Assembly (NCBI RefSeq): GCF_902459465.1
Contig: NC_047062.1
Coordinates: 31,434,001-31,498,000, forward strand
Reading direction: 5' to 3'
Length of the DNA: 64,000 nt
Source: Asterias rubens
Taxonomy: Eukaryota
Made by a program: the position numbers and the translations under genes. Of the stretch, positions 1 through 64,000 are shown one piece after another. The notes under the pieces are model-generated. The model made no database searches. It was not told where the DNA came from and was given only the letters and a program-made list of their open reading frames with translations. Each line of letters begins with the position of its first letter. Position 1 is the stretch's first letter.

Positions 1-1159
1 GAATGCAAACATTTCTTAACAGTTTAGAATTTCTGTTACCCCAAAATTCCTCCATTCAAACCATATATTGTGAGCTCTGTGAAATCATGCTTAGTTTGCA
101 ATTCATGAAAGAGCAAGCTTCAGTATTCAATGGGAGATTCGCCTGGTAGCCTATTGCAACCACCTTGGCCCAATTTCACAGAGCTGATTAAGGGCAAAAT
201 TATGCTTACCATCATAAGATAACCATCCAAAATACTACTCCACAAGTGTAATTTGTGACTGGTACACTGATTAGTTTTGCTTAGCAACAAATATTAAGCA
301 TTATTTTCTGCTTAAGCAGCTGTATGAGATTGGACCCTAGTGCTTCAAAGTCTCCCATTGCTGTATTATATGTTTAGTGTGAAACGCAAAGCACACTTTC
401 AGTATGCATGCAAAAATGTACTTCAAAGCTGGCAGAGTCACCTGTTGATGTTTCATCGGCTTAAGTGCTCAAATCTGTCGTAATGTTGAACAATGTTTGT
501 TTTACTTTTGCTACACATCTGTTTTAATCATTACCCATGAAAGATAATCTTGGGAAAAGTACAGTGAAGTCTGCAAAAAGATAAATACAAAACTTGACCA
601 GAATGCTTTTTGTATCAGAACCAAAGACTTTCAATCATCATTTGTAGAGCTATGAAAAGGCGAATAATTTTCCTATATTGGTCTTGATCTATTCTTACAT
701 GTGACCTTTGCCATTACATGTTTTCCAAAGTGCCACATATATAGCAGGGGGCTTCCTGAAGGTCCTCCCCCCTCAAATTTCATAGAGCTGCTTAAGGAGC
801 TTAGCAACTATCTGCTAAGCGAAATTATGCAGGGTACCAGTCACAGTTTGCCCACGTGACATTACACTTTGGCTCAGGCTGGTAACCTTGTTCGTGTAAT
901 CATTTTGTTGCGCTAAAGCAGCTCTATGAAATTGGGGCCATATCTGTATGTATGCAGTTCGGCTCCCATAATGGCAGATCATGGTAGACAGTAGCCAAGT
1001 GCGGCAATAGAGCAAGGGTAGCAAATGTACTCACCAATCACCCAACTTACCTAACTAGTGGTGTACATGTAATTAATCCCCTCTAGTGATATATAATCTC
1101 CTAGTGACGTTGTTAATCTCCTGTAGCTAATCTCCCTCCATCATTAACACTCTCACCAG

Positions 1160-1327
1160 GAGGTTAAGACTCTAAAGGAAGCCCTACAGAAAGAGAAGGG
1201 TCTGACTAAGGACCTTGGCATGGCCGCAGGCAAACTCCAGGCCATGCTGAAGAAGACTCAGGCACTGTATGCAGCTGAGAAGAAAGCTACGTCAGAACTC
1301 AAAGCCAAAGCTGGTATTACGGATGAG
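1160..1327 (+). CDS. RRBP1: Penultimate coding exon of an RRBP1 (p180 ribosome receptor)-like coiled-coil protein
   Basis: ctctcaccag|GAG...GAG|gtcagt, 168 nt, phase 0-0. Encodes EVKTLKEALQKEKGLTKDLGMAAGKLQAMLKKTQALYAAEKKATSELKAKAGITDE, close to the vertebrate RRBP1 C-terminal segment LKERLEKEKKLTSDLGRAATRLQELLKTTQ (recalled). Confidence 0.85.
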
Positions 1328-1458
1328 GTCAGTAGAGAGATTCAAAACGACAATTTTTTATTTATTATATCTTTCTGGTAATGACACCAAAGAACCACTT
1401 AAAAGTGCCAACCCATACGCCTCAAGACTGGCCTGGATCAACAACACGGGGGCTACGG

Positions 1459-1922
1459 AGGCCCTATAGCCCTGATCTTGAGGTTGGCCTTGGTACCTGG
1501 GAGCCCTGTTGCCCTGGTCTTGGCCTTGGTACCGGGAGGCCCTGTTGCCCTGGTCTTGGCCTTGGTACCTGGGAGCCCTGTTGCCCTGGTCTTGGCCTTG
1601 GTACCGGAAGGCCCTGTTGCCCTGGTCTTGGCCTTGGTACCTGGGAGGCCCTGTTGCCCTGGTCTTGGCCTTGGTACCGGGAGGCCCTGTTGCCCTGGTC
1701 TTGGCCTTGGTACCTGGGAGCCCTGGTCTTGGTCTTGGTACCGGGAGGCCCTGTTGCCCTGGTCATGGCCGTGGTACCGGGAGGCCCTGTTGCCCTGGTC
1801 TTGGCCTTGGTACCTGGGAGCCCTGTTGCCCTGGTCTTGGCCTTGGTACCTGGGAGCCCTGTTGCCCTGGTCTTGGCCTTTGTACAGGGGAGCCCTGTTG
1901 CTCTGGTCTTAGCCTTGATACC
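1459..1922. repeat. GC-rich 36-bp minisatellite, about 12-13 copies
   Basis: Unit (t/g)gg(g)agccctgttgccctggtcttggccttggtacc in tandem with occasional indels. Explains the repetitive ORFs at 1381-2081. Confidence 0.95.
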
Positions 1923-3647
1923 CTTCACAAATTTCACATAGACTTTGAGATTTCCCAATGCAAGTTCCCTTTGCAAAATCAGAAAAAGCCTTGCACAATT
2001 ACAGGCCTGTGAAAATACAGGTACAGGGCTGTGAAGGGACAATGTTGAAGGAATATCAGTTTTAGATGTGAGAAGGAACAACTTGGGGAAAACCCATGCA
2101 ATTTATTAGGAACTGAAAAGCCAAACCAAATGCAAAGTTTCAGCAGAGAGGCACGGAAAGAAAACACTTAGGTGGCCAGATTTCCAGTTTAATCAATCTA
2201 TGGTTTCCTAGAGTCGATTTTCTTGTGTGACATCCGGTTTAGACAGGCACTCCAGAGTCGCACCGAACCAAATAGATAAGGAGTGCCTTAGGTCAACCTA
2301 AATGGGTGACATTTACACAAGGTTTGTCTCATGACATGATCGACATCTGAAACCAAGGCGCTCCAGAGTCTTTCTAACTGTTTCACACCTCAATTTTTCA
2401 TGTACTTAATCCACTAATTTGGTTCAGCGCAACTCTCGAGCGTCTGTCTATGATTAATATAAAATTCCTGACTAATCTCATGGGTCTGAAATCCATGATA
2501 CTTGCACAGTACCAGAACCCCTCACCATACTAAAGGCCTCTGCCAAACCTAGGCTTAGTCTCCAGCTCAGCTTAGGCTCCACAATCATGGTTGAAGTAGT
2601 GTGCATTTTGCATATTGCTTCATCGTCAAAAGCAGCCCAAAAGCTGGAGCAGGAGACTAAGCCAAGGTTTGGGATAAAACTAACCAGAGTGACTAGCTGG
2701 AGTGAATGCAGTAGACACATGATCCTACAACTCAAAATACAAAAAGATGATAGAGGTTTAAAAACCACGCCTGGGATCGATTTCACAAAGAGTTAGGACT
2801 AGTCCTAAGGAGATAGAAAAAAAAGGTATGGCTAGTTCTAAGAGATAAGACTTGTCCTAACTCTTTGTGAAATCCACCCCAGGAATTACCTGGAGGCCTT
2901 TGCATCAGCTGCTCATGGTGCTGGCCTCGGTGCCCCTTAAAAAGGTTCCCATAGACGTCAAGGTGGAAGTGCCCTTTGCATATTGAAAATGACCTTGCCA
3001 TCTCGAAGATATTCCAGGCCTGTGAAACGTCATTTGTGTGCTTCTATTGTTACATGTATGTTGGGAAAGGATTGGGGGTGGGGGGGGGGGGGTGAGTGGT
3101 AGTTTTTGTTATGTTCTTTACTGTCTTGAGGCTGATAGGTTGTATTTACAGTGATTTTTTATAGCTATTTTTATTTACGCTGTGGTTTGGATTTTGTAGT
3201 ATAGTTTAAATCTGAAAGCAGACCCTCTTGCTGTGTTGCTAAAAATAATAAAAGCTCTTGTGCTTTGAAAGTTTGCCCATGAAAACGCAGCGGCATGTCC
3301 TTTTGCAAGTTGAAGCATTAAGCTGCTCAGCAGAAACATATTGCTCTAAAAATGTCCTTGCTAATCAAAAACAATGGTGCACCAGTGGCAACAATATCAA
3401 ACTATATGCCTTGTAACATGTTTTTACTTAGCAATGTTGTTCTGTGCAGTCCAAGTTTTTGCGCGTACAAGCTTTTTGCATGCTTTTAAAGCAGAAAATA
3501 CTGCTTGAATTTGTTTCTGCTTAAGCAGGATACCAGTCGTAGGACTGTAGGGCCTACATGTCACATGCTGTTTTGGTGAAAGCATAATTATATTCTGGTA
3601 AGCATAATTTTGTTGTGCTTAGCTACTTTTGTGCTTAAGCAGCTCAA

Positions 3648-3803
3648 TAGACCTTATGCATTGACGTCATCCAGTCGCCATCTTTGAGGTCAAACGGTGA
3701 CGAAACAATCGAAACCATAGATTATAGATTAGCCAATGAACAACCTCTTTTTGACCTCAAGGCTAGGGGCCATACTAAAGTGACGTCATGTGCATGAGGT
3801 CTA
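3648..3803. mobile_element. Small TA-flanked MITE with TGACGTCA in both terminal inverted repeats
   Basis: Left tagaccttatgcattgacgtca, right tgacgtcatgtgcatgaggtcta (imperfect TIR); inner inverted pair ctttgaggtcaaa / tttgacctcaagg. Confidence 0.7.
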
Positions 3804-5362
3804 GGAAATTTGGACCTCGCGATTTCTGTGATTCTCATACAATACCCTGGCTTGATGGTCACAGTAAAGGCTGAGAGTTCATGACAAACATGGTCGAGTC
3901 TTCACACATGTGTGCATAAAAAGACCAGTCCACTATCATGAGTGTAAACCCATTATGGCATTCATAAAAACCTCCACAACAGACTAATATAAAAACACAT
4001 GACGACGACCACATAACTGCATAGTGTGTATTAAAAAGTGTGAACTAAACCCATAATCACAATAATGTATTGCATGAACACACATGGCTGTAACATACTA
4101 TGACCCATGTCTCACTACACGGCTGTCCACACGGACAAGGTACAACATTGATACGCCAAGATTTGTTATTCATTATTAAAAATTCCTCTGTTTTTTTATG
4201 CCTCGAAAATGCCCAATTTTCTTTATACATTGTGAACTAACGTAGCACGCCAATTTGTGGAGTAAAATGTTTGATTCGAACTCTAATGTTGTACTTTCCG
4301 TTGGACTCTCCAGAATGCATGTAATTCCTTTACTCATGCAAACCACTACAAATAACCCTGCATTACTAACATTGACTTTCTTGATTTTAGGAAAATTTAA
4401 AAATTGTGAAATGTTAACTTTATAGGCGCACAATATCTCAGTTTTCTCAGTTGTGAGGCAGAGAAATTTGCTTCACTTTCGCAATGTGAAGTGTGAACCT
4501 TGGCCCAATTTCATGGAGCTGATAAAGCAAAAAAAAACACTAAGCTAAACAAAATTATGCTTACCAGAATAAGGTCACCAGCCAAAATACCATGTTATAT
4601 GAACAATCTGTGGCTGGTATCCTGCTTATTTTTGCATAGCAGAACATTTTGAAGCAGTTACTTCTGCTTCAAAGCAGCTCTATGAAATAGACCGATCCAT
4701 TAGGCTCAGCCCCCGGCGCACAATGCCATTCTGCACAATGATGCAGCGCGTGCCAAGTCGGACTTTATTTTGTAGGACTTTCGGTAGCGCAATGGGTTGT
4801 GATTGGTCAATAAGCAATGGAGCGGAGCTTAATGGATTGGTCTCTTGGGCCCAGGCTTTAGGCTTAATGTCAAGAACTGCCTTTGAGACAGACTCTGCTA
4901 GAGTAGCAATGTCGAACCATTAACCAATTCTATGCATTTATACCACAGGTCATTTTGGTTGTCAGCAGTTGGCAGCAGCTAATTATTTCTTTCTCACATA
5001 TAGCATGAATTACTAACAGTTTTTTGTTGCAGGTCTGATGCTATCCACCTCAAAATGGGGAATATTTTGACGCTAATGCACATGTACATGTAGTGTATGA
5101 GAACATTGAGTGTTGTATAATAGAGTGTAGTTACTGTAAGTTTCATTTTCAGCATGTACGTTTTCCTCCTATTTTCCTTCTTTGATATTTCTTCACAGGT
5201 TCTCAATATTCAGACAAAATGCATGCATCTTATAAGCAGTTGACTACTGAATGAGCATTTGGTATAATAAGTGTAACCAAACCTGATTTTGTTGTATCAG
5301 GCACACTGATGTTATCTAGAGCTAAACAATTGGGTTTTGAGGTGTCACAGAGTGGAGTACTG

Positions 5363-5605
5363 GGCCCAATTTTATAGAGCTGCTTAAGCACAAAATGTTG
5401 CTTAAGCAAAATAATTTTTGCTTAGTAAAATCAGATTACTGGCTTAGACTCCACTCAATTGTTATGCTAAGTAAACAACAGCTAAATACCAGTCCCCAGC
5501 AATGTATAAGGCATGACATTTCTGCCAGTAACATGTGTGAAATAAGCAAGCTATTTTCGAGCTTAAGCACTTTTGTTTGCTTAAGCAGCTCTATGAAATT
5601 GGCCC
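5363..5605. mobile_element. PIF/Harbinger-type MITE
   Basis: TIRs GGCCCAATTT(C)ATAGAGCTGCTTAAGCA ... TGCTTAAGCAGCTCTATGAAATTGGCCC with CTG on both sides. Related copies near 170-335, 778-938, 4502-4690, 12502-12675, 44487-44706 and 59685-59960. Confidence 0.8.
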
Positions 5606-6782
5606 CTGGTGTATTTCGGAGGATATTAAAAGGTCTCTGGCCAATGACACAAGGGGTATTGGGCTTTGTTGGTTCAGAGCCAAGTTTGATGCAAAACTGC
5701 TGATGCAAAACTCCATTGTAATTGTCTGATACCGTACAAGTGAAGAGTCACTGTTTGTGTAAAGCCGAACCACGAAATTAGGCTAAGTTTGCACCAGCTG
5801 GTGTAGGCCTGAAACCCAGGATTCATTCACAGGAAAAGCATTTCCGGAAGTACCTGGATTTGAAAGCATTTATATCGAAAAGCAGATTTGAAAGCAACCG
5901 TCTCTACTCTTCAGATTTGTTGCAAAATGCACCGAGTTTAGACGAGTGTTTGTTTCAATTTGAAAGAAGAGGCGAACAATTGTGGAAATGGCAAAGACCC
6001 GGTCGCTATTTTGTGTGTGGAGTTCAAGGCCTGCAAAAGTACATGTGTTATTGTATGATAGGATATGACAATGTTGTAACAATGTTATAAGTTTTTTATA
6101 GGTGGTGAATTTGTATAGAATCTAGCATGAATGTGTACAGTCTGATATAGATATAGAGCGCTAAAGATGCTTGACTGTCAAAAAAATATAGTAAATGTAT
6201 ATGTGGTGGGCTGCTTGCATTATACTTATATGAGTTTCGCATGTTCTGATTGGTTGGATAAGGCGATGGCAATTCAAATAGACCAATGATGTTACACATG
6301 CACTTGAAAGTGCAGCATTGGCATAGCCGAGAAGAAGGCATACGATTGAGGTGTTTAGCATTCTACATATATTGACCTTTTCTTTTGCTGCATCACTGTA
6401 GCAGGTTTCACCAAACAGTGGTTTACAAAAGGTGTAGGAGGACCTCAGTGCAAAAATATGCAATTGTTCATATAGAATACTGTCTAATCACCTTATCACT
6501 GGTTCAATACAGTCTGTTTGCGTTCTAAATGACTTTCACTGCCCGTTGGCCCACATCCGGATCAGTGACGTCAAGTGGGAACGTTTATGTACAGTCCTCC
6601 ACTTGAGTTCTATATCTATGTACACAGACTGTTTAATGTAAAGCATTCCATGTTAGAGCAGGACTTGCCGGTGGACAGGTTGCGTTGGTTATGGGGGTTA
6701 TGGTTTGTGTGTTTTATGTTTTGGTGCCTGATTAAACCACCCTGGTTGATGACTATTCTCTGTACCCCCGTTTCCCTAACAG

Positions 6783-6854
6783 CAAGCAGAGATAAGTAGT
6801 GCACTGACAGACAGCCAAGTAGAGCTCCAACTGTTAGATGCCGCTGACGAGGAG
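6783..6854 (+). CDS. Candidate cassette exon in the RRBP1 last intron
   Basis: cccgtttccctaacag|CAA...GAG|gtataa, 72 nt, phase 0-0, open: QAEISSALTDSQVELQLLDAADEE. Confidence 0.5.
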
Positions 6855-8181
6855 GTATAATAATCTGGTCCCCTCTTCTGTTCCCCCCCCCCCCTCCTGC
6901 TATGCCGATAGTCTTGCCTGAGAATGAAGCCTTGCTTGCTAGAATAAAAAGCATGAGAGTCATTGTATTAGAATTCAGTCAATGTATCATCAGATAGCCA
7001 TGGGGTTGGAACTGAACGTTTTTAAAGTGTATTTGGGACTGGACCTAAATGATAGGTCGTACATGTGTATGGGTTGGCTGGTTGCCGAAGGCACCCTTGC
7101 ATGCAGACAGCTCCATTACCTTTAGCCACAAATGTTTCGCAGGTTTTCAGCACAGGGTGACTCTCTCGATGTGTTTATTGCAAATTTGGACTGAACCTAA
7201 GTCATATTATGAGTTGATGTGACAGGCTGTTGTAGGCTACCGCGTCGCATGCCTGCGGCTCGACCACCTTAAACTACGAATGTTTTGCAGGTGTTCAGTA
7301 TACTGCAACTCTTCCAAAGTGTTTGTTGCGAACTTGTGATGTGACACCCACAATCAAAGATGACAAAAACAATGAGCTTCTGATGAAACCGCGAAAAAAA
7401 CTCCGCAACAGGACAAAGTATCATAGCAATAATGGTTTTTCTCATCAAGCGTGGCTTTCTCAGGCAAGGCTTTTGATGTGCGTTGGTTTTAACAATGGAT
7501 GCTAGAATTAACCTCATGTAGATTAGATAGATCGATGGAGTTTGATTTTAACAGAGAAAAGTTCTGAAAGTAACTAATTCTAGGGAAGACTTGGTTTTGG
7601 TTTTTTAGAGGGAAATACATCTGCTTTTCCCAACTTTTTTAGACTTGGATTGAAGATTGCTCCAGGCATACTCTGTTTTTAAATTTCCTTTTTTTATTTT
7701 ATACATATTTATAAAAAAACAAGATGATTTTGATACATTTTCTTTAGTAAAAAGTTTTACTGTACAATGTACATGTTTAAAGAAAATGATTTTAGCTTGT
7801 TTTAATACAATTTGTTGTCACTGCTAAAGCACCCCAAAAAAAAAGCCAAATCCAGATACAGTTTTATTTAGTGGAACAGAACAATACCTTAAGGCAAAAT
7901 TCTGATCAACAAAAATTTGGTTTGAAAACTCCTAAGCCATGACTAATGCATTTACGCTCATAAACCGAATACTGGTTAGCCTCAACTCCAAGGAGCTTAG
8001 TCCTACATGTAGCTCTAACTTTGGAAGCAGGGTTGGGAACCAAAGTGTCATGCTTGTTGCCTGTGTAAGGAATCATAGGGATACACTCCTTGTCTGTGTA
8101 GGGAATTGAAGTGTCTAGCTCCTAGCCTGTGTTACGCTCCTTGCTCTCATGGCATATCGGTGCTCTCGTTTCTGTTTGCAG

Positions 8182-8232
8182 AGTGATTCGTGGTGTGTTG
8201 TAGGGGATGATGGAGATATAAGCTCAGCTGAG
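8182..8232 (+). CDS. Candidate cassette exon in the RRBP1 last intron
   Basis: ctctcgtttctgtttgcag|AGT...GAG|gtgcat, 51 nt, phase 0-0, open: SDSWCVVGDDGDISSAE. Confidence 0.4.
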
Positions 8233-8772
8233 GTGCATGCCGCATGCTGCTTTTGTTTGATGCTGATTATGTTAAAAACCGCTTGCACAGTTTTGCACCT
8301 TGCTAGTTTTGTTTCGCTCAAGCTTCTGTTGCTGTTTAGCAAATTGTTACAGTTTTGTTTTATTTTAATTTTGTACTACAACAGTTTTTTTCATCACTTT
8401 GAACAAAGGTTACACAAATCAAGTCTTCCAGAAACTAATTAACACAACATTTGTTTGCCTTGTTTCTTCAAAAATTAGCTGAACAGTTAACATTGTTAAC
8501 GGGATTGTACATCAATGGTAACAAACTTTCTTCATGATTAACAAAATTCAGTTCCAATAAAGGACCGAGAGGGAGAGATATTTTTGTTGAAATGTTCTCT
8601 TCCTTTAGGAAATGGTGACTGGATGTGGCTATGTTATAAAAACAGACATGTACCGCATGAGATTTAGCCGACAAAACATCTGCTTTTGTAATGCCATTAA
8701 AAAAATAACAATTGTTGCATCAGTTTTATTGGGAAAACTCTCACAGCTTTTTGTTTTGAGTCTTGGAATCTT

Positions 8773-8981
8773 ATGGTCAGATCGAATATACATGATGAGA
8801 TTGAATATTCATGATGAGATTGAATACTCATGATGAGATTGAATATTCATGATGAGATTGAATATTCATGATGAGATTGAATACTCGTGATCACAGTGAA
8901 CATTCATGATCAGATTGAATATTCATGATCAGATTGAATCTTTAGGATAAGATTGAATAATCATGATCAGATTGAATATTC
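8773..8981. repeat. 19-bp minisatellite, about 11 copies
   Basis: Unit atgatgagattgaatattc, degenerating toward the ends. Confidence 0.92.
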
Positions 8982-9721
8982 TCTGCCCCAAAAACCATTG
9001 ATGTAGAATCCATTTGCTGTATGATAACAGAGACAACTTCACTAGTAACAATAGAAGCTCTCAGGTGTAATGAGTTGTTTACAAGGGGAGACGTTCGGGA
9101 ACGCTAGTTGGCAGCAGACTTACCAGGTAAATCTAAGTGTGCGCATGTTAAGAACAACGGATACAGTGACAACTTGCCTGGTATGTCGGCTGCTGACACT
9201 GGTGCTCCTAGGGTTTCCCTAATCACTGCAATGGTGTAGATCTAATATACAGTCAGTAGATAAATAACACTAGGGTGGAGGCGTAGTAATATATAGACCT
9301 TTCATTTGTTTCAGAAGAGTGTCATTTATTATGGGCAAATGTAAGTCGACAAACTTCACCTATGCCATCAAAATATTCCACTGAAAATGAAAAAAAAAAC
9401 GATGCAAGAAGGTGTAATATTGGTTTACCAATACATTGTTGTGTGTTGGCACTGTACACTTGGTACTCTTCAGAGTTCTGTGAAAAAATATCACAGGCAT
9501 ATATTACTCAGGTGGGATTCGAACCCACGACCCTTGCAATTCAATTAAGAAGGTGTAAGTTTGAGTACAATGTTTTGTACTGGTGGTTGGAAACGGTTGG
9601 AAATATTTGTTTTTCTTTTTTCGATCACTTAGTCGTTGTCCATATTATGTGGTTGGCAAAAAACTCTGGGTTGACATGGCAAAAGAAAGGTCTGTATTAA
9701 CATTCATTTAGAATTGTAGAC

Positions 9722-9835
9722 ATAGTCATGTGATGATCATGTGATAGTCATGCGATGATCATGAGCTAGTCATGTGATGATCATGTGATAGTCATGTGAT
9801 AACCATGTGATAGTCATGTGATAGTTCATTCGATA
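9722..9835. repeat. 11-bp tandem repeat
   Basis: tagtcatgtga / tgatcatgtga units, about 10 copies. Confidence 0.85.
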
Positions 9836-10764
9836 GTGTTCTTCAAAGACGTAGTGGTAGCATTGTAAACATTACAGCATGTAGTATGTACCCCACAGTC
9901 ACAGGACTGCAGTCGCACCTCAGGGCGAGTGAGTTTCTCCTTGGTTAAGGGTGTTTCAAATATGAATTTTCACTGGGACATTTTCGGGCGCCCAGGCAGT
10001 TTTAGGGCATGCAGGCAAATTTCCCCCTTCTCCCCCCTCCCCTTATTGGACTACAACCAGGGGATGGCACTTGATCACTTGAAATCACTCCCTCTGACTA
10101 CACCCCAAAGGCCCACACTCTACTGCAATGATGGGATCAAATGTGACAAAGTTAATGAATGCCTGTTTAAAGAACTTTGGGCGGGGCGAATGGGGCGCAG
10201 TGTGAAAGAAACCGGATACCTCAGAGTAGCGTTGGGCACCGTGCCTACGGGAGTGTTTGAGAAAGTTGTTTATATGCAGTCTCATTCTTGCACCTTGCAG
10301 TGCATACAAATTAGCATATTGTTTGCCATCTAAGATGTCTATGTTATGTCCAAGCCTCTGTTTGTACCCTTTGTTACACCCTCTCTTGAATGTAAGGGTT
10401 TTTATGTTGTGACTGGGGGTTTTGCCGCCAGTTTCTGGTTGTTGTAGTCATACTAAAAGACTAGTTATTCAAAGGTTCAGATTGATTGGGCTCAAGCACA
10501 TCACTTCTGGTTACATTATTATGTTTCCAACTCGAGAAAAATGGTGTCAATTATTGCTAGTGTATGAGGCATCTGAAGTTTAGATTTATAGCACACACCA
10601 AAACCCAACAATTTAGAGGAATTTATAAAATCATGCATTTCTTATAATAGTTAGTTTATAGCTTTTGCTTTTTCCTTCTTTTTTTTTAAGAGGAAATATT
10701 AATCGAATAACATGTCTGACTTACTTCCCTTTGGGTAAAAATGGCTCATAAAAAGTAGAGTCCA

Positions 10765-11107
10765 TGTTTACCTCGGCTGTTTCATGTTTGGTTTAATACA
10801 GTGAATCTTAGACAGGAAACTGTGAAGACCAAAGACCTTTTGAATAGAAATGTCTCATACAAAGTAGAGTCTAAGTTCTACTCGGCTGTTTCATGTTCAG
10901 TGTAAACAGTGAGTGCTGGACAGGAAAGAGTTAAAACCAAAGGTTGTTACACGGCTGTTTCGTGTTTGGTTTATAATACGGTGAATCTCAGACAGGAAAT
11001 AGTGAAGACCAAAGACCTGTTGGGTAGAATGTCTCATAGTCCAAGTTTTACGCAGCTGTTTCATGTTCGGTGTAAACATTGAATGTCAGACAGGAAACAG
11101 TGAAGAC
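10765..11107. repeat. Diverged tandem duplication (about two copies of a ~180-bp unit)
   Basis: Recurring ctcggctgtttcatgtt...gtgaatct(t/c)agacaggaaa..gtgaagaccaaagacc blocks. Confidence 0.7.
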
Positions 11108-11629
11108 AGTGCGGAGCCATCTCATTGATAAGCAAAAAACCCTCAGGTGGGGTGAGCTTTCTGGGTCAGTGTCAACCGAAGGAGTACCCTGATCAGGTAC
11201 CATTTATATCCTCATTGGGGTCCAATCGGGTACCAGTATACCCTATTTGGGGTATAGCACAGTGAAGGGCACAGTGAACTTCACTGCGACAACCAGAACA
11301 GGATGTGTGGTACGCATCTGAACTGATAACACAACAGTCAGGGCTAGTGTACAATGTAGGATACTAAATAACCCTATATAATCATGTATTATTGTGGATT
11401 TAGAGAGAAGTGGATTTTTTAGAGGCCGAATATTTCTGCGGAATGAAAATCGATTTCCTGGTTTTCTCAGAGGCAAAAAATTTCCGTGGAATAAAAATGA
11501 TTTCCTGGTGCTGCTAACAACAAGAAAGAAAGACAAAAATGTTTGCTCACATTGTCTCACATGACCTGCATGTTTTATAGTTGAAGTAGGTATCTACCAA
11601 ACTGGGTTATCAAGGTGCTGAGAATATAC

Positions 11630-11825
11630 AAACTTCAGAAAGATGAGTTCCGTGACCCAATTATTGTGCAGTGGGTTCTTTAAGTGCATTACAAAACACA
11701 TTGGACCAACAGCTTTACGCCCCGAAGGACGAAGCAATGGTTAAGTGTCTTGCTTAAGGACACACCTGTCACGGTATGGGATTCAAACCCACACTCTGCT
11801 GATCAAAAACACCAGAGTTTGCAAA
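11630..11825 (-). mobile_element. tRNA-derived CORE-like SINE, partial
   Basis: Reverse complement of the 32369-32790 family (ggttaagtgtcttgcttaaggacac; gggattcaaacccacactctgctgatca). Confidence 0.8.
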
Positions 11826-12869
11826 GCATTGCCTATTTGTGTACCTGCCATTCCAAATCGCCAAAAGCCAAACAGAGGAAATAGCACGCAAACCCCAACA
11901 CCCAATTCCTCAAAATGGAGCACCTTAAATCACTGACTCCCACCCCCATACCCTCACCACTCCACAGCAACCAGCAACCCCTACTACCCACACCCGTTGA
12001 ATGTATACGCCCAGGTCACTAGGTATGCACTGCCTAATCACCCAGAACTGTTCAACACCAACCCACACAATCACCACCACTATGCACTTCACTCATGTCT
12101 CACCCCAATCCCACATGTTCACATAATGACCACTTTGCATCTACATGTATCTACACAGGTTCAAAAGTACTTGTTGACGTTCAAATTTTAAACTAACGGC
12201 TTTGAAAGAAGCTTTTTTTTGTGAAGCAATAACTTATTTTGTGTACAAGATTGGGTTGCCAAAGTGTTCTACCTACAATCTGGATGCACTCACACTATGT
12301 TCAGTTGGGTTTTTGAATCGTTAAAGGGGTTGTGTCGTCACAATCAAACCAGGCTTGTGGCTGTACCTGGAATTATGAACTCTCACCCAGTTACTGTACA
12401 TGGTATGGTTTTGGCATGGTAAAGCACCATGGTTTTGGAGGGAGGGTGTGGGCATGCCAACTCAGTGAGAGTTCATTTGTCCATGTTCAGTAACAGGCAT
12501 TGGCCCAATTGTATAGACCTGCTACTTAAAAGTAGACAAGTTTGCTTACGAGAATACTAGTCAAAGTTTGCACATGTGACATCGTACTTTGGCTGGTAAT
12601 CTTATACCCGTGGTAAGCATAATTTTTGTTGTACTTAGCTACCCTGTGTGCTTCAGCAGCTCTATGAATTTTGGCCCTGTTTTGATTTTGACGACATGGG
12701 TCTGCTTTGATAACGACGACACAGCCCCATTTTGGCTTGTTTTAGCTGCTGAGCGGCTCCTTCCAAGCCCTACAAGATTTGTATGGAAGTCGGATTTAGT
12801 CCAGACAGAAGTGTAATGCAGAAAAATCTTTCTTTCACTGATGATCCATTTATTTTTTTCCACTCGCAG

Positions 12870-12932
12870 GAGGCAAATGGTAAACCAGCAGCGGCCAAGC
12901 CCGCAGAGACTGCCGGCGGGACATCGGTGTAA
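12870..12932 (+). CDS. RRBP1: Terminal coding exon of the RRBP1-like gene
   Basis: tttttttccactcgcag|GAG GCA AAT...TCG GTG TAA. Encodes EANGKPAAAKPAETAGGTSV*, phase 0 like the upstream exon, and ends in GTSV as human RRBP1 does (recalled). Confidence 0.82.
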   Translation, partial: EANGKPAAAKPAETAGGTSV

Positions 12933-15900
12933 CATACAAAGGTACTCCAACGACAGAGTGACATCGAAGGCCTTCCAGTTTAGTGTAACATAAAACCATC
13001 GTCCATTGTTGTATCTTCTTTTAAAAATGCCGTCAATGAATTAAAGTTTAGAATATCAGATTTAAAAAACGATCGTGTATTTTTTATGTGCAAGAAGCTG
13101 AGGGATGTGTGCTGGAAATCTCAAAATCCTTGATGGAATCTTTTGAAAGGTTTATCCGGAGAAACGAAAAAAGTAAAGTCAAATTATGTATTATAATTCA
13201 CTTTGTATGAAGGAAAATATTGATAAGGTGTCATTATGACCTTGGTTGTGACCTTGGTTATGATCCTGTGACCTTGGTTATGACCTTTGTTGAAAGGTCA
13301 TAGGTCATGGTGGGAGTGTTTATTCGTGAAAGCAAGTGATTATTAAGGGCGGTTTTATTTGAAATGTTTCTGTTTGATTTTGAGTTGTTTTGACCATTCA
13401 ATGCAAAGTTTTTTGTTTTCTTTTTTGCTTCTTTGCCCTAATTAAAAGTAAGATGTTTTTATCAGGTACCGGCGGGACAATTTTCTCGGTTGGGGTTTAT
13501 TGCCAGATTCTAAGAGATCTACCCAGATATTGTCCGATCTGTATCTTTGTAATGACAACTTTCCCCGAAGAGCTTGTCATATCAGCCTATCAAAAAATTA
13601 CAAAAAAGGAAATAACAGAAAGAATTTCTCAGATGGGTTTGGGAGATCTATCCGGACATTGTCCGATCTGGATTTTTGTAATGACAAGTTTCCCCGAAGA
13701 GCTTGTCATATGAGGCTATCAAAAAACACAAACGGGAAATATCAGAAAGAGTTTCTCAGGGGAAAGTTCCATCAGTTCAAGATTGACGTACTTGTGTAAT
13801 AAGTCAGACTGCTGGCAGGATGTGAGGGGAAAAACCCTGTTAATGTGTCACCTTGCTATAGATAGATTGGTTTGATTGATTGAGGAATGGTACAATTGCT
13901 TAGCGTTTGGTCGAGGAAATAGTCCTCTCGCCAGGAAGTTGGTCCGTCCAATTCATGCGCCGATAAAAAAAACATCGTCCAATTCATGCGCCGAAAAAAC
14001 CCCACAACTCTCAGTGAATGTAAAAACAAATCTTGTGTTACTGTTTGACCATAACACCATGTGATACTGTATCTACCTTGATGTGTGGCCTATTTTGACG
14101 TGTCCTGCTGCTTATCTACTGCCGCTGAGTAAACTGGGAACTGGGAGACTATCAAAGTTCAAATAAGAATTTGTCATGTTGTAATACCAGAGACATGATA
14201 TTCTTTCTACTGAAGTTTGATTGCTGACTTGTTTTGCCTGTCAAAAAATATCAGCAAAACTGTTTTAAAATAGCCTGAAAGTCTATTAGCCCTTGTGTAC
14301 TCAACCAAGTTGTCCTACTTTTTTCCACGGACCTAGTATCATGCTTGATATCTACTGCCGTCGTGTAGATTTTTAAATTTGGAATCTAACAATCCTTCAA
14401 AAATATTGATGCTCCGCCTGGCCTATACGGATGCCTTCTTGCCCCTGGTCATTTGCCTTGGTGCCCCTGGAAATGTTCCAAAATAAGCTTTCAATTTCCT
14501 TATAGAGGTGCTCTTTCAGAGGAGACGACGCCTTCGTTGCCCCTGGTCATTGCCTTGGTGCCTTTGAAATGTTCAAACAGAAGTTTACCATTTCTTCACA
14601 GAGATGCCTGTTACCCCAAAAAGAAAACGCCTTGGTGCCCTTGCCCTTTCAAAAACAAAGCATCAATTCTGCCATGCCATGCCTCAAATCACAAATCAAA
14701 CTTTCTATTATAATGTTCAAATCTGTCATTTTTGTCACATATTTATCAGTGGATCAAATCATTCTATTTAAAAGGTTTTGTCAAAGACCCTTCTTTGGAG
14801 TTGAGGTTAACGACCAAAATATATGTAGTAGCAGTAAAACCTGAAAAAAATAAGTTGCAATTTTCTCCTTTATGCCATCTACTTAATTGATTCCTCCTCC
14901 CTCCTTAATAACGTTATGTTCAGAGTTATTATAATAACTATTTTTTTCTCCATGTATCCTGTTTTATATAAATAAATAATGCTTGTAAATAAGACCAAAC
15001 AAAAAAATTAATGCATGCCATTGTTTCACGTCTGACCACAAGATAAAGCCGCGTCCGAACTGCTGGCTATGGCTGTTGCTAAGGGTGTTGCTGTGAGCCA
15101 TCCTATGCTCCAGCACTTGTTGGCATGACGATGAAGCCACAGCCATTAATTCGGACACGGCTTTGTTATGAATATGCCAGTTATGGAGAACTATACATTT
15201 TTTATACTACATGTTGTGTGTGTAACATGCATTAGATTTGATAAGGCAAGCAGGGGTGCGTTTGGGCTGTCATAACAAATGGTCGGTTGAACTGACTATT
15301 GGTCAATCACTGGCCAATGAAGGAAACAGTTATCGGAGTATGACAGCCAAAACCAACCCCAGAGTGGACGGGATTATGTATGTTGCTTGCCTGCGTATTT
15401 GTATCCGTTTAAACATTCCATCGTAGTTGATACATGGTTTAGAGTATAATAAGCTCAGCAAATAGAAATTGTAGGACAGGAAACCTAACAGTTAAGTCTA
15501 CTGTTCTGAAAAGCTGCATTCTCGGAACTTAAAAAAAAATCCAACATGATTGGACATTATTAATTTATACAAAATAAAGTAGAATTAGTAGCAATGTATA
15601 ATCGATTACAAGTGGGTTCTGAATTTACATCAATGGATCATATTTGCTGGTCTTTAAAAACTGTTATTCGCACTGTATACACAGAAAGATAACAAAATAA
15701 CCAGCCAAATAACAAACAAACATTAAACCTTGTGAACACTTGTCTTGAAATATAAATACTGAAGTTTAAAAAGCTACGCTCAATTTTAAAAGTTGACAAA
15801 AATAGTGCTTGGTAAATTTGTCAAGACTCACAGGTAGCATGTCTCTAGCAGCAAACATAACAGTCATATTTATCATTGGTAAACAAGGATTAAGTTGGCA

Positions 15901-16696
15901 TGCTTCGTAGCTCTATGAACTTGTTGATCACCTTGTTTTAACTATTAAGCATTTGGACTACCACCCATCCCATTTTATTTTAATTTTCTTTCCCTTTTTT
16001 TTCTCAAGTTCTTTTCTGGACACATGTTATTCATAATTCACATTTTTAATTGATAATTTTTCTTTTCTTTATTAAGTTCTCTAGATGAAATTAATTATTA
16101 CAAAACAGGGTGGTAATGTATTTAAAGCATAGAAATTAGTAATTCAATGATGTTATGTTACTCTCTGTATTGTGTCAGGTTAAAACATGGCCTAAAATGA
16201 ATGAATTCGCACCAGCAAAATTTTGATTCCTCGATCAAGTACACACAAATTTTGGCCATACTTTTTGGTTGATTGTTTGGGTTGAACAAAGAATTGACTA
16301 GAGTGGGATTCGAACCAACGACCTACGGATTAACGTGCCGGCGCTCTACCAACTCAGCTATTTGACTGAAAGAGAAACCAGAAAAACAGAAACACACAGC
16401 AGAGAAAAAAAGAGTCAATGTTGTTGTTTCTTGTTAAATTAAAGATAGATCGAGGCACAAAGCTGTACTCGGAAATTCCCTAAAACCTTCATGTTGGTTG
16501 AAGTTCCAGGTATCTGAAAGGGAAGGAACTTCATGGGTCATAATGGACGCTGAGTTCAAGGCACTGTGTAGTCATAATTATAATGTACTGCTTTTTTGTT
16601 GTTTGTGTAATTGCAGGCATTTTTTAAAACAATGAATGTGTCCAGTCATAAGTACAACGGCAAAACACTGGATGTACATGTAAAGTGGTACCTCAA

Positions 16697-16923
16697 TAGA
16701 CCCATTTCAAAACGCTCAGCGCACTTGCACGCGCCTCTGCTGTCTGCCATTTTGGGTGTCAAAAACACGCACAAAAGAATGTGTTTACGCACCTCCGAAC
16801 AATGTGCGTCTTCAATTTCTGCCTTGTTGGTGGAGTCCATTCCTTTTGTGCACATTTCGACACACAAATTGGCAAACAGGAGACGCACATGTATGTGCGC
16901 TGCGCATGGGCTATAGGGTCTAC
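16697..16923. mobile_element. TAGACC-ended MITE
   Basis: tagaccc...gggtcta termini. The internal segment (gccattttgggtgtc; tccattccttttgtgcac) recurs at about 47590-47680. Confidence 0.6.
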
Positions 16924-19689
16924 TCATCTGTTTTTGTTTTAAGTGGAAAAACCTTGATAAGAAAGTACACATAATGGAGTCATAGTATTAGGGTAGCAAT
17001 GTAAGGGATAAACTTTAAAACAATTTATAATAGCTGTATTTACATAGCGCCTAACACCTTACAAACTTCAGCATTAGTTCATAATGGCATGTTAAGAGTT
17101 AGAGACTTGTACTTTGCAATTTTGCATTTCTAAAAACTCTTGTCCCCCCAAAAAAGAGAAGGAAATACATGTAATATATTGCTTTTTAAGGTTATTATGA
17201 GCTCTGTGGAACATTAGGTGAATTGGATTGTTTTCAGAAATGATTGTTTATTATTTCTGTGCTGTTCTGCTCAACGACCTTTTTGACCTTTGCCATCACA
17301 TGTTTACTCAAGAGCCCCAAAGCCTGGACTTCCTGCTGGCACGTCTAGTACACAGCTTGGTGAAATAAAAAAAAGACACATTTGACATTTTTCTCATCTG
17401 AATCGCAACGACTTTTGACATCAAGAAAAAGATTGGCTCTCAAAATATTTCCTTCTGTTTTTGTTGTTGCTTGTTTCAATTCTAGATTGTATGTGGAAAG
17501 TATGACATAAAAAAAAGGAAAATGTCAACTTACAACCAGTGTACTATCTTGCCTGCCAGGAAAGGCCCTGGAATTCAGAAGGTCACTCTCATGTTTAACA
17601 AAGTGACATGGTCTATATTTTAACTATTCTAATGAATTTATAAATCTCACTGATTGGAACTCGCTTAACAGCCTTGTGTATACTTGCTGGTCGTAATTAT
17701 ATTAAGAATAATTTCAGAATAATAACTCTGGAATTGGATGGAAGACCATTGTTGATTTATGTACCCATATCCAATGAAATAAAAGCGGTCATTGTCACTG
17801 ACTTGAAGGTAATTTCTTGAATACTTGAGATGATTTTTAAGAAAGAGTCACACTATCGTATTTTTTTCTGCTGCCACTGCTAAGGTTGTATAAAAAATAT
17901 GGATGTTATCACTCAGTGGCTATGCTTGATATGTAGGAGATGCCCCCCCCCCCCCAGCCAAACACAAAGAATGTTTCTAATTGTACTATGGAAAGCCTTC
18001 CTCCATGCTTATATCTTGTACAAAAGTTCCACCCCCCCCCCCCCCCCCGGGTCATAGCCCAATTTCATGATGTTGAAAGTTCTGCTTAGCAAATGTCTTT
18101 ACGAAGCAAGAAGTGAGCGGGGTACAAGTGGCAACTATGTGAACTTTATGGAATGTTGGTTAGTGATTCTGTGTCTGCTAAGTCCGGCTATTCTGGGTTT
18201 TTTTGTGCTTAGCTTACAGACTTTGGGCCAAGAATGCAATGAAGACAAAATCTACGAAGAAACGGCTCCCTCTGAAGTGACATAGTTTTTGAGAAAGAGG
18301 CATGTTCCACGAATTTGATTTTGAGACCTCGGAATTATTAATAAAGGCCTTGGACACTATTGGTAATTCCTAAAAATAATTGTTTGCATAAAACTTTACT
18401 CGGCAACGAGCAAAGGAAAGCTGCGATAGTACAAAACATTGTGAGAAACGGCTCCCTCTGCTCTGAAGTAGCATAGTTCTTGAGAGAGAAGTAATTTGTC
18501 ACTGAAATATTTGAATTGAACTGAAGGTAAGCTGGGGTAACCGGGGGGGGGGGGGGGGGGGGGGGAATATTGTTCTGTGACCTCCCCATCAGCAGGGCTG
18601 TAGTTGAGGAGGATAAGAGATACGGGAAAGGGCTATAGATATTGGAGGAGTTTAGACAGGAAAAGATGCACATTTTTGTATGTGATGGACTGTTGAATTT
18701 CGGTTTAGATATTGTTTTCTTTTCAAATGTATGGTCTGTTATTTCTATAAACGGAAATGTTGCAAACTGAGTCTCCTTTGTGAGGCTTTGTGTGATTTTT
18801 TATGAGAACCCCCAGTGAGGGCACCAAAGAAAGATTATGTTCGTTTCTTTAGATTTAAATCACTATTTTTTTTTGTGTACACTTTGCACACAATTCATTG
18901 CTTCATTCCAGGAAATGAAATCATTCTACATATGGAATTGATAAAAAAAATTGTGGAAAACATGGCCCAGTTGGAATACCGGTAAGCCTGAAATTACCCA
19001 GTATAAGGTCGAAGAAACAAGATGTTTTTTTAAATGGGCAACGGGGATTCCCCTTTTATCGTCCCACGGCGGTGATTCCATGTAAAGTTTGTATTCCGCC
19101 AGGTGACGTCATTAATTATTCATCACCATTGTATTTCATGTACTGATTTTCAAACAAATTTTTTTCCCTGCATTATATTTCCTTTAGAGAACCATATATT
19201 GGATGTGGCTAAGACCTTTTGACGAAGTAAACAAAAATAAAGAGACAGTACATGAGTTTCTGACCGCAAAATAAAAAGGAAAACAGAAAACAGAAGCATT
19301 AAAATTGTTGCCTTGACATTCCGCAAAAAACAACTACACCTGCAACAGCCGTCGTTCTTTTTGTTTCAGCACCCGGAAATGATGTTTAACTGGTGTGGTA
19401 GGTCACGAACATTTGGTGGCCATACTCGATCTATATGTCATCAAATCCATTTTTAATATAAAAGCGGATCCAGACCAGAGCGGACATAATAAAGAGTGTG
19501 GATTTAATAAGTCAGTGTTGTTTATGAAGGAATCTGGAGAATTTTAACGGACTGGGATCGACACATTTGGGAGACACCAGAAACTTTTGCTCTGTCACAT
19601 TTTGTTCGTTTTGTAAAGTCAAGTGGACAAACATTTTGTAATTGTACTGTAATAAAGTTGTCTTATTCGAAATAAACTTCTATTTAACG

Positions 19690-19783
19690 ATGACAGTCAA
19701 CGCGCAGAGGTTACGAGAACTGCCGGGGAATGATCGATGTGCTGATTGCCAAGATTGCGACTGCCCACACTGCGGTTTTCCAG
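19690..19783 (+). CDS. Exon 1, ArfGAP N-terminus
   Basis: MTVNAQRLRELPGNDRCADCQDCDCPHCGFP; PGNxxCADC signature; donor CAG|gtaaga, phase 1. Confidence 0.9.
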
Positions 19784-22700
19784 GTAAGAGAGCGTGGTTT
19801 TTAACAAGGTTTTTTCAACTTTCTTAGTACTCCTTGCAGATCAATAGAGGAGCATGGGAATAGGGATGGCCAACTTCGAAATAAAATAATATAGTATCTA
19901 ATTTACCTGATTGATATATCCCTTTTTGTAAAAATGAGTGAAAAAGTGGTTGCGCCATACGGAAAGTTATCCATCTTTTTTATTGATGCGGAAGGAGAAA
20001 AATGAATAATTTAAAAACTGTTTTAAAATGTAAAGGGCCTAAGGTAGCCTAGGTTGGACTCCTCCGTTACTAGGCCTAAGGCTTTTTAAGCCCACTGTTG
20101 GAAAGTTTACTTTTACTTTTAAGCCATGTTTTTAAGTACATTTCTACTGGAGCACTTCAAGGGAACCAAGGCAATGACCAGTGGGTATGAAAGCGATTGA
20201 CTGTTGCCTCTGTGAAGTATCACTATCAGGCCTATTGGGGTTAGCTGATGTAGGCCTAGCGGAAGTCGGACACTTTTTACCTTTGCCACTTTGTACCCTG
20301 GACACTTCTGGTAGAGACAGTTTGAATCCTATATTTTAGCAGCAGGTTCTGCAAAACAATGTTCAAGAAATTACATGTTTTGCGTGTACAGTGGTTTGTG
20401 TAAGTGTAAAACCAAATTTATTATGCTTTATCCATGATGCAAATTTAACTATTCTTTATGACGTTGTTTTTATCAAATCACTTGTTGATTGCAGATGCAA
20501 TTTGGGCATGCGAAGAACTTGGAATCATGGTGTGCGAGGAGTGCATGAGCATGCATCAACTGCTGACCAAATCCAAGTTCAAATCTGTCATATGCCAAGA
20601 CTGGACAGAGGAAAGCTACCAGGTAGGTAAAAAATACCCCCCCCCCCCACCCCCGCAAAGTGGTTAGACTGCATAACTTGCAATCACAAGGTTGTAAAGT
20701 TGTAGGTTCTAATGCCTCAGCTGACGCCGATTTCACAATGACTATGGTAACTTTAGGCGACAACATTTATTCTATTAAAATCATAGACGTTAAACCAATG
20801 TTTAACAGCAGTGTTTATATCCCCCCCCCCCCCACTTTGGGGGGTTTGCCGAGTTCCCTTGATGGGAAGATCATCAAAAAGTAAAAAAAACATAAAAATA
20901 CTCTCTGTTCTCCATGGTAACTTTGGATTACCAGGCTATTGGCAATTACTCAAAATAATTATTAGCATATTTGGTGATGAGTTATGGGGAGAGGTTGATG
21001 GTATAAAACATTGTGAGAAATGGCTCCCTCTGAAGTGCCATAGTTTTCGAGAAAGGAGTAATTTTCCAAGAATTTGATTTCGAGACCTCAGATTAAGAAC
21101 TAGAGGTCTCGAAATCAACCATCTAAACGCACACAACTTCGTTTGACAAGGGTGTTTTTTTTTTTCATGATTATCTCGCAAGTTCGATGACCGATTGAGC
21201 TCAAATTTTCACAGGTTTGTTATTTTTTGCGCATGTTGAGATACACCAACTGTGAAGGCTAGTCTCCACCGCCTTTAGGCTAGTCCTAAGTAATCGTCCT
21301 AACTGGAGATAAGACTAGTCTTAGCTCTTTATCAAAACCACCCCAGTGTACAAATATCTAAACCGCATTGATACAGCAATTGTAAAATGCTGAGAATCTA
21401 GTTAAACATTATTGCTGTTAAGGAAGAACACTCCCCATTATTGGATCCCTGCCTGGTGAGAGACTAGGGGGCATACCTGGGAAGTTTTCCCTTAAATTCT
21501 GGTTTTCAGTATTATAGCCTATTTGTGCATCTGTGTGTAGCCAATCCAAACAGAACATTTCAATGGATTAATCATGTATCCACATAGTATGAAGACCTTT
21601 GAAAACCAATTGTGACTTGGTAGACATGCTACCTTGAACCTCATTCTTTGTAGCTTTAACCCCTGGATGCTGCCTATAGAATAAACAAAACTCCCCTCTC
21701 TTTTTTTCTTTTGGTACTTTCATTGGTTGGCACTTGTCTGATAGGGTAATATTTCAAGCTGTAATTGTTTAGCAGGTTTTGTTGACGATCCTCTCGCAGC
21801 AGTCTGGAGTTCGAGTTCAGTAATACGGGGGACATAAATTGTGAAAGGCAATTGTTAAGAGTCTGTGAATCAAAAATTATGACGGTCGATGCAACAATAT
21901 GTCCCTTTGTGAAGTATTCTGGATCGAGGTCGAGTGCTGGTCTAAAATAAAATGTAAGGGTTGGGCGCAACACTGGTGCGATTGAGCAAACAAATGATTG
22001 CAGATTTGCACACATACACAAGTGGCTTACATGTGGTTCTATTTCTACCTCCATGGTTTAACCATGGTTATGTGGACTACTTTCTTTGAAAAAAAATTGT
22101 TTAGGAAATGCTATAGTTTTAATAATAACTAAAATAATTAGTTTTGATCCAACTAGACTAGTAATTTCAGTGTGTGTTTTTTTACAATTTTTTTGATTTT
22201 TGTCAATGCAGCTCTTATTTATTGGCAAAATTTTCAAGACAAATACAAAAAAAGTCACCTGTGAAAGTTTCATTTGAAAAACAGGTGGCATGGATTTCAT
22301 CAATACATAGTCCTTTTGCTCTGAGTCAACTGGGCCTTTCTAGGTCTTAAAATTCCTTTCTGCTCTGAGTCGATTCGGGTCTTTCTAAGTTAGTCCTTTT
22401 TGCTTCGAGCTGGCAGTTTCTAGGTCTTGTCCTTTTCGCTCCAAGTCGACTGAGTCTTTCTAGGTCCTTAACGTCCCTTTTGCTCTGAGCTGACTAGGTC
22501 TTTCTAAATTAGTCCTTTCTACTCTGAGCTGTGTTTCTTGGTCTTATAGGGGGAGGGAGGGGGGCTAAGTTCTTTCTGCTCTGAGCTGACTGGGTCTTTC
22601 TAGGACCTTAAAGTCCTTTCTGCTCTGAGCTGACTGGGTCTTTCTAGGACCTTAAAGTCCTTTCTGCTCTGAGCTGACTGGGTCTTTCTAGATTGTTTAA

Positions 22701-25700
22701 GTCCTTCCTGCTCTGAGCCGACTGGGTCTTTCTATGTCTTAAAAACCCTATCTGCTCTGAGCCGAATGGGTCTTTCTATGTCTTAAAAATCCTATCTGCT
22801 CTGAGTCGACTGGGCCTTTCTATGTCTTAAAAATCCTATCTGCTCTGAGTCGACTAGGTCTTTCTAGGACCTCATTTCTGCTCTGAGATGACTTGAGGTC
22901 TTTCTAAGTTAGTCCTTTTTGCTCTGAGCCGACTGGGTCTTTCTAGGACCTCCTTTCCGCTCTGCGCTGACTTGAGGTCTTTCTAAGTTAGTCCTTTCTG
23001 CTCTGAGTCGACTGGGTCTTTCTAGGTCCTTAAAGTCCCTTGTGCTCTGAGCCGACTGGGTCTTTCTAGATAATTCCTATCCTCTCTGAGCTGACTGTTT
23101 CTATGTCTTATAAGTGCTTTCGGCTGTGAGGCGACAAGGTCTAGGTCTTGCTCAGAATTTATTACTTTTTGCTTCAGTCAAAAGCTGAACATGTGACTCT
23201 TTTCTCTCGCATTTGACTAGCAATTCAAAACATTCAACTAATTTTGTTCTTCTTTTTCTTGATAGAATATGGCATCAACCAACAACAACGTCTCCAAGGA
23301 GATATATGAGAATTCACTTTCTCCCGCCTTCAAGAAACCTACACGCTGCTTTGATGTGTAAGAAATTTTAATTATATTTATAAACCCCTGAACCACATGT
23401 ATCCTTGTTATTTGATTAGTGGAACAAACGTCACATGTCAACTTTTGTTTTGCCATTACATGTATATATGTGTACTGCCAGAAATTCATATTGTCCAACA
23501 TGTATAATTATAGGATGCTTTGCAACGTTTTTTTCCAAACAAATCCCATCAAGGCAAGTTCGTGTCACAGCAGAAGAGGTTGGTTTCTATATAGAGTCAG
23601 CCACACTGTTGATAATTTTGTTTCTTTTCCAGACTGTAGGGTGTACTAGTTTCTGTTTCTATTTTGTGTTTATTGTGAAAACAATTAAAGATGCTATGTC
23701 AGATTTTTGGCCCCCCCCCCCCCAAAAAAAAAACTTTTACTTTCAATGGTCACGAACCATGACAAAAATTTAAAACGTTTCTTTTAAAACACATAAGAAT
23801 TGGTCACGTGATATATTGTCGGGATCCCGACGAAAACTAATTTTGAGCACTTTATTTCACTGCTACTAATAATTATCGGACTTTTTCGAGCAATGGCTCA
23901 AATGAAAGCTTGTTACTTTCTCTACCCGTGAAGCCCTTTTCAGGCATCTGAAAGCACCCAAGTTTCTGCAACAAGGGTGTTTTTTCTTTCATTATTTTCT
24001 TGCAGCTTTGATGACCAATTTAAAGGCAGTGGACACTACTGGTAATTACTCAAAATAATTATTGGCATAAAACCTTTCTTGGTGACGAGTAATGGGGAGA
24101 GGTTGATGGTATAAAACATTGTGAGAAACAGCTCCCTCTGAAGTGCCATAGTTTTCGAGAAAGAAGTAATTTTCCACGAATTTGATTTCGAGACCTCAGA
24201 TTTAGAACTTGAGGTCTCGAAATCAACCATCTAAACGCACACAACTTCGTGTGACAAGGGTTATTTTTCTTTCATTATTATCTCGCAACTTGGTACCGAT
24301 TGAGCTCAAATTTTCACAGGTTTGTTATTTTATGCATATGTTGAGATACACCAACTGTGAAGGCTAGTCTTTGACAATTACCAATAGTGTCCACTGCCTT
24401 TAACTCAAGTTTACACAGATCTGTCATTTTATGCTTATGTTAGGATACACCAAGTGAGAATACTGGGCCCAATTTCATGGCTTTGCTTACAGCCAAATTC
24501 TGCGCTTACGATCTCGATTCCCGCTTTCGTGCAAGCGCCAAATTGAAGAATGCCTCGTAACGTCATAAATTCAGTCAAATTGTGATCATGCCAGTTTCGT
24601 GTTGATTATTATTATTATTGTTTCTCTTTCTATTAATGACTGCGTTAGATTTAGAAGGTCGAGCCTTTTTATTACAGTTATAATCTCGTTTATGTATTTT
24701 CAGGTTCAAGTCCTGCATGCTCTTGTCAATTTGTCTTTGTTCAACCCTAAGTTATTAAATTTTTAAAGACACTGGACACTATATTTATGCATAAAATAAC
24801 AAACCTGTGAAAATTTGAGCTCCATTTTTTGTCGATGTTGTGAGATAATGATGAAAGAAAAAACACCCTTGTCACACAAAGTTGTGTGCTTTCAGATGCT
24901 TGATTTCGGGACCTCAAATTCTAAACCTGAGGTCTCGAAATCAAATTCGTGGAAAATTGCTTCTTACTCGAAAACTACGCTACTTCAGAGGGATCCGTTT
25001 CTCACAATGTTTTATACTATCAACAGCTCCCCATTACTCATTACCAAGGTTTTATGCTTACAATTATGCTTAGTAATTACCAATAGTGTCCACTGCCTTT
25101 AAAGCAAGTCATAGTACCAGTTAGAGATACTCTGTATGTGTCCATTTGTAGCCTTTAGTTTGTACCGATTACACAAAGAGGAAACATATGTAGAAGTGGA
25201 AAAGAAAAAAACCCAGAGTTTGACCTTTAAGCTTCCTGTTTGTGATATGACAGGGACAAAATTTACCTTTCACAATGGTTGTTATTCTTAATACATTGTA
25301 ATAATAATACTGAGTTGTAATATAGCGCTCACACCGGATATCAAGTGCAGTATTTTTTCTAGCAAGGTATGTGGAGCTACGTTTTTAAATTATAAAACCT
25401 AATTTTTTTTTACGTAGCTCCATGTACAATGTGCTCTGATTTGATTTGATTTGAATTTGTTTGGATCAAAACATGTCAAAAATACGTACACGGCAACGGT
25501 TGAAAAGACGATGAAATAAGATAAAACCAAATTATAACCTAAGATAAAAATACAGCACAAAAATATTCAAGGATAACACAATAAACCCAATTATCTAAAG
25601 CTTATTTCCATTGGTGTCTGTGGTGCAATATCCTGCCAATCAAACCAGGAACACTGGGGCGAACCCCTTTTCTTTACGATAAGTGCACTGGGTTCTAATT

Positions 25701-28700
25701 GTACTACAAAAAACGCATGACTCAGGCATGACAGAAGCGGGAGACCGCCAACATAGGGCTTGATAGCTCAGTTGGTAGCAGCACGTTAAACTGGAGGTTG
25801 TTGGTTCAAATTACGCACTAGTTAATTTGTCTTTGTTTAACTTTACCAAGTCAGTTTCCCTTGTGGTTTATAACTCCAAGTTATTTTATGAAAAAGTGAC
25901 ATCCTTTGTTAAATTTTTAAATGCAAGTTACCTTAAAACCTTACTTATCCAATACGTTTCATACCTTCTCTAACAAAAAATATAAAAAAATACCAGTTGA
26001 TCGTCCAGGTTTTTCAAAAAAGAGGAGGATGAGGGCCTTACTATTTACTATTAACTATTTTTTTCAAGATGGCCGCTTAGTATTTTAAATCAAACAGGCC
26101 ACCAATTTGTTGCATGAGGACCTGTGTTAACACTATTAAACAGGGTCGGATTACACGAAAAAAATTCGCTGGTGTAGGGTTCGCTTATAATGTTTATGAA
26201 ACAGATGGTTACACGTGATAAATAAAATAAAAAAATAAAAATGAATAACAAGTAGTAAAAAAAGGATGCGGCCCCCCAAAAAGATGCGGGCGGGGACGAT
26301 CAACTGGTATTTTTTTTTATTTGGCCTTATTTGTTGAACCAGTGCAGCATTTTACAGCAGTTTCAGTGCTCCAAATCCAGGAGGGACCTCCTCTGTTTGT
26401 AACACCCATTTGTACAAAGTATTTATAGTTTTGTTTATTTACTTGTAATCAATATTCCTGTAATTTTATTATTGTACAAATGGAAATAAAACAGACGAAC
26501 AAATAAGTGACTTTCTTCACATTTGTACAGGAATTTCCGTCGGCAATGGATCATAGCTAAGTACATCCGTCGTGAGTTTTCATCTCCAGACAATCTCCCC
26601 AATTATACCCTTGGTAAAAAATGCGGGTATTTGTGGAAACGTGGACGAGATGGCGGTCTGTTCTTGAGACGTTGGTTTGTATTGGACTCCTCCGGAAAAG
26701 GGAAGCTTCGCTACTACACAGACGCAAATGTAAGTGTACAATATGTATATACTTGGTTTGTGGTAACACCATGTGTGTATCTACTGGCCAGGTAGAGTTT
26801 GTTCTTAGAGAACTGTCTTTCTTAAATTACGATCCTATAAGCTAAAGTAGTAGTCCCAGCCAATTTTCTATACCTTCCGCCCGGGTAATAGTTAAAAAAG
26901 CAGGACAGTTCTTTTAAGAACTGAGAAGTCTCCAGAACATCTGATAAATCTACTCCGCGGTAGTACTAAAATAAAGAAAGACAGTTCTCTAAGAACAAAC
27001 TCTACCTGGCAAGTAGATACACACACATGGTGTTACCGCAAACCAAATATATATTGATACCTCACCATGCAATACCTCAAATCCTAATCCTATCTCGAGT
27101 TAGGACGAGGAACTCGTCCTAACTGAGGAGGGGTTCAACTTATGAAACTTAACTCATCCTAAATCTTAAGATTTAATCCTAAGTTAAAGAGTTTGGTGAA
27201 ATCGACGGCTGATTGCATTAATTGTTGTCATTATTTCATCTTCTCCTTTTTGGTTGATTTACAGGAGCAGAATTTGCGTGGTGAGATATCGCTCTTCCAG
27301 ATGAACATGGTACTGGCCTCGGAGGAGAAGATTGGCCATCCCAATGGTCTGCAACTCATCTTCCCTGAGACAAAGGGTCAAAATACTCGGCTGATTTATC
27401 TCTACGCTGAGCTGGCTAAGGTAACTACCAACATTTCCCCCGACGAGCAGGTTGGAAAACTATGGAAAGCCATTATATGCAAATCCAAAAACAGATGGCT
27501 ACTCTTTGTAACATGAATATGTATTTAAGTAGGATTTGCATGGTGGAAAAACGATGGAAAGAAGACGATCAGAGCATACTGTTTGATACGTCAAGTTGAA
27601 ACCAACGGTTCTTTTCAGTACCACCCCAACTCAAGAGATAGTCATTACATGGTGTTACCGCAAACCTTTCCATATAATATGCATAGCTTATGATTATTCA
27701 TGACTGTTTGCAGGATATGGTTAAATGGTACCAAGCTGTCCGATGCCTGAAGTTTAGAATCAAGAAAGAGACACGTGTAGACATTTCTTTTTCAGAATCT
27801 CATCCCTGGTTTTATGTGAGACTTCTCATTAGCATATTAACAACCTTATGAATATGTATTAAGCTTATGTTTATTCATGACTGTTTGCAGGATATGGTTG
27901 AATGGTACCAAGCTGTACGATGCCTCAAGTTTAGAATCAAGAAAGAGACACGTGTAGAAAAAGATGAAGAAATTGTGAGTATTTTCAGTGTTTCGGCTGT
28001 GGTGGGTTTTACTAAAAGGAGAAGTTTTAGCAATGAACTCAAAAAGTTCTGGGCCCAATTTTATAAAGCTGTTTAGCAGAAAAATACTGCTTAACAATTT
28101 TCTTTGCTAAGCAAAAAATGAGTGGGGCACCAGTCACAACAAAGTAAATTGTATGGAATATTGGCTGTTAAACTGTTTTTGCTAAGCAAGATTTTCCGGT
28201 GCTAAGCAGGTTTTTGTGCTTACAGGCTTTATGCAATTGGGCCCTGGTGTTGGTTGGGTCATTGGGTGTCGGTTCACATCCTGGCCATGACATCTGCTGC
28301 CGATTTCATGAAAGGCTAGGATTAATCCTATCTCGAGTTAGGACAAGTAACTCGTCCTATCTAAGGATGGGTTCAATACGTCCTAACGTCTATGGATTGG
28401 GAACTTAACTCGTCCTTAGCCCTAAGATTACTCCTAAGTTAGGAAGAGTTTGGTGAAGTCAACAGAACACTAATAAAGGGCATTGGTACGTTGTTGTAAA
28501 CGGCGCTGTATATAAGAACTATAGTTATTATTATTATCATCAGTATTATTAATATTATTGTTATTATTGTCTGTAGATTTCCCGTATTTTGCGGTATGAC
28601 ATCTTGAAGGAAGGCTACCTTTTGAAAACAGGGGCAAAGGGCAAGGAAGCCTTTCGAAAACGCTGGATGGTTCTGGACCCTCTGTGTCTCATGTACTTCA

Positions 28701-31700
28701 AAGATCCTCTGGTTAGTTCCAATCACTTATTGCTTCTTCTTCTATTTTTGAGTGGTATCTTCAGTCAATGATGTTTCGGCTGATTTGTCTCCAGAGCCGA
28801 ATTTCAAGACTCTGTCTACATTCTGCGCTTACGAGCATGATTCCCCGCTTACGTGCAAGCGCCGAATTGTTGCCAATGTCACATTGAAACTGAAAACTTC
28901 CTTCCTTGTCTTCTCACGATGCCTAGAGCAAGCTAGTCGAAACGTTGAGACAAATTTAAGAACTCACCTCGCTGTATTGCAGTTAATAACGGTCACTAAA
29001 GTTGCAGTCCCAGCCAATTTTTTATAGCTTCCGCCCACGGAGTAGTTAAAAAGCAGGACAGTTCTTTTAAGAACTGAGAAGTCTCACGAACAGTCCTATA
29101 ATTCTGCTCCGTGGTAGTAGAATATAATATAGCAAGACAGTTCTCTGAAGAACAAACTCTACCTTGCAAGTTGATAGACACCTGGGTTACCGCAAACCAA
29201 ATATATACTGATACCTCACCATGCAATGCCTCAAATCCTATGGGTGCGTTTGATCAGAGCCCCCTGACAAGAGCTAATCGAACGATCACACTCGCCCTCT
29301 TGTGGGGACGTCTGAATGCACCTCGGGATAGCCCCAAGTGACCCGTTCCACAAGCAGGGCACTGGGGGCTGACCCGGGTGAGCCTCTGGAATAACGTCTA
29401 AGCTGTATTGGAACGAACGGGGGCAGACCGGGGTCGACACGGGGAAGCTTATCGAACGTACCCTATATTATTTTTGCTGTTACTTAATGATATGTTTTGC
29501 TTACTCCAGAATACATGTAACTGTCGTTTTTCTTTTATGAGAGTACGGAAATAAATGTATTCTTGAATTGAATTGTTACTATTATTATGATGAAAGTTTG
29601 ACCTTTACTCATTTCTTACTTGATCAGGATGCTAATCCCAAGGGTACCATCCCAATGAAAGCGGGTTACTCTCTCATCATGAATGGACAGCTAGACCCTG
29701 AGAATCGTGGTTATCACTTCTTCCTCAAGACACCCGGCCGCACTTATCATTTCATCGCTGAAAATGACCATGAAAGGAAAGCATGGTTTCAAGCCATACA
29801 CTCTGCCTGCAACAAAGCCAGCGGAGGTAAGATTTCTGAAAACGTCACTTCTGTTGTTTTTCCCCCCCAATTTTTCTTCTTCTTTTGGGCCAATTACAGA
29901 CAACCCTTACTTGTAGGGAAGGTATACGTTTGGTACTTACTCTTAAAAGTAAAATGGTTAGAGGCCTACAGCCGCTTTCGATAGTATAAAGCATTTCGAG
30001 AAACGTTTCACTTTGAAGTAATATATGTGGTTATGTAAAAATATGTTTTTATCCCCTGAAATTAAAATTTGAGAAGCACACACTGCGAAAATTTACCACC
30101 TTTTGAATTGAAATTTTCACAGTTTTGTTTAGTGTTTGCATCTACATTCATGTAGGATTAAAACAATTGAATGGTTCCCAAAAGCCAAAGGTATACATCG
30201 TCTTTAATGTGAATCAAGAATATCGTTTCTGGTGAATAATTGTTTTGGTTTTTTTCCCTTCTTTTTCCTGGACAAAACACAGGTCATCATCATAAACCTT
30301 GTGCATCGCCTTCAGCTCCCAGAAAACCCACCATGCAAATACCAGCTGTGCCGCAGCAAGACAAACCCAAAGCAGCACCAAGTAAATTCCTATCCGATCC
30401 CGCGCTGAAGAGCACCCCCATTGTTGACAAAGTGGAGTCGGTGGATAACGATGAAAGTTTGAAACTCTCCTCACCCTTCAGCGGAGTCCGGCCCAGCACG
30501 AGGCCCCGACCCGCAGAGACTCTGAAGGACTACCATCATCGGCAAGGACCGGGACATCACCCGCACGGCCGCTACCAACCCGGGGCGGAGCTGATCAAAC
30601 AGCCTGCCATTGAGGTGATTGAGGATGACTACCTCGAGTTTATTCCGCCCGATTCAGACTCCGAGGAGAGCTCCGAAGAAGACGAAGAGGAAAACACCGA
30701 ACCTCACTACATTGAAATGGAAGGCGAGAGTGTCGTCATGATGCGGACGGTTGATATGATCGGTATGACAACCAAGCAGCTCTCCACGCATCTAAAGGTT
30801 CCCCCGGGGGCGCTATCGCAATCCAACAGTTGCACCATGTGTGTAAGTTTGGTCTGGAACACCTTGCCGACGCTCCCGAATTCGGAGGGATACGTCGCAG
30901 TGTGTCCCGTTGTGAGTTGCTGCAGCATGCCTAGGAATGTGAAGATGATACAGCCATTCCAGCTGGAGGTACAGCATAGTGCCATTCTGAAGGATGTGAA
31001 AACAAGTGCACCTAAAGTCTGGCATCTCGCTAAAGAACCGGGTAAATCTTAAGGACTGTCAAACTATCAATTTGCTCAAATTCCCTTGGTTTTTTTTTTA
31101 TCTGTATATCAAGTAATACGTGCAGTTCGTCGTCCATTGTGTGATTTATGCTACCTGGTGAATTCAGAGCGAGGTGCTTGCGTAAAGAGCCTTGGGACAA
31201 GGCTAGTCTTTGAGTGTCATGGCTAAACAGTCCAGGGCAATGGACTCATAAGTTCTGTTATTTACAGAATATGGGTTCAAATCCTGGCCTGGTCAGTCGC
31301 GACACTTGTGTCCTTGAGCAAGACACTTTGTCATAATTGCTTCTCTTCACCCAGGAGACCAAATAGGTACCAGCAAGAGCTGGGGGAGTAACCTGCAAAG
31401 ACTGTCAATATAGGGCTACATAGCTTAGTTACACCCGGTTCAGACAAGTGCTCCAGAGTCGCGCCGAACCAAATAAATTAGGAGCGACTCTGGGTCGATT
31501 CAATTAAATTTTGGTTTTAGACAGGCGAACTTAACATAACATTTACATTAGGTGCGGCTCATGACAAGATGGACGTCTGAAACCAAGGTGTTCCTGAGTC
31601 ATTCTGAATGTCTGCAACAGTCGATGTTTCGACTTCTAGCTCCTAACTGTTTCAGACGTCAAACTTTTCATGCACTTTTCATTTCAATAATTTAGTTTGG

Positions 31701-34700
31701 CACGACTGTAGAACACCTGTCTGAAACGGTCCTGCCCTAGTTGTTTTGTCTTTGTTCAACGCAAATGTATTAAGGTTTACCCAGTCAGTTTCCCTTGTGG
31801 TTCAATTTTTATTTTATTTTTACTTTTTTAGGAAAGTTCTCCAAGTGGGAGGCAGTTGAGAGTGGTGGATCCAGCCTCTCTTGCAGGGCTACCGATCGTA
31901 ACGTCATCGTCTCAACAACTAAAACTGGCTGTTTCTGCGTCATGTTCCCTCAGGGGAGTGTCCTTGGGAAGATGGTGAGATGTATGACCTATATGTCCAG
32001 AGAGCAGGAGGAAGACCACTTAGTCGTCAGGGTCTACTTCTTTGATGACAATGGTAGTGATGATGCTCTTCATGTAAGTCAGATAATGCATCTATTATAT
32101 CGTTGCGGTACCCACTGCCAAAACATAGGATTCGAACTGCCTCTAGCTGCCGGGCAATCTAGGTAGTCTAGTTGGTAATTAAAGACACTGCTCTAGAATT
32201 GCAAGGGTCATGGGTTCAAATCCCACCCGAGTAAATATGCCTGTGATATTTTTTCAAAGGACTCGGGAAAGTACTGAGTATACAGTGCTAACACACATCG
32301 GTGTATGGGTAAAAACAAAAACAAACAAAATTAATAATGCAAATTTGTTATGATCTGAGGCTTGTACAGTGTCATGGCCGCGGCGTTAAGAGCACTGGGT
32401 TCAAACTCTGGTGTTTCTGATCAGCAGAGTGTGGGTTCGAGTCCCAGGCGTGACACATGTGCCGTTAAGCAAGACACTTAACCATTGCTTCGTTCTTTAC
32501 ATGGGACATGAAGTCAATGGTCCCTCGTGTTGTGTAAAGTACTAAAAAGAACCCAGTGCACTTATCATAAAGAGAAGGGGTTCCCCGGTGTTCCTGGTTT
32601 AATTGGCTGCATATTGCCACAGCAACTTGTAAACCATTACATGGTGCTAAGTAAAAGGAGTAGGTTTCATAGTTCAAATGTTGCCCCACATACATGTACC
32701 TTGCAGGAAAATACTGTTAAAACGCCTAGAGTGTCACTGAGTGATGGATATGCAGACTTTAAGAAGCCACTTATATTAATATTATTGTGCTAGGAGTGAC
32801 ACAACATTATTTGTGTTCAGTGTCCAGTTTGCCAAAACATTCGATACCCGGCACAAAAAACAAAAACAAATTGATTTTGACTGTGGCATTAATTCAGAAC
32901 ATGTATGTACATGTATTTGTTGTTATTGTTGTCTGTGTATAATAATGACAGGTTCTTTTTCTTTGTATTTCAGGAGATCCAGAGACGTGAGAATTCCTAC
33001 AGCGGGCGTCTTTGTGACATTTCAGGCTCGTTCTTCCTGCCCTACTCTCAAGATGACATTCTCTTGAAGCTGACTGACTTTGAAGGAATGCATATGTACT
33101 TGGGCTCTGATGAACCAATGGTAATCATTCTTTCTCCCAAAAATTGTCCATAAAATTGTCGGAAGGCATTCCAAGATCATCAACTGACATCATCACCACC
33201 GAGAAATCTTGATTGCGCTGTTTTTGGAGTCAGTTACTTTGCTTTGCGCAGCTTAAATGATGACAAGCATCCTATCTTTACACGCAAAATTTGCAGTCTG
33301 TAGACAGACAAATGATCCCCAAGAAATACAAAAGAACTAAAATTATGCGAAGTTAACATCTACTAAAACATACACCCGTTTAAGACAGGTGCGTTTGAGT
33401 GGCGCCAAGCCAAGAGCGACTCTAGGTCGACCCAAATAAATTTTTGTTTCAGACGGGCAAACCATTTACATTAGATCAGCTCTTGACAAGATTGACATTT
33501 GAAACCAAGTCACTCCAGAGTAGTTCCGAACGACTGCAACAGTCGATCTTTCGACTTCTAGCGCGCCCAGTAACTCCTAACTGTTTAAGACTTCGAACTT
33601 TTCATACACTTAATTCGGAATTTGGTTCCGCAAGACTCTGGTGTGCCTGTCTGAAATGGGTGTTATCACCCAGATATCACTTACTGTATCATGCAGATAT
33701 AACCAACTATACTACCAAGTTATCACCAACTATAGTGTATATCACCCAGATATTACCAAATCACCCAGATATAACCAACTATCAGACTATACTACTACCA
33801 AGTTATCACCAACTACAGTGTATGTCACCCAGATATTACCAACCATACCACCTAGTTATCACAAACTATATCACCCAGCACGCAGATATAACCAACTATA
33901 CCACCTACATGTAGTTATCACAAACTATATCACCCAGCACACAGATATAACCAACCATACCACCTAGTTATCACAAACTATATCACCCAGCACGCAGATA
34001 TAACCAACTATACCACCAAGTTATCACAAACTATATCACCCAGCACGCAGATATAACCAACCATACCACCAAGTTATCACAAACTATATCACCCAGCACG
34101 CAGATATAACCAACCATACCACCTAGTTATCACAAACTATATCACCCAGCACGCAGATATAACCAACTATACCACCAAGTTATCACAAACTATATCACCC
34201 AGCACGCAGATATAACCAACCATACCACCTAGTTATCACAAACTATATCACCCAGCACGCAGATATAACCAACCATACCACCTAGTTGTCACCAACTACA
34301 TGTATATCACCCAGTTAATACCAACTCACCCAATTATCTCAAATTATATCATGAAATATATCACCCAGATATCACCAAGTTGTCTTCATACCCTTTATGA
34401 TCCTCTGTATTTTACAGAAAGTGAGTGCCCATGAGTTATGGCACAAGCTGTTAATGTGTTACATGCTGGAGGTTGTGAAGACTGACTCTGTTGGTCAGTG
34501 CAGTATCAGTGTCTGGCACCCAACGGAACAAGAGAAACTCACTCAGATGAATCTACACTACTCAAACGAGGTGAGTAATGAGTAATGTATGTCAGATTGT
34601 AAACTTTGCACGGTGGAGATGCAATCTATGGATAAGTTGCAATAACGCCATCTTGGCATGGTTGGCTTGTGCGTAAAGCGCTCGCCTCACACCAAGGTGA

Positions 34701-37700
34701 CCCCGGTTCGATTCCTGGCCGGGGCCATATGTGAGTTGAGTTGTGAGTAACTCTGCTGTGCCACGAGGGTTTTCCAGACCATCTGGTTTTCCTCCCTCGA
34801 GAAAAATCAAGCACTTTTGATCTTGACTGTGCTCCGTGGTCATAATGGGTTAATGTTGCTGGCTGCGAAAGGCGCCCTTACATGCCTGCTTCTCGAACAC
34901 GTTGAAGCCCCCCCCCCCAAATTATAGTTATGAAATTAACAGGCATATTGCATTTTGGCTTGCAGGCGCGTCAAGCCCCTGCTGCTCGCCATTCTAGCGC
35001 AAAACGCATGGCTGTTTGTTCCAAGAAAAACTTGTAAAAACTTGTAGACCCACAGCTACTTTTATATTGAAAATCCCCTACATTTTCATTTAAAGAAGCA
35101 TGACTAAAAACCAGTGAAAAAAACATATGTTCAAAATGGTGCTTGCATCTTTAAAAAAAAGCTTGAACTTTGTGCTTTGTTCACAATATTATTTGGACAC
35201 AAATTACTGCAAGTGTTTGGCTATGAACATAACAGACTCAAAGCTCGTCATTTTGTTAACTGTAATATTAATAATAATAAAACAGTATTTATATAGCGCA
35301 ATATGAATTGGCATTCCTCAACAGCAAAATGAAAAGCATTACAAGAAAACAAAACCTGTAGGCCTAAAATCCCCAATTAAATCCCAAAACAAATAATTAT
35401 AAAATGAGGCCAGACCAGCTGTTACCTACACGTATATTAAATGAAACTGTAGTTTGTAGAATACATGTAAGTTAGGAAAGAACACTTGGGTTGGACCTGA
35501 ACCCATCCCTTCAGTATCTTAGTCCTCTTTGTAAAACAGTCAAGACAATTATTTGGGGTTGCCCTTACACCAATGTATGTTAGCACTGTATACTCAGTGC
35601 TTTCCCGAGTTCTGTGGAAAATATTAGGCATACAACTCGAGTGGGATTCGAACCCATGACCTTTGCCAATCTAGAGCAGACGTCTTACCAACGGAGATTG
35701 CCTGGTAGCTTCTGCCTCTATTTTTAATGAGAAATCCCTTAACATCAAAGGCCGAATGGCCATTGTTGAGGGCTACAATGAATTGATTTTGGCTGTCGAC
35801 CCAAATCAACTGTCACCAGTCAAGGCACATTGCCATTTACTCCTGGGGCTGGAACAGGGTTACCCCCTTCACAGTCTGTAAGAATGTAGGCATGGGTATC
35901 ATCCACTAGGAGCCACCTACTCCTGGGACTGAAACAGGGTTACCCCCTTCACAGTCTGTAAGGATGTAGGCATGGGTATCATCCACTAGGAGCCACCTAC
36001 TCCTGGGGCTGAAACAGGGTTACCCCCTTCACAGTCCCTAAGGATGTAGGCATGGGTATCATCCACTAGGAGCCTGGCTGGGAGAGCAGAATGCACTACC
36101 ATCCCAAAAATTTATGAAGCAAGTATGGTTAAGTGCCTTTCTCGAGGGCATAAATCTCGTTGAAGGGATTTGAACCCACACTCTAATGCTGCCAAAGCTT
36201 TGGTTCGGTACACTAGGCCACATCACGCCAGAAACGCTTTATTTCACTCCAACGTAAATACTTCTACTTAGGGGCCTTTACCCATTTGTATCCTTACTAC
36301 CCACTGATTCTTTCCCGATGATTGTTTAAGTTTATTAAAGTACAGTCCTCGCTAGTGATTTACAGGAGAAGTAGTTCTGCAGTGACCGCTGGTGGGAAGC
36401 CCGTAAAGAGAAACCGTATTCGATCGTAAGTGACCATGCCAGACTGGGTTGCCAAAAGGTATAATAATACGCCATTGGTCGGAGGAAAAAAAATTCCTTT
36501 CGGTCCTGAAGATTTCAACTAACAACGCAGCTTATGAAAATGCTATCCTTTTTTGGCTGGTCCCGTTTTGGTGAAAGACCATCTGGTTGTATATAGTCTC
36601 TGTGTATTATGCCCGTCTATTAATGCGCTTCATACTGTTTGTTCTTAGAGTTTGTTCTTAGAGAACTGTCTGTCTCTATTCTATTACTGTGGTGTAGATT
36701 TATTGGATGTTGGGGAGACTTCTCAGTTCTGAAAAGAACTGTCCTGGTTTTTAACTACTACCCGGGCAGAAGGTATAGAAAATTGGTTGGGACTACTACT
36801 TTAGCTTATAGGATCGTAATTAACTGTACTACCGCGGAGTCAGTTCTTGGGTTGGTCTCAAGGTTTCGACTAGCTTGCTCTAGTCATTGTCAAGAGACTG
36901 CTATGTTGATTCAGAATCTAGAAATGCACGACAAACACTTAATGCAGAGAACTGCTACTTAAAGTACCTGTGTAGTTACTGTTTGAGTGAATACCAGTGT
37001 GCAGGCTTGGTGAACAGCAAAAGTAACAACATGTGGTGTAGCCTTCAGTCAAGGCCTTCTAGCTCGGAAAGCTTCAGAGAGCCATGTTCCCAAGCGGGAG
37101 GTCCCGCACAGAGTGGCAAAGCCAATGGGGCCTCGTACAACTTGTTTGCGGTTTCTTATTATGTTTTTCTTTATAAATCTTGACTTTTGCTACCCTTTTG
37201 GTTGCAAAAAGCCAAACCAATCGGAACAACATTAACAAATTATGCAACACTTTCTGGGAGAACAACATTCGTTCACCTTTGATTCCTTTTTAAATCGTTT
37301 TGGGGTCTGTTGCATTCGTGCTACCTTTTTGATACTTTGTCTGCACAAATCGTCTCGGATGTGGCTGTTGACGCGCAGTCCTACACATGCATTGCTAAAT
37401 TTTGCACTTCTCGAGCAAGATCTTAAATGCTGGGACATCTTTTTTCCGAATGATGTCAAAGTCCTTCCTTCTCTTATACTATTTATAAATGTTTGCACAG
37501 AAAATCAGCGCTGAGTCTTTAAAGAAGAGATTGATAATCGTAAGTGTGGAATATCGTATCTGTAATTGGTAACATGAAGTAGGGACAGTTATATCCAGTA
37601 CATTTTTAGAACAGCTAATTTATAACCTGTTTTTTATAGCAGAGACAATTTGTGCACACTACCCTTAGCAAACTCTAGTCTCAGGTTTTCAGTGCATTTC

Positions 37701-40003
37701 TGGTGTACTTTTGGTGTATTTGTTGCCTGCACCAAAAGTGCACCGTTACAAAACCCGCCAATAGACACCAAAAAAGCACCAATAAAGCACCAAATTGCTT
37801 TAGTCAATTTACAGCTTGCACCAATAATGCACTGGATATACTTAGTTTAAATCAAGCTAGACCAATAAAGCACCAAATTGTCTTTGTCAATTTACAGCTT
37901 GCACCAATAATGCACCAGTGTCATCACCTTCATGGTGTCATGTAGATACATGTTTTGTTTTTACACATTTTCCAGCTCTGGCCAGAGATAGATTTTTGAT
38001 AATTTTTGTGTGCCGTCTTTACAGGCAATTGGGGATTACATTTGAGCGTCATTAATCATTGGTGGCATTAGTTGTTGCTTCATTGCTTGTTAATGCGGGT
38101 GATCCAACAGCAGTTGCAAACAGCTTCATTAATTAGTCCCATGTTGTTGTTCAACATTTTGTATGTTGTACATACCCCATGTATTGCTGTGTTCATTGTG
38201 TAGACTGTGCAAGTCTCTTGTTTAGCCTAACACTTGTTAGTACCATTGGTTTCCACGTATTTATTATAAGTTATCACACAAGCGCGAGTGGAATACGGAA
38301 AAATATAGTGCTTCTGCATCCCATATCCAACAAGGCTCTTCAAGCAAACTTGACGCGTGACATAGAACACACAATACGCATGGTAGTGATATTAGCCGTG
38401 CAGTATAGGTTTTTATCACCACTCCATTCTGCCAATCTGATTGGAGGATTAGCGCGTACTTGAAGATAAACGTATTTATGACACTGCTTTAAAAGCAAAC
38501 AGCCTGTGCTGCAAAATATGTAGCGCACTAAGCTAATCAATCACAAGAACCAAATCTACCCTCACAGGTACCCATTTACCACTGGGTGGAGAGAAGCTTA
38601 TGGTTAAGTGTCTTGCTCAAGGACATAAGTGTCAAGACTGGGACTTGAACCCACACTCTGCTGAAAAGAAACTCCAGAGCTTGAGTTCGGTTAGGGTTAG
38701 CTTATCCGCTACCCCCTCGGATGAATACATTCATGAGCGATTTTGTGATCGACCTCTCAAATTAATGAATGAATGAATGAGTAAAACCAAGAAAATTGCA
38801 CCATGAGCTGTTTCCCATTTTAATTGTAGAGTATATAATCTTGCTCCATGCGCTGAAGGCCATGTCACACAAGCCAATTTACAGGCAACCAGTTCCAGGC
38901 AATATCTTTTATAAGAACAGCCATTAGTTTCATCTTTAGCTTTCTCACTATTTCCTGGAGAAAGTGAATTACAGCTAAAAGAGTTTTTCATAAACTGCTA
39001 AAGTGTTCCTGGTGCACTCATTGCAGCTGGTAATTGCCTCCAAGTTACCATGTCTGACATGGCCTTTAATAAGTCATAACAGTAACATCCGGTTCAGACA
39101 GGTGCTCCAGAGTCGCACCAAACCAAATTCTGATTTAAGTACATGACAAGTTTGACGTCTGAAACAATAAGGAGCGACTGGACATGCTAGAAGTCGATAG
39201 ATTGACTGTTGCTGTTTCGGAAACGACGCCTTTGTTTCAGATGTCAATCTTATCATGAGCTGAGCCATATAGATGTTTGTTAAGTTTGCCTGTCTGAAAC
39301 CAAAATGTATTTGTGTCGACCTAGAGTAGGCCACACTTAATAAACCTCATCACTTCACCACTCACCAAGGGTGAAAACATTCTGAACCTTTTCTTCATGT
39401 GTGGTTAAACCTTAACTTGTAAATCATCGTTGCTTTATCTCTTTCTCTTTTATCCAGAAAAAGTTTTCAGTGGTAGCGCCGATGCCCTATATGCAAGCCC
39501 CATTGTCTCCGCTTCAAGCTGTTCCGACGAGGTGCCACCAGGCTGTGACGCGTGTTTCATCGGCACCCCTGTCTCCGACCAATGAGAAACCTTGTCTCAT
39601 TGCAAACAGATCACGTGACCACCGCCACGCCCGTTCCATACCATGCCGCAGCACCAAACCCGCAGACGATCTCCCTTACAACAGCTCCCTCGGGCAGAAC
39701 CAACTTCCGTTTCTCGTGAAGCGTGACTTGTTCCTCCTTCTTGATCCAAAGGTGAAAACCGGGAAAGACTGGCGTATGCTCGCCAGTCAACTCGGCATGG
39801 ACATCATGATTAACTCCTTCGATATGCAAATTAACCCCACCATGGAGGTACTGAAGATATTTGAGATCATGGATCGACCAATCAAGGAGTTGGAAGATCA
39901 TCTGCGATACATGGATAGAAACGACGCCGCTGACGTAATCAAAGTACATCTGGAGAAAAACCGGAAGGTAATCAAACCAGTAGTAAACGTGGAAACGAAA
40001 TAA
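19690..40003 (+). CDS. 13-exon gene: ADAP/centaurin-alpha-like pseudo-ArfGAP-PH-PH fused to ZU5-UPA-death domain, 977 aa
   Basis: join(19690-19783,20495-20622,23266-23357,26531-26729,27265-27420,27891-27974,28577-28711,29628-29826,30283-31041,31832-32073,32974-33120,34418-34570,39458-40003) = 2934 nt. All introns GT-AG, all phases match, single open frame ATG to TAA. Confidence 0.85.
20495..20622 (+). CDS. Exon 2, second half of the ArfGAP zinc finger
   Basis: ttgcag|AT GCA...CAG|gtaggt; DAIWACEELGIMVCEECMSMHQLLTKSKFKSVICQDWTEESYQ. Confidence 0.9.
20925..21265. mobile_element. Kolobok-type MITE, end-degraded copy
   Basis: Internal sequence matches 24024-24399, including the atttcgagacctca / gaggtctcgaaat palindrome. 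Confidence 0.8.
22308..23135. repeat. 44-bp minisatellite, about 20 copies (intron 2)
   Basis: Unit ctttctgctctgagctgactgggtctttctaggaccttaaagtc; gctctgag anchors are 44 bp apart from 22578 to 22842; shorter variants at the flanks. Confidence 0.93.
23266..23357 (+). CDS. Exon 3, ArfGAP
   Basis: ttcttgatag|AAT...GT|gtaaga, 92 nt; NMASTNNNVSKEIYENSLSPAFKKPTRCFD aligns with ADAP FMASHGNDAARARFESKVP (recalled). Confidence 0.85.
24024..24399. mobile_element. Full-length Kolobok/T2-type MITE, 376 bp
   Basis: TTAA at 24020-23 and 24400-03; TIR AGGCAGTGGACACTA(C/T)TGGTAATT; internal hairpin. TTAA target plus purine-purine termini fit the Kolobok superfamily. Confidence 0.9.
24775..25098. mobile_element. 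Kolobok-type MITE, opposite orientation
   Basis: Ends aattaccaatagtgtccactgcct|ttaa; interior is the reverse complement of 24024-24399. Confidence 0.8.
26531..26729 (+). CDS. Exon 4, ArfGAP end and PH1 start
   Basis: NFRRQWIIAKYIRREF (ArfGAP FI.AKY motif) then GYLWKRGRDGGLFLRRWFVL (ADAP PH1); donor AAT|gtaagt. Confidence 0.93.
26790..27210. mobile_element. Composite of dispersed non-autonomous repeats
   Basis: The gttcttagagaactgtc / ttctctaagaacaaactctacc family recurs at 28985-29238 and 36640-36850; the ctatctcgagttaggac segment recurs at 28320-28460. Confidence 0.7.
27265..27420 (+). CDS. Exon 5, PH1
   Basis: EQNLRGEISLFQMNMVLASEEKIGHPNGLQLIFPETKGQNTRLIYLYAELAK; KIGHPxGLQ is ADAP-typical; phase 0-0. 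Confidence 0.93.
27714..27815 (+). CDS. Duplicated exon 6a, possible mutually exclusive alternative to 27891-27974
   Basis: Same acceptor ttattcatgactgtttgcag. First 68 nt near-identical to exon 6b, then a novel tail to TAT|gtgaga; 102 nt, phase 0-0. Confidence 0.5.
27891..27974 (+). CDS. Exon 6b, PH1 C-terminal helix
   Basis: DMVEWYQAVRCLKFRIKKETRVEKDEEI|gtgagt, 84 nt; invariant PH-helix Trp present. Confidence 0.9.
28052..28243. mobile_element. PIF/Harbinger-type MITE
   Basis: CTG|GGCCCAAT...ATTGGGCC|CTG: TIR plus 3-bp CWG target duplication. Confidence 0.85.
28577..28711 (+). CDS. Exon 7, PH2 start
   Basis: ISRILRYDILKEGYLLKTGAKGKEAFRKRWMVLDPLCLMYFKDPL, matching ADAP KEGYMEKTGPK...FRKRWF...LMYFKDPL (recalled). 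Confidence 0.95.
29242..29463. mobile_element. GC-rich MITE with 13-bp TIRs
   Basis: tat|GGGTGCGTTTGAT ... ATCGAACGTACCC|tat; 3-bp target duplication. Confidence 0.75.
29628..29826 (+). CDS. Exon 8, PH2 end
   Basis: DANPKGTIP...FFLKTPGRTYHFIAENDHERKAWFQAIHSACNKASG; donor G|gtaaga, phase 1. Confidence 0.93.
30283..31041 (+). CDS. Exon 9, Pro/acidic linker plus ZU5 domain
   Basis: Phase 1-1, 759 nt. Linker has DDYLEF and PHYIEM, followed by LKVPPGAL...VAVCPVVSCC...PFQLEVQHSA, a ZU5 pattern like UNC5 LLVPxGAI...LSPSVTCG...PVILTMPHCA (recalled). Confidence 0.88.
31437..31728. mobile_element. MITE family with CCG(G/T)TTCAGACAG termini
   Basis: ccggttcagaca...cctgtctgaaacgg. Shared core ctccagagtcgc(a/g)ccgaaccaaat recurs at about 2235-2450, 33377-33659 and 39090-39301. 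Confidence 0.75.
31832..32073 (+). CDS. Exon 10, ZU5/UPA junction and UPA start
   Basis: ttttttag|GA AAG...CAT|gtaagt; KWEAVE...GKMVRCMTY...LVVRVYFFDD, like UNC5 WEEV...KRLQLAVF...LRVYCLED (recalled). Confidence 0.88.
32150..32315 (+). mobile_element. tRNA-headed SINE (second family)
   Basis: tagtctagttggta...gggttcaaatcccacccgagt head. Reverse-strand copies at about 9440-9545 and 35545-35710; related heads at 16300-16362 and 25755-25830. Confidence 0.7.
32369..32790 (+). mobile_element. tRNA-derived SINE with CORE-like central domain
   Basis: A/B-box-like gtcatggccg..gttaagagc and gggttcgagtccc. The family segment gtgtccttaagcaagacacttaacc resembles the MIR core gtgaccttgggcaagtcacttaacc (recalled). 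Copies near 31214, 36120, 38570, 51066, 61030 and 61790. Confidence 0.8.
32974..33120 (+). CDS. Exon 11, UPA domain
   Basis: gtatttcag|GAG...ATG|gtaatc, 147 nt; EIQRRENSYSGRLCDISGSFFLPYSQDDILLKLTD. Confidence 0.87.
33665..34380. repeat. 53-bp minisatellite just upstream of exon 12
   Basis: Unit tatcacccagcacgcagatataaccaaccataccacctagttatcacaaacta; anchors 53 bp apart from 33938 to 34256; degenerate flanks. Confidence 0.95.
34418..34570 (+). CDS. Exon 12, UPA C-terminus
   Basis: gtattttacag|AAA...GAG|gtgagt, 153 nt; KVSAHELWHKLLMCYMLEV resembles UNC5 EIPFYHIW...CTFTLER (recalled). Confidence 0.87.
34655..34905 (+). mobile_element. tRNA-derived SINE (third family)
   Basis: ggttggcttgtgcgtaaagcgctcgcctc...ggttcgattcctggcc (B box). 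Reverse-complement copy at about 48985-49200. Confidence 0.85.
35839..36073. repeat. 80-bp tandem repeat, about 3 copies
   Basis: actcctggg units start at 35839, 35919 and 35999, near-identical. Confidence 0.95.
39458..40003 (+). CDS. Exon 13 (terminal), death domain
   Basis: Strong acceptor ctttctcttttatccag, phase 0. LPFLVKRDLFLLLDPKVKTGKDWRMLASQLGMD...NPTMEVLKIFE...MDRNDAADVIK is a UNC5-like death domain (DWRMLA); ends TAA. Confidence 0.92.
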   Translation, partial: KKFSVVAPMPYMQAPLSPLQAVPTRCHQAVTRVSSAPLSPTNEKPCLIANRSRDHRHARSIPCRSTKPADDLPYNSSLGQNQLPFLVKRDLFLLLDPKVKTGKDWRMLASQLGMDIMINSFDMQINPTMEVLKIFEIMDRPIKELEDHLRYMDRNDAADVIKVHLEKNRKVIKPVVNVETK

Positions 40004-40929
40004 AATATGCAAGTTAATTTATGGAGTACTCTCTCTTTTGCGTTTGTAAATATATACTCGTCTGTGAATTGGGCCGTAGACAATGAAAAGAAATGGTTCG
40101 TGGCTGTTTTGTAAAAAAAATATTAATATTTCTTTTTCTCAGTGTACTAAACATCATTGCTTTCATTGAACGTTAATAATTTATATAAACAATCTGTTAT
40201 AAATAACTAAAAGTGTAGATTAAGTTCAACTGAAGTCCAAACTTCAGAGGGACTTTCATGGACACTAAACTTTGTTAGCGCATCATTAGACCAGCTTTGT
40301 ATATTTTGCTTTTAATGTATTAAGCATACAGCTTGTAGCATCACTAGAAACTAAGTTTGTAAGATGATATTTTTCTTTGTAGTGTAGGCAAAACTTTAGA
40401 AGTGCATACCAGAGACTTGTTTTTTAGTAAAAACTATCAAAATTCATCAAAATACTATACGCACAATCAACAAGTCAATGTCCAAAATATTAAATAATTT
40501 ATCTCCTGCAACTAATGTTTTAGTTGTTAAGGAAATAGCAGTACCTAGTACAAGTATCACAGTAGATTATTAGCAGGATCTGTTCCCATAAGAAAGAAAG
40601 GCCTTCACAGTAGCAAAGTTGTCAGTGTCTTTGCACAAGCTTGTGTATATATGGTCGATACATGCATATTGCATTCCTGTAAATTGCAGCTAACATTCGT
40701 GGCCCCCCCCCCCCCCACAAAACAGGGCCAGGTGCTTCCCGACCAAATGGACCAATAGTATAAATGCAAAAAGAAATACTTAATGGTCTGATGTTTGGAC
40801 CCAGGCAGAGCTACATTTGTTGTAAAGTTTATTAACTGATTTTGACCACTAAAGTTGTGCGACGGATAAGCACTTTGAATTTTCATATATTGTTTTATGG
40901 CTGAATTATAAGAAATATAATTAATTTTT

Positions 40930-42895
40930 AGTTTAAAAAAACTGCAAGGGGTTAAACTTGTTCTCTTGACTGATTTGAGACCGTTTTATTTTTCCGCCAG
41001 GTTTTTAAAATGGGCCTATTTTAGCCAGAATTTTTAGTTAAAAAAACTGCAAGGGGTTAAACTTGTTCTTTTGACTGATTTGGGACCATTTTATTTTTCG
41101 GCCAATTCTTAAAAATGGGCCTTTTTGAGCCAGGATTTTTGGTTTAAAAAACTTGTTCTTTTGACTTATTTGAGACCATTTTATTTTTCGGCCAATTTTT
41201 AAAAATGGGCCCTTTTGAGCCAGGATTTTTTGTTAAAAAAACTGCAAGGGGTTAAACTTGTTCTTTTGACTTATTTGGGGCCATTTCATTTTTCGGCCAT
41301 TTTTTAAAAAAGGGTCTTTTTGAGCCAAGATTTTTTGTTAAAAAAACTGCAAGGGGTTAAACTTGTTCTTTCGACTGATTTCGGACCATTTTATTTTTCG
41401 GCCAATTTTTTAAAATGGGCTCTTTTGAGCCAGCACTTTTTGTTTAAAAAAACTGCAAGGGGTTAAACTTGTTGTTTTGACTGATTTGGGACCAATTTAT
41501 TTTTCGGCCAATTTTTAAAAAAAGGGCCTTTTTTAGCCAGGGTTTTTTGATTAAAAAAATGCAAGGGGTTAAACTTGTTCTTTTGACCGATTTGGGACCA
41601 ATTTATTTTTCGGCCAATTTTTTAAAATTTGCCTTTTTTGAGCCAGGATTTTTTGTTAAAAAAACTGCAAGGGGTTAAACTTGTTCTTTCGACTGATTTG
41701 GGGTCGTATCATTTTTCGGCCAATTTTTAAAAAAGGGTCTTTTTGAGCCAAGATTTTTTTGTGAAAAAAACTGCAAGGGGTTAAACTTGTTCTTTTGACT
41801 GATTTCGGACCATTTTATTTTTCGGCCAATTTTTAAAAATGGGCTCTTTTGAGCCAGAACTTTTGGTTTAAAAAACTGCAAGGGGTTAAACTTGTTCTTT
41901 TGACTGATTTTGGGCCATTTCATTTTTCGGCCAATTTTTTAAAAAGGGCCTTTTTTAGCCAGAGTTTTTTTGTTAAAAAAACTGCAAGGGGTTAAGCTTG
42001 CTCTTTTGACTGATTTGGGGTCGTATCATTTTTCGGCCAATTTTTTAAAATTTGCCTTTTTGAGCCAGGATTTTTTGTTAAAAAAACTGCAAGGGGTTAA
42101 ACTTGTTCTTTTGACCGATTTGGGACCATTTATTTTTCGGCCAATTTTTAAAAATTTGCCTTTTTGAGCCAGGATTTTTTGTTAAAAAAACTGCAAGGGG
42201 TTAAACTTGCTCTTTTGACTGATTTGGGGTCGTATCATTTTTCGGCCAATTTTTAAAAAAGGGTCTTTTTGAGCCAAGATTTTTTTGTTAAAAAAACTGC
42301 AAGGGGTTAAACTTGTTCTTTTGACTGATTTCGGACGATTTTATTTTTCGGCCAATTTTTAAAAATGGGCTCTTTTGAGCCAGAACTTTTGGTTTAAAAA
42401 ACTGCAAGGGGTTAAACTTGTTCTTTTGACTGATTTTGGGCCATTTCATTTTTCGGAAAATTTTTTAAAAAGGGCCTTTTTTAGCCAGAGTTTTTTGTTT
42501 AAAAAACTGCAAGGGGTTAAACTGGTTCTTTTGACTGATTTGGGACCATTTTATTTTTCGGCCAATTTTTAAAAATTTGCCTTTTTGAGCCAGGATTTTT
42601 TGTTAAAAAAACTGCAAGGGGTTAAACTGGTTCTTTTGACTGATTTGGGGTCGTATCATTTTTCGGCCAATTTTTTAAAAAGGGTCTTTTTGAGCCAAGA
42701 TTTTTTTGTTAAAAAAACTGCAAGGGGTTAAACTTGTTCTTTTGACTGATTTGGGACCATTTTATTTTTCGGCAATTTTTTTAAAATGGGCTCTTTTTAG
42801 CCAAAGTTTTTTGTTTAAAAAACTGCAAGGGGGTTAAACTTGTTCTTTTGACCGATTTGGGACCAATTTAATTTCGGCCCCAAATCAGTCAAAGA
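40930..42895. repeat. ~105-bp satellite array, about 19 units, with higher-order structure
   Basis: ctgcaaggggttaaac anchors are 104-106 bp apart from 40942 to 42823, with one unit carrying a ~15-bp deletion. Intergenic. Confidence 0.97.
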
Positions 42896-45800
42896 TAATA
42901 ATTATGCAGAAAAAGAAATTAAATTAAAAATAAAATTGAATATATTTTGTACTAAACTATATTTTTCCTAGATTTGTAAATATGCTGTCATTAAAAATAA
43001 TTTAAAGTTGTTGGTTTATACAGGTTAACAATTATTGCAGTAGTTATATACTTATGCTTTTTCATAATATGTACACTAGTTGTTATATTATTAGAAATAT
43101 AAATTAATATCAATGCATTGCCTTATTTTTCACCTATGATTAGTTTTTGTTTAAATCTTATCAGTTAAAAACAGGAGAATACGTTTATTTTGTAAGAAAC
43201 ATAAAAAGGCTGGAAAGCTCTTTTTGGACAATTCCTGTCATAACAGGCGACAAATGTTTGGCTCAATGCACTCTATTTTAAGTAAACAAAACAACAAAAC
43301 TTAGTTCTTCTAAAGCCATATATTTATTCACAGCCAAATTTGAGAATTTTATTTGTTAAAGTTGGGCTGCACAAACAGGCCTTTTGATTTGATGCTGAAA
43401 TATATTTGTATACATGTATACATCTCAACCTTAAGAATTACTTCTAGATTATCTTCCAAAATGGCACAACTCGTGTTGTTAGAAGTCACAGAAAATTCAA
43501 GTGAATAAGTGAAATGATAAAGTACTTGAAGACTATTAAATACAACTCCTTCTCTAGATTGACTTGTGTAGTTATTTTGTAAGATTGTGACCAAGTTAAA
43601 GCTTGCCTGTGAAGTTTATTATTGTTTTTTTTCGCAATATGTGTTGTTTTAAATATTTTAACTTAAGCTATAGCCAGAGATATTAAGCACATAATGACTG
43701 CTTCTTTAATGTATTATTGTAATGGTTTGTACAATAAAGATCTTTGCCAGGCACAATACGAAATCATGCTTATTAAAGTGGTATTCCTTGATGTTTAAAA
43801 CAACTTTTTTATTTACACACAGACTATTTATATATTTCTTTTTTGTTAAAACATCCGCGTCAGATTTACTTGAAAAAATGGTAAACGGCATTGAAAACTA
43901 AAAATAGCTGAAGGCATGTTGATCTCTTTTGCACACATACAATGTGCAATTAATGTTTTTCGTGGGGCGGGAGAGGGCCAGAACGCCCCCCCCCCCCCCC
44001 CACCCAGATGCAGCCTCTGACTATAAAAAAAACCCAGTTATTTTGTACAACAGTCAAGTTACCTTTAATCTTGTTAGATTGAGGAAGGATCCTATTTTTA
44101 ATCACTCAAAGTACGTGGTTATAATATATTTACATAAGAGTATAATTTGGTTTAATTATCAGAAATTTACAACAATACTAATGACTTTGGACCGCCCGGC
44201 GAGTCCAACATGTTTTTAGATTTCTTTTCTTCCAAAATTATCATTTCCTTTTAATTTTCAGACATTTGTCTTTCTACTTGTCATTTTTATAGGCTTTATC
44301 TAGGCTATATCAATTGGAATGGCAAGTGAAATAAAACTATACAATTAATGCCAGAGAAAAAATCTAAAAGTATTTTGTCTCTTAATAAATATATTTTCTT
44401 CTTGTCCAAAGGTGTGGATTTTGGTGAATAATTTCATGGTGACAAACTTTTTGATGAATTCCCAAATCGTCTTTGACAACACGGGGCCCAAAATCATAAG
44501 GCTGCTTAAGCACCGAATATTGTTAAAGAAATATCTGGTTAAAGAAATATCTGCTAAGCAAAAATGGGCAGGATACCTGCCGCTGATGGGATATTTGAAA
44601 CTGACAATTTTCTGACGATTTGTGCCGCAGCGAAAAGGGAGTAAGCACACTTTTTCTTTTGCGCTTAGCTACTTTTTGTGATTAAGCAGCTCTATGAAAA
44701 TGGACCTTGGTGTATTTACCCCCCCCCCCCCCCCAACAAAAGAGGGGGAAAAAAGGACTACAAAAATGAACACCGATTTGAGCCGCAGCGAAAAGTGGTA
44801 AATTTTGGGAAAACTAGGGGGTACCGTTTTTGAAGGGGAGTGGCGGGGGGGGGGGGCACCTTTGATAAATTTCAGTGTAAAAAAAAAATGACAATCCTCC
44901 CATCCAATAACTGGTAAGCATTTTCCAGAGCTCTCGGGTCGTTAAGCGGTTATAAGCCACCCGACACGGGAGGTTCATCACGTCCGAGTTTAAATAATTA
45001 TAAAAAGACATGTTTAAGAGTAATGTTGAGGAATACTAAATTTAAGTGAATAAAATATTATAACTTTTTATCTCATAGTTTTAAGAATTCAAGCCCCCCC
45101 CCCCCCCCCCGGGGGAGGGGTACAGGTATTAATTGGTGAATGTGGGCGCAAGGCCTCGTGTACTAGTTTAAATTCGGTGCCTAAAAATATCACCCTTGCT
45201 AGCCTTGTCGTAATGGCAATTTTAAATTCTTCCCCCCACGATCGGCATGATGGGTCCACGGAAGGACTTGCTCGGGTAAGAACACCATTTTCCAGCAAGA
45301 TTGATGTGTTTTACGGCTGGGTAGGTTTCAATATTGACATTTGACCTAAAAAAGGGTGTGTCAAGCACGGGGTATAGTATAAGAACAAATTGGTACTGTC
45401 CACGTTCGGAATATTCTGGGGTTTGTTTTCCTCCAAACTACAACAGTTTGTAAACCGTCAAATAGTCCAGAATATTGAACGGGATCTTGAGGACAAATTC
45501 AGTGGCGATTTGTGGGCAGAAGAAGGCGACTCTCTCTACAAACTACGAGGCTGTTTTCAGGTAAGCCAAGACAAGACTTCTATTCCAAATTACTGTATCT
45601 GTTTCTTTGAATGTATTTTGATGCACGGAGATTTGCTTCGTTCATAATCAAATTTAAGTAATGTTATGTCTTCGAGAATGACTATGCTGTGCTCGTATGA
45701 CTAATATTTGCAATATTCACTAAGTTCCATGAGAAGTCCAGCAATAATTATCAAGTTTGTTTGAGTGTGTCCACATTGACGACCCGGCCCTAGGCCCCGG

Positions 45801-48800
45801 CTCCCGGCCCGGCTAGCCTGGCGGTGTTGCCGGCGCACATGGGCCCAATTTCAAAGAGCTAAGCAGAAAATGTTGTTTAAAAAACTAAGCACACATTGTT
45901 CACAAATGGTACCGTATGGCAAAGTGTTTTGGTCGGGAACATTTTAGCGGTAAGCAAATTTTTTTCGTGCTTAGCTGAAAACTTACATAGATCCAGGGGT
46001 GGGGGAGGGGCAACACAAAACGTAAGACAATAAACCAAACTGAATACATTTTTCTATGTTAACCATTTTATAAGAAATTTTATAAATGGCATTGGCAATT
46101 CTTTGTATAGAACAATATTAGTAAAAATTCTGCTTGCTGTTAAAACCATTGTCTTTAAATACATACAACTTTGATCTAATTAGACATCAGATCAATAAAT
46201 AATAACTTGGTTTTCGGTTGATTGGGCAGGATCTATACAATACTTCATGTGGACATTTCTTCTTTTTTTACAGTCACAAATAAATAAATGTCATCTTTTT
46301 AAATCTTTTTTTCTTATAATAGAAAACTGCTTTGACCTCTATTTAGGTATAAATGCGGGTTAATATTTCATAATTCGAAAAGGAACAAAATCAGATGAGG
46401 TCTCATAAAGAAAAATATTTTGTCAAAATCTTGACATAATGAGGGATGGAACAAGAAATAAATACCAGAATTACAGAAACCTCATAAAGTTAAAAGATAA
46501 ATAACTAAAATCGGACAAAAATACTGAAGACCTAACGACCTCTTCTCACAGTGCGTTCAACCACCCCCCCCCCCAAAAAAAACCCCAACTATTACAAAAT
46601 TCTCTGAGAATTTATCTCACACATGTTTGCTTATCTATAATACAACAAAGTCCTTCTTTTAAAGTATACTCCTTCGGTTACATTCTCTACTCAAATTATG
46701 TCCACAACTTTTCACCCACAATTTCTTCTTTAGTCTTTCAACATGGACGCAGGAATAACACTTAATGTTAAAAACATGCAGAAAATATATAATTTTGTTA
46801 AAAGCTACTTTTTGAAAACCATGGTGTGAAAAATAGACTATTTTAATGTGGTGGAAGCTATAAGTACATAATCAGGACTTCTTATTTTGACGATAACGTT
46901 AATTTTGTTCAGTAATTCAAGTGAATATGATGACAAGAAACTCCCCAAACATTGTACTTTACTATCAGGAAAATGAAGAGCCAAATTGTTTCAGAAATGC
47001 GACTCTACGACTTTTGATTGGAAATTACTGTCTCTTTGGAGACGAGTGTCACTTTAAATACTCCTGGACCACAATTGACCAAGTTGGGTCAGAATTGACT
47101 CGGATCAGAGTCCCAGGTCGGCCGGACCTATCAGGGTCAGTGTAACCTGGAGTCAGTGTCTAAAGGACCCAGAAATGGGTCAAACTGACATAGAGTTCAT
47201 CCTCAAATCCCAATTTGTTTACCAGTTTTTCGGAAATGGGTCAGGCCAAAGATCCCCGAATTTGGGTCAAAATTTCCTCCAGGGATTTTGAAAAGATCCG
47301 AGGCTATGAAATCAATCAATCAATGATAGGATTGGTGCAGGTTATTCGCAGTATTTGAATCATCATTTGCGATGAATAATGAAAGACTAGACTGAGTAAT
47401 GCTTTCATACGGCAGTAATGAAATTGCTTCGCAGTTACATTTTGCATAAGTAAAAGTAAGTAAAAATTCTCCCAACGGAAGAAATTGTTTCTGATATAAT
47501 TAGACAAATACACTAAATTTACCAGATACTAAGTTATCTAGATTGACCATCAAAAAAGCATAGAAACTGATCAATGCCATTGGCACAGTGTGCCCTGCAA
47601 TTTCTGCCTTTTTGGGGTAGTCCATTCCTTTTGTGCACGTTTTGACACACAAAATGGCGGACTTGAGACGCGCGTGTATGTGCCACACGGTCTTACAATG
47701 TCGCGTCCAAAGCAGGACAGGGTACGGTCGAGCCAAGTATTTCTCTGTGTTCCATCTTTCATGATTGTGAGACACCGCTGTACAAACTGTGAAGAGTGAT
47801 TCAGTTTTGGTTTTGCGCAAAATGCCAGAGGAAAGTTGGCAGCTAAAGCGGATGAAAAAAGGCCATCGAGCAAGATGGCAGTGCGCAATGATTCAAGGTA
47901 TTCCATGAGCGATATGTCGCAGACCGTGTCCCCCCCATGTTCCATGTATAGACGATGTGACCTCTGACGCCACTCGAAAACCATAACATGATTCGCGCAC
48001 ATACCGCCGGGCAAAACCTTTGTTTGGCAGCCAGCTAGAAAGTACATGCAATCCTACCATGACTACGTGTCTTTTTGCTCGGCGAAACATGACGTGTACA
48101 GTGTTTTGTCAACAGAGGGCAGTTCAAATGTAATTGTAGGTCACATCGTCTACAGATGTACCCCCGAAACTCCTCAAAAGAATTCCTGAGATTTCCAGAA
48201 TACACCAAGCCACATATCGAGAACCAAAGGATGCAAAGGAACAAATTTTTAACAGCATAGGCCTAGATTGAGTACAAGACGACCAAAATGACTAAGAATA
48301 TTTATACCAGAAAAGGTTGTCGCAAAAGTGGAATTGGAGTTCGCATGTAAAGAAAAGAGCTCATGTATAAGTTGCATGTCTCACGAAAAGCTTCACCCAA
48401 GTTTCTCCTTGTAAAGTGTTTCATTGAATGACGCTAACATTTAACATTATTGCATAGATGGTGGCTACTCACTGACCAGCAATTCTATTTTTGTCTAAAA
48501 TAAATTATTTTTTATCTGAAAAGGGAAATTGTGAATTTTTCCCCTTTTTTCTTTTCTTTTTTTAAATCTGTGGAACAATCTTAGTTAAAGGTTGCTGAAA
48601 AAACTTAAAGGAACACTCCGTACTGTACAAATAAATAAAAACGTAAATATGTCCATAAATTGTACAGCTGTCCTAGCACAGCCACTGTTTAAAGAATAAG
48701 TTAAAATAACTTCTCAAATCCTCCATACTCCAGGAAGCTATCTGATTTTGGCGGATTTGGGACTGTAGGCCCAAATAAGAGTTGCTTGTCACTAGGCCAG

Positions 48801-48984
48801 GCAAACCAATGTCAGGCTATGTCCGAATTGGCTGGTACAGCTACGGCTAGGACTGCTGCTAAGGATTTTACTATACTTCCAACGAATGATCAATGGTCCA
48901 GTCATAGCTGAAGTGTAGCTGTTGTAATACTAATTTTGATGGGCTAATCACCCTTACTCACAGCTAAGAGCTGAATTGCGAAGG

Positions 48985-49200
48985 ACGCGGCTACAACGTG
49001 TTCGAGAAGCAGGCATGCAAGGGCGCCTTTGGCTGCCAGCCACATCAACCCATTATGACCAGGGTGTCTGAAAAACCCTCGTGGCACAGTACAGAACCAA
49101 TGTACAACTCAACTCACATATGACCCTGGCCGGGAATCGAACCGGGGTCACCTCGGTGAGAGGCGAGCGCTTTACGCAAAAGCCAACCGTGCCACCCGTT
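48985..49200 (-). mobile_element. tRNA-derived SINE, internally deleted copy of 34655-34905
   Basis: ccggggtcacctcggtgagaggcgagcgctttacgc is the reverse complement of the SINE head. Confidence 0.85.
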
Positions 49201-51065
49201 CTAGCCATAGCTGTAGCCATTGTCCAATTTAACACAGTGTGGAGGATTGAAGTTGCCTATGGGCAAGTAGACCTTGAGAGTAATGATCGCCTAACAGTAA
49301 ATACTGCACAAAGCTTTTACTCTTTGCTTTAATCATGTCGGTTGTAGGGTATAATGGACGGCTTCAAATGGCAAGTCGAAAGCAAGGAATCGTGTACAAA
49401 TACCGACTGATAACATGAACGTTATGGAATCTATGTGCTTCATAATACAGCACCTCAATGACACCCAGTTGAAATTATTTTAAATTTGTGTCTCAACCAA
49501 AGCCTACTCTTTGTATGAAAGGACTTTTTTGAAACCGAAATACCCAAAACCCTGAGGGGTTAAGCAAAAGTCCACCTCCTGTTTTTGAAGAAAGTGATGC
49601 AGTTGGATTTCCAACAGGCTTGATGTTTTGTATTTTAACACGATTCCTTACCATTCTACCTTGTTTTCAAGTAGCGTTTTATCTGACTGCTTTCATCTAC
49701 AGTTATAAACCCTGTTGGGGTGACTTGGATAAAGAAAGTTTTATTTCTCTATTGAACAGTCTGAGACAGCGTTGGTAATAAAGACAACAAACTGCTCTAT
49801 CAGTGATTTTTGAAAACCTTGTTTGCACTTTAAAATGACACCTGTGATAGTCTATCAACAGCTGGAAATTTGTTTCAAAAATTTACAAAATACCCTTTTT
49901 TCTCTTTTAAAAGAAAGGCATAGTTCAGATGAACATATTTATTTGAACGATGCACAAAGATTAATTGTTTTAGGGCTGCGTCACACAAAGAGCTTTTGTC
50001 CAAACATTTCGTATTGACAGTCGTGATCCTGACGTGGCAAAACCTCAATTGTTCACAACCAATTTCAGTTACAGTTTACATCTTAGTACCATTGCTGTAC
50101 CACACCTTTTTATACGACAGTCCCATCTACACAAAGCTACCTTGCAGCCACTCTGCACAACTTTAAGCAGTTTTAAGCTCCCTTTGTAAGTTACAAAGAG
50201 ACATTTTGATATCATTTCTGCACGCACAGCATGCAGACAAGAATGGCATAGGAAGTGCTACACAGAGCGAAATCTTCTTTGCATCGGGACAAATCATACA
50301 TCCATGGGACACCACAAAATATGTTCAAATCTGACCAAATTTACAACTGACTTTAGTCCCTCCTAAATATTTCTAATACGCATTTATTTTGTAAAGCGTT
50401 GCCTTCAATACATACAGACAGCATTTGTATTTTACCTTTACTTGTAATATTCTTTCTGGTGGATACGAACTTGCAGCTATCTTTTAGAAAACCATATCTT
50501 GAGATTTTTAGGTGGTTTTTCATTTTTCAACAGGAATTTTATTTGTTAAGAATTATTTTTAGTTGAGTAAGCCGCACTGAGTGTTGTAGATTTACAAGTT
50601 TTTAAAACCGTGATTGACAAACCCCGATTCTTGCTAGAAATGTTGGCCAAGCTGGTTTGGGTTTTCGTTTCTCTTTATTACTTTTTCATACTCTGAACTT
50701 TTCCGAGTGTGGAACAATCTTTGTCCATCTCCTGAGTTTCAAAACAGAGATGGCAGATCTCAGAGATATACACTGAGCATGCTGAGTTGTGAAGTTTCTT
50801 TGACTGTCAAGGACGTGAATGAGAACTAAATAGCCTAGTGTGGTGTCCCCTATCTCTTGTTTGTGTATTAATCTCTAGGGTACTTCCTTAACCTATGGAG
50901 AAATCAAAACATAAGTTCTAGCTGTGCGAGTTTCATTTGAAACGTGGCTTTCTGCCTAACAGCAAAGTCCCACATACATACATATATATATAGATATATC
51001 TGACACCACCAGTTCTTTAAAGAAAGGACTGCAAGCAAGCAAGCAGTAACTAGGACCCTTGAAGG

Positions 51066-51510
51066 GTGTCGTGGCCGAGCAGTTTATGCATCAGACTCAA
51101 GTTTTAGTTGTTTAGTCATCAGAGTTTGGGTTCAAATCCTGGTCATGATACTTGTGTGCTTGAGCAAGAGGCTTTACTGTATTTGTTTCTAGTGCATTGG
51201 ACTCTAGTTCTGATGGACAAGTCATCGGGGTTTGGTACGAATCCTGATCATGACCCTTGTGTTCTTGAGTAAGACACTTAACTGCAAATGCTTCTCTTCA
51301 CCTAGGGGTAAGTGGGTACCTCCGAGGGCAGAGATGGTTCGTGTGGTTGATTTAGCTTAGTGCGCTACATGTTTGGCAGCACAGGCTGTATACTCCCCAG
51401 GGAGCTGAGACAGTTTAAGCAATGATATAAATGGCCCAGTGACCAGGGGTTAATAATGTTGGGAGCGCCTTGAGCATCACTGAGTGGTGGATTTGAGCGC
51501 TATATCAGAG
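51066..51510 (+). mobile_element. CORE-like SINE with duplicated head, downstream of the TTBK stop (likely 3' UTR)
   Basis: gtgtcgtggccgagc...gggttcaaatcc...cttgagcaag, then a second head, ending gagcgctatat. Confidence 0.75.
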
Positions 51511-51916
51511 TTACCACATCTCTTATTTTGCATTATTGTTTTCCAATAATCAAATCTAAAGCAACACCAAGGGACTCGACAAATCTTGCACTCTAGATCA
51601 TGGCTCAGGCTTTTCTAGCCATTTAAAACTGACGCACCATTAGGGAAAACTGTTCTGAAATGGTATTGATGATCATAAGCCGCAGCCAGTACAAGAACTG
51701 TGGCTTGAAGCCAGAGCTAGTACAGGAGACGTTGCTTGGGAAAGGCTCTCAAGGTCTATTTCCGCTTGGATTGAACTTTTTACTCCAACACATCATTTGT
51801 TAATCAAATTCGTTAATCGAACCATCTGGTGTCAGATATATATATATATTTATATATATTTTTAGTCAACTACTTTACAGACCTGCCCTAATGGTGACAC
51901 CGGTTCCCAACTGGTT

Positions 51917-52004
51917 CTAATGCACGTTATCAAAGGGATCTTTCTCATCCCCGGTATCCGGCAGGGAAGATGTATCCGATGGTGCAACCCGGTAGCGTCT
52001 TCGT
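51917..52004 (-). CDS. TTBK: Tau-tubulin kinase terminal exon
   Basis: tttgtttcctcag|A CGA AGA CGC TAC CGG GTT...CAT TAG, phase 2. R|RRYRV continues the TTBK motif PKPP...RxRRY(K/R)V (recalled). Confidence 0.85.
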
Positions 52005-52088
52005 CTGAGGAAACAAAGAAAAAAAAGATAAAATGAGTTAAAAAGTAAAGTTAGAATATTTGTTGAGATTTTCTATTTCTATTATTAA

Positions 52089-53635
52089 GGGAAGGTACAT
52101 GTTTGGTAATTACTCAAAACAAATATTAACTTAAAAACTGACTTGGTAACAAGCATTGGAGAGCTGTTGATGGTATAAAACATTGTGGAAAACAACTCCC
52201 TCTGAAGTAACATAGTTTTTGAGAAAGAGGCAATTTCTCACTAAAAAAATAAAAGACTTCTAGCTAGAAGTCTTTTATTCCTATCTGAAAGCACACAAAT
52301 TCGTCCAACAAGGTTTTTTTTTCTTTCATCATTTTCTCGCAACTTTAATGACCAATTGAGCCCAAATTTTCACAGGCTTGTTATTTTATGCTTATGATGG
52401 GATACACAGAGAAGACTGGTCTTTGAAAATTCCCACATGGTAAATTCCCTTCCCTTTAAAGGCAAAGTAAACTTTTGGCTTTTTGAACCGTTTGATTGTT
52501 TTAATCCTATATAAAGAGATATTGTACACAAACAGCCTTACATCTGAAAATTTGATTTCAAAAGGTGGTCACATTTTTGGGATATGGCAGAAAATCTGAA
52601 GCAAGTATGTCTATGCAGGAATACACAATCTGAGAAGCGTTATGCGTGAACACTTCTCAGATTCAAATTTTGGGGAATAAAAACATTTCTTTAAATCCAT
52701 TGGACACTTTCGGAACAGAAAACAATTAAAAGTTCACAGATTTACAAGTAACTTACAGGGTTTACAGAAGGTAATGGTGAAAGACTTCTCTTTAAATATT
52801 ATTCCATGCTTCACTTTTTGAGAAAACATTAAAACAATATCAATTCTTGATGTCGAAAATTTCGGATTTATTCTAAACACATGTCATGACACGGCGAAAT
52901 GTGCGGAAACAAGGGTGGGTTATCCCGTTATTTTCTCCCGACTCCGATTGAGCAGGTTTGTTATTTTATATATGTGATACACGAAGTGTGGGCCTTGGAC
53001 AATACTGATTACCGAAAGTTTCCAATGGCTTTAAGGTAAAATGTTTCTCAAACTGCTTTATACTATCAAATGCTGCTGTAGGCTTGCAGCGTCGACTTAG
53101 ATTTGATCAACTTTTATAATCTTTTATACCCAAACTGTGCTATCGTGGAAACAAAAAACAGCGAGATATTCTATAGAACCTTTATATCTGCACCGTGTCG
53201 ATTTGAAAGTTATCAGTTGTAAATGTTTAGTATTTCAATTTTGTGTACCTTTTCATAATTTAATTCAGTGTGTTAAAGGGAAAATATTCCTTGGTTTTTG
53301 GAACAGTTTGATTTTGTTTAATCCTATATAAATGAAGATGTATACAACAAAAGTAAAAATTTAATTTCAAAAGGCGGTTAGGTTTTTGAGATTTGCTGAC
53401 AATCCGGAGAAATATTGTCCATGCAGGAAGAAAAATCAAGCATTGGAATACTGGAAGCTGACAAGCATCACTGACAGTAATTCTTCTCAGATTCAAATTT
53501 TGGGGCATAAAAACTTACAATGTTTTTACATCTTGAAATGCTTACTACTATCGAAAGCTGCTGTAGGCTTCTGAACCAAAACTTTGTGTTGCCATTAATG
53601 TGAAGAGTGATTACCAAACAAATACCTTCCCTTTA
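52089..53635. mobile_element. Stack of chained and nested TTAA-flanked MITEs filling the TTBK last intron
   Basis: TTAA|GGGAAGGTAC at 52089 to TTCCCT|TTAA|AGGCAAAG at 52455-60. A nested element at 52695-53030 (ATCCATTGGACACTTTCGG / CCGAAAGTTTCCAATGGCT) is flanked by TTAA. Ends accttccct|ttaa. Confidence 0.75.
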
Positions 53636-53743
53636 AGCACCTTTTTAAACACATCGTGCATGATTATGGTGCTTTGTAAATGTACTATTACTATTATGAC
53701 AACTACTAAGGTCCTTGAGTGATTGACTCATAAGAAAACTCAC

Positions 53744-56700
53744 CTCCCAGCAAAGACTGCTTTCTCAGGTGGTCTCATCGGTGGTTTAGGATGGATGTTT
53801 CCATGGGAACTGCCAGTACCGGAAGACGATTGGCTATCCTCCGGAATGACCCTAGACACTGATTGAATATGTTGATCGTTCAGTGCGTCATGGGGTACAT
53901 CACGGGGCGTATCCCGAGGGGTGTCACATAAATCTGGTGTTGCATCGTTCGGTAGAGACACTGACGTCGTTGTGAGAGCACCATCCGTCTCACAGGGAAA
54001 GAGATGCAGATGCTTCCTCTGCCTGTCTCGCTGACGTGAAGCGCAATCACCGGGGTGGTCTCGGGCTCTGTCAGGATGACCCTGAGTAGACGGGACATTC
54101 CTGAGATCATTTGCGTCATTGATCTCATGACTTCTTGGGACCCTTGGCGAGGAAACCGTCTCTGCATTCCTGAGAGGAGCACTGTGGGAGCTGCTCGGTG
54201 CTGCAGTTGCTCCTAGACGTTCCTGAGTTGGCGGTCTGTCGCCCTCCTTTGAGGGACTCGTTGGGCTGATATTCCTTGGTGAGGTAGGAGGGAGAGCTCC
54301 ACGGCTCCTTGTACATGCCAACTTTTCACGACGGCGACGTTGCCTCGGAGTCAGTGCTTCCCAGGCCAGCCGTGACTGGGAAAAGGAACTTTCACTCGGT
54401 GGTGCATCTTCGAACCGGCCGTGAGATGCGACAGAGTCTGTAAAACTTTCCTCATCAATGGATGAAATGTGCTCACCAGAGGAGCTCGATTTCATTCGTC
54501 GTCGTTTTCGCTTTTCAGCATCAGAATGTACGAAGCTCATGAGGTGGGCCTCTTCCGATTTGAGAGCCTTGATACGATCACTTCCCTTGTGAAGTCCAGA
54601 TGAGCTACCTCGTCTTTGAGGACTGGCAAAGACATCCAGCTCACCATCGTCTACAGCATCCTCCTTTAGCTGTGCCTGACTGGCCTGCTTCCGTGCAAAA
54701 GCAGCTCGGAGAGCCATAAAATCAGGATCTGTCTTGTGGCGAAGGCGGCGCAAGGCAATAGGAGAGAGGCCTGCTTTAGGGTTTGTTGGAGACCCCCTGT
54801 CCTTGTCTTTGGCTTCCTTTTCTGGTGACAACATACCAACTTTCTGTTCCCTTATTAGTTTTGAGGTTCTTGACCTGCTACTCTCTGGGTGGGAAGAGTC
54901 CTTCAAATGTTCAGTTTTCTGAACACTTTCATTTAGTCCTTTTGTTCTCCTTGCAATCTGCTCGTCGGAAAAGCTCTTGACAATCTTCTGCGGATTTTGT
55001 TTGGAATGTGCCAAGAGTCCTTCTTTCAGTCTTGCAAGTGTGGTGTCTGTTGCATCTGTGATTCTCTTGGCGTCCTCTCCTCGGGTTTTGTCCCCTTTCA
55101 CCTGCTCCTCATCCTCTGAGAAAAGCAAAGGTGTCCTCGAGGTATCCCCTGTCGACGACACTGGAGAGGGAGTCAGTGGCGAGGGAGTAGCACATTGGTC
55201 TGGACTTCGGTCTTCAGTAATGTCACCGTTAATGGAAGGCTCAAATACTCTAACTTCTGGCAAGACATTAGAATTAGACCCTGTCTGCTGTTTCTCTTCG
55301 TTTTCCGTTACTTCCACCTTTTGATTCTCCTCAAGACCCGAGCCAGCTTCTTTCCTTGTGTTTTGCATGGTCTTGGGCGTTGAGGTGGACAGCGACATTT
55401 GGCCTTTGTCTCCGCGGACACTGCCTGTTGGAGTAGCTGGTCCAGCCTGACTGTCCTTTAGAGTTGATGTGCAGGAGCCGTTGCTGTTCCAATCTGAGTT
55501 GGAACTTGCCACAGACACCTTCCTCACATCAGTCAATATTTTATGCTCAGGTGTGCCAACCTGTTGGGTGACTGCAGCTCCCGTTGATGGCACTTCATTA
55601 GCTTTAGGATCTTCCTCTTTGGAGTCCTCAGTTTTCTCCAGCGAAGGGGTGGCTTCTTTTTCTTGGTTTTCGGTTTTGTTTGGGATGGCGTTCCCTGCTA
55701 ATGTTTTCTTGAGTATTGGTTTCTTGGTGAACACCAAAAGACTTGATGGCCTCATGATGGCTCTTGCAGACTTTGAGTCTTTGCTGGTATTTGATGCCTT
55801 CTTAACGAGTACCTTTTGCTTAGGTCGGAGCTCAGGTTTATTTACTTTCACCGGGTCTTCCTTCCTGACAGACGTACTGATGTCGAAGAAGAAGCTTGGC
55901 TCCTGCTGCTGCGTGGCACAGTCAGAGTGATCAGCGTTCACAACATCCTCCTGAGACAAATCCTGCATGATCGCAAAGGTGCACGAAGGCTCCACACTAA
56001 GTATTTTAATCTCAGCCTCCCCACAGGAATCCTTGCTTGAAGGTGGAGGTGATTTGACTGTTACTTTAAACTCCTGAGTTTGTCTGAGCTGTATCGACTG
56101 GACATTCTCCGACTTGAAGCTGCTATCATCTATTGTATCAGATGTCGGATTAGAAGCAATACGGTGTCGGTTAATATTTGGAGAATGTTGTTGGATGCCC
56201 TCAACACTGGTTCCTGTTGTCCTGTTTGGGGATTTGTCTTGCCGCAAGCGGTGACCGAGCTTATTCTGCAGTAATATCTTCGGCACCTCAGGAAGCTTAC
56301 GGGCCTTGCCCAAGGAGCCTTTCCTCTGAATTGGACTCCCTGATGGCTGCCCATTGGTTGGACTTTCCTGTTTGATTACAGGTGAAACCATTGCATCCTC
56401 TCTTGCAGTCTTCTCCTTCTTTATTGGAATACTTGGCAGTTGGCGAGCTCGAACAGGCCCTCGACCTTTTCGCTCGCTTCTCCCAGAGCCTCCAGACACC
56501 GTTTCACTCTCATCTGTTCTAGGAGTAACAGACCTTGCCTTCTCTACTCTCTTATGGCCTGATCGGTGCTTTCGCTTATGCTCTTCCTTGTGCTCCTCCA
56601 CGGGAGTCTCGTTTGGTCTGGATGCTTCATTTGGCATGGTTTCTAATTCCAGTGGTGGGACAGAGTCAGCAGTAGGCCCGTTCAGTACTTCAGTCGACTG

Positions 56701-59197
56701 GAGTACCTGCTTGGTCTGCTTCTCTACTGTCCCATCAATGTCTTGCATCCCCATGAGAATGACCTCCATTTCCTCTCTGTCCATTGCTGGTGTTCTTGGG
56801 GGTAACTCCTCAGAGGAATGTTCAAGTGAAGATGTGGTCCTTTCATGGCCCCGGTTGGCCTCTGTTTTCCTCTCATCTCCATTAGCTACCTCATCTCTGA
56901 TAGGTCTGGCTGCCTTATGCTCCTCCTCTAAAGAGAAGGGAGTCAGCGGACCTGTATCTGGATTGTCACTTTCGAGTTTAAGTCTCTGCTGGATATTTTG
57001 TCTCCCTTTGTCATGAGGAAGGTCCTTCCAAGATAGATGAGAGCCCAGTACCTCATCTGTTCTTTGGTTGGCCGTATCTTCAGTCTGTTTGGGAGAAGCA
57101 TTTGGGTCTTCTCGGACGGCAAGTTTTGCTAGGCGAAGCTCCTCCTGTAAACTGCTCTCATTTCGCCCAGCATGTTTGCTAGTCAGATTCATGGATTGGA
57201 TACTAGGTTTGATCTCCTGCTTTGGGGGAGGCTCTGGTTCATCCCAGGAGAATCCTCCAAGAAGCTCCTCCATAGCAGCACGATCAGGACTCCTATCCAC
57301 GATTTGATTAGCATTCTTATTCAACGCCTCCAGAATTTTCTCTGGCGATTCTCTACTGGAGTTGCTTTTGTAAACAGGCACGTTGATTTTCTGGTTGCTG
57401 AAAGGATTACTGTTGACTTGCTCCGTCGATTTCTTGACCTCATCCAAATGAACTTCCAGGACTATTTCATCAAGGTCTGTTTTCTTTTGGATTGCACTAC
57501 TTTCCTTTGGAGCAGTCTGATTGCTTTGAATGTTAACAGTTTTAGACGGTGTTGGCTCGTTTATAAAAAGTTCTTTTTGAGTGGTCGGTTTTTCCTGTTT
57601 TGCAACCTCTTGAGTTTTCTGAACTTCCCCATTTTGAAGGGGTTTTGATGTCTTCAAGGCTGGCTGTCCTGTCTCAATGACCTTCACAGGCTGGGCAATC
57701 AACTGTTTGGTCTTGAGAGGAGCTATGGTAGGTTTAGCCAGAATGACACCAGGCACTTTGACCTTGTTGATTCCGGTGAAGGCGAGTTTCCTGACTGGCT
57801 CCGCCTTTTTGTTCCTTTCTTTGATGGCATCCATGACATATCCCTGAGGTGCTTGTTTGAGGGGTTTCTTCGTTTCAACAACATCCGCTTTCTTCTCTGG
57901 TGTTTTCTTTGCTTCTGTTTCTTCTTTAACTAGTGTTTCTGTCTCTTTCTTATGGCAAGTATCAGCTTTTTTGTGTAAAACATTGACAGGCTTCGGCTTT
58001 TCATACAGGTTTCTGTCGTGACTTTGAGCACCAATAATTACATTGACTGGTTTTGGGAGATCCTGAGGGGCTGGAGGTCCTTTGGATACCGCTTGCTTTT
58101 TGGGCGTAGCACCTTCGTTAGGTTTAACAAGTTCAGATTGCTTAGTTTGAGGCTTCGTAGGGTCTGGTTTAATATCCACATCCTCGCTGCTGACCTTTAT
58201 GAGAGGTGTATTCTCCAATCTAAGACAGACTTCTTGTTTAACTGCTGTTGCAGCAGGTTCTGGTTCCTTCACAGCAAGATTAGGACCCAGTCTTGGAATT
58301 CTGGTAACAGTTTCCGGTTTCTTGGACGCTTTATCTACCTCATCAAGAGAACCATCTTGTTGTAACCCATCGCCAGAATCCGTCTCCGGGACACTTCTGT
58401 CTCTGTCCATCTCTTGTAGCCTTGTAATAGCCGTTGGACGAAGTTCATGAGCACTTTTGGGGCGGTTTAAGCTGTCTGGCTTTTGCATAGTACCAACTAG
58501 CGGTGGGGTGTTCGTCCTCCATTGAGGCGGTTTAGACTCCTTGATACAAGGGATAGTCTTAACAGTCAGTTTGCCCTCTGCACCACACTGTGCTTCAGGC
58601 GGCAATTGCACTTGTTGCCCCGTCTCTGCAAATGAACGGGCTGGTAAAAGCTTGCTGCTGAGCCCTCCAACGAGGTGCTCCTCCAGGAGTGAGGGATCTC
58701 TCTCGCTCACTCCGAATCCTTCCCTGAAAGTGCTGACCTCGCCTTCCATGATGGCGTGGCTGTCATGAGCCCGAAGTCGCTTGGGTTTCCGTCGGTGCAG
58801 CATCCTCCTTCTCTTACTCAACGTCCGTTTACTCTTCTTCGGAGAGTCTTTCTTCTCGTTCTCCTTGTTATCAAGAAGGACCTCCCCTTCTTGGGCCTCC
58901 TGGCCGTCAACACCTTCTCTTGATCCACCTTCAGGTGAATCTCCTCTTTCAGATCCAACGTTGTCATTCTCATCAGCGTTCTCGTTGGCTTCTCCATCTT
59001 CATCTTCATCATCTTCTTCATCATCTTCTTCATCGATCTCCTTCTCAGCATCTCGCTTCTCCTGACTCTCGTCAACTTTCTCTTTGGCGTCAGCGACGTC
59101 GACACCCTGTACTTCCACTTTAGCATCTTTTATGTTGTCATGGAAACTAATGTTTTCTTCTAGCACTATGTCTGTGTTTGCCGGTGGGATTTCAGGA
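53744..59197 (-). CDS. TTBK: Tau-tubulin kinase giant exon (5,454 nt), low-complexity C-terminal tail
   Basis: Acceptor cttgcattttcag, donor AG|gtgagt, phase 2-2; contains the 1808-aa ORF and is in frame with the kinase exons. Confidence 0.92.

Positions 59198-64000: not shown

Follow-up and report, generated by a model that had tools for sequence, protein, structure and literature searches.

Gene structure and database identity

The window analysed is a 64,000-nucleotide stretch of the Asterias rubens genome (contig NC_047062.1, positions 31,434,001 to 31,498,000), and coordinates below are positions within it. Its plus strand carries one real, conserved sea-star gene, LOC117292186, encoding a soluble 977-aa protein. 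The 13 exons span 19690-40003, all 12 introns are GT-AG with phases that match across the model, and an in-frame TAA at 19639-19641 lies upstream of the ATG. An independently rebuilt model reproduces the 13-exon, 977-aa ORF of the initial annotation and is letter-for-letter identical to RefSeq XP_033630033.1 (P0134), isoform X1 of this locus. The cytosolic location proposed for the product agrees with its hydropathy: no transmembrane segment is evident by Kyte-Doolittle analysis (highest 19-residue mean, 1.15), nor is a signal peptide evident at the polar N-terminus.

All 13 exons and both UTRs are present, without introns, in a cDNA-like contig of 7.3 kb that comes from a related species (L001). 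Collinearity with its 5' end sets a minimum 5' UTR in exon 1 of 19525-19689, and collinearity with its positions 3088-7271 sets a minimum 3' UTR of 40004-43837, inside which TRF detects a 105-nt satellite array (40923-42879). The whole CDS aligns to L001 as a single 2,940-nt HSP at 87% identity. L001 comes from a metagenome-type assembly and may represent a retrocopied gene instead of a transcript; in either case a spliced 13-exon mRNA must exist.

RefSeq holds models from A. rubens, A. amurensis, Acanthaster planci and Patiria miniata. All four are labeled uncharacterized, the A. rubens product being named “uncharacterized protein”. The gene is already modelled, and its description as a candidate new adaptor is too strong. 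A literature search found no paper describing an ADAP-type head joined to a ZU5/death-domain tail, although databases already list such a protein.

The ADAP-like head

Exons 1-8 encode a head with the same order and spacing as ADAP1 and ADAP2 (centaurin-alpha-1/2): an ArfGAP zinc finger, PH1 and PH2. Residues 8-358 match human ADAP1 along their whole length (E 3.5e-64), and the head is 33-39% identical to vertebrate ADAP1/2 across more than 90% of its extent. Pfam assigns ArfGap to residues 5-123 (57 bits, cut-off 28.7) and recognizes two PH domains (105 bits in total, above the curated cut-off). The zinc finger is divided between exon 1 (19690-19783, aa 1-32, with the start codon) and exon 2 (20495-20622, aa 32-74, where Pfam ArfGap matches the exon piece). 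The middle of the ArfGAP-like domain is encoded by exon 3 (23266-23357, aa 75-105), which is supported by orthologues and by L001 positions 383-477 at 92.6% identity. Exon 4 (26531-26729, aa 105-171) completes this domain and begins PH1 with its KRGRD...FLRRWF signature. The PH1 core follows in exon 5 (27265-27420, aa 172-223) and its C-terminal helix in exon 6 (27891-27974, aa 224-251), the copy used by L001 at 93% identity. PH2 starts in exon 7 (28577-28711, aa 252-296), which has a Pfam PH match, carries the KTGAKGKEAFRKRW signature and has the same limits as its counterpart in the distant locus L002. Exon 8 (29628-29826, aa 297-363) encodes the second half.

Both PH signatures align with those of ADAP1, and the basic patterns K.G...FRKRW and KRGRD...R are kept relative to the human protein. 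The aligned residues include the equivalent of ADAP1 R149, which is required for membrane binding (PMC8888757).

The four zinc-ligand cysteines align with those of human ADAP1 and are all retained, but the arginine finger (CxxCxGxHR) is replaced by Gln53 in Asterias (codon 20557-20559 in exon 2, where the human ADAP1 alignment pairs ...HR... with ...HQ...), by Cys in Acanthaster and by Tyr in Patiria. In all four sea stars the zinc-finger loop is also interrupted by an 8-residue Cys-rich insert (QDCDCPHC in A. rubens, 19750-19773 in exon 1), which is a further difference from ADAP1/ADAP2. Because the arginine finger is Gln, Cys or Tyr among sea stars, the GAP is probably catalytically dead. 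The ADAP-type ArfGAP-PH-PH assignment thus stands for domain order, overall alignment and PH signatures, but not for a working ADAP-type GAP. A further departure is length: ADAPs comprise about 375-380 residues and end just after PH2, whereas here PH2 ends at residue 358, the ORF runs on through exon 9, and the 977-aa protein has another 614 residues.

The ZU5 and death-domain tail

Exon 9 (30283-31041, aa 363-616) begins with a 142-residue linker that is acidic, proline-rich and disordered. It contains a conserved R-x-x-T-x-P..RP island and two acidic Y-x-E-F/M motifs, and linker motif conservation reaches distant homologues. The same exon encodes a Pfam ZU5 domain (aa 525-600, 30768-30995; 30.6 bits, cut-off 21) that aligns weakly to UNC5B chain 3g5b; an exhaustive HMMER search with this ZU5 returned no UNC5 among its matches, the domain being too divergent. 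Exon 13 (39458-40003, aa 797-977 and stop) encodes a linker of about 90 residues and a Pfam Death domain (aa 890-958, 39737-39943; 40.9 bits, cut-off 22.6), whose best PDB relatives are UNC5B 3g5b (E 9e-8) and 1wmg.

Between ZU5 and the second linker, exons 10-12 (31832-32073, 32974-33120 and 34418-34570; aa 616-796) encode a beta-rich region. Residues 617-796 (about 180 aa) give no Pfam UPA or UPA_2 match at E<=10 and no PDB profile match, and AlphaFold2 models of the region reach a pLDDT of only 31 and 38, at which a fold search is meaningless. Look-alikes emerge by protein language model only, as UPA/UNC5 clusters with scores of 0.93-0.96; the best of these has SH3BP4 and ankyrin clusters among its own structural neighbours. 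By its position this region may be the UPA. A second ZU5 at this place was also considered, and was rejected on testing. In the proposed UNC5-type ZU5-UPA-death domain module, ZU5 and the death domain stand, the latter nearest to UNC5B, whereas a counterpart of the UNC5 UPA is not recognizable by sequence.

The order from ZU5 to death domain is that of UNC5B, but UNC5 receptors have extracellular Ig and thrombospondin domains and a membrane span, and the sea-star protein has neither, Ig and thrombospondin domains being absent from the Pfam matches of the 977-aa sequence. PIDD1, UNC5CL and the FIIND of NLRP1/CARD8 likewise have ZU5, then a region in the UPA position, then a death-fold domain, but they self-cleave through HF/S or SF/S. 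Self-cleaving ZU5 proteins need such a motif directly after ZU5 (PMC3210808), and it is missing from the ZU5 end of five sea-star sequences and three distant homologues. The sea-star ZU5 ends in ...QH[S/C][A/G]..., similar to the ...PHCA... of UNC5B and distinct from the self-cleaving motif. The tail is presumably not released by PIDD-type self-cleavage. SH3BP4 and MACC1 are also soluble adaptors, in which another type of targeting module precedes a ZU5/death-fold tail (PMC11585957), which makes the claimed novelty of a cytosolic ZU5/death-domain adaptor overstated. Their targeting module is an SH3 domain instead of a dual-PH lipid sensor, and the sea-star protein gave no sequence match to either family.

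Isoforms and selective constraint

Intron 12 contains an alternative exon and a candidate for another. The first is a 95-nt cassette (36331-36425) with AG/GTAAGT sites, to which the tail of isoform X2 (P0133, 833 aa) maps at 100%. Its inclusion shifts the frame to a TAG stop at 39474-39476 with loss of the death domain, and Pfam finds no Death domain in X2. The other is a conserved, in-frame 39-nt micro-exon candidate (37501-37539), flanked in the window by intact AG and GTAAGT sites; A. amurensis isoform X1 (990 aa) includes it.

Every domain is under purifying selection, with dN/dS of 0.07-0.18 in each folded domain at dS of 0.39-0.66. The value is 0.115 for the UPA-position region and 0.074 for the ArfGAP-like domain. 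The latter is constrained like the rest of the protein and therefore has some function. Persistence of an ADAP-family ArfGAP under strong constraint without its arginine finger points to a non-catalytic role of the fold.

Proposed role and alternative explanations

The reading that we favour, at slightly better than even odds, is that an ADAP-like lipid-binding head with a dead ArfGAP and a ZU5-(UPA)-death-domain tail form a membrane-recruited scaffold for death-domain partners. The ArfGAP part would serve as a structural or binding module. Both PH domains would bring the protein to membranes rich in PI(3,4,5)P3/PI(3,4)P2, or respond to soluble IP4, and at the membrane the tail would serve as the platform on which death-domain partners gather. 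Annotated isoforms without the death domain may vie with the full-length protein for these sites and so reduce its output. A link from PI3K to apoptosis or immunity is purely conjectural, and a trafficking or scaffold role, which would fit the same anatomy, is equally open.

Several other accounts were weighed against this reading. Automatic annotation, and the initial reading with it, could have fused an ADAP gene (exons 1-8) with an adjacent UNC5CL-like one (exons 9-13); intron 8 is short (29827-30282, 456 nt), and an in-frame Met occurs early in the exon 9 linker. This is very improbable, given that L001 carries both halves in one 976-aa ORF spanning the junction, that all RefSeq isoforms of the four species join them, and that exon 8 ends in a strong phase-1 GTAAGA donor right after the PH2 helix, read-through of which meets no in-frame stop for 52 codons. 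Exon-7-like, exon-8-like and ZU5 exons are also collinear on one strand in a distant marine locus (L002/L003), whose PH2 scores 62-65 bits against the sea-star protein versus 30-36 bits against vertebrate ADAP. Full-length models in four sea stars of two orders (Forcipulatida and Valvatida) and the dN/dS of 0.07-0.18 in every folded domain also support the exon 8/9 junction. In the rebuilt gene model intron 8 is indeed the phase-1 GT-AG intron said to connect PH2 to the linker/ZU5 exon. Echinoderm genomes contain many genes with reshuffled death domains, and a functionless chimera confined to this lineage, drifting neutrally or decaying, might be imagined. It is the least credible account of all and is refuted by the selection data: dN/dS is low throughout the domains (dS about 0.4-0.65). 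In addition, ORFs are intact in five taxa, and a linker motif is shared with distant homologues. A working ADAP-type Arf6 GAP with an extra tail would accord with the high Pfam ArfGap score, the retained zinc ligands and the strong constraint on the domain, but is improbable when the arginine-finger position is neither Arg nor conserved and the zinc-finger loop carries the Cys-rich insert in all four species.

The remaining alternatives concern its use. The more serious, although still unlikely, gives the same protein a scaffolding task in trafficking or in the membrane skeleton, not in cell death or immunity. Its head would mark vesicles or membranes rich in PIP3, in the manner of ADAP1 with the kinesin KIF13B, and its tail would engage proteins of the cytoskeleton or of endocytosis, on the model of ankyrins, SH3BP4 and MACC1. 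Solved ADAP1 entries include the centaurin-alpha-1 entry 3fm8, which we take to be the KIF13B FHA complex, and the SH3BP4 and ankyrin neighbours of the best look-alike cluster point the same way. SH3BP4 and MACC1, themselves cytosolic ZU5/death-domain proteins, act in clathrin-mediated endocytosis (PMC11585957), and a role in organelle transport, together with PI3P lipids and dynactin, is reported for ankyrin-B (PMC4274267). However, the death domain is nearest by sequence to UNC5B and not to ankyrin, and no SH3 domain, ANK repeats or evidence of spectrin binding was found in the sea-star protein. More doubtful is a soluble “dependence sensor”, in which a head occupied by PIP3 or IP4 would hold the tail closed and silent at the membrane until a fall in PI3K activity, or cleavage of the acidic linker, opened it to nucleate a death-domain complex leading to cell death or an immune response, with the death-domain-less form as a built-in antagonist. 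Such a protein, if real, would correspond to the UNC5 netrin dependence receptor but would sit in the cytosol and be read out by lipids.

Implications

The value of the finding is limited, as a RefSeq model exists, death-domain shuffling is common in echinoderms and the functional statements are all inferred. Death-fold signalling modules are normally preceded by a receptor (UNC5), a repeat scaffold (ankyrin, PIDD) or an NLR sensor. In the sea-star protein a similar tail follows a head of the phosphoinositide/inositol-phosphate-sensing type whose enzyme site is probably disabled. Should that head still respond to PI3K products, the membrane-recruited scaffold would link lipid second messengers directly to death-domain assembly, and sea-star oocytes and embryos, which are easily injected and imaged, are suited to tests of that link.

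A Single Gene Joins an ADAP-like Head to a ZU5 and Death Domain Tail

Four independent lines of evidence establish that the ADAP half and the ZU5 half form one joined gene on the + strand (19690-40003). The window is AT-rich, animal-like DNA with numerous small exons and no runs of N, and translation of the stop-free + strand pieces between 19.6 and 40.0 kb gives the Pfam order ArfGap, PH, PH, ZU5, Death. When the gene model was rebuilt from splice sites alone by choosing the chain with the strongest sites, 13 exons joined into an open 977-aa frame, with GT-AG borders in 12 of 12 introns and matching phases throughout. The in-phase chain put forward in the initial annotation was recovered independently in this way, including the phase-1 GT-AG intron between the PH2 and ZU5 exons (intron 8, 29827-30282). 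An in-frame TAA (19639-19641) lies upstream of the ATG at 19690. The rebuilt model is letter-for-letter identical to isoform X1 of Asterias rubens LOC117292186, which makes the window A. rubens DNA, and ArfGap, both PH domains, ZU5, and Death of this exact protein all exceed their curated Pfam cut-offs, in agreement with the domains first assigned.

Cluster look-ups that followed an exhaustive HMMER search seeded with exon 9 led to RefSeq models in four sea stars: A. rubens (X1, 977 aa; X2, 833 aa), Asterias amurensis (990, 977, and 833 aa), Acanthaster planci LOC110987868 (993 and 855 aa), and Patiria miniata LOC119741456 (998 aa). These species represent the orders Forcipulatida and Valvatida, and in all four the product is named “uncharacterized protein.”

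An ADAP gene followed by a separate ZU5/death domain gene would place a gene boundary near the end of exon 8, where a GTAAGA donor stands immediately past the PH2 helix and read-through into the intron is stop-free for 52 codons. This two-gene reading is rejected because three sources of sequence link the two halves. The exon 8-exon 9 join is present in every RefSeq isoform of the four species. Contig L001 from a related species (7,317 bp, JACSEG010000472.1, in the metagenome-type assembly GCA_014845345.1) aligns to the window like a spliced cDNA, with all block ends coinciding with modelled exon borders and a single HSP covering the whole coding sequence at 87% identity. Its UTRs are also collinear with the window (∼160 nt of 5′ UTR and ∼4.2 kb of 3′ UTR, up to 43837). 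A mature mRNA joining exons 1-13 must have existed for L001 to arise, either as a transcript-derived contig or as a retrocopy. Finally, two contigs of a much more distant organism (L002 and L003, assembly GCA_013332995.1/SAMN14350114) contain pieces resembling exon 7, exon 8, and the ZU5 exon, which share one strand, lie within 2.6 kb, and keep the same exon limits; their PH2 is clearly nearer the sea-star protein (62-65 bits) than vertebrate ADAP1/2 (30-36 bits).

A pseudogene is likewise rejected, given purifying selection on all folded domains and the intact ORF of L001 (976 aa). Comparison of the window with L001, the fourth line of evidence for the joined gene, gives dN/dS values of 0.074 for the ArfGAP-like domain, 0.082 for PH1, 0.074 for PH2, and 0.075 for ZU5, rising to 0.115 in the UPA position (aa 617-796) and 0.18 in the death domain. 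The linkers give 0.22-0.31. Corresponding dS values range from 0.39 to 0.66 for folded domains and from 0.30 to 0.54 for linkers. The encoded protein is soluble, has multiple domains, and is under purifying selection.

The Head Resembles ADAP1 but Lacks the Arginine Finger

The ADAP-type head of the initial annotation holds up well: the solved human protein (ADAP1, 3feh/3lju) aligns over residues 8-358 with an E value of 3.5e-64. Identity to vertebrate ADAP1/2 is 33-39% across >90% of the head, and the best 120 matches, among the matches listed, are all vertebrate. The arginine finger position (...HR... in ADAP1) is occupied by Gln53 in A. rubens; Acanthaster has Cys there and Patiria Tyr. In all four sea stars the zinc-finger loop is interrupted by a Cys-rich stretch of 8 residues, QDCDCP[H/E]C. 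Both PH1 and PH2 retain basic signatures, including the counterpart of ADAP1 Arg149, mutation of which eliminates membrane binding (PMC8888757). Retention of these signatures together with replacement of the arginine finger suggests that the head probably senses lipids or IP4 and has a catalytically dead GAP. Constraint on the ArfGAP-like domain matches that on the rest of the protein, so the domain must serve some other, non-GAP role. Whereas ADAP1/2 end after PH2, the sea-star protein continues; with the wrong length and no arginine finger, it falls outside the ADAP family.

Within the head, 97 nt are directly duplicated (27685-27781 and 27862-27958; 96% identity, 177 nt apart), so that the acceptor of intron 5 is copied along with 68 nt from the start of exon 6. 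The downstream copy is the one used by L001 and the RefSeq models. The upstream copy has an intact acceptor (27714) and could yield an in-frame 102-nt decoy or alternative exon, with a GTGAGA donor after 27815.

The Tail Carries ZU5 and Death Domains

The ZU5-UPA-death domain module proposed initially stands in part. ZU5 is clear and Death is found, both by Pfam, and the UPA label is without a Pfam or PDB profile match. In profile searches, the best solved relative of the C-terminal half is UNC5B (3g5b; E 9e-8), mainly via the death domain, with ZU5 aligning weakly to that chain as well, followed by the death domains of NF-κB p105 and MyD88; 1wmg scores 1.6e-6 against the C-terminal-half profile. 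The sea-star ZU5 ends in ...QHSA... and that of the distant homologues (P0002-P0004) in ...QHC[A/G]..., resembling ...PHCA... of UNC5B. PIDD/FIIND-type self-cleavage uses an HF/S or SF/S motif (PMC3210808), and it is not expected here because a motif scan of the sea stars and distant homologues found neither at the ZU5 end.

Conservation extends through the ∼180 residues that separate ZU5 from the death domain linker, and a beta-rich structure is predicted for them. Pfam gave no UPA match at E ≤ 10 for aa 600-800 of four orthologues, nor did a profile of aa 612-800 find a UPA-containing chain among PDB sequences. AlphaFold2 models of the C-terminal half (4-sequence alignment, pLDDT 31) and of ZU5 plus the UPA position (7 sequences, pLDDT 38) were too poor for use, and Foldseek against the PDB with the latter returned noise alone. 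A second ZU5 in this position was rejected, as hhalign against the ZU5 alignment matched shared boundary residues alone. The sole pointer to UPA is a lead: UPA/UNC5 clusters are protein-language-model look-alikes of the region. Of the three ZU5-UPA-DD features, the sea-star protein has two, and it lies outside UNC5, whose ectodomain and membrane span are both absent.

Several short motifs mark the otherwise fast-evolving linker. A conserved island at 30480-30530 (aa ∼429-445) reads SPF[SA]G[VI]RPST[KR]PRP in sea stars and ER[SL]PT[VL]PPRP in the distant homologues; from its core, R-x-x-T-x-P..RP, we infer only a resemblance to a basophilic-kinase/14-3-3 mode-1 or SH3-ligand site. It is preceded by a semi-conserved acidic V/L-D-x-D stretch (VDND, VDED, DVDD, ELDG; 30440-30455, aa ∼415-421), speculatively a candidate caspase-type cleavage site parting head from tail, as in UNC5. 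Just before ZU5 are two acidic Y-x-E-[F/M/L] motifs (30627-30641 and 30705-30719; aa 479-482 and 505-508), with a similar motif in the distant homologues. Their tyrosines are mostly kept across sea stars, the first being Ser in the L001 species, and the YxxM form is limited to Asterias-type sequences. The second may be no more than the opening strand of ZU5.

Isoforms, Repeats, and Neighboring Sequence

A 95-nt cassette exon on the + strand (36331-36425, AG/GTAAGT) accounts for A. rubens isoform X2. Its inclusion shifts the frame to a TAG six codons into exon 13, and the death domain is lost; equivalent models exist in A. amurensis and Acanthaster. A. amurensis uses a 39-nt micro-exon whose counterpart on the + strand of the window (37501-37539) is intact.

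Intron 11 contains a 53-nt tandem repeat (33826-34298; 8.8 copies, 93% matches) that ends ∼120 nt upstream of exon 12. The presumed 3′ UTR includes a 105-nt satellite array (40923-42879; ∼19 copies, 82-86% matches), across which L001 is ∼1 kb shorter. A short interspersed repeat in introns of this gene (31214-31398 and 38570-38633) recurs in the L001 3′ UTR (6121-6302) at ∼78% identity. Elsewhere, an uninterrupted 1,808-aa minus-strand ORF (53740-59166), K/E/S/P-rich, of low complexity, and with no Pfam match, is a neighboring opposite-strand gene; GC there reaches 0.50 and AT skew is strong. The GC-rich tandem repeat at 1381-2081 is stop-free in several frames of both strands; it is probably no gene but a minisatellite.

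Distribution and Possible Roles

The exhaustive search with exon 9 returned five clusters: one from sea stars, three of marine single-exon fragments, and one weak low-complexity match, the latter four being its only matches outside sea stars. Word-indexed homologue searches gave no matches with the C-half alignment and sea stars only with Acanthaster aa 380-993. A metagenome scan with the ZU5 alignment found the same contigs again, plus a weak 1.2-kb contig (L010, JAAGOD010028603.1) with a weak ZU5 relative at 974-1189 (33% identity).

Full-text literature searches found no paper placing ZU5 and ArfGAP, Arf-GAP, or centaurin in one protein. The combination was initially presented as unreported, and this stands for the literature, although RefSeq models already exist. 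The domain architecture is accordingly undescribed, yet it is assembled from known parts and already in RefSeq. Echinoderms are a phylum known for shuffled death domain genes.

The initially proposed role in death or immunity and one in trafficking or the membrane skeleton would suit this anatomy equally well, with ankyrin, SH3BP4/MACC1, and ADAP1-kinesin as trafficking precedents. In the mechanism favored here, the PH pair would recruit the protein to membranes bearing PI3K products, where the ZU5-(UPA)-death domain tail would scaffold death domain partners, and competition would come from the isoform that lacks the death domain.
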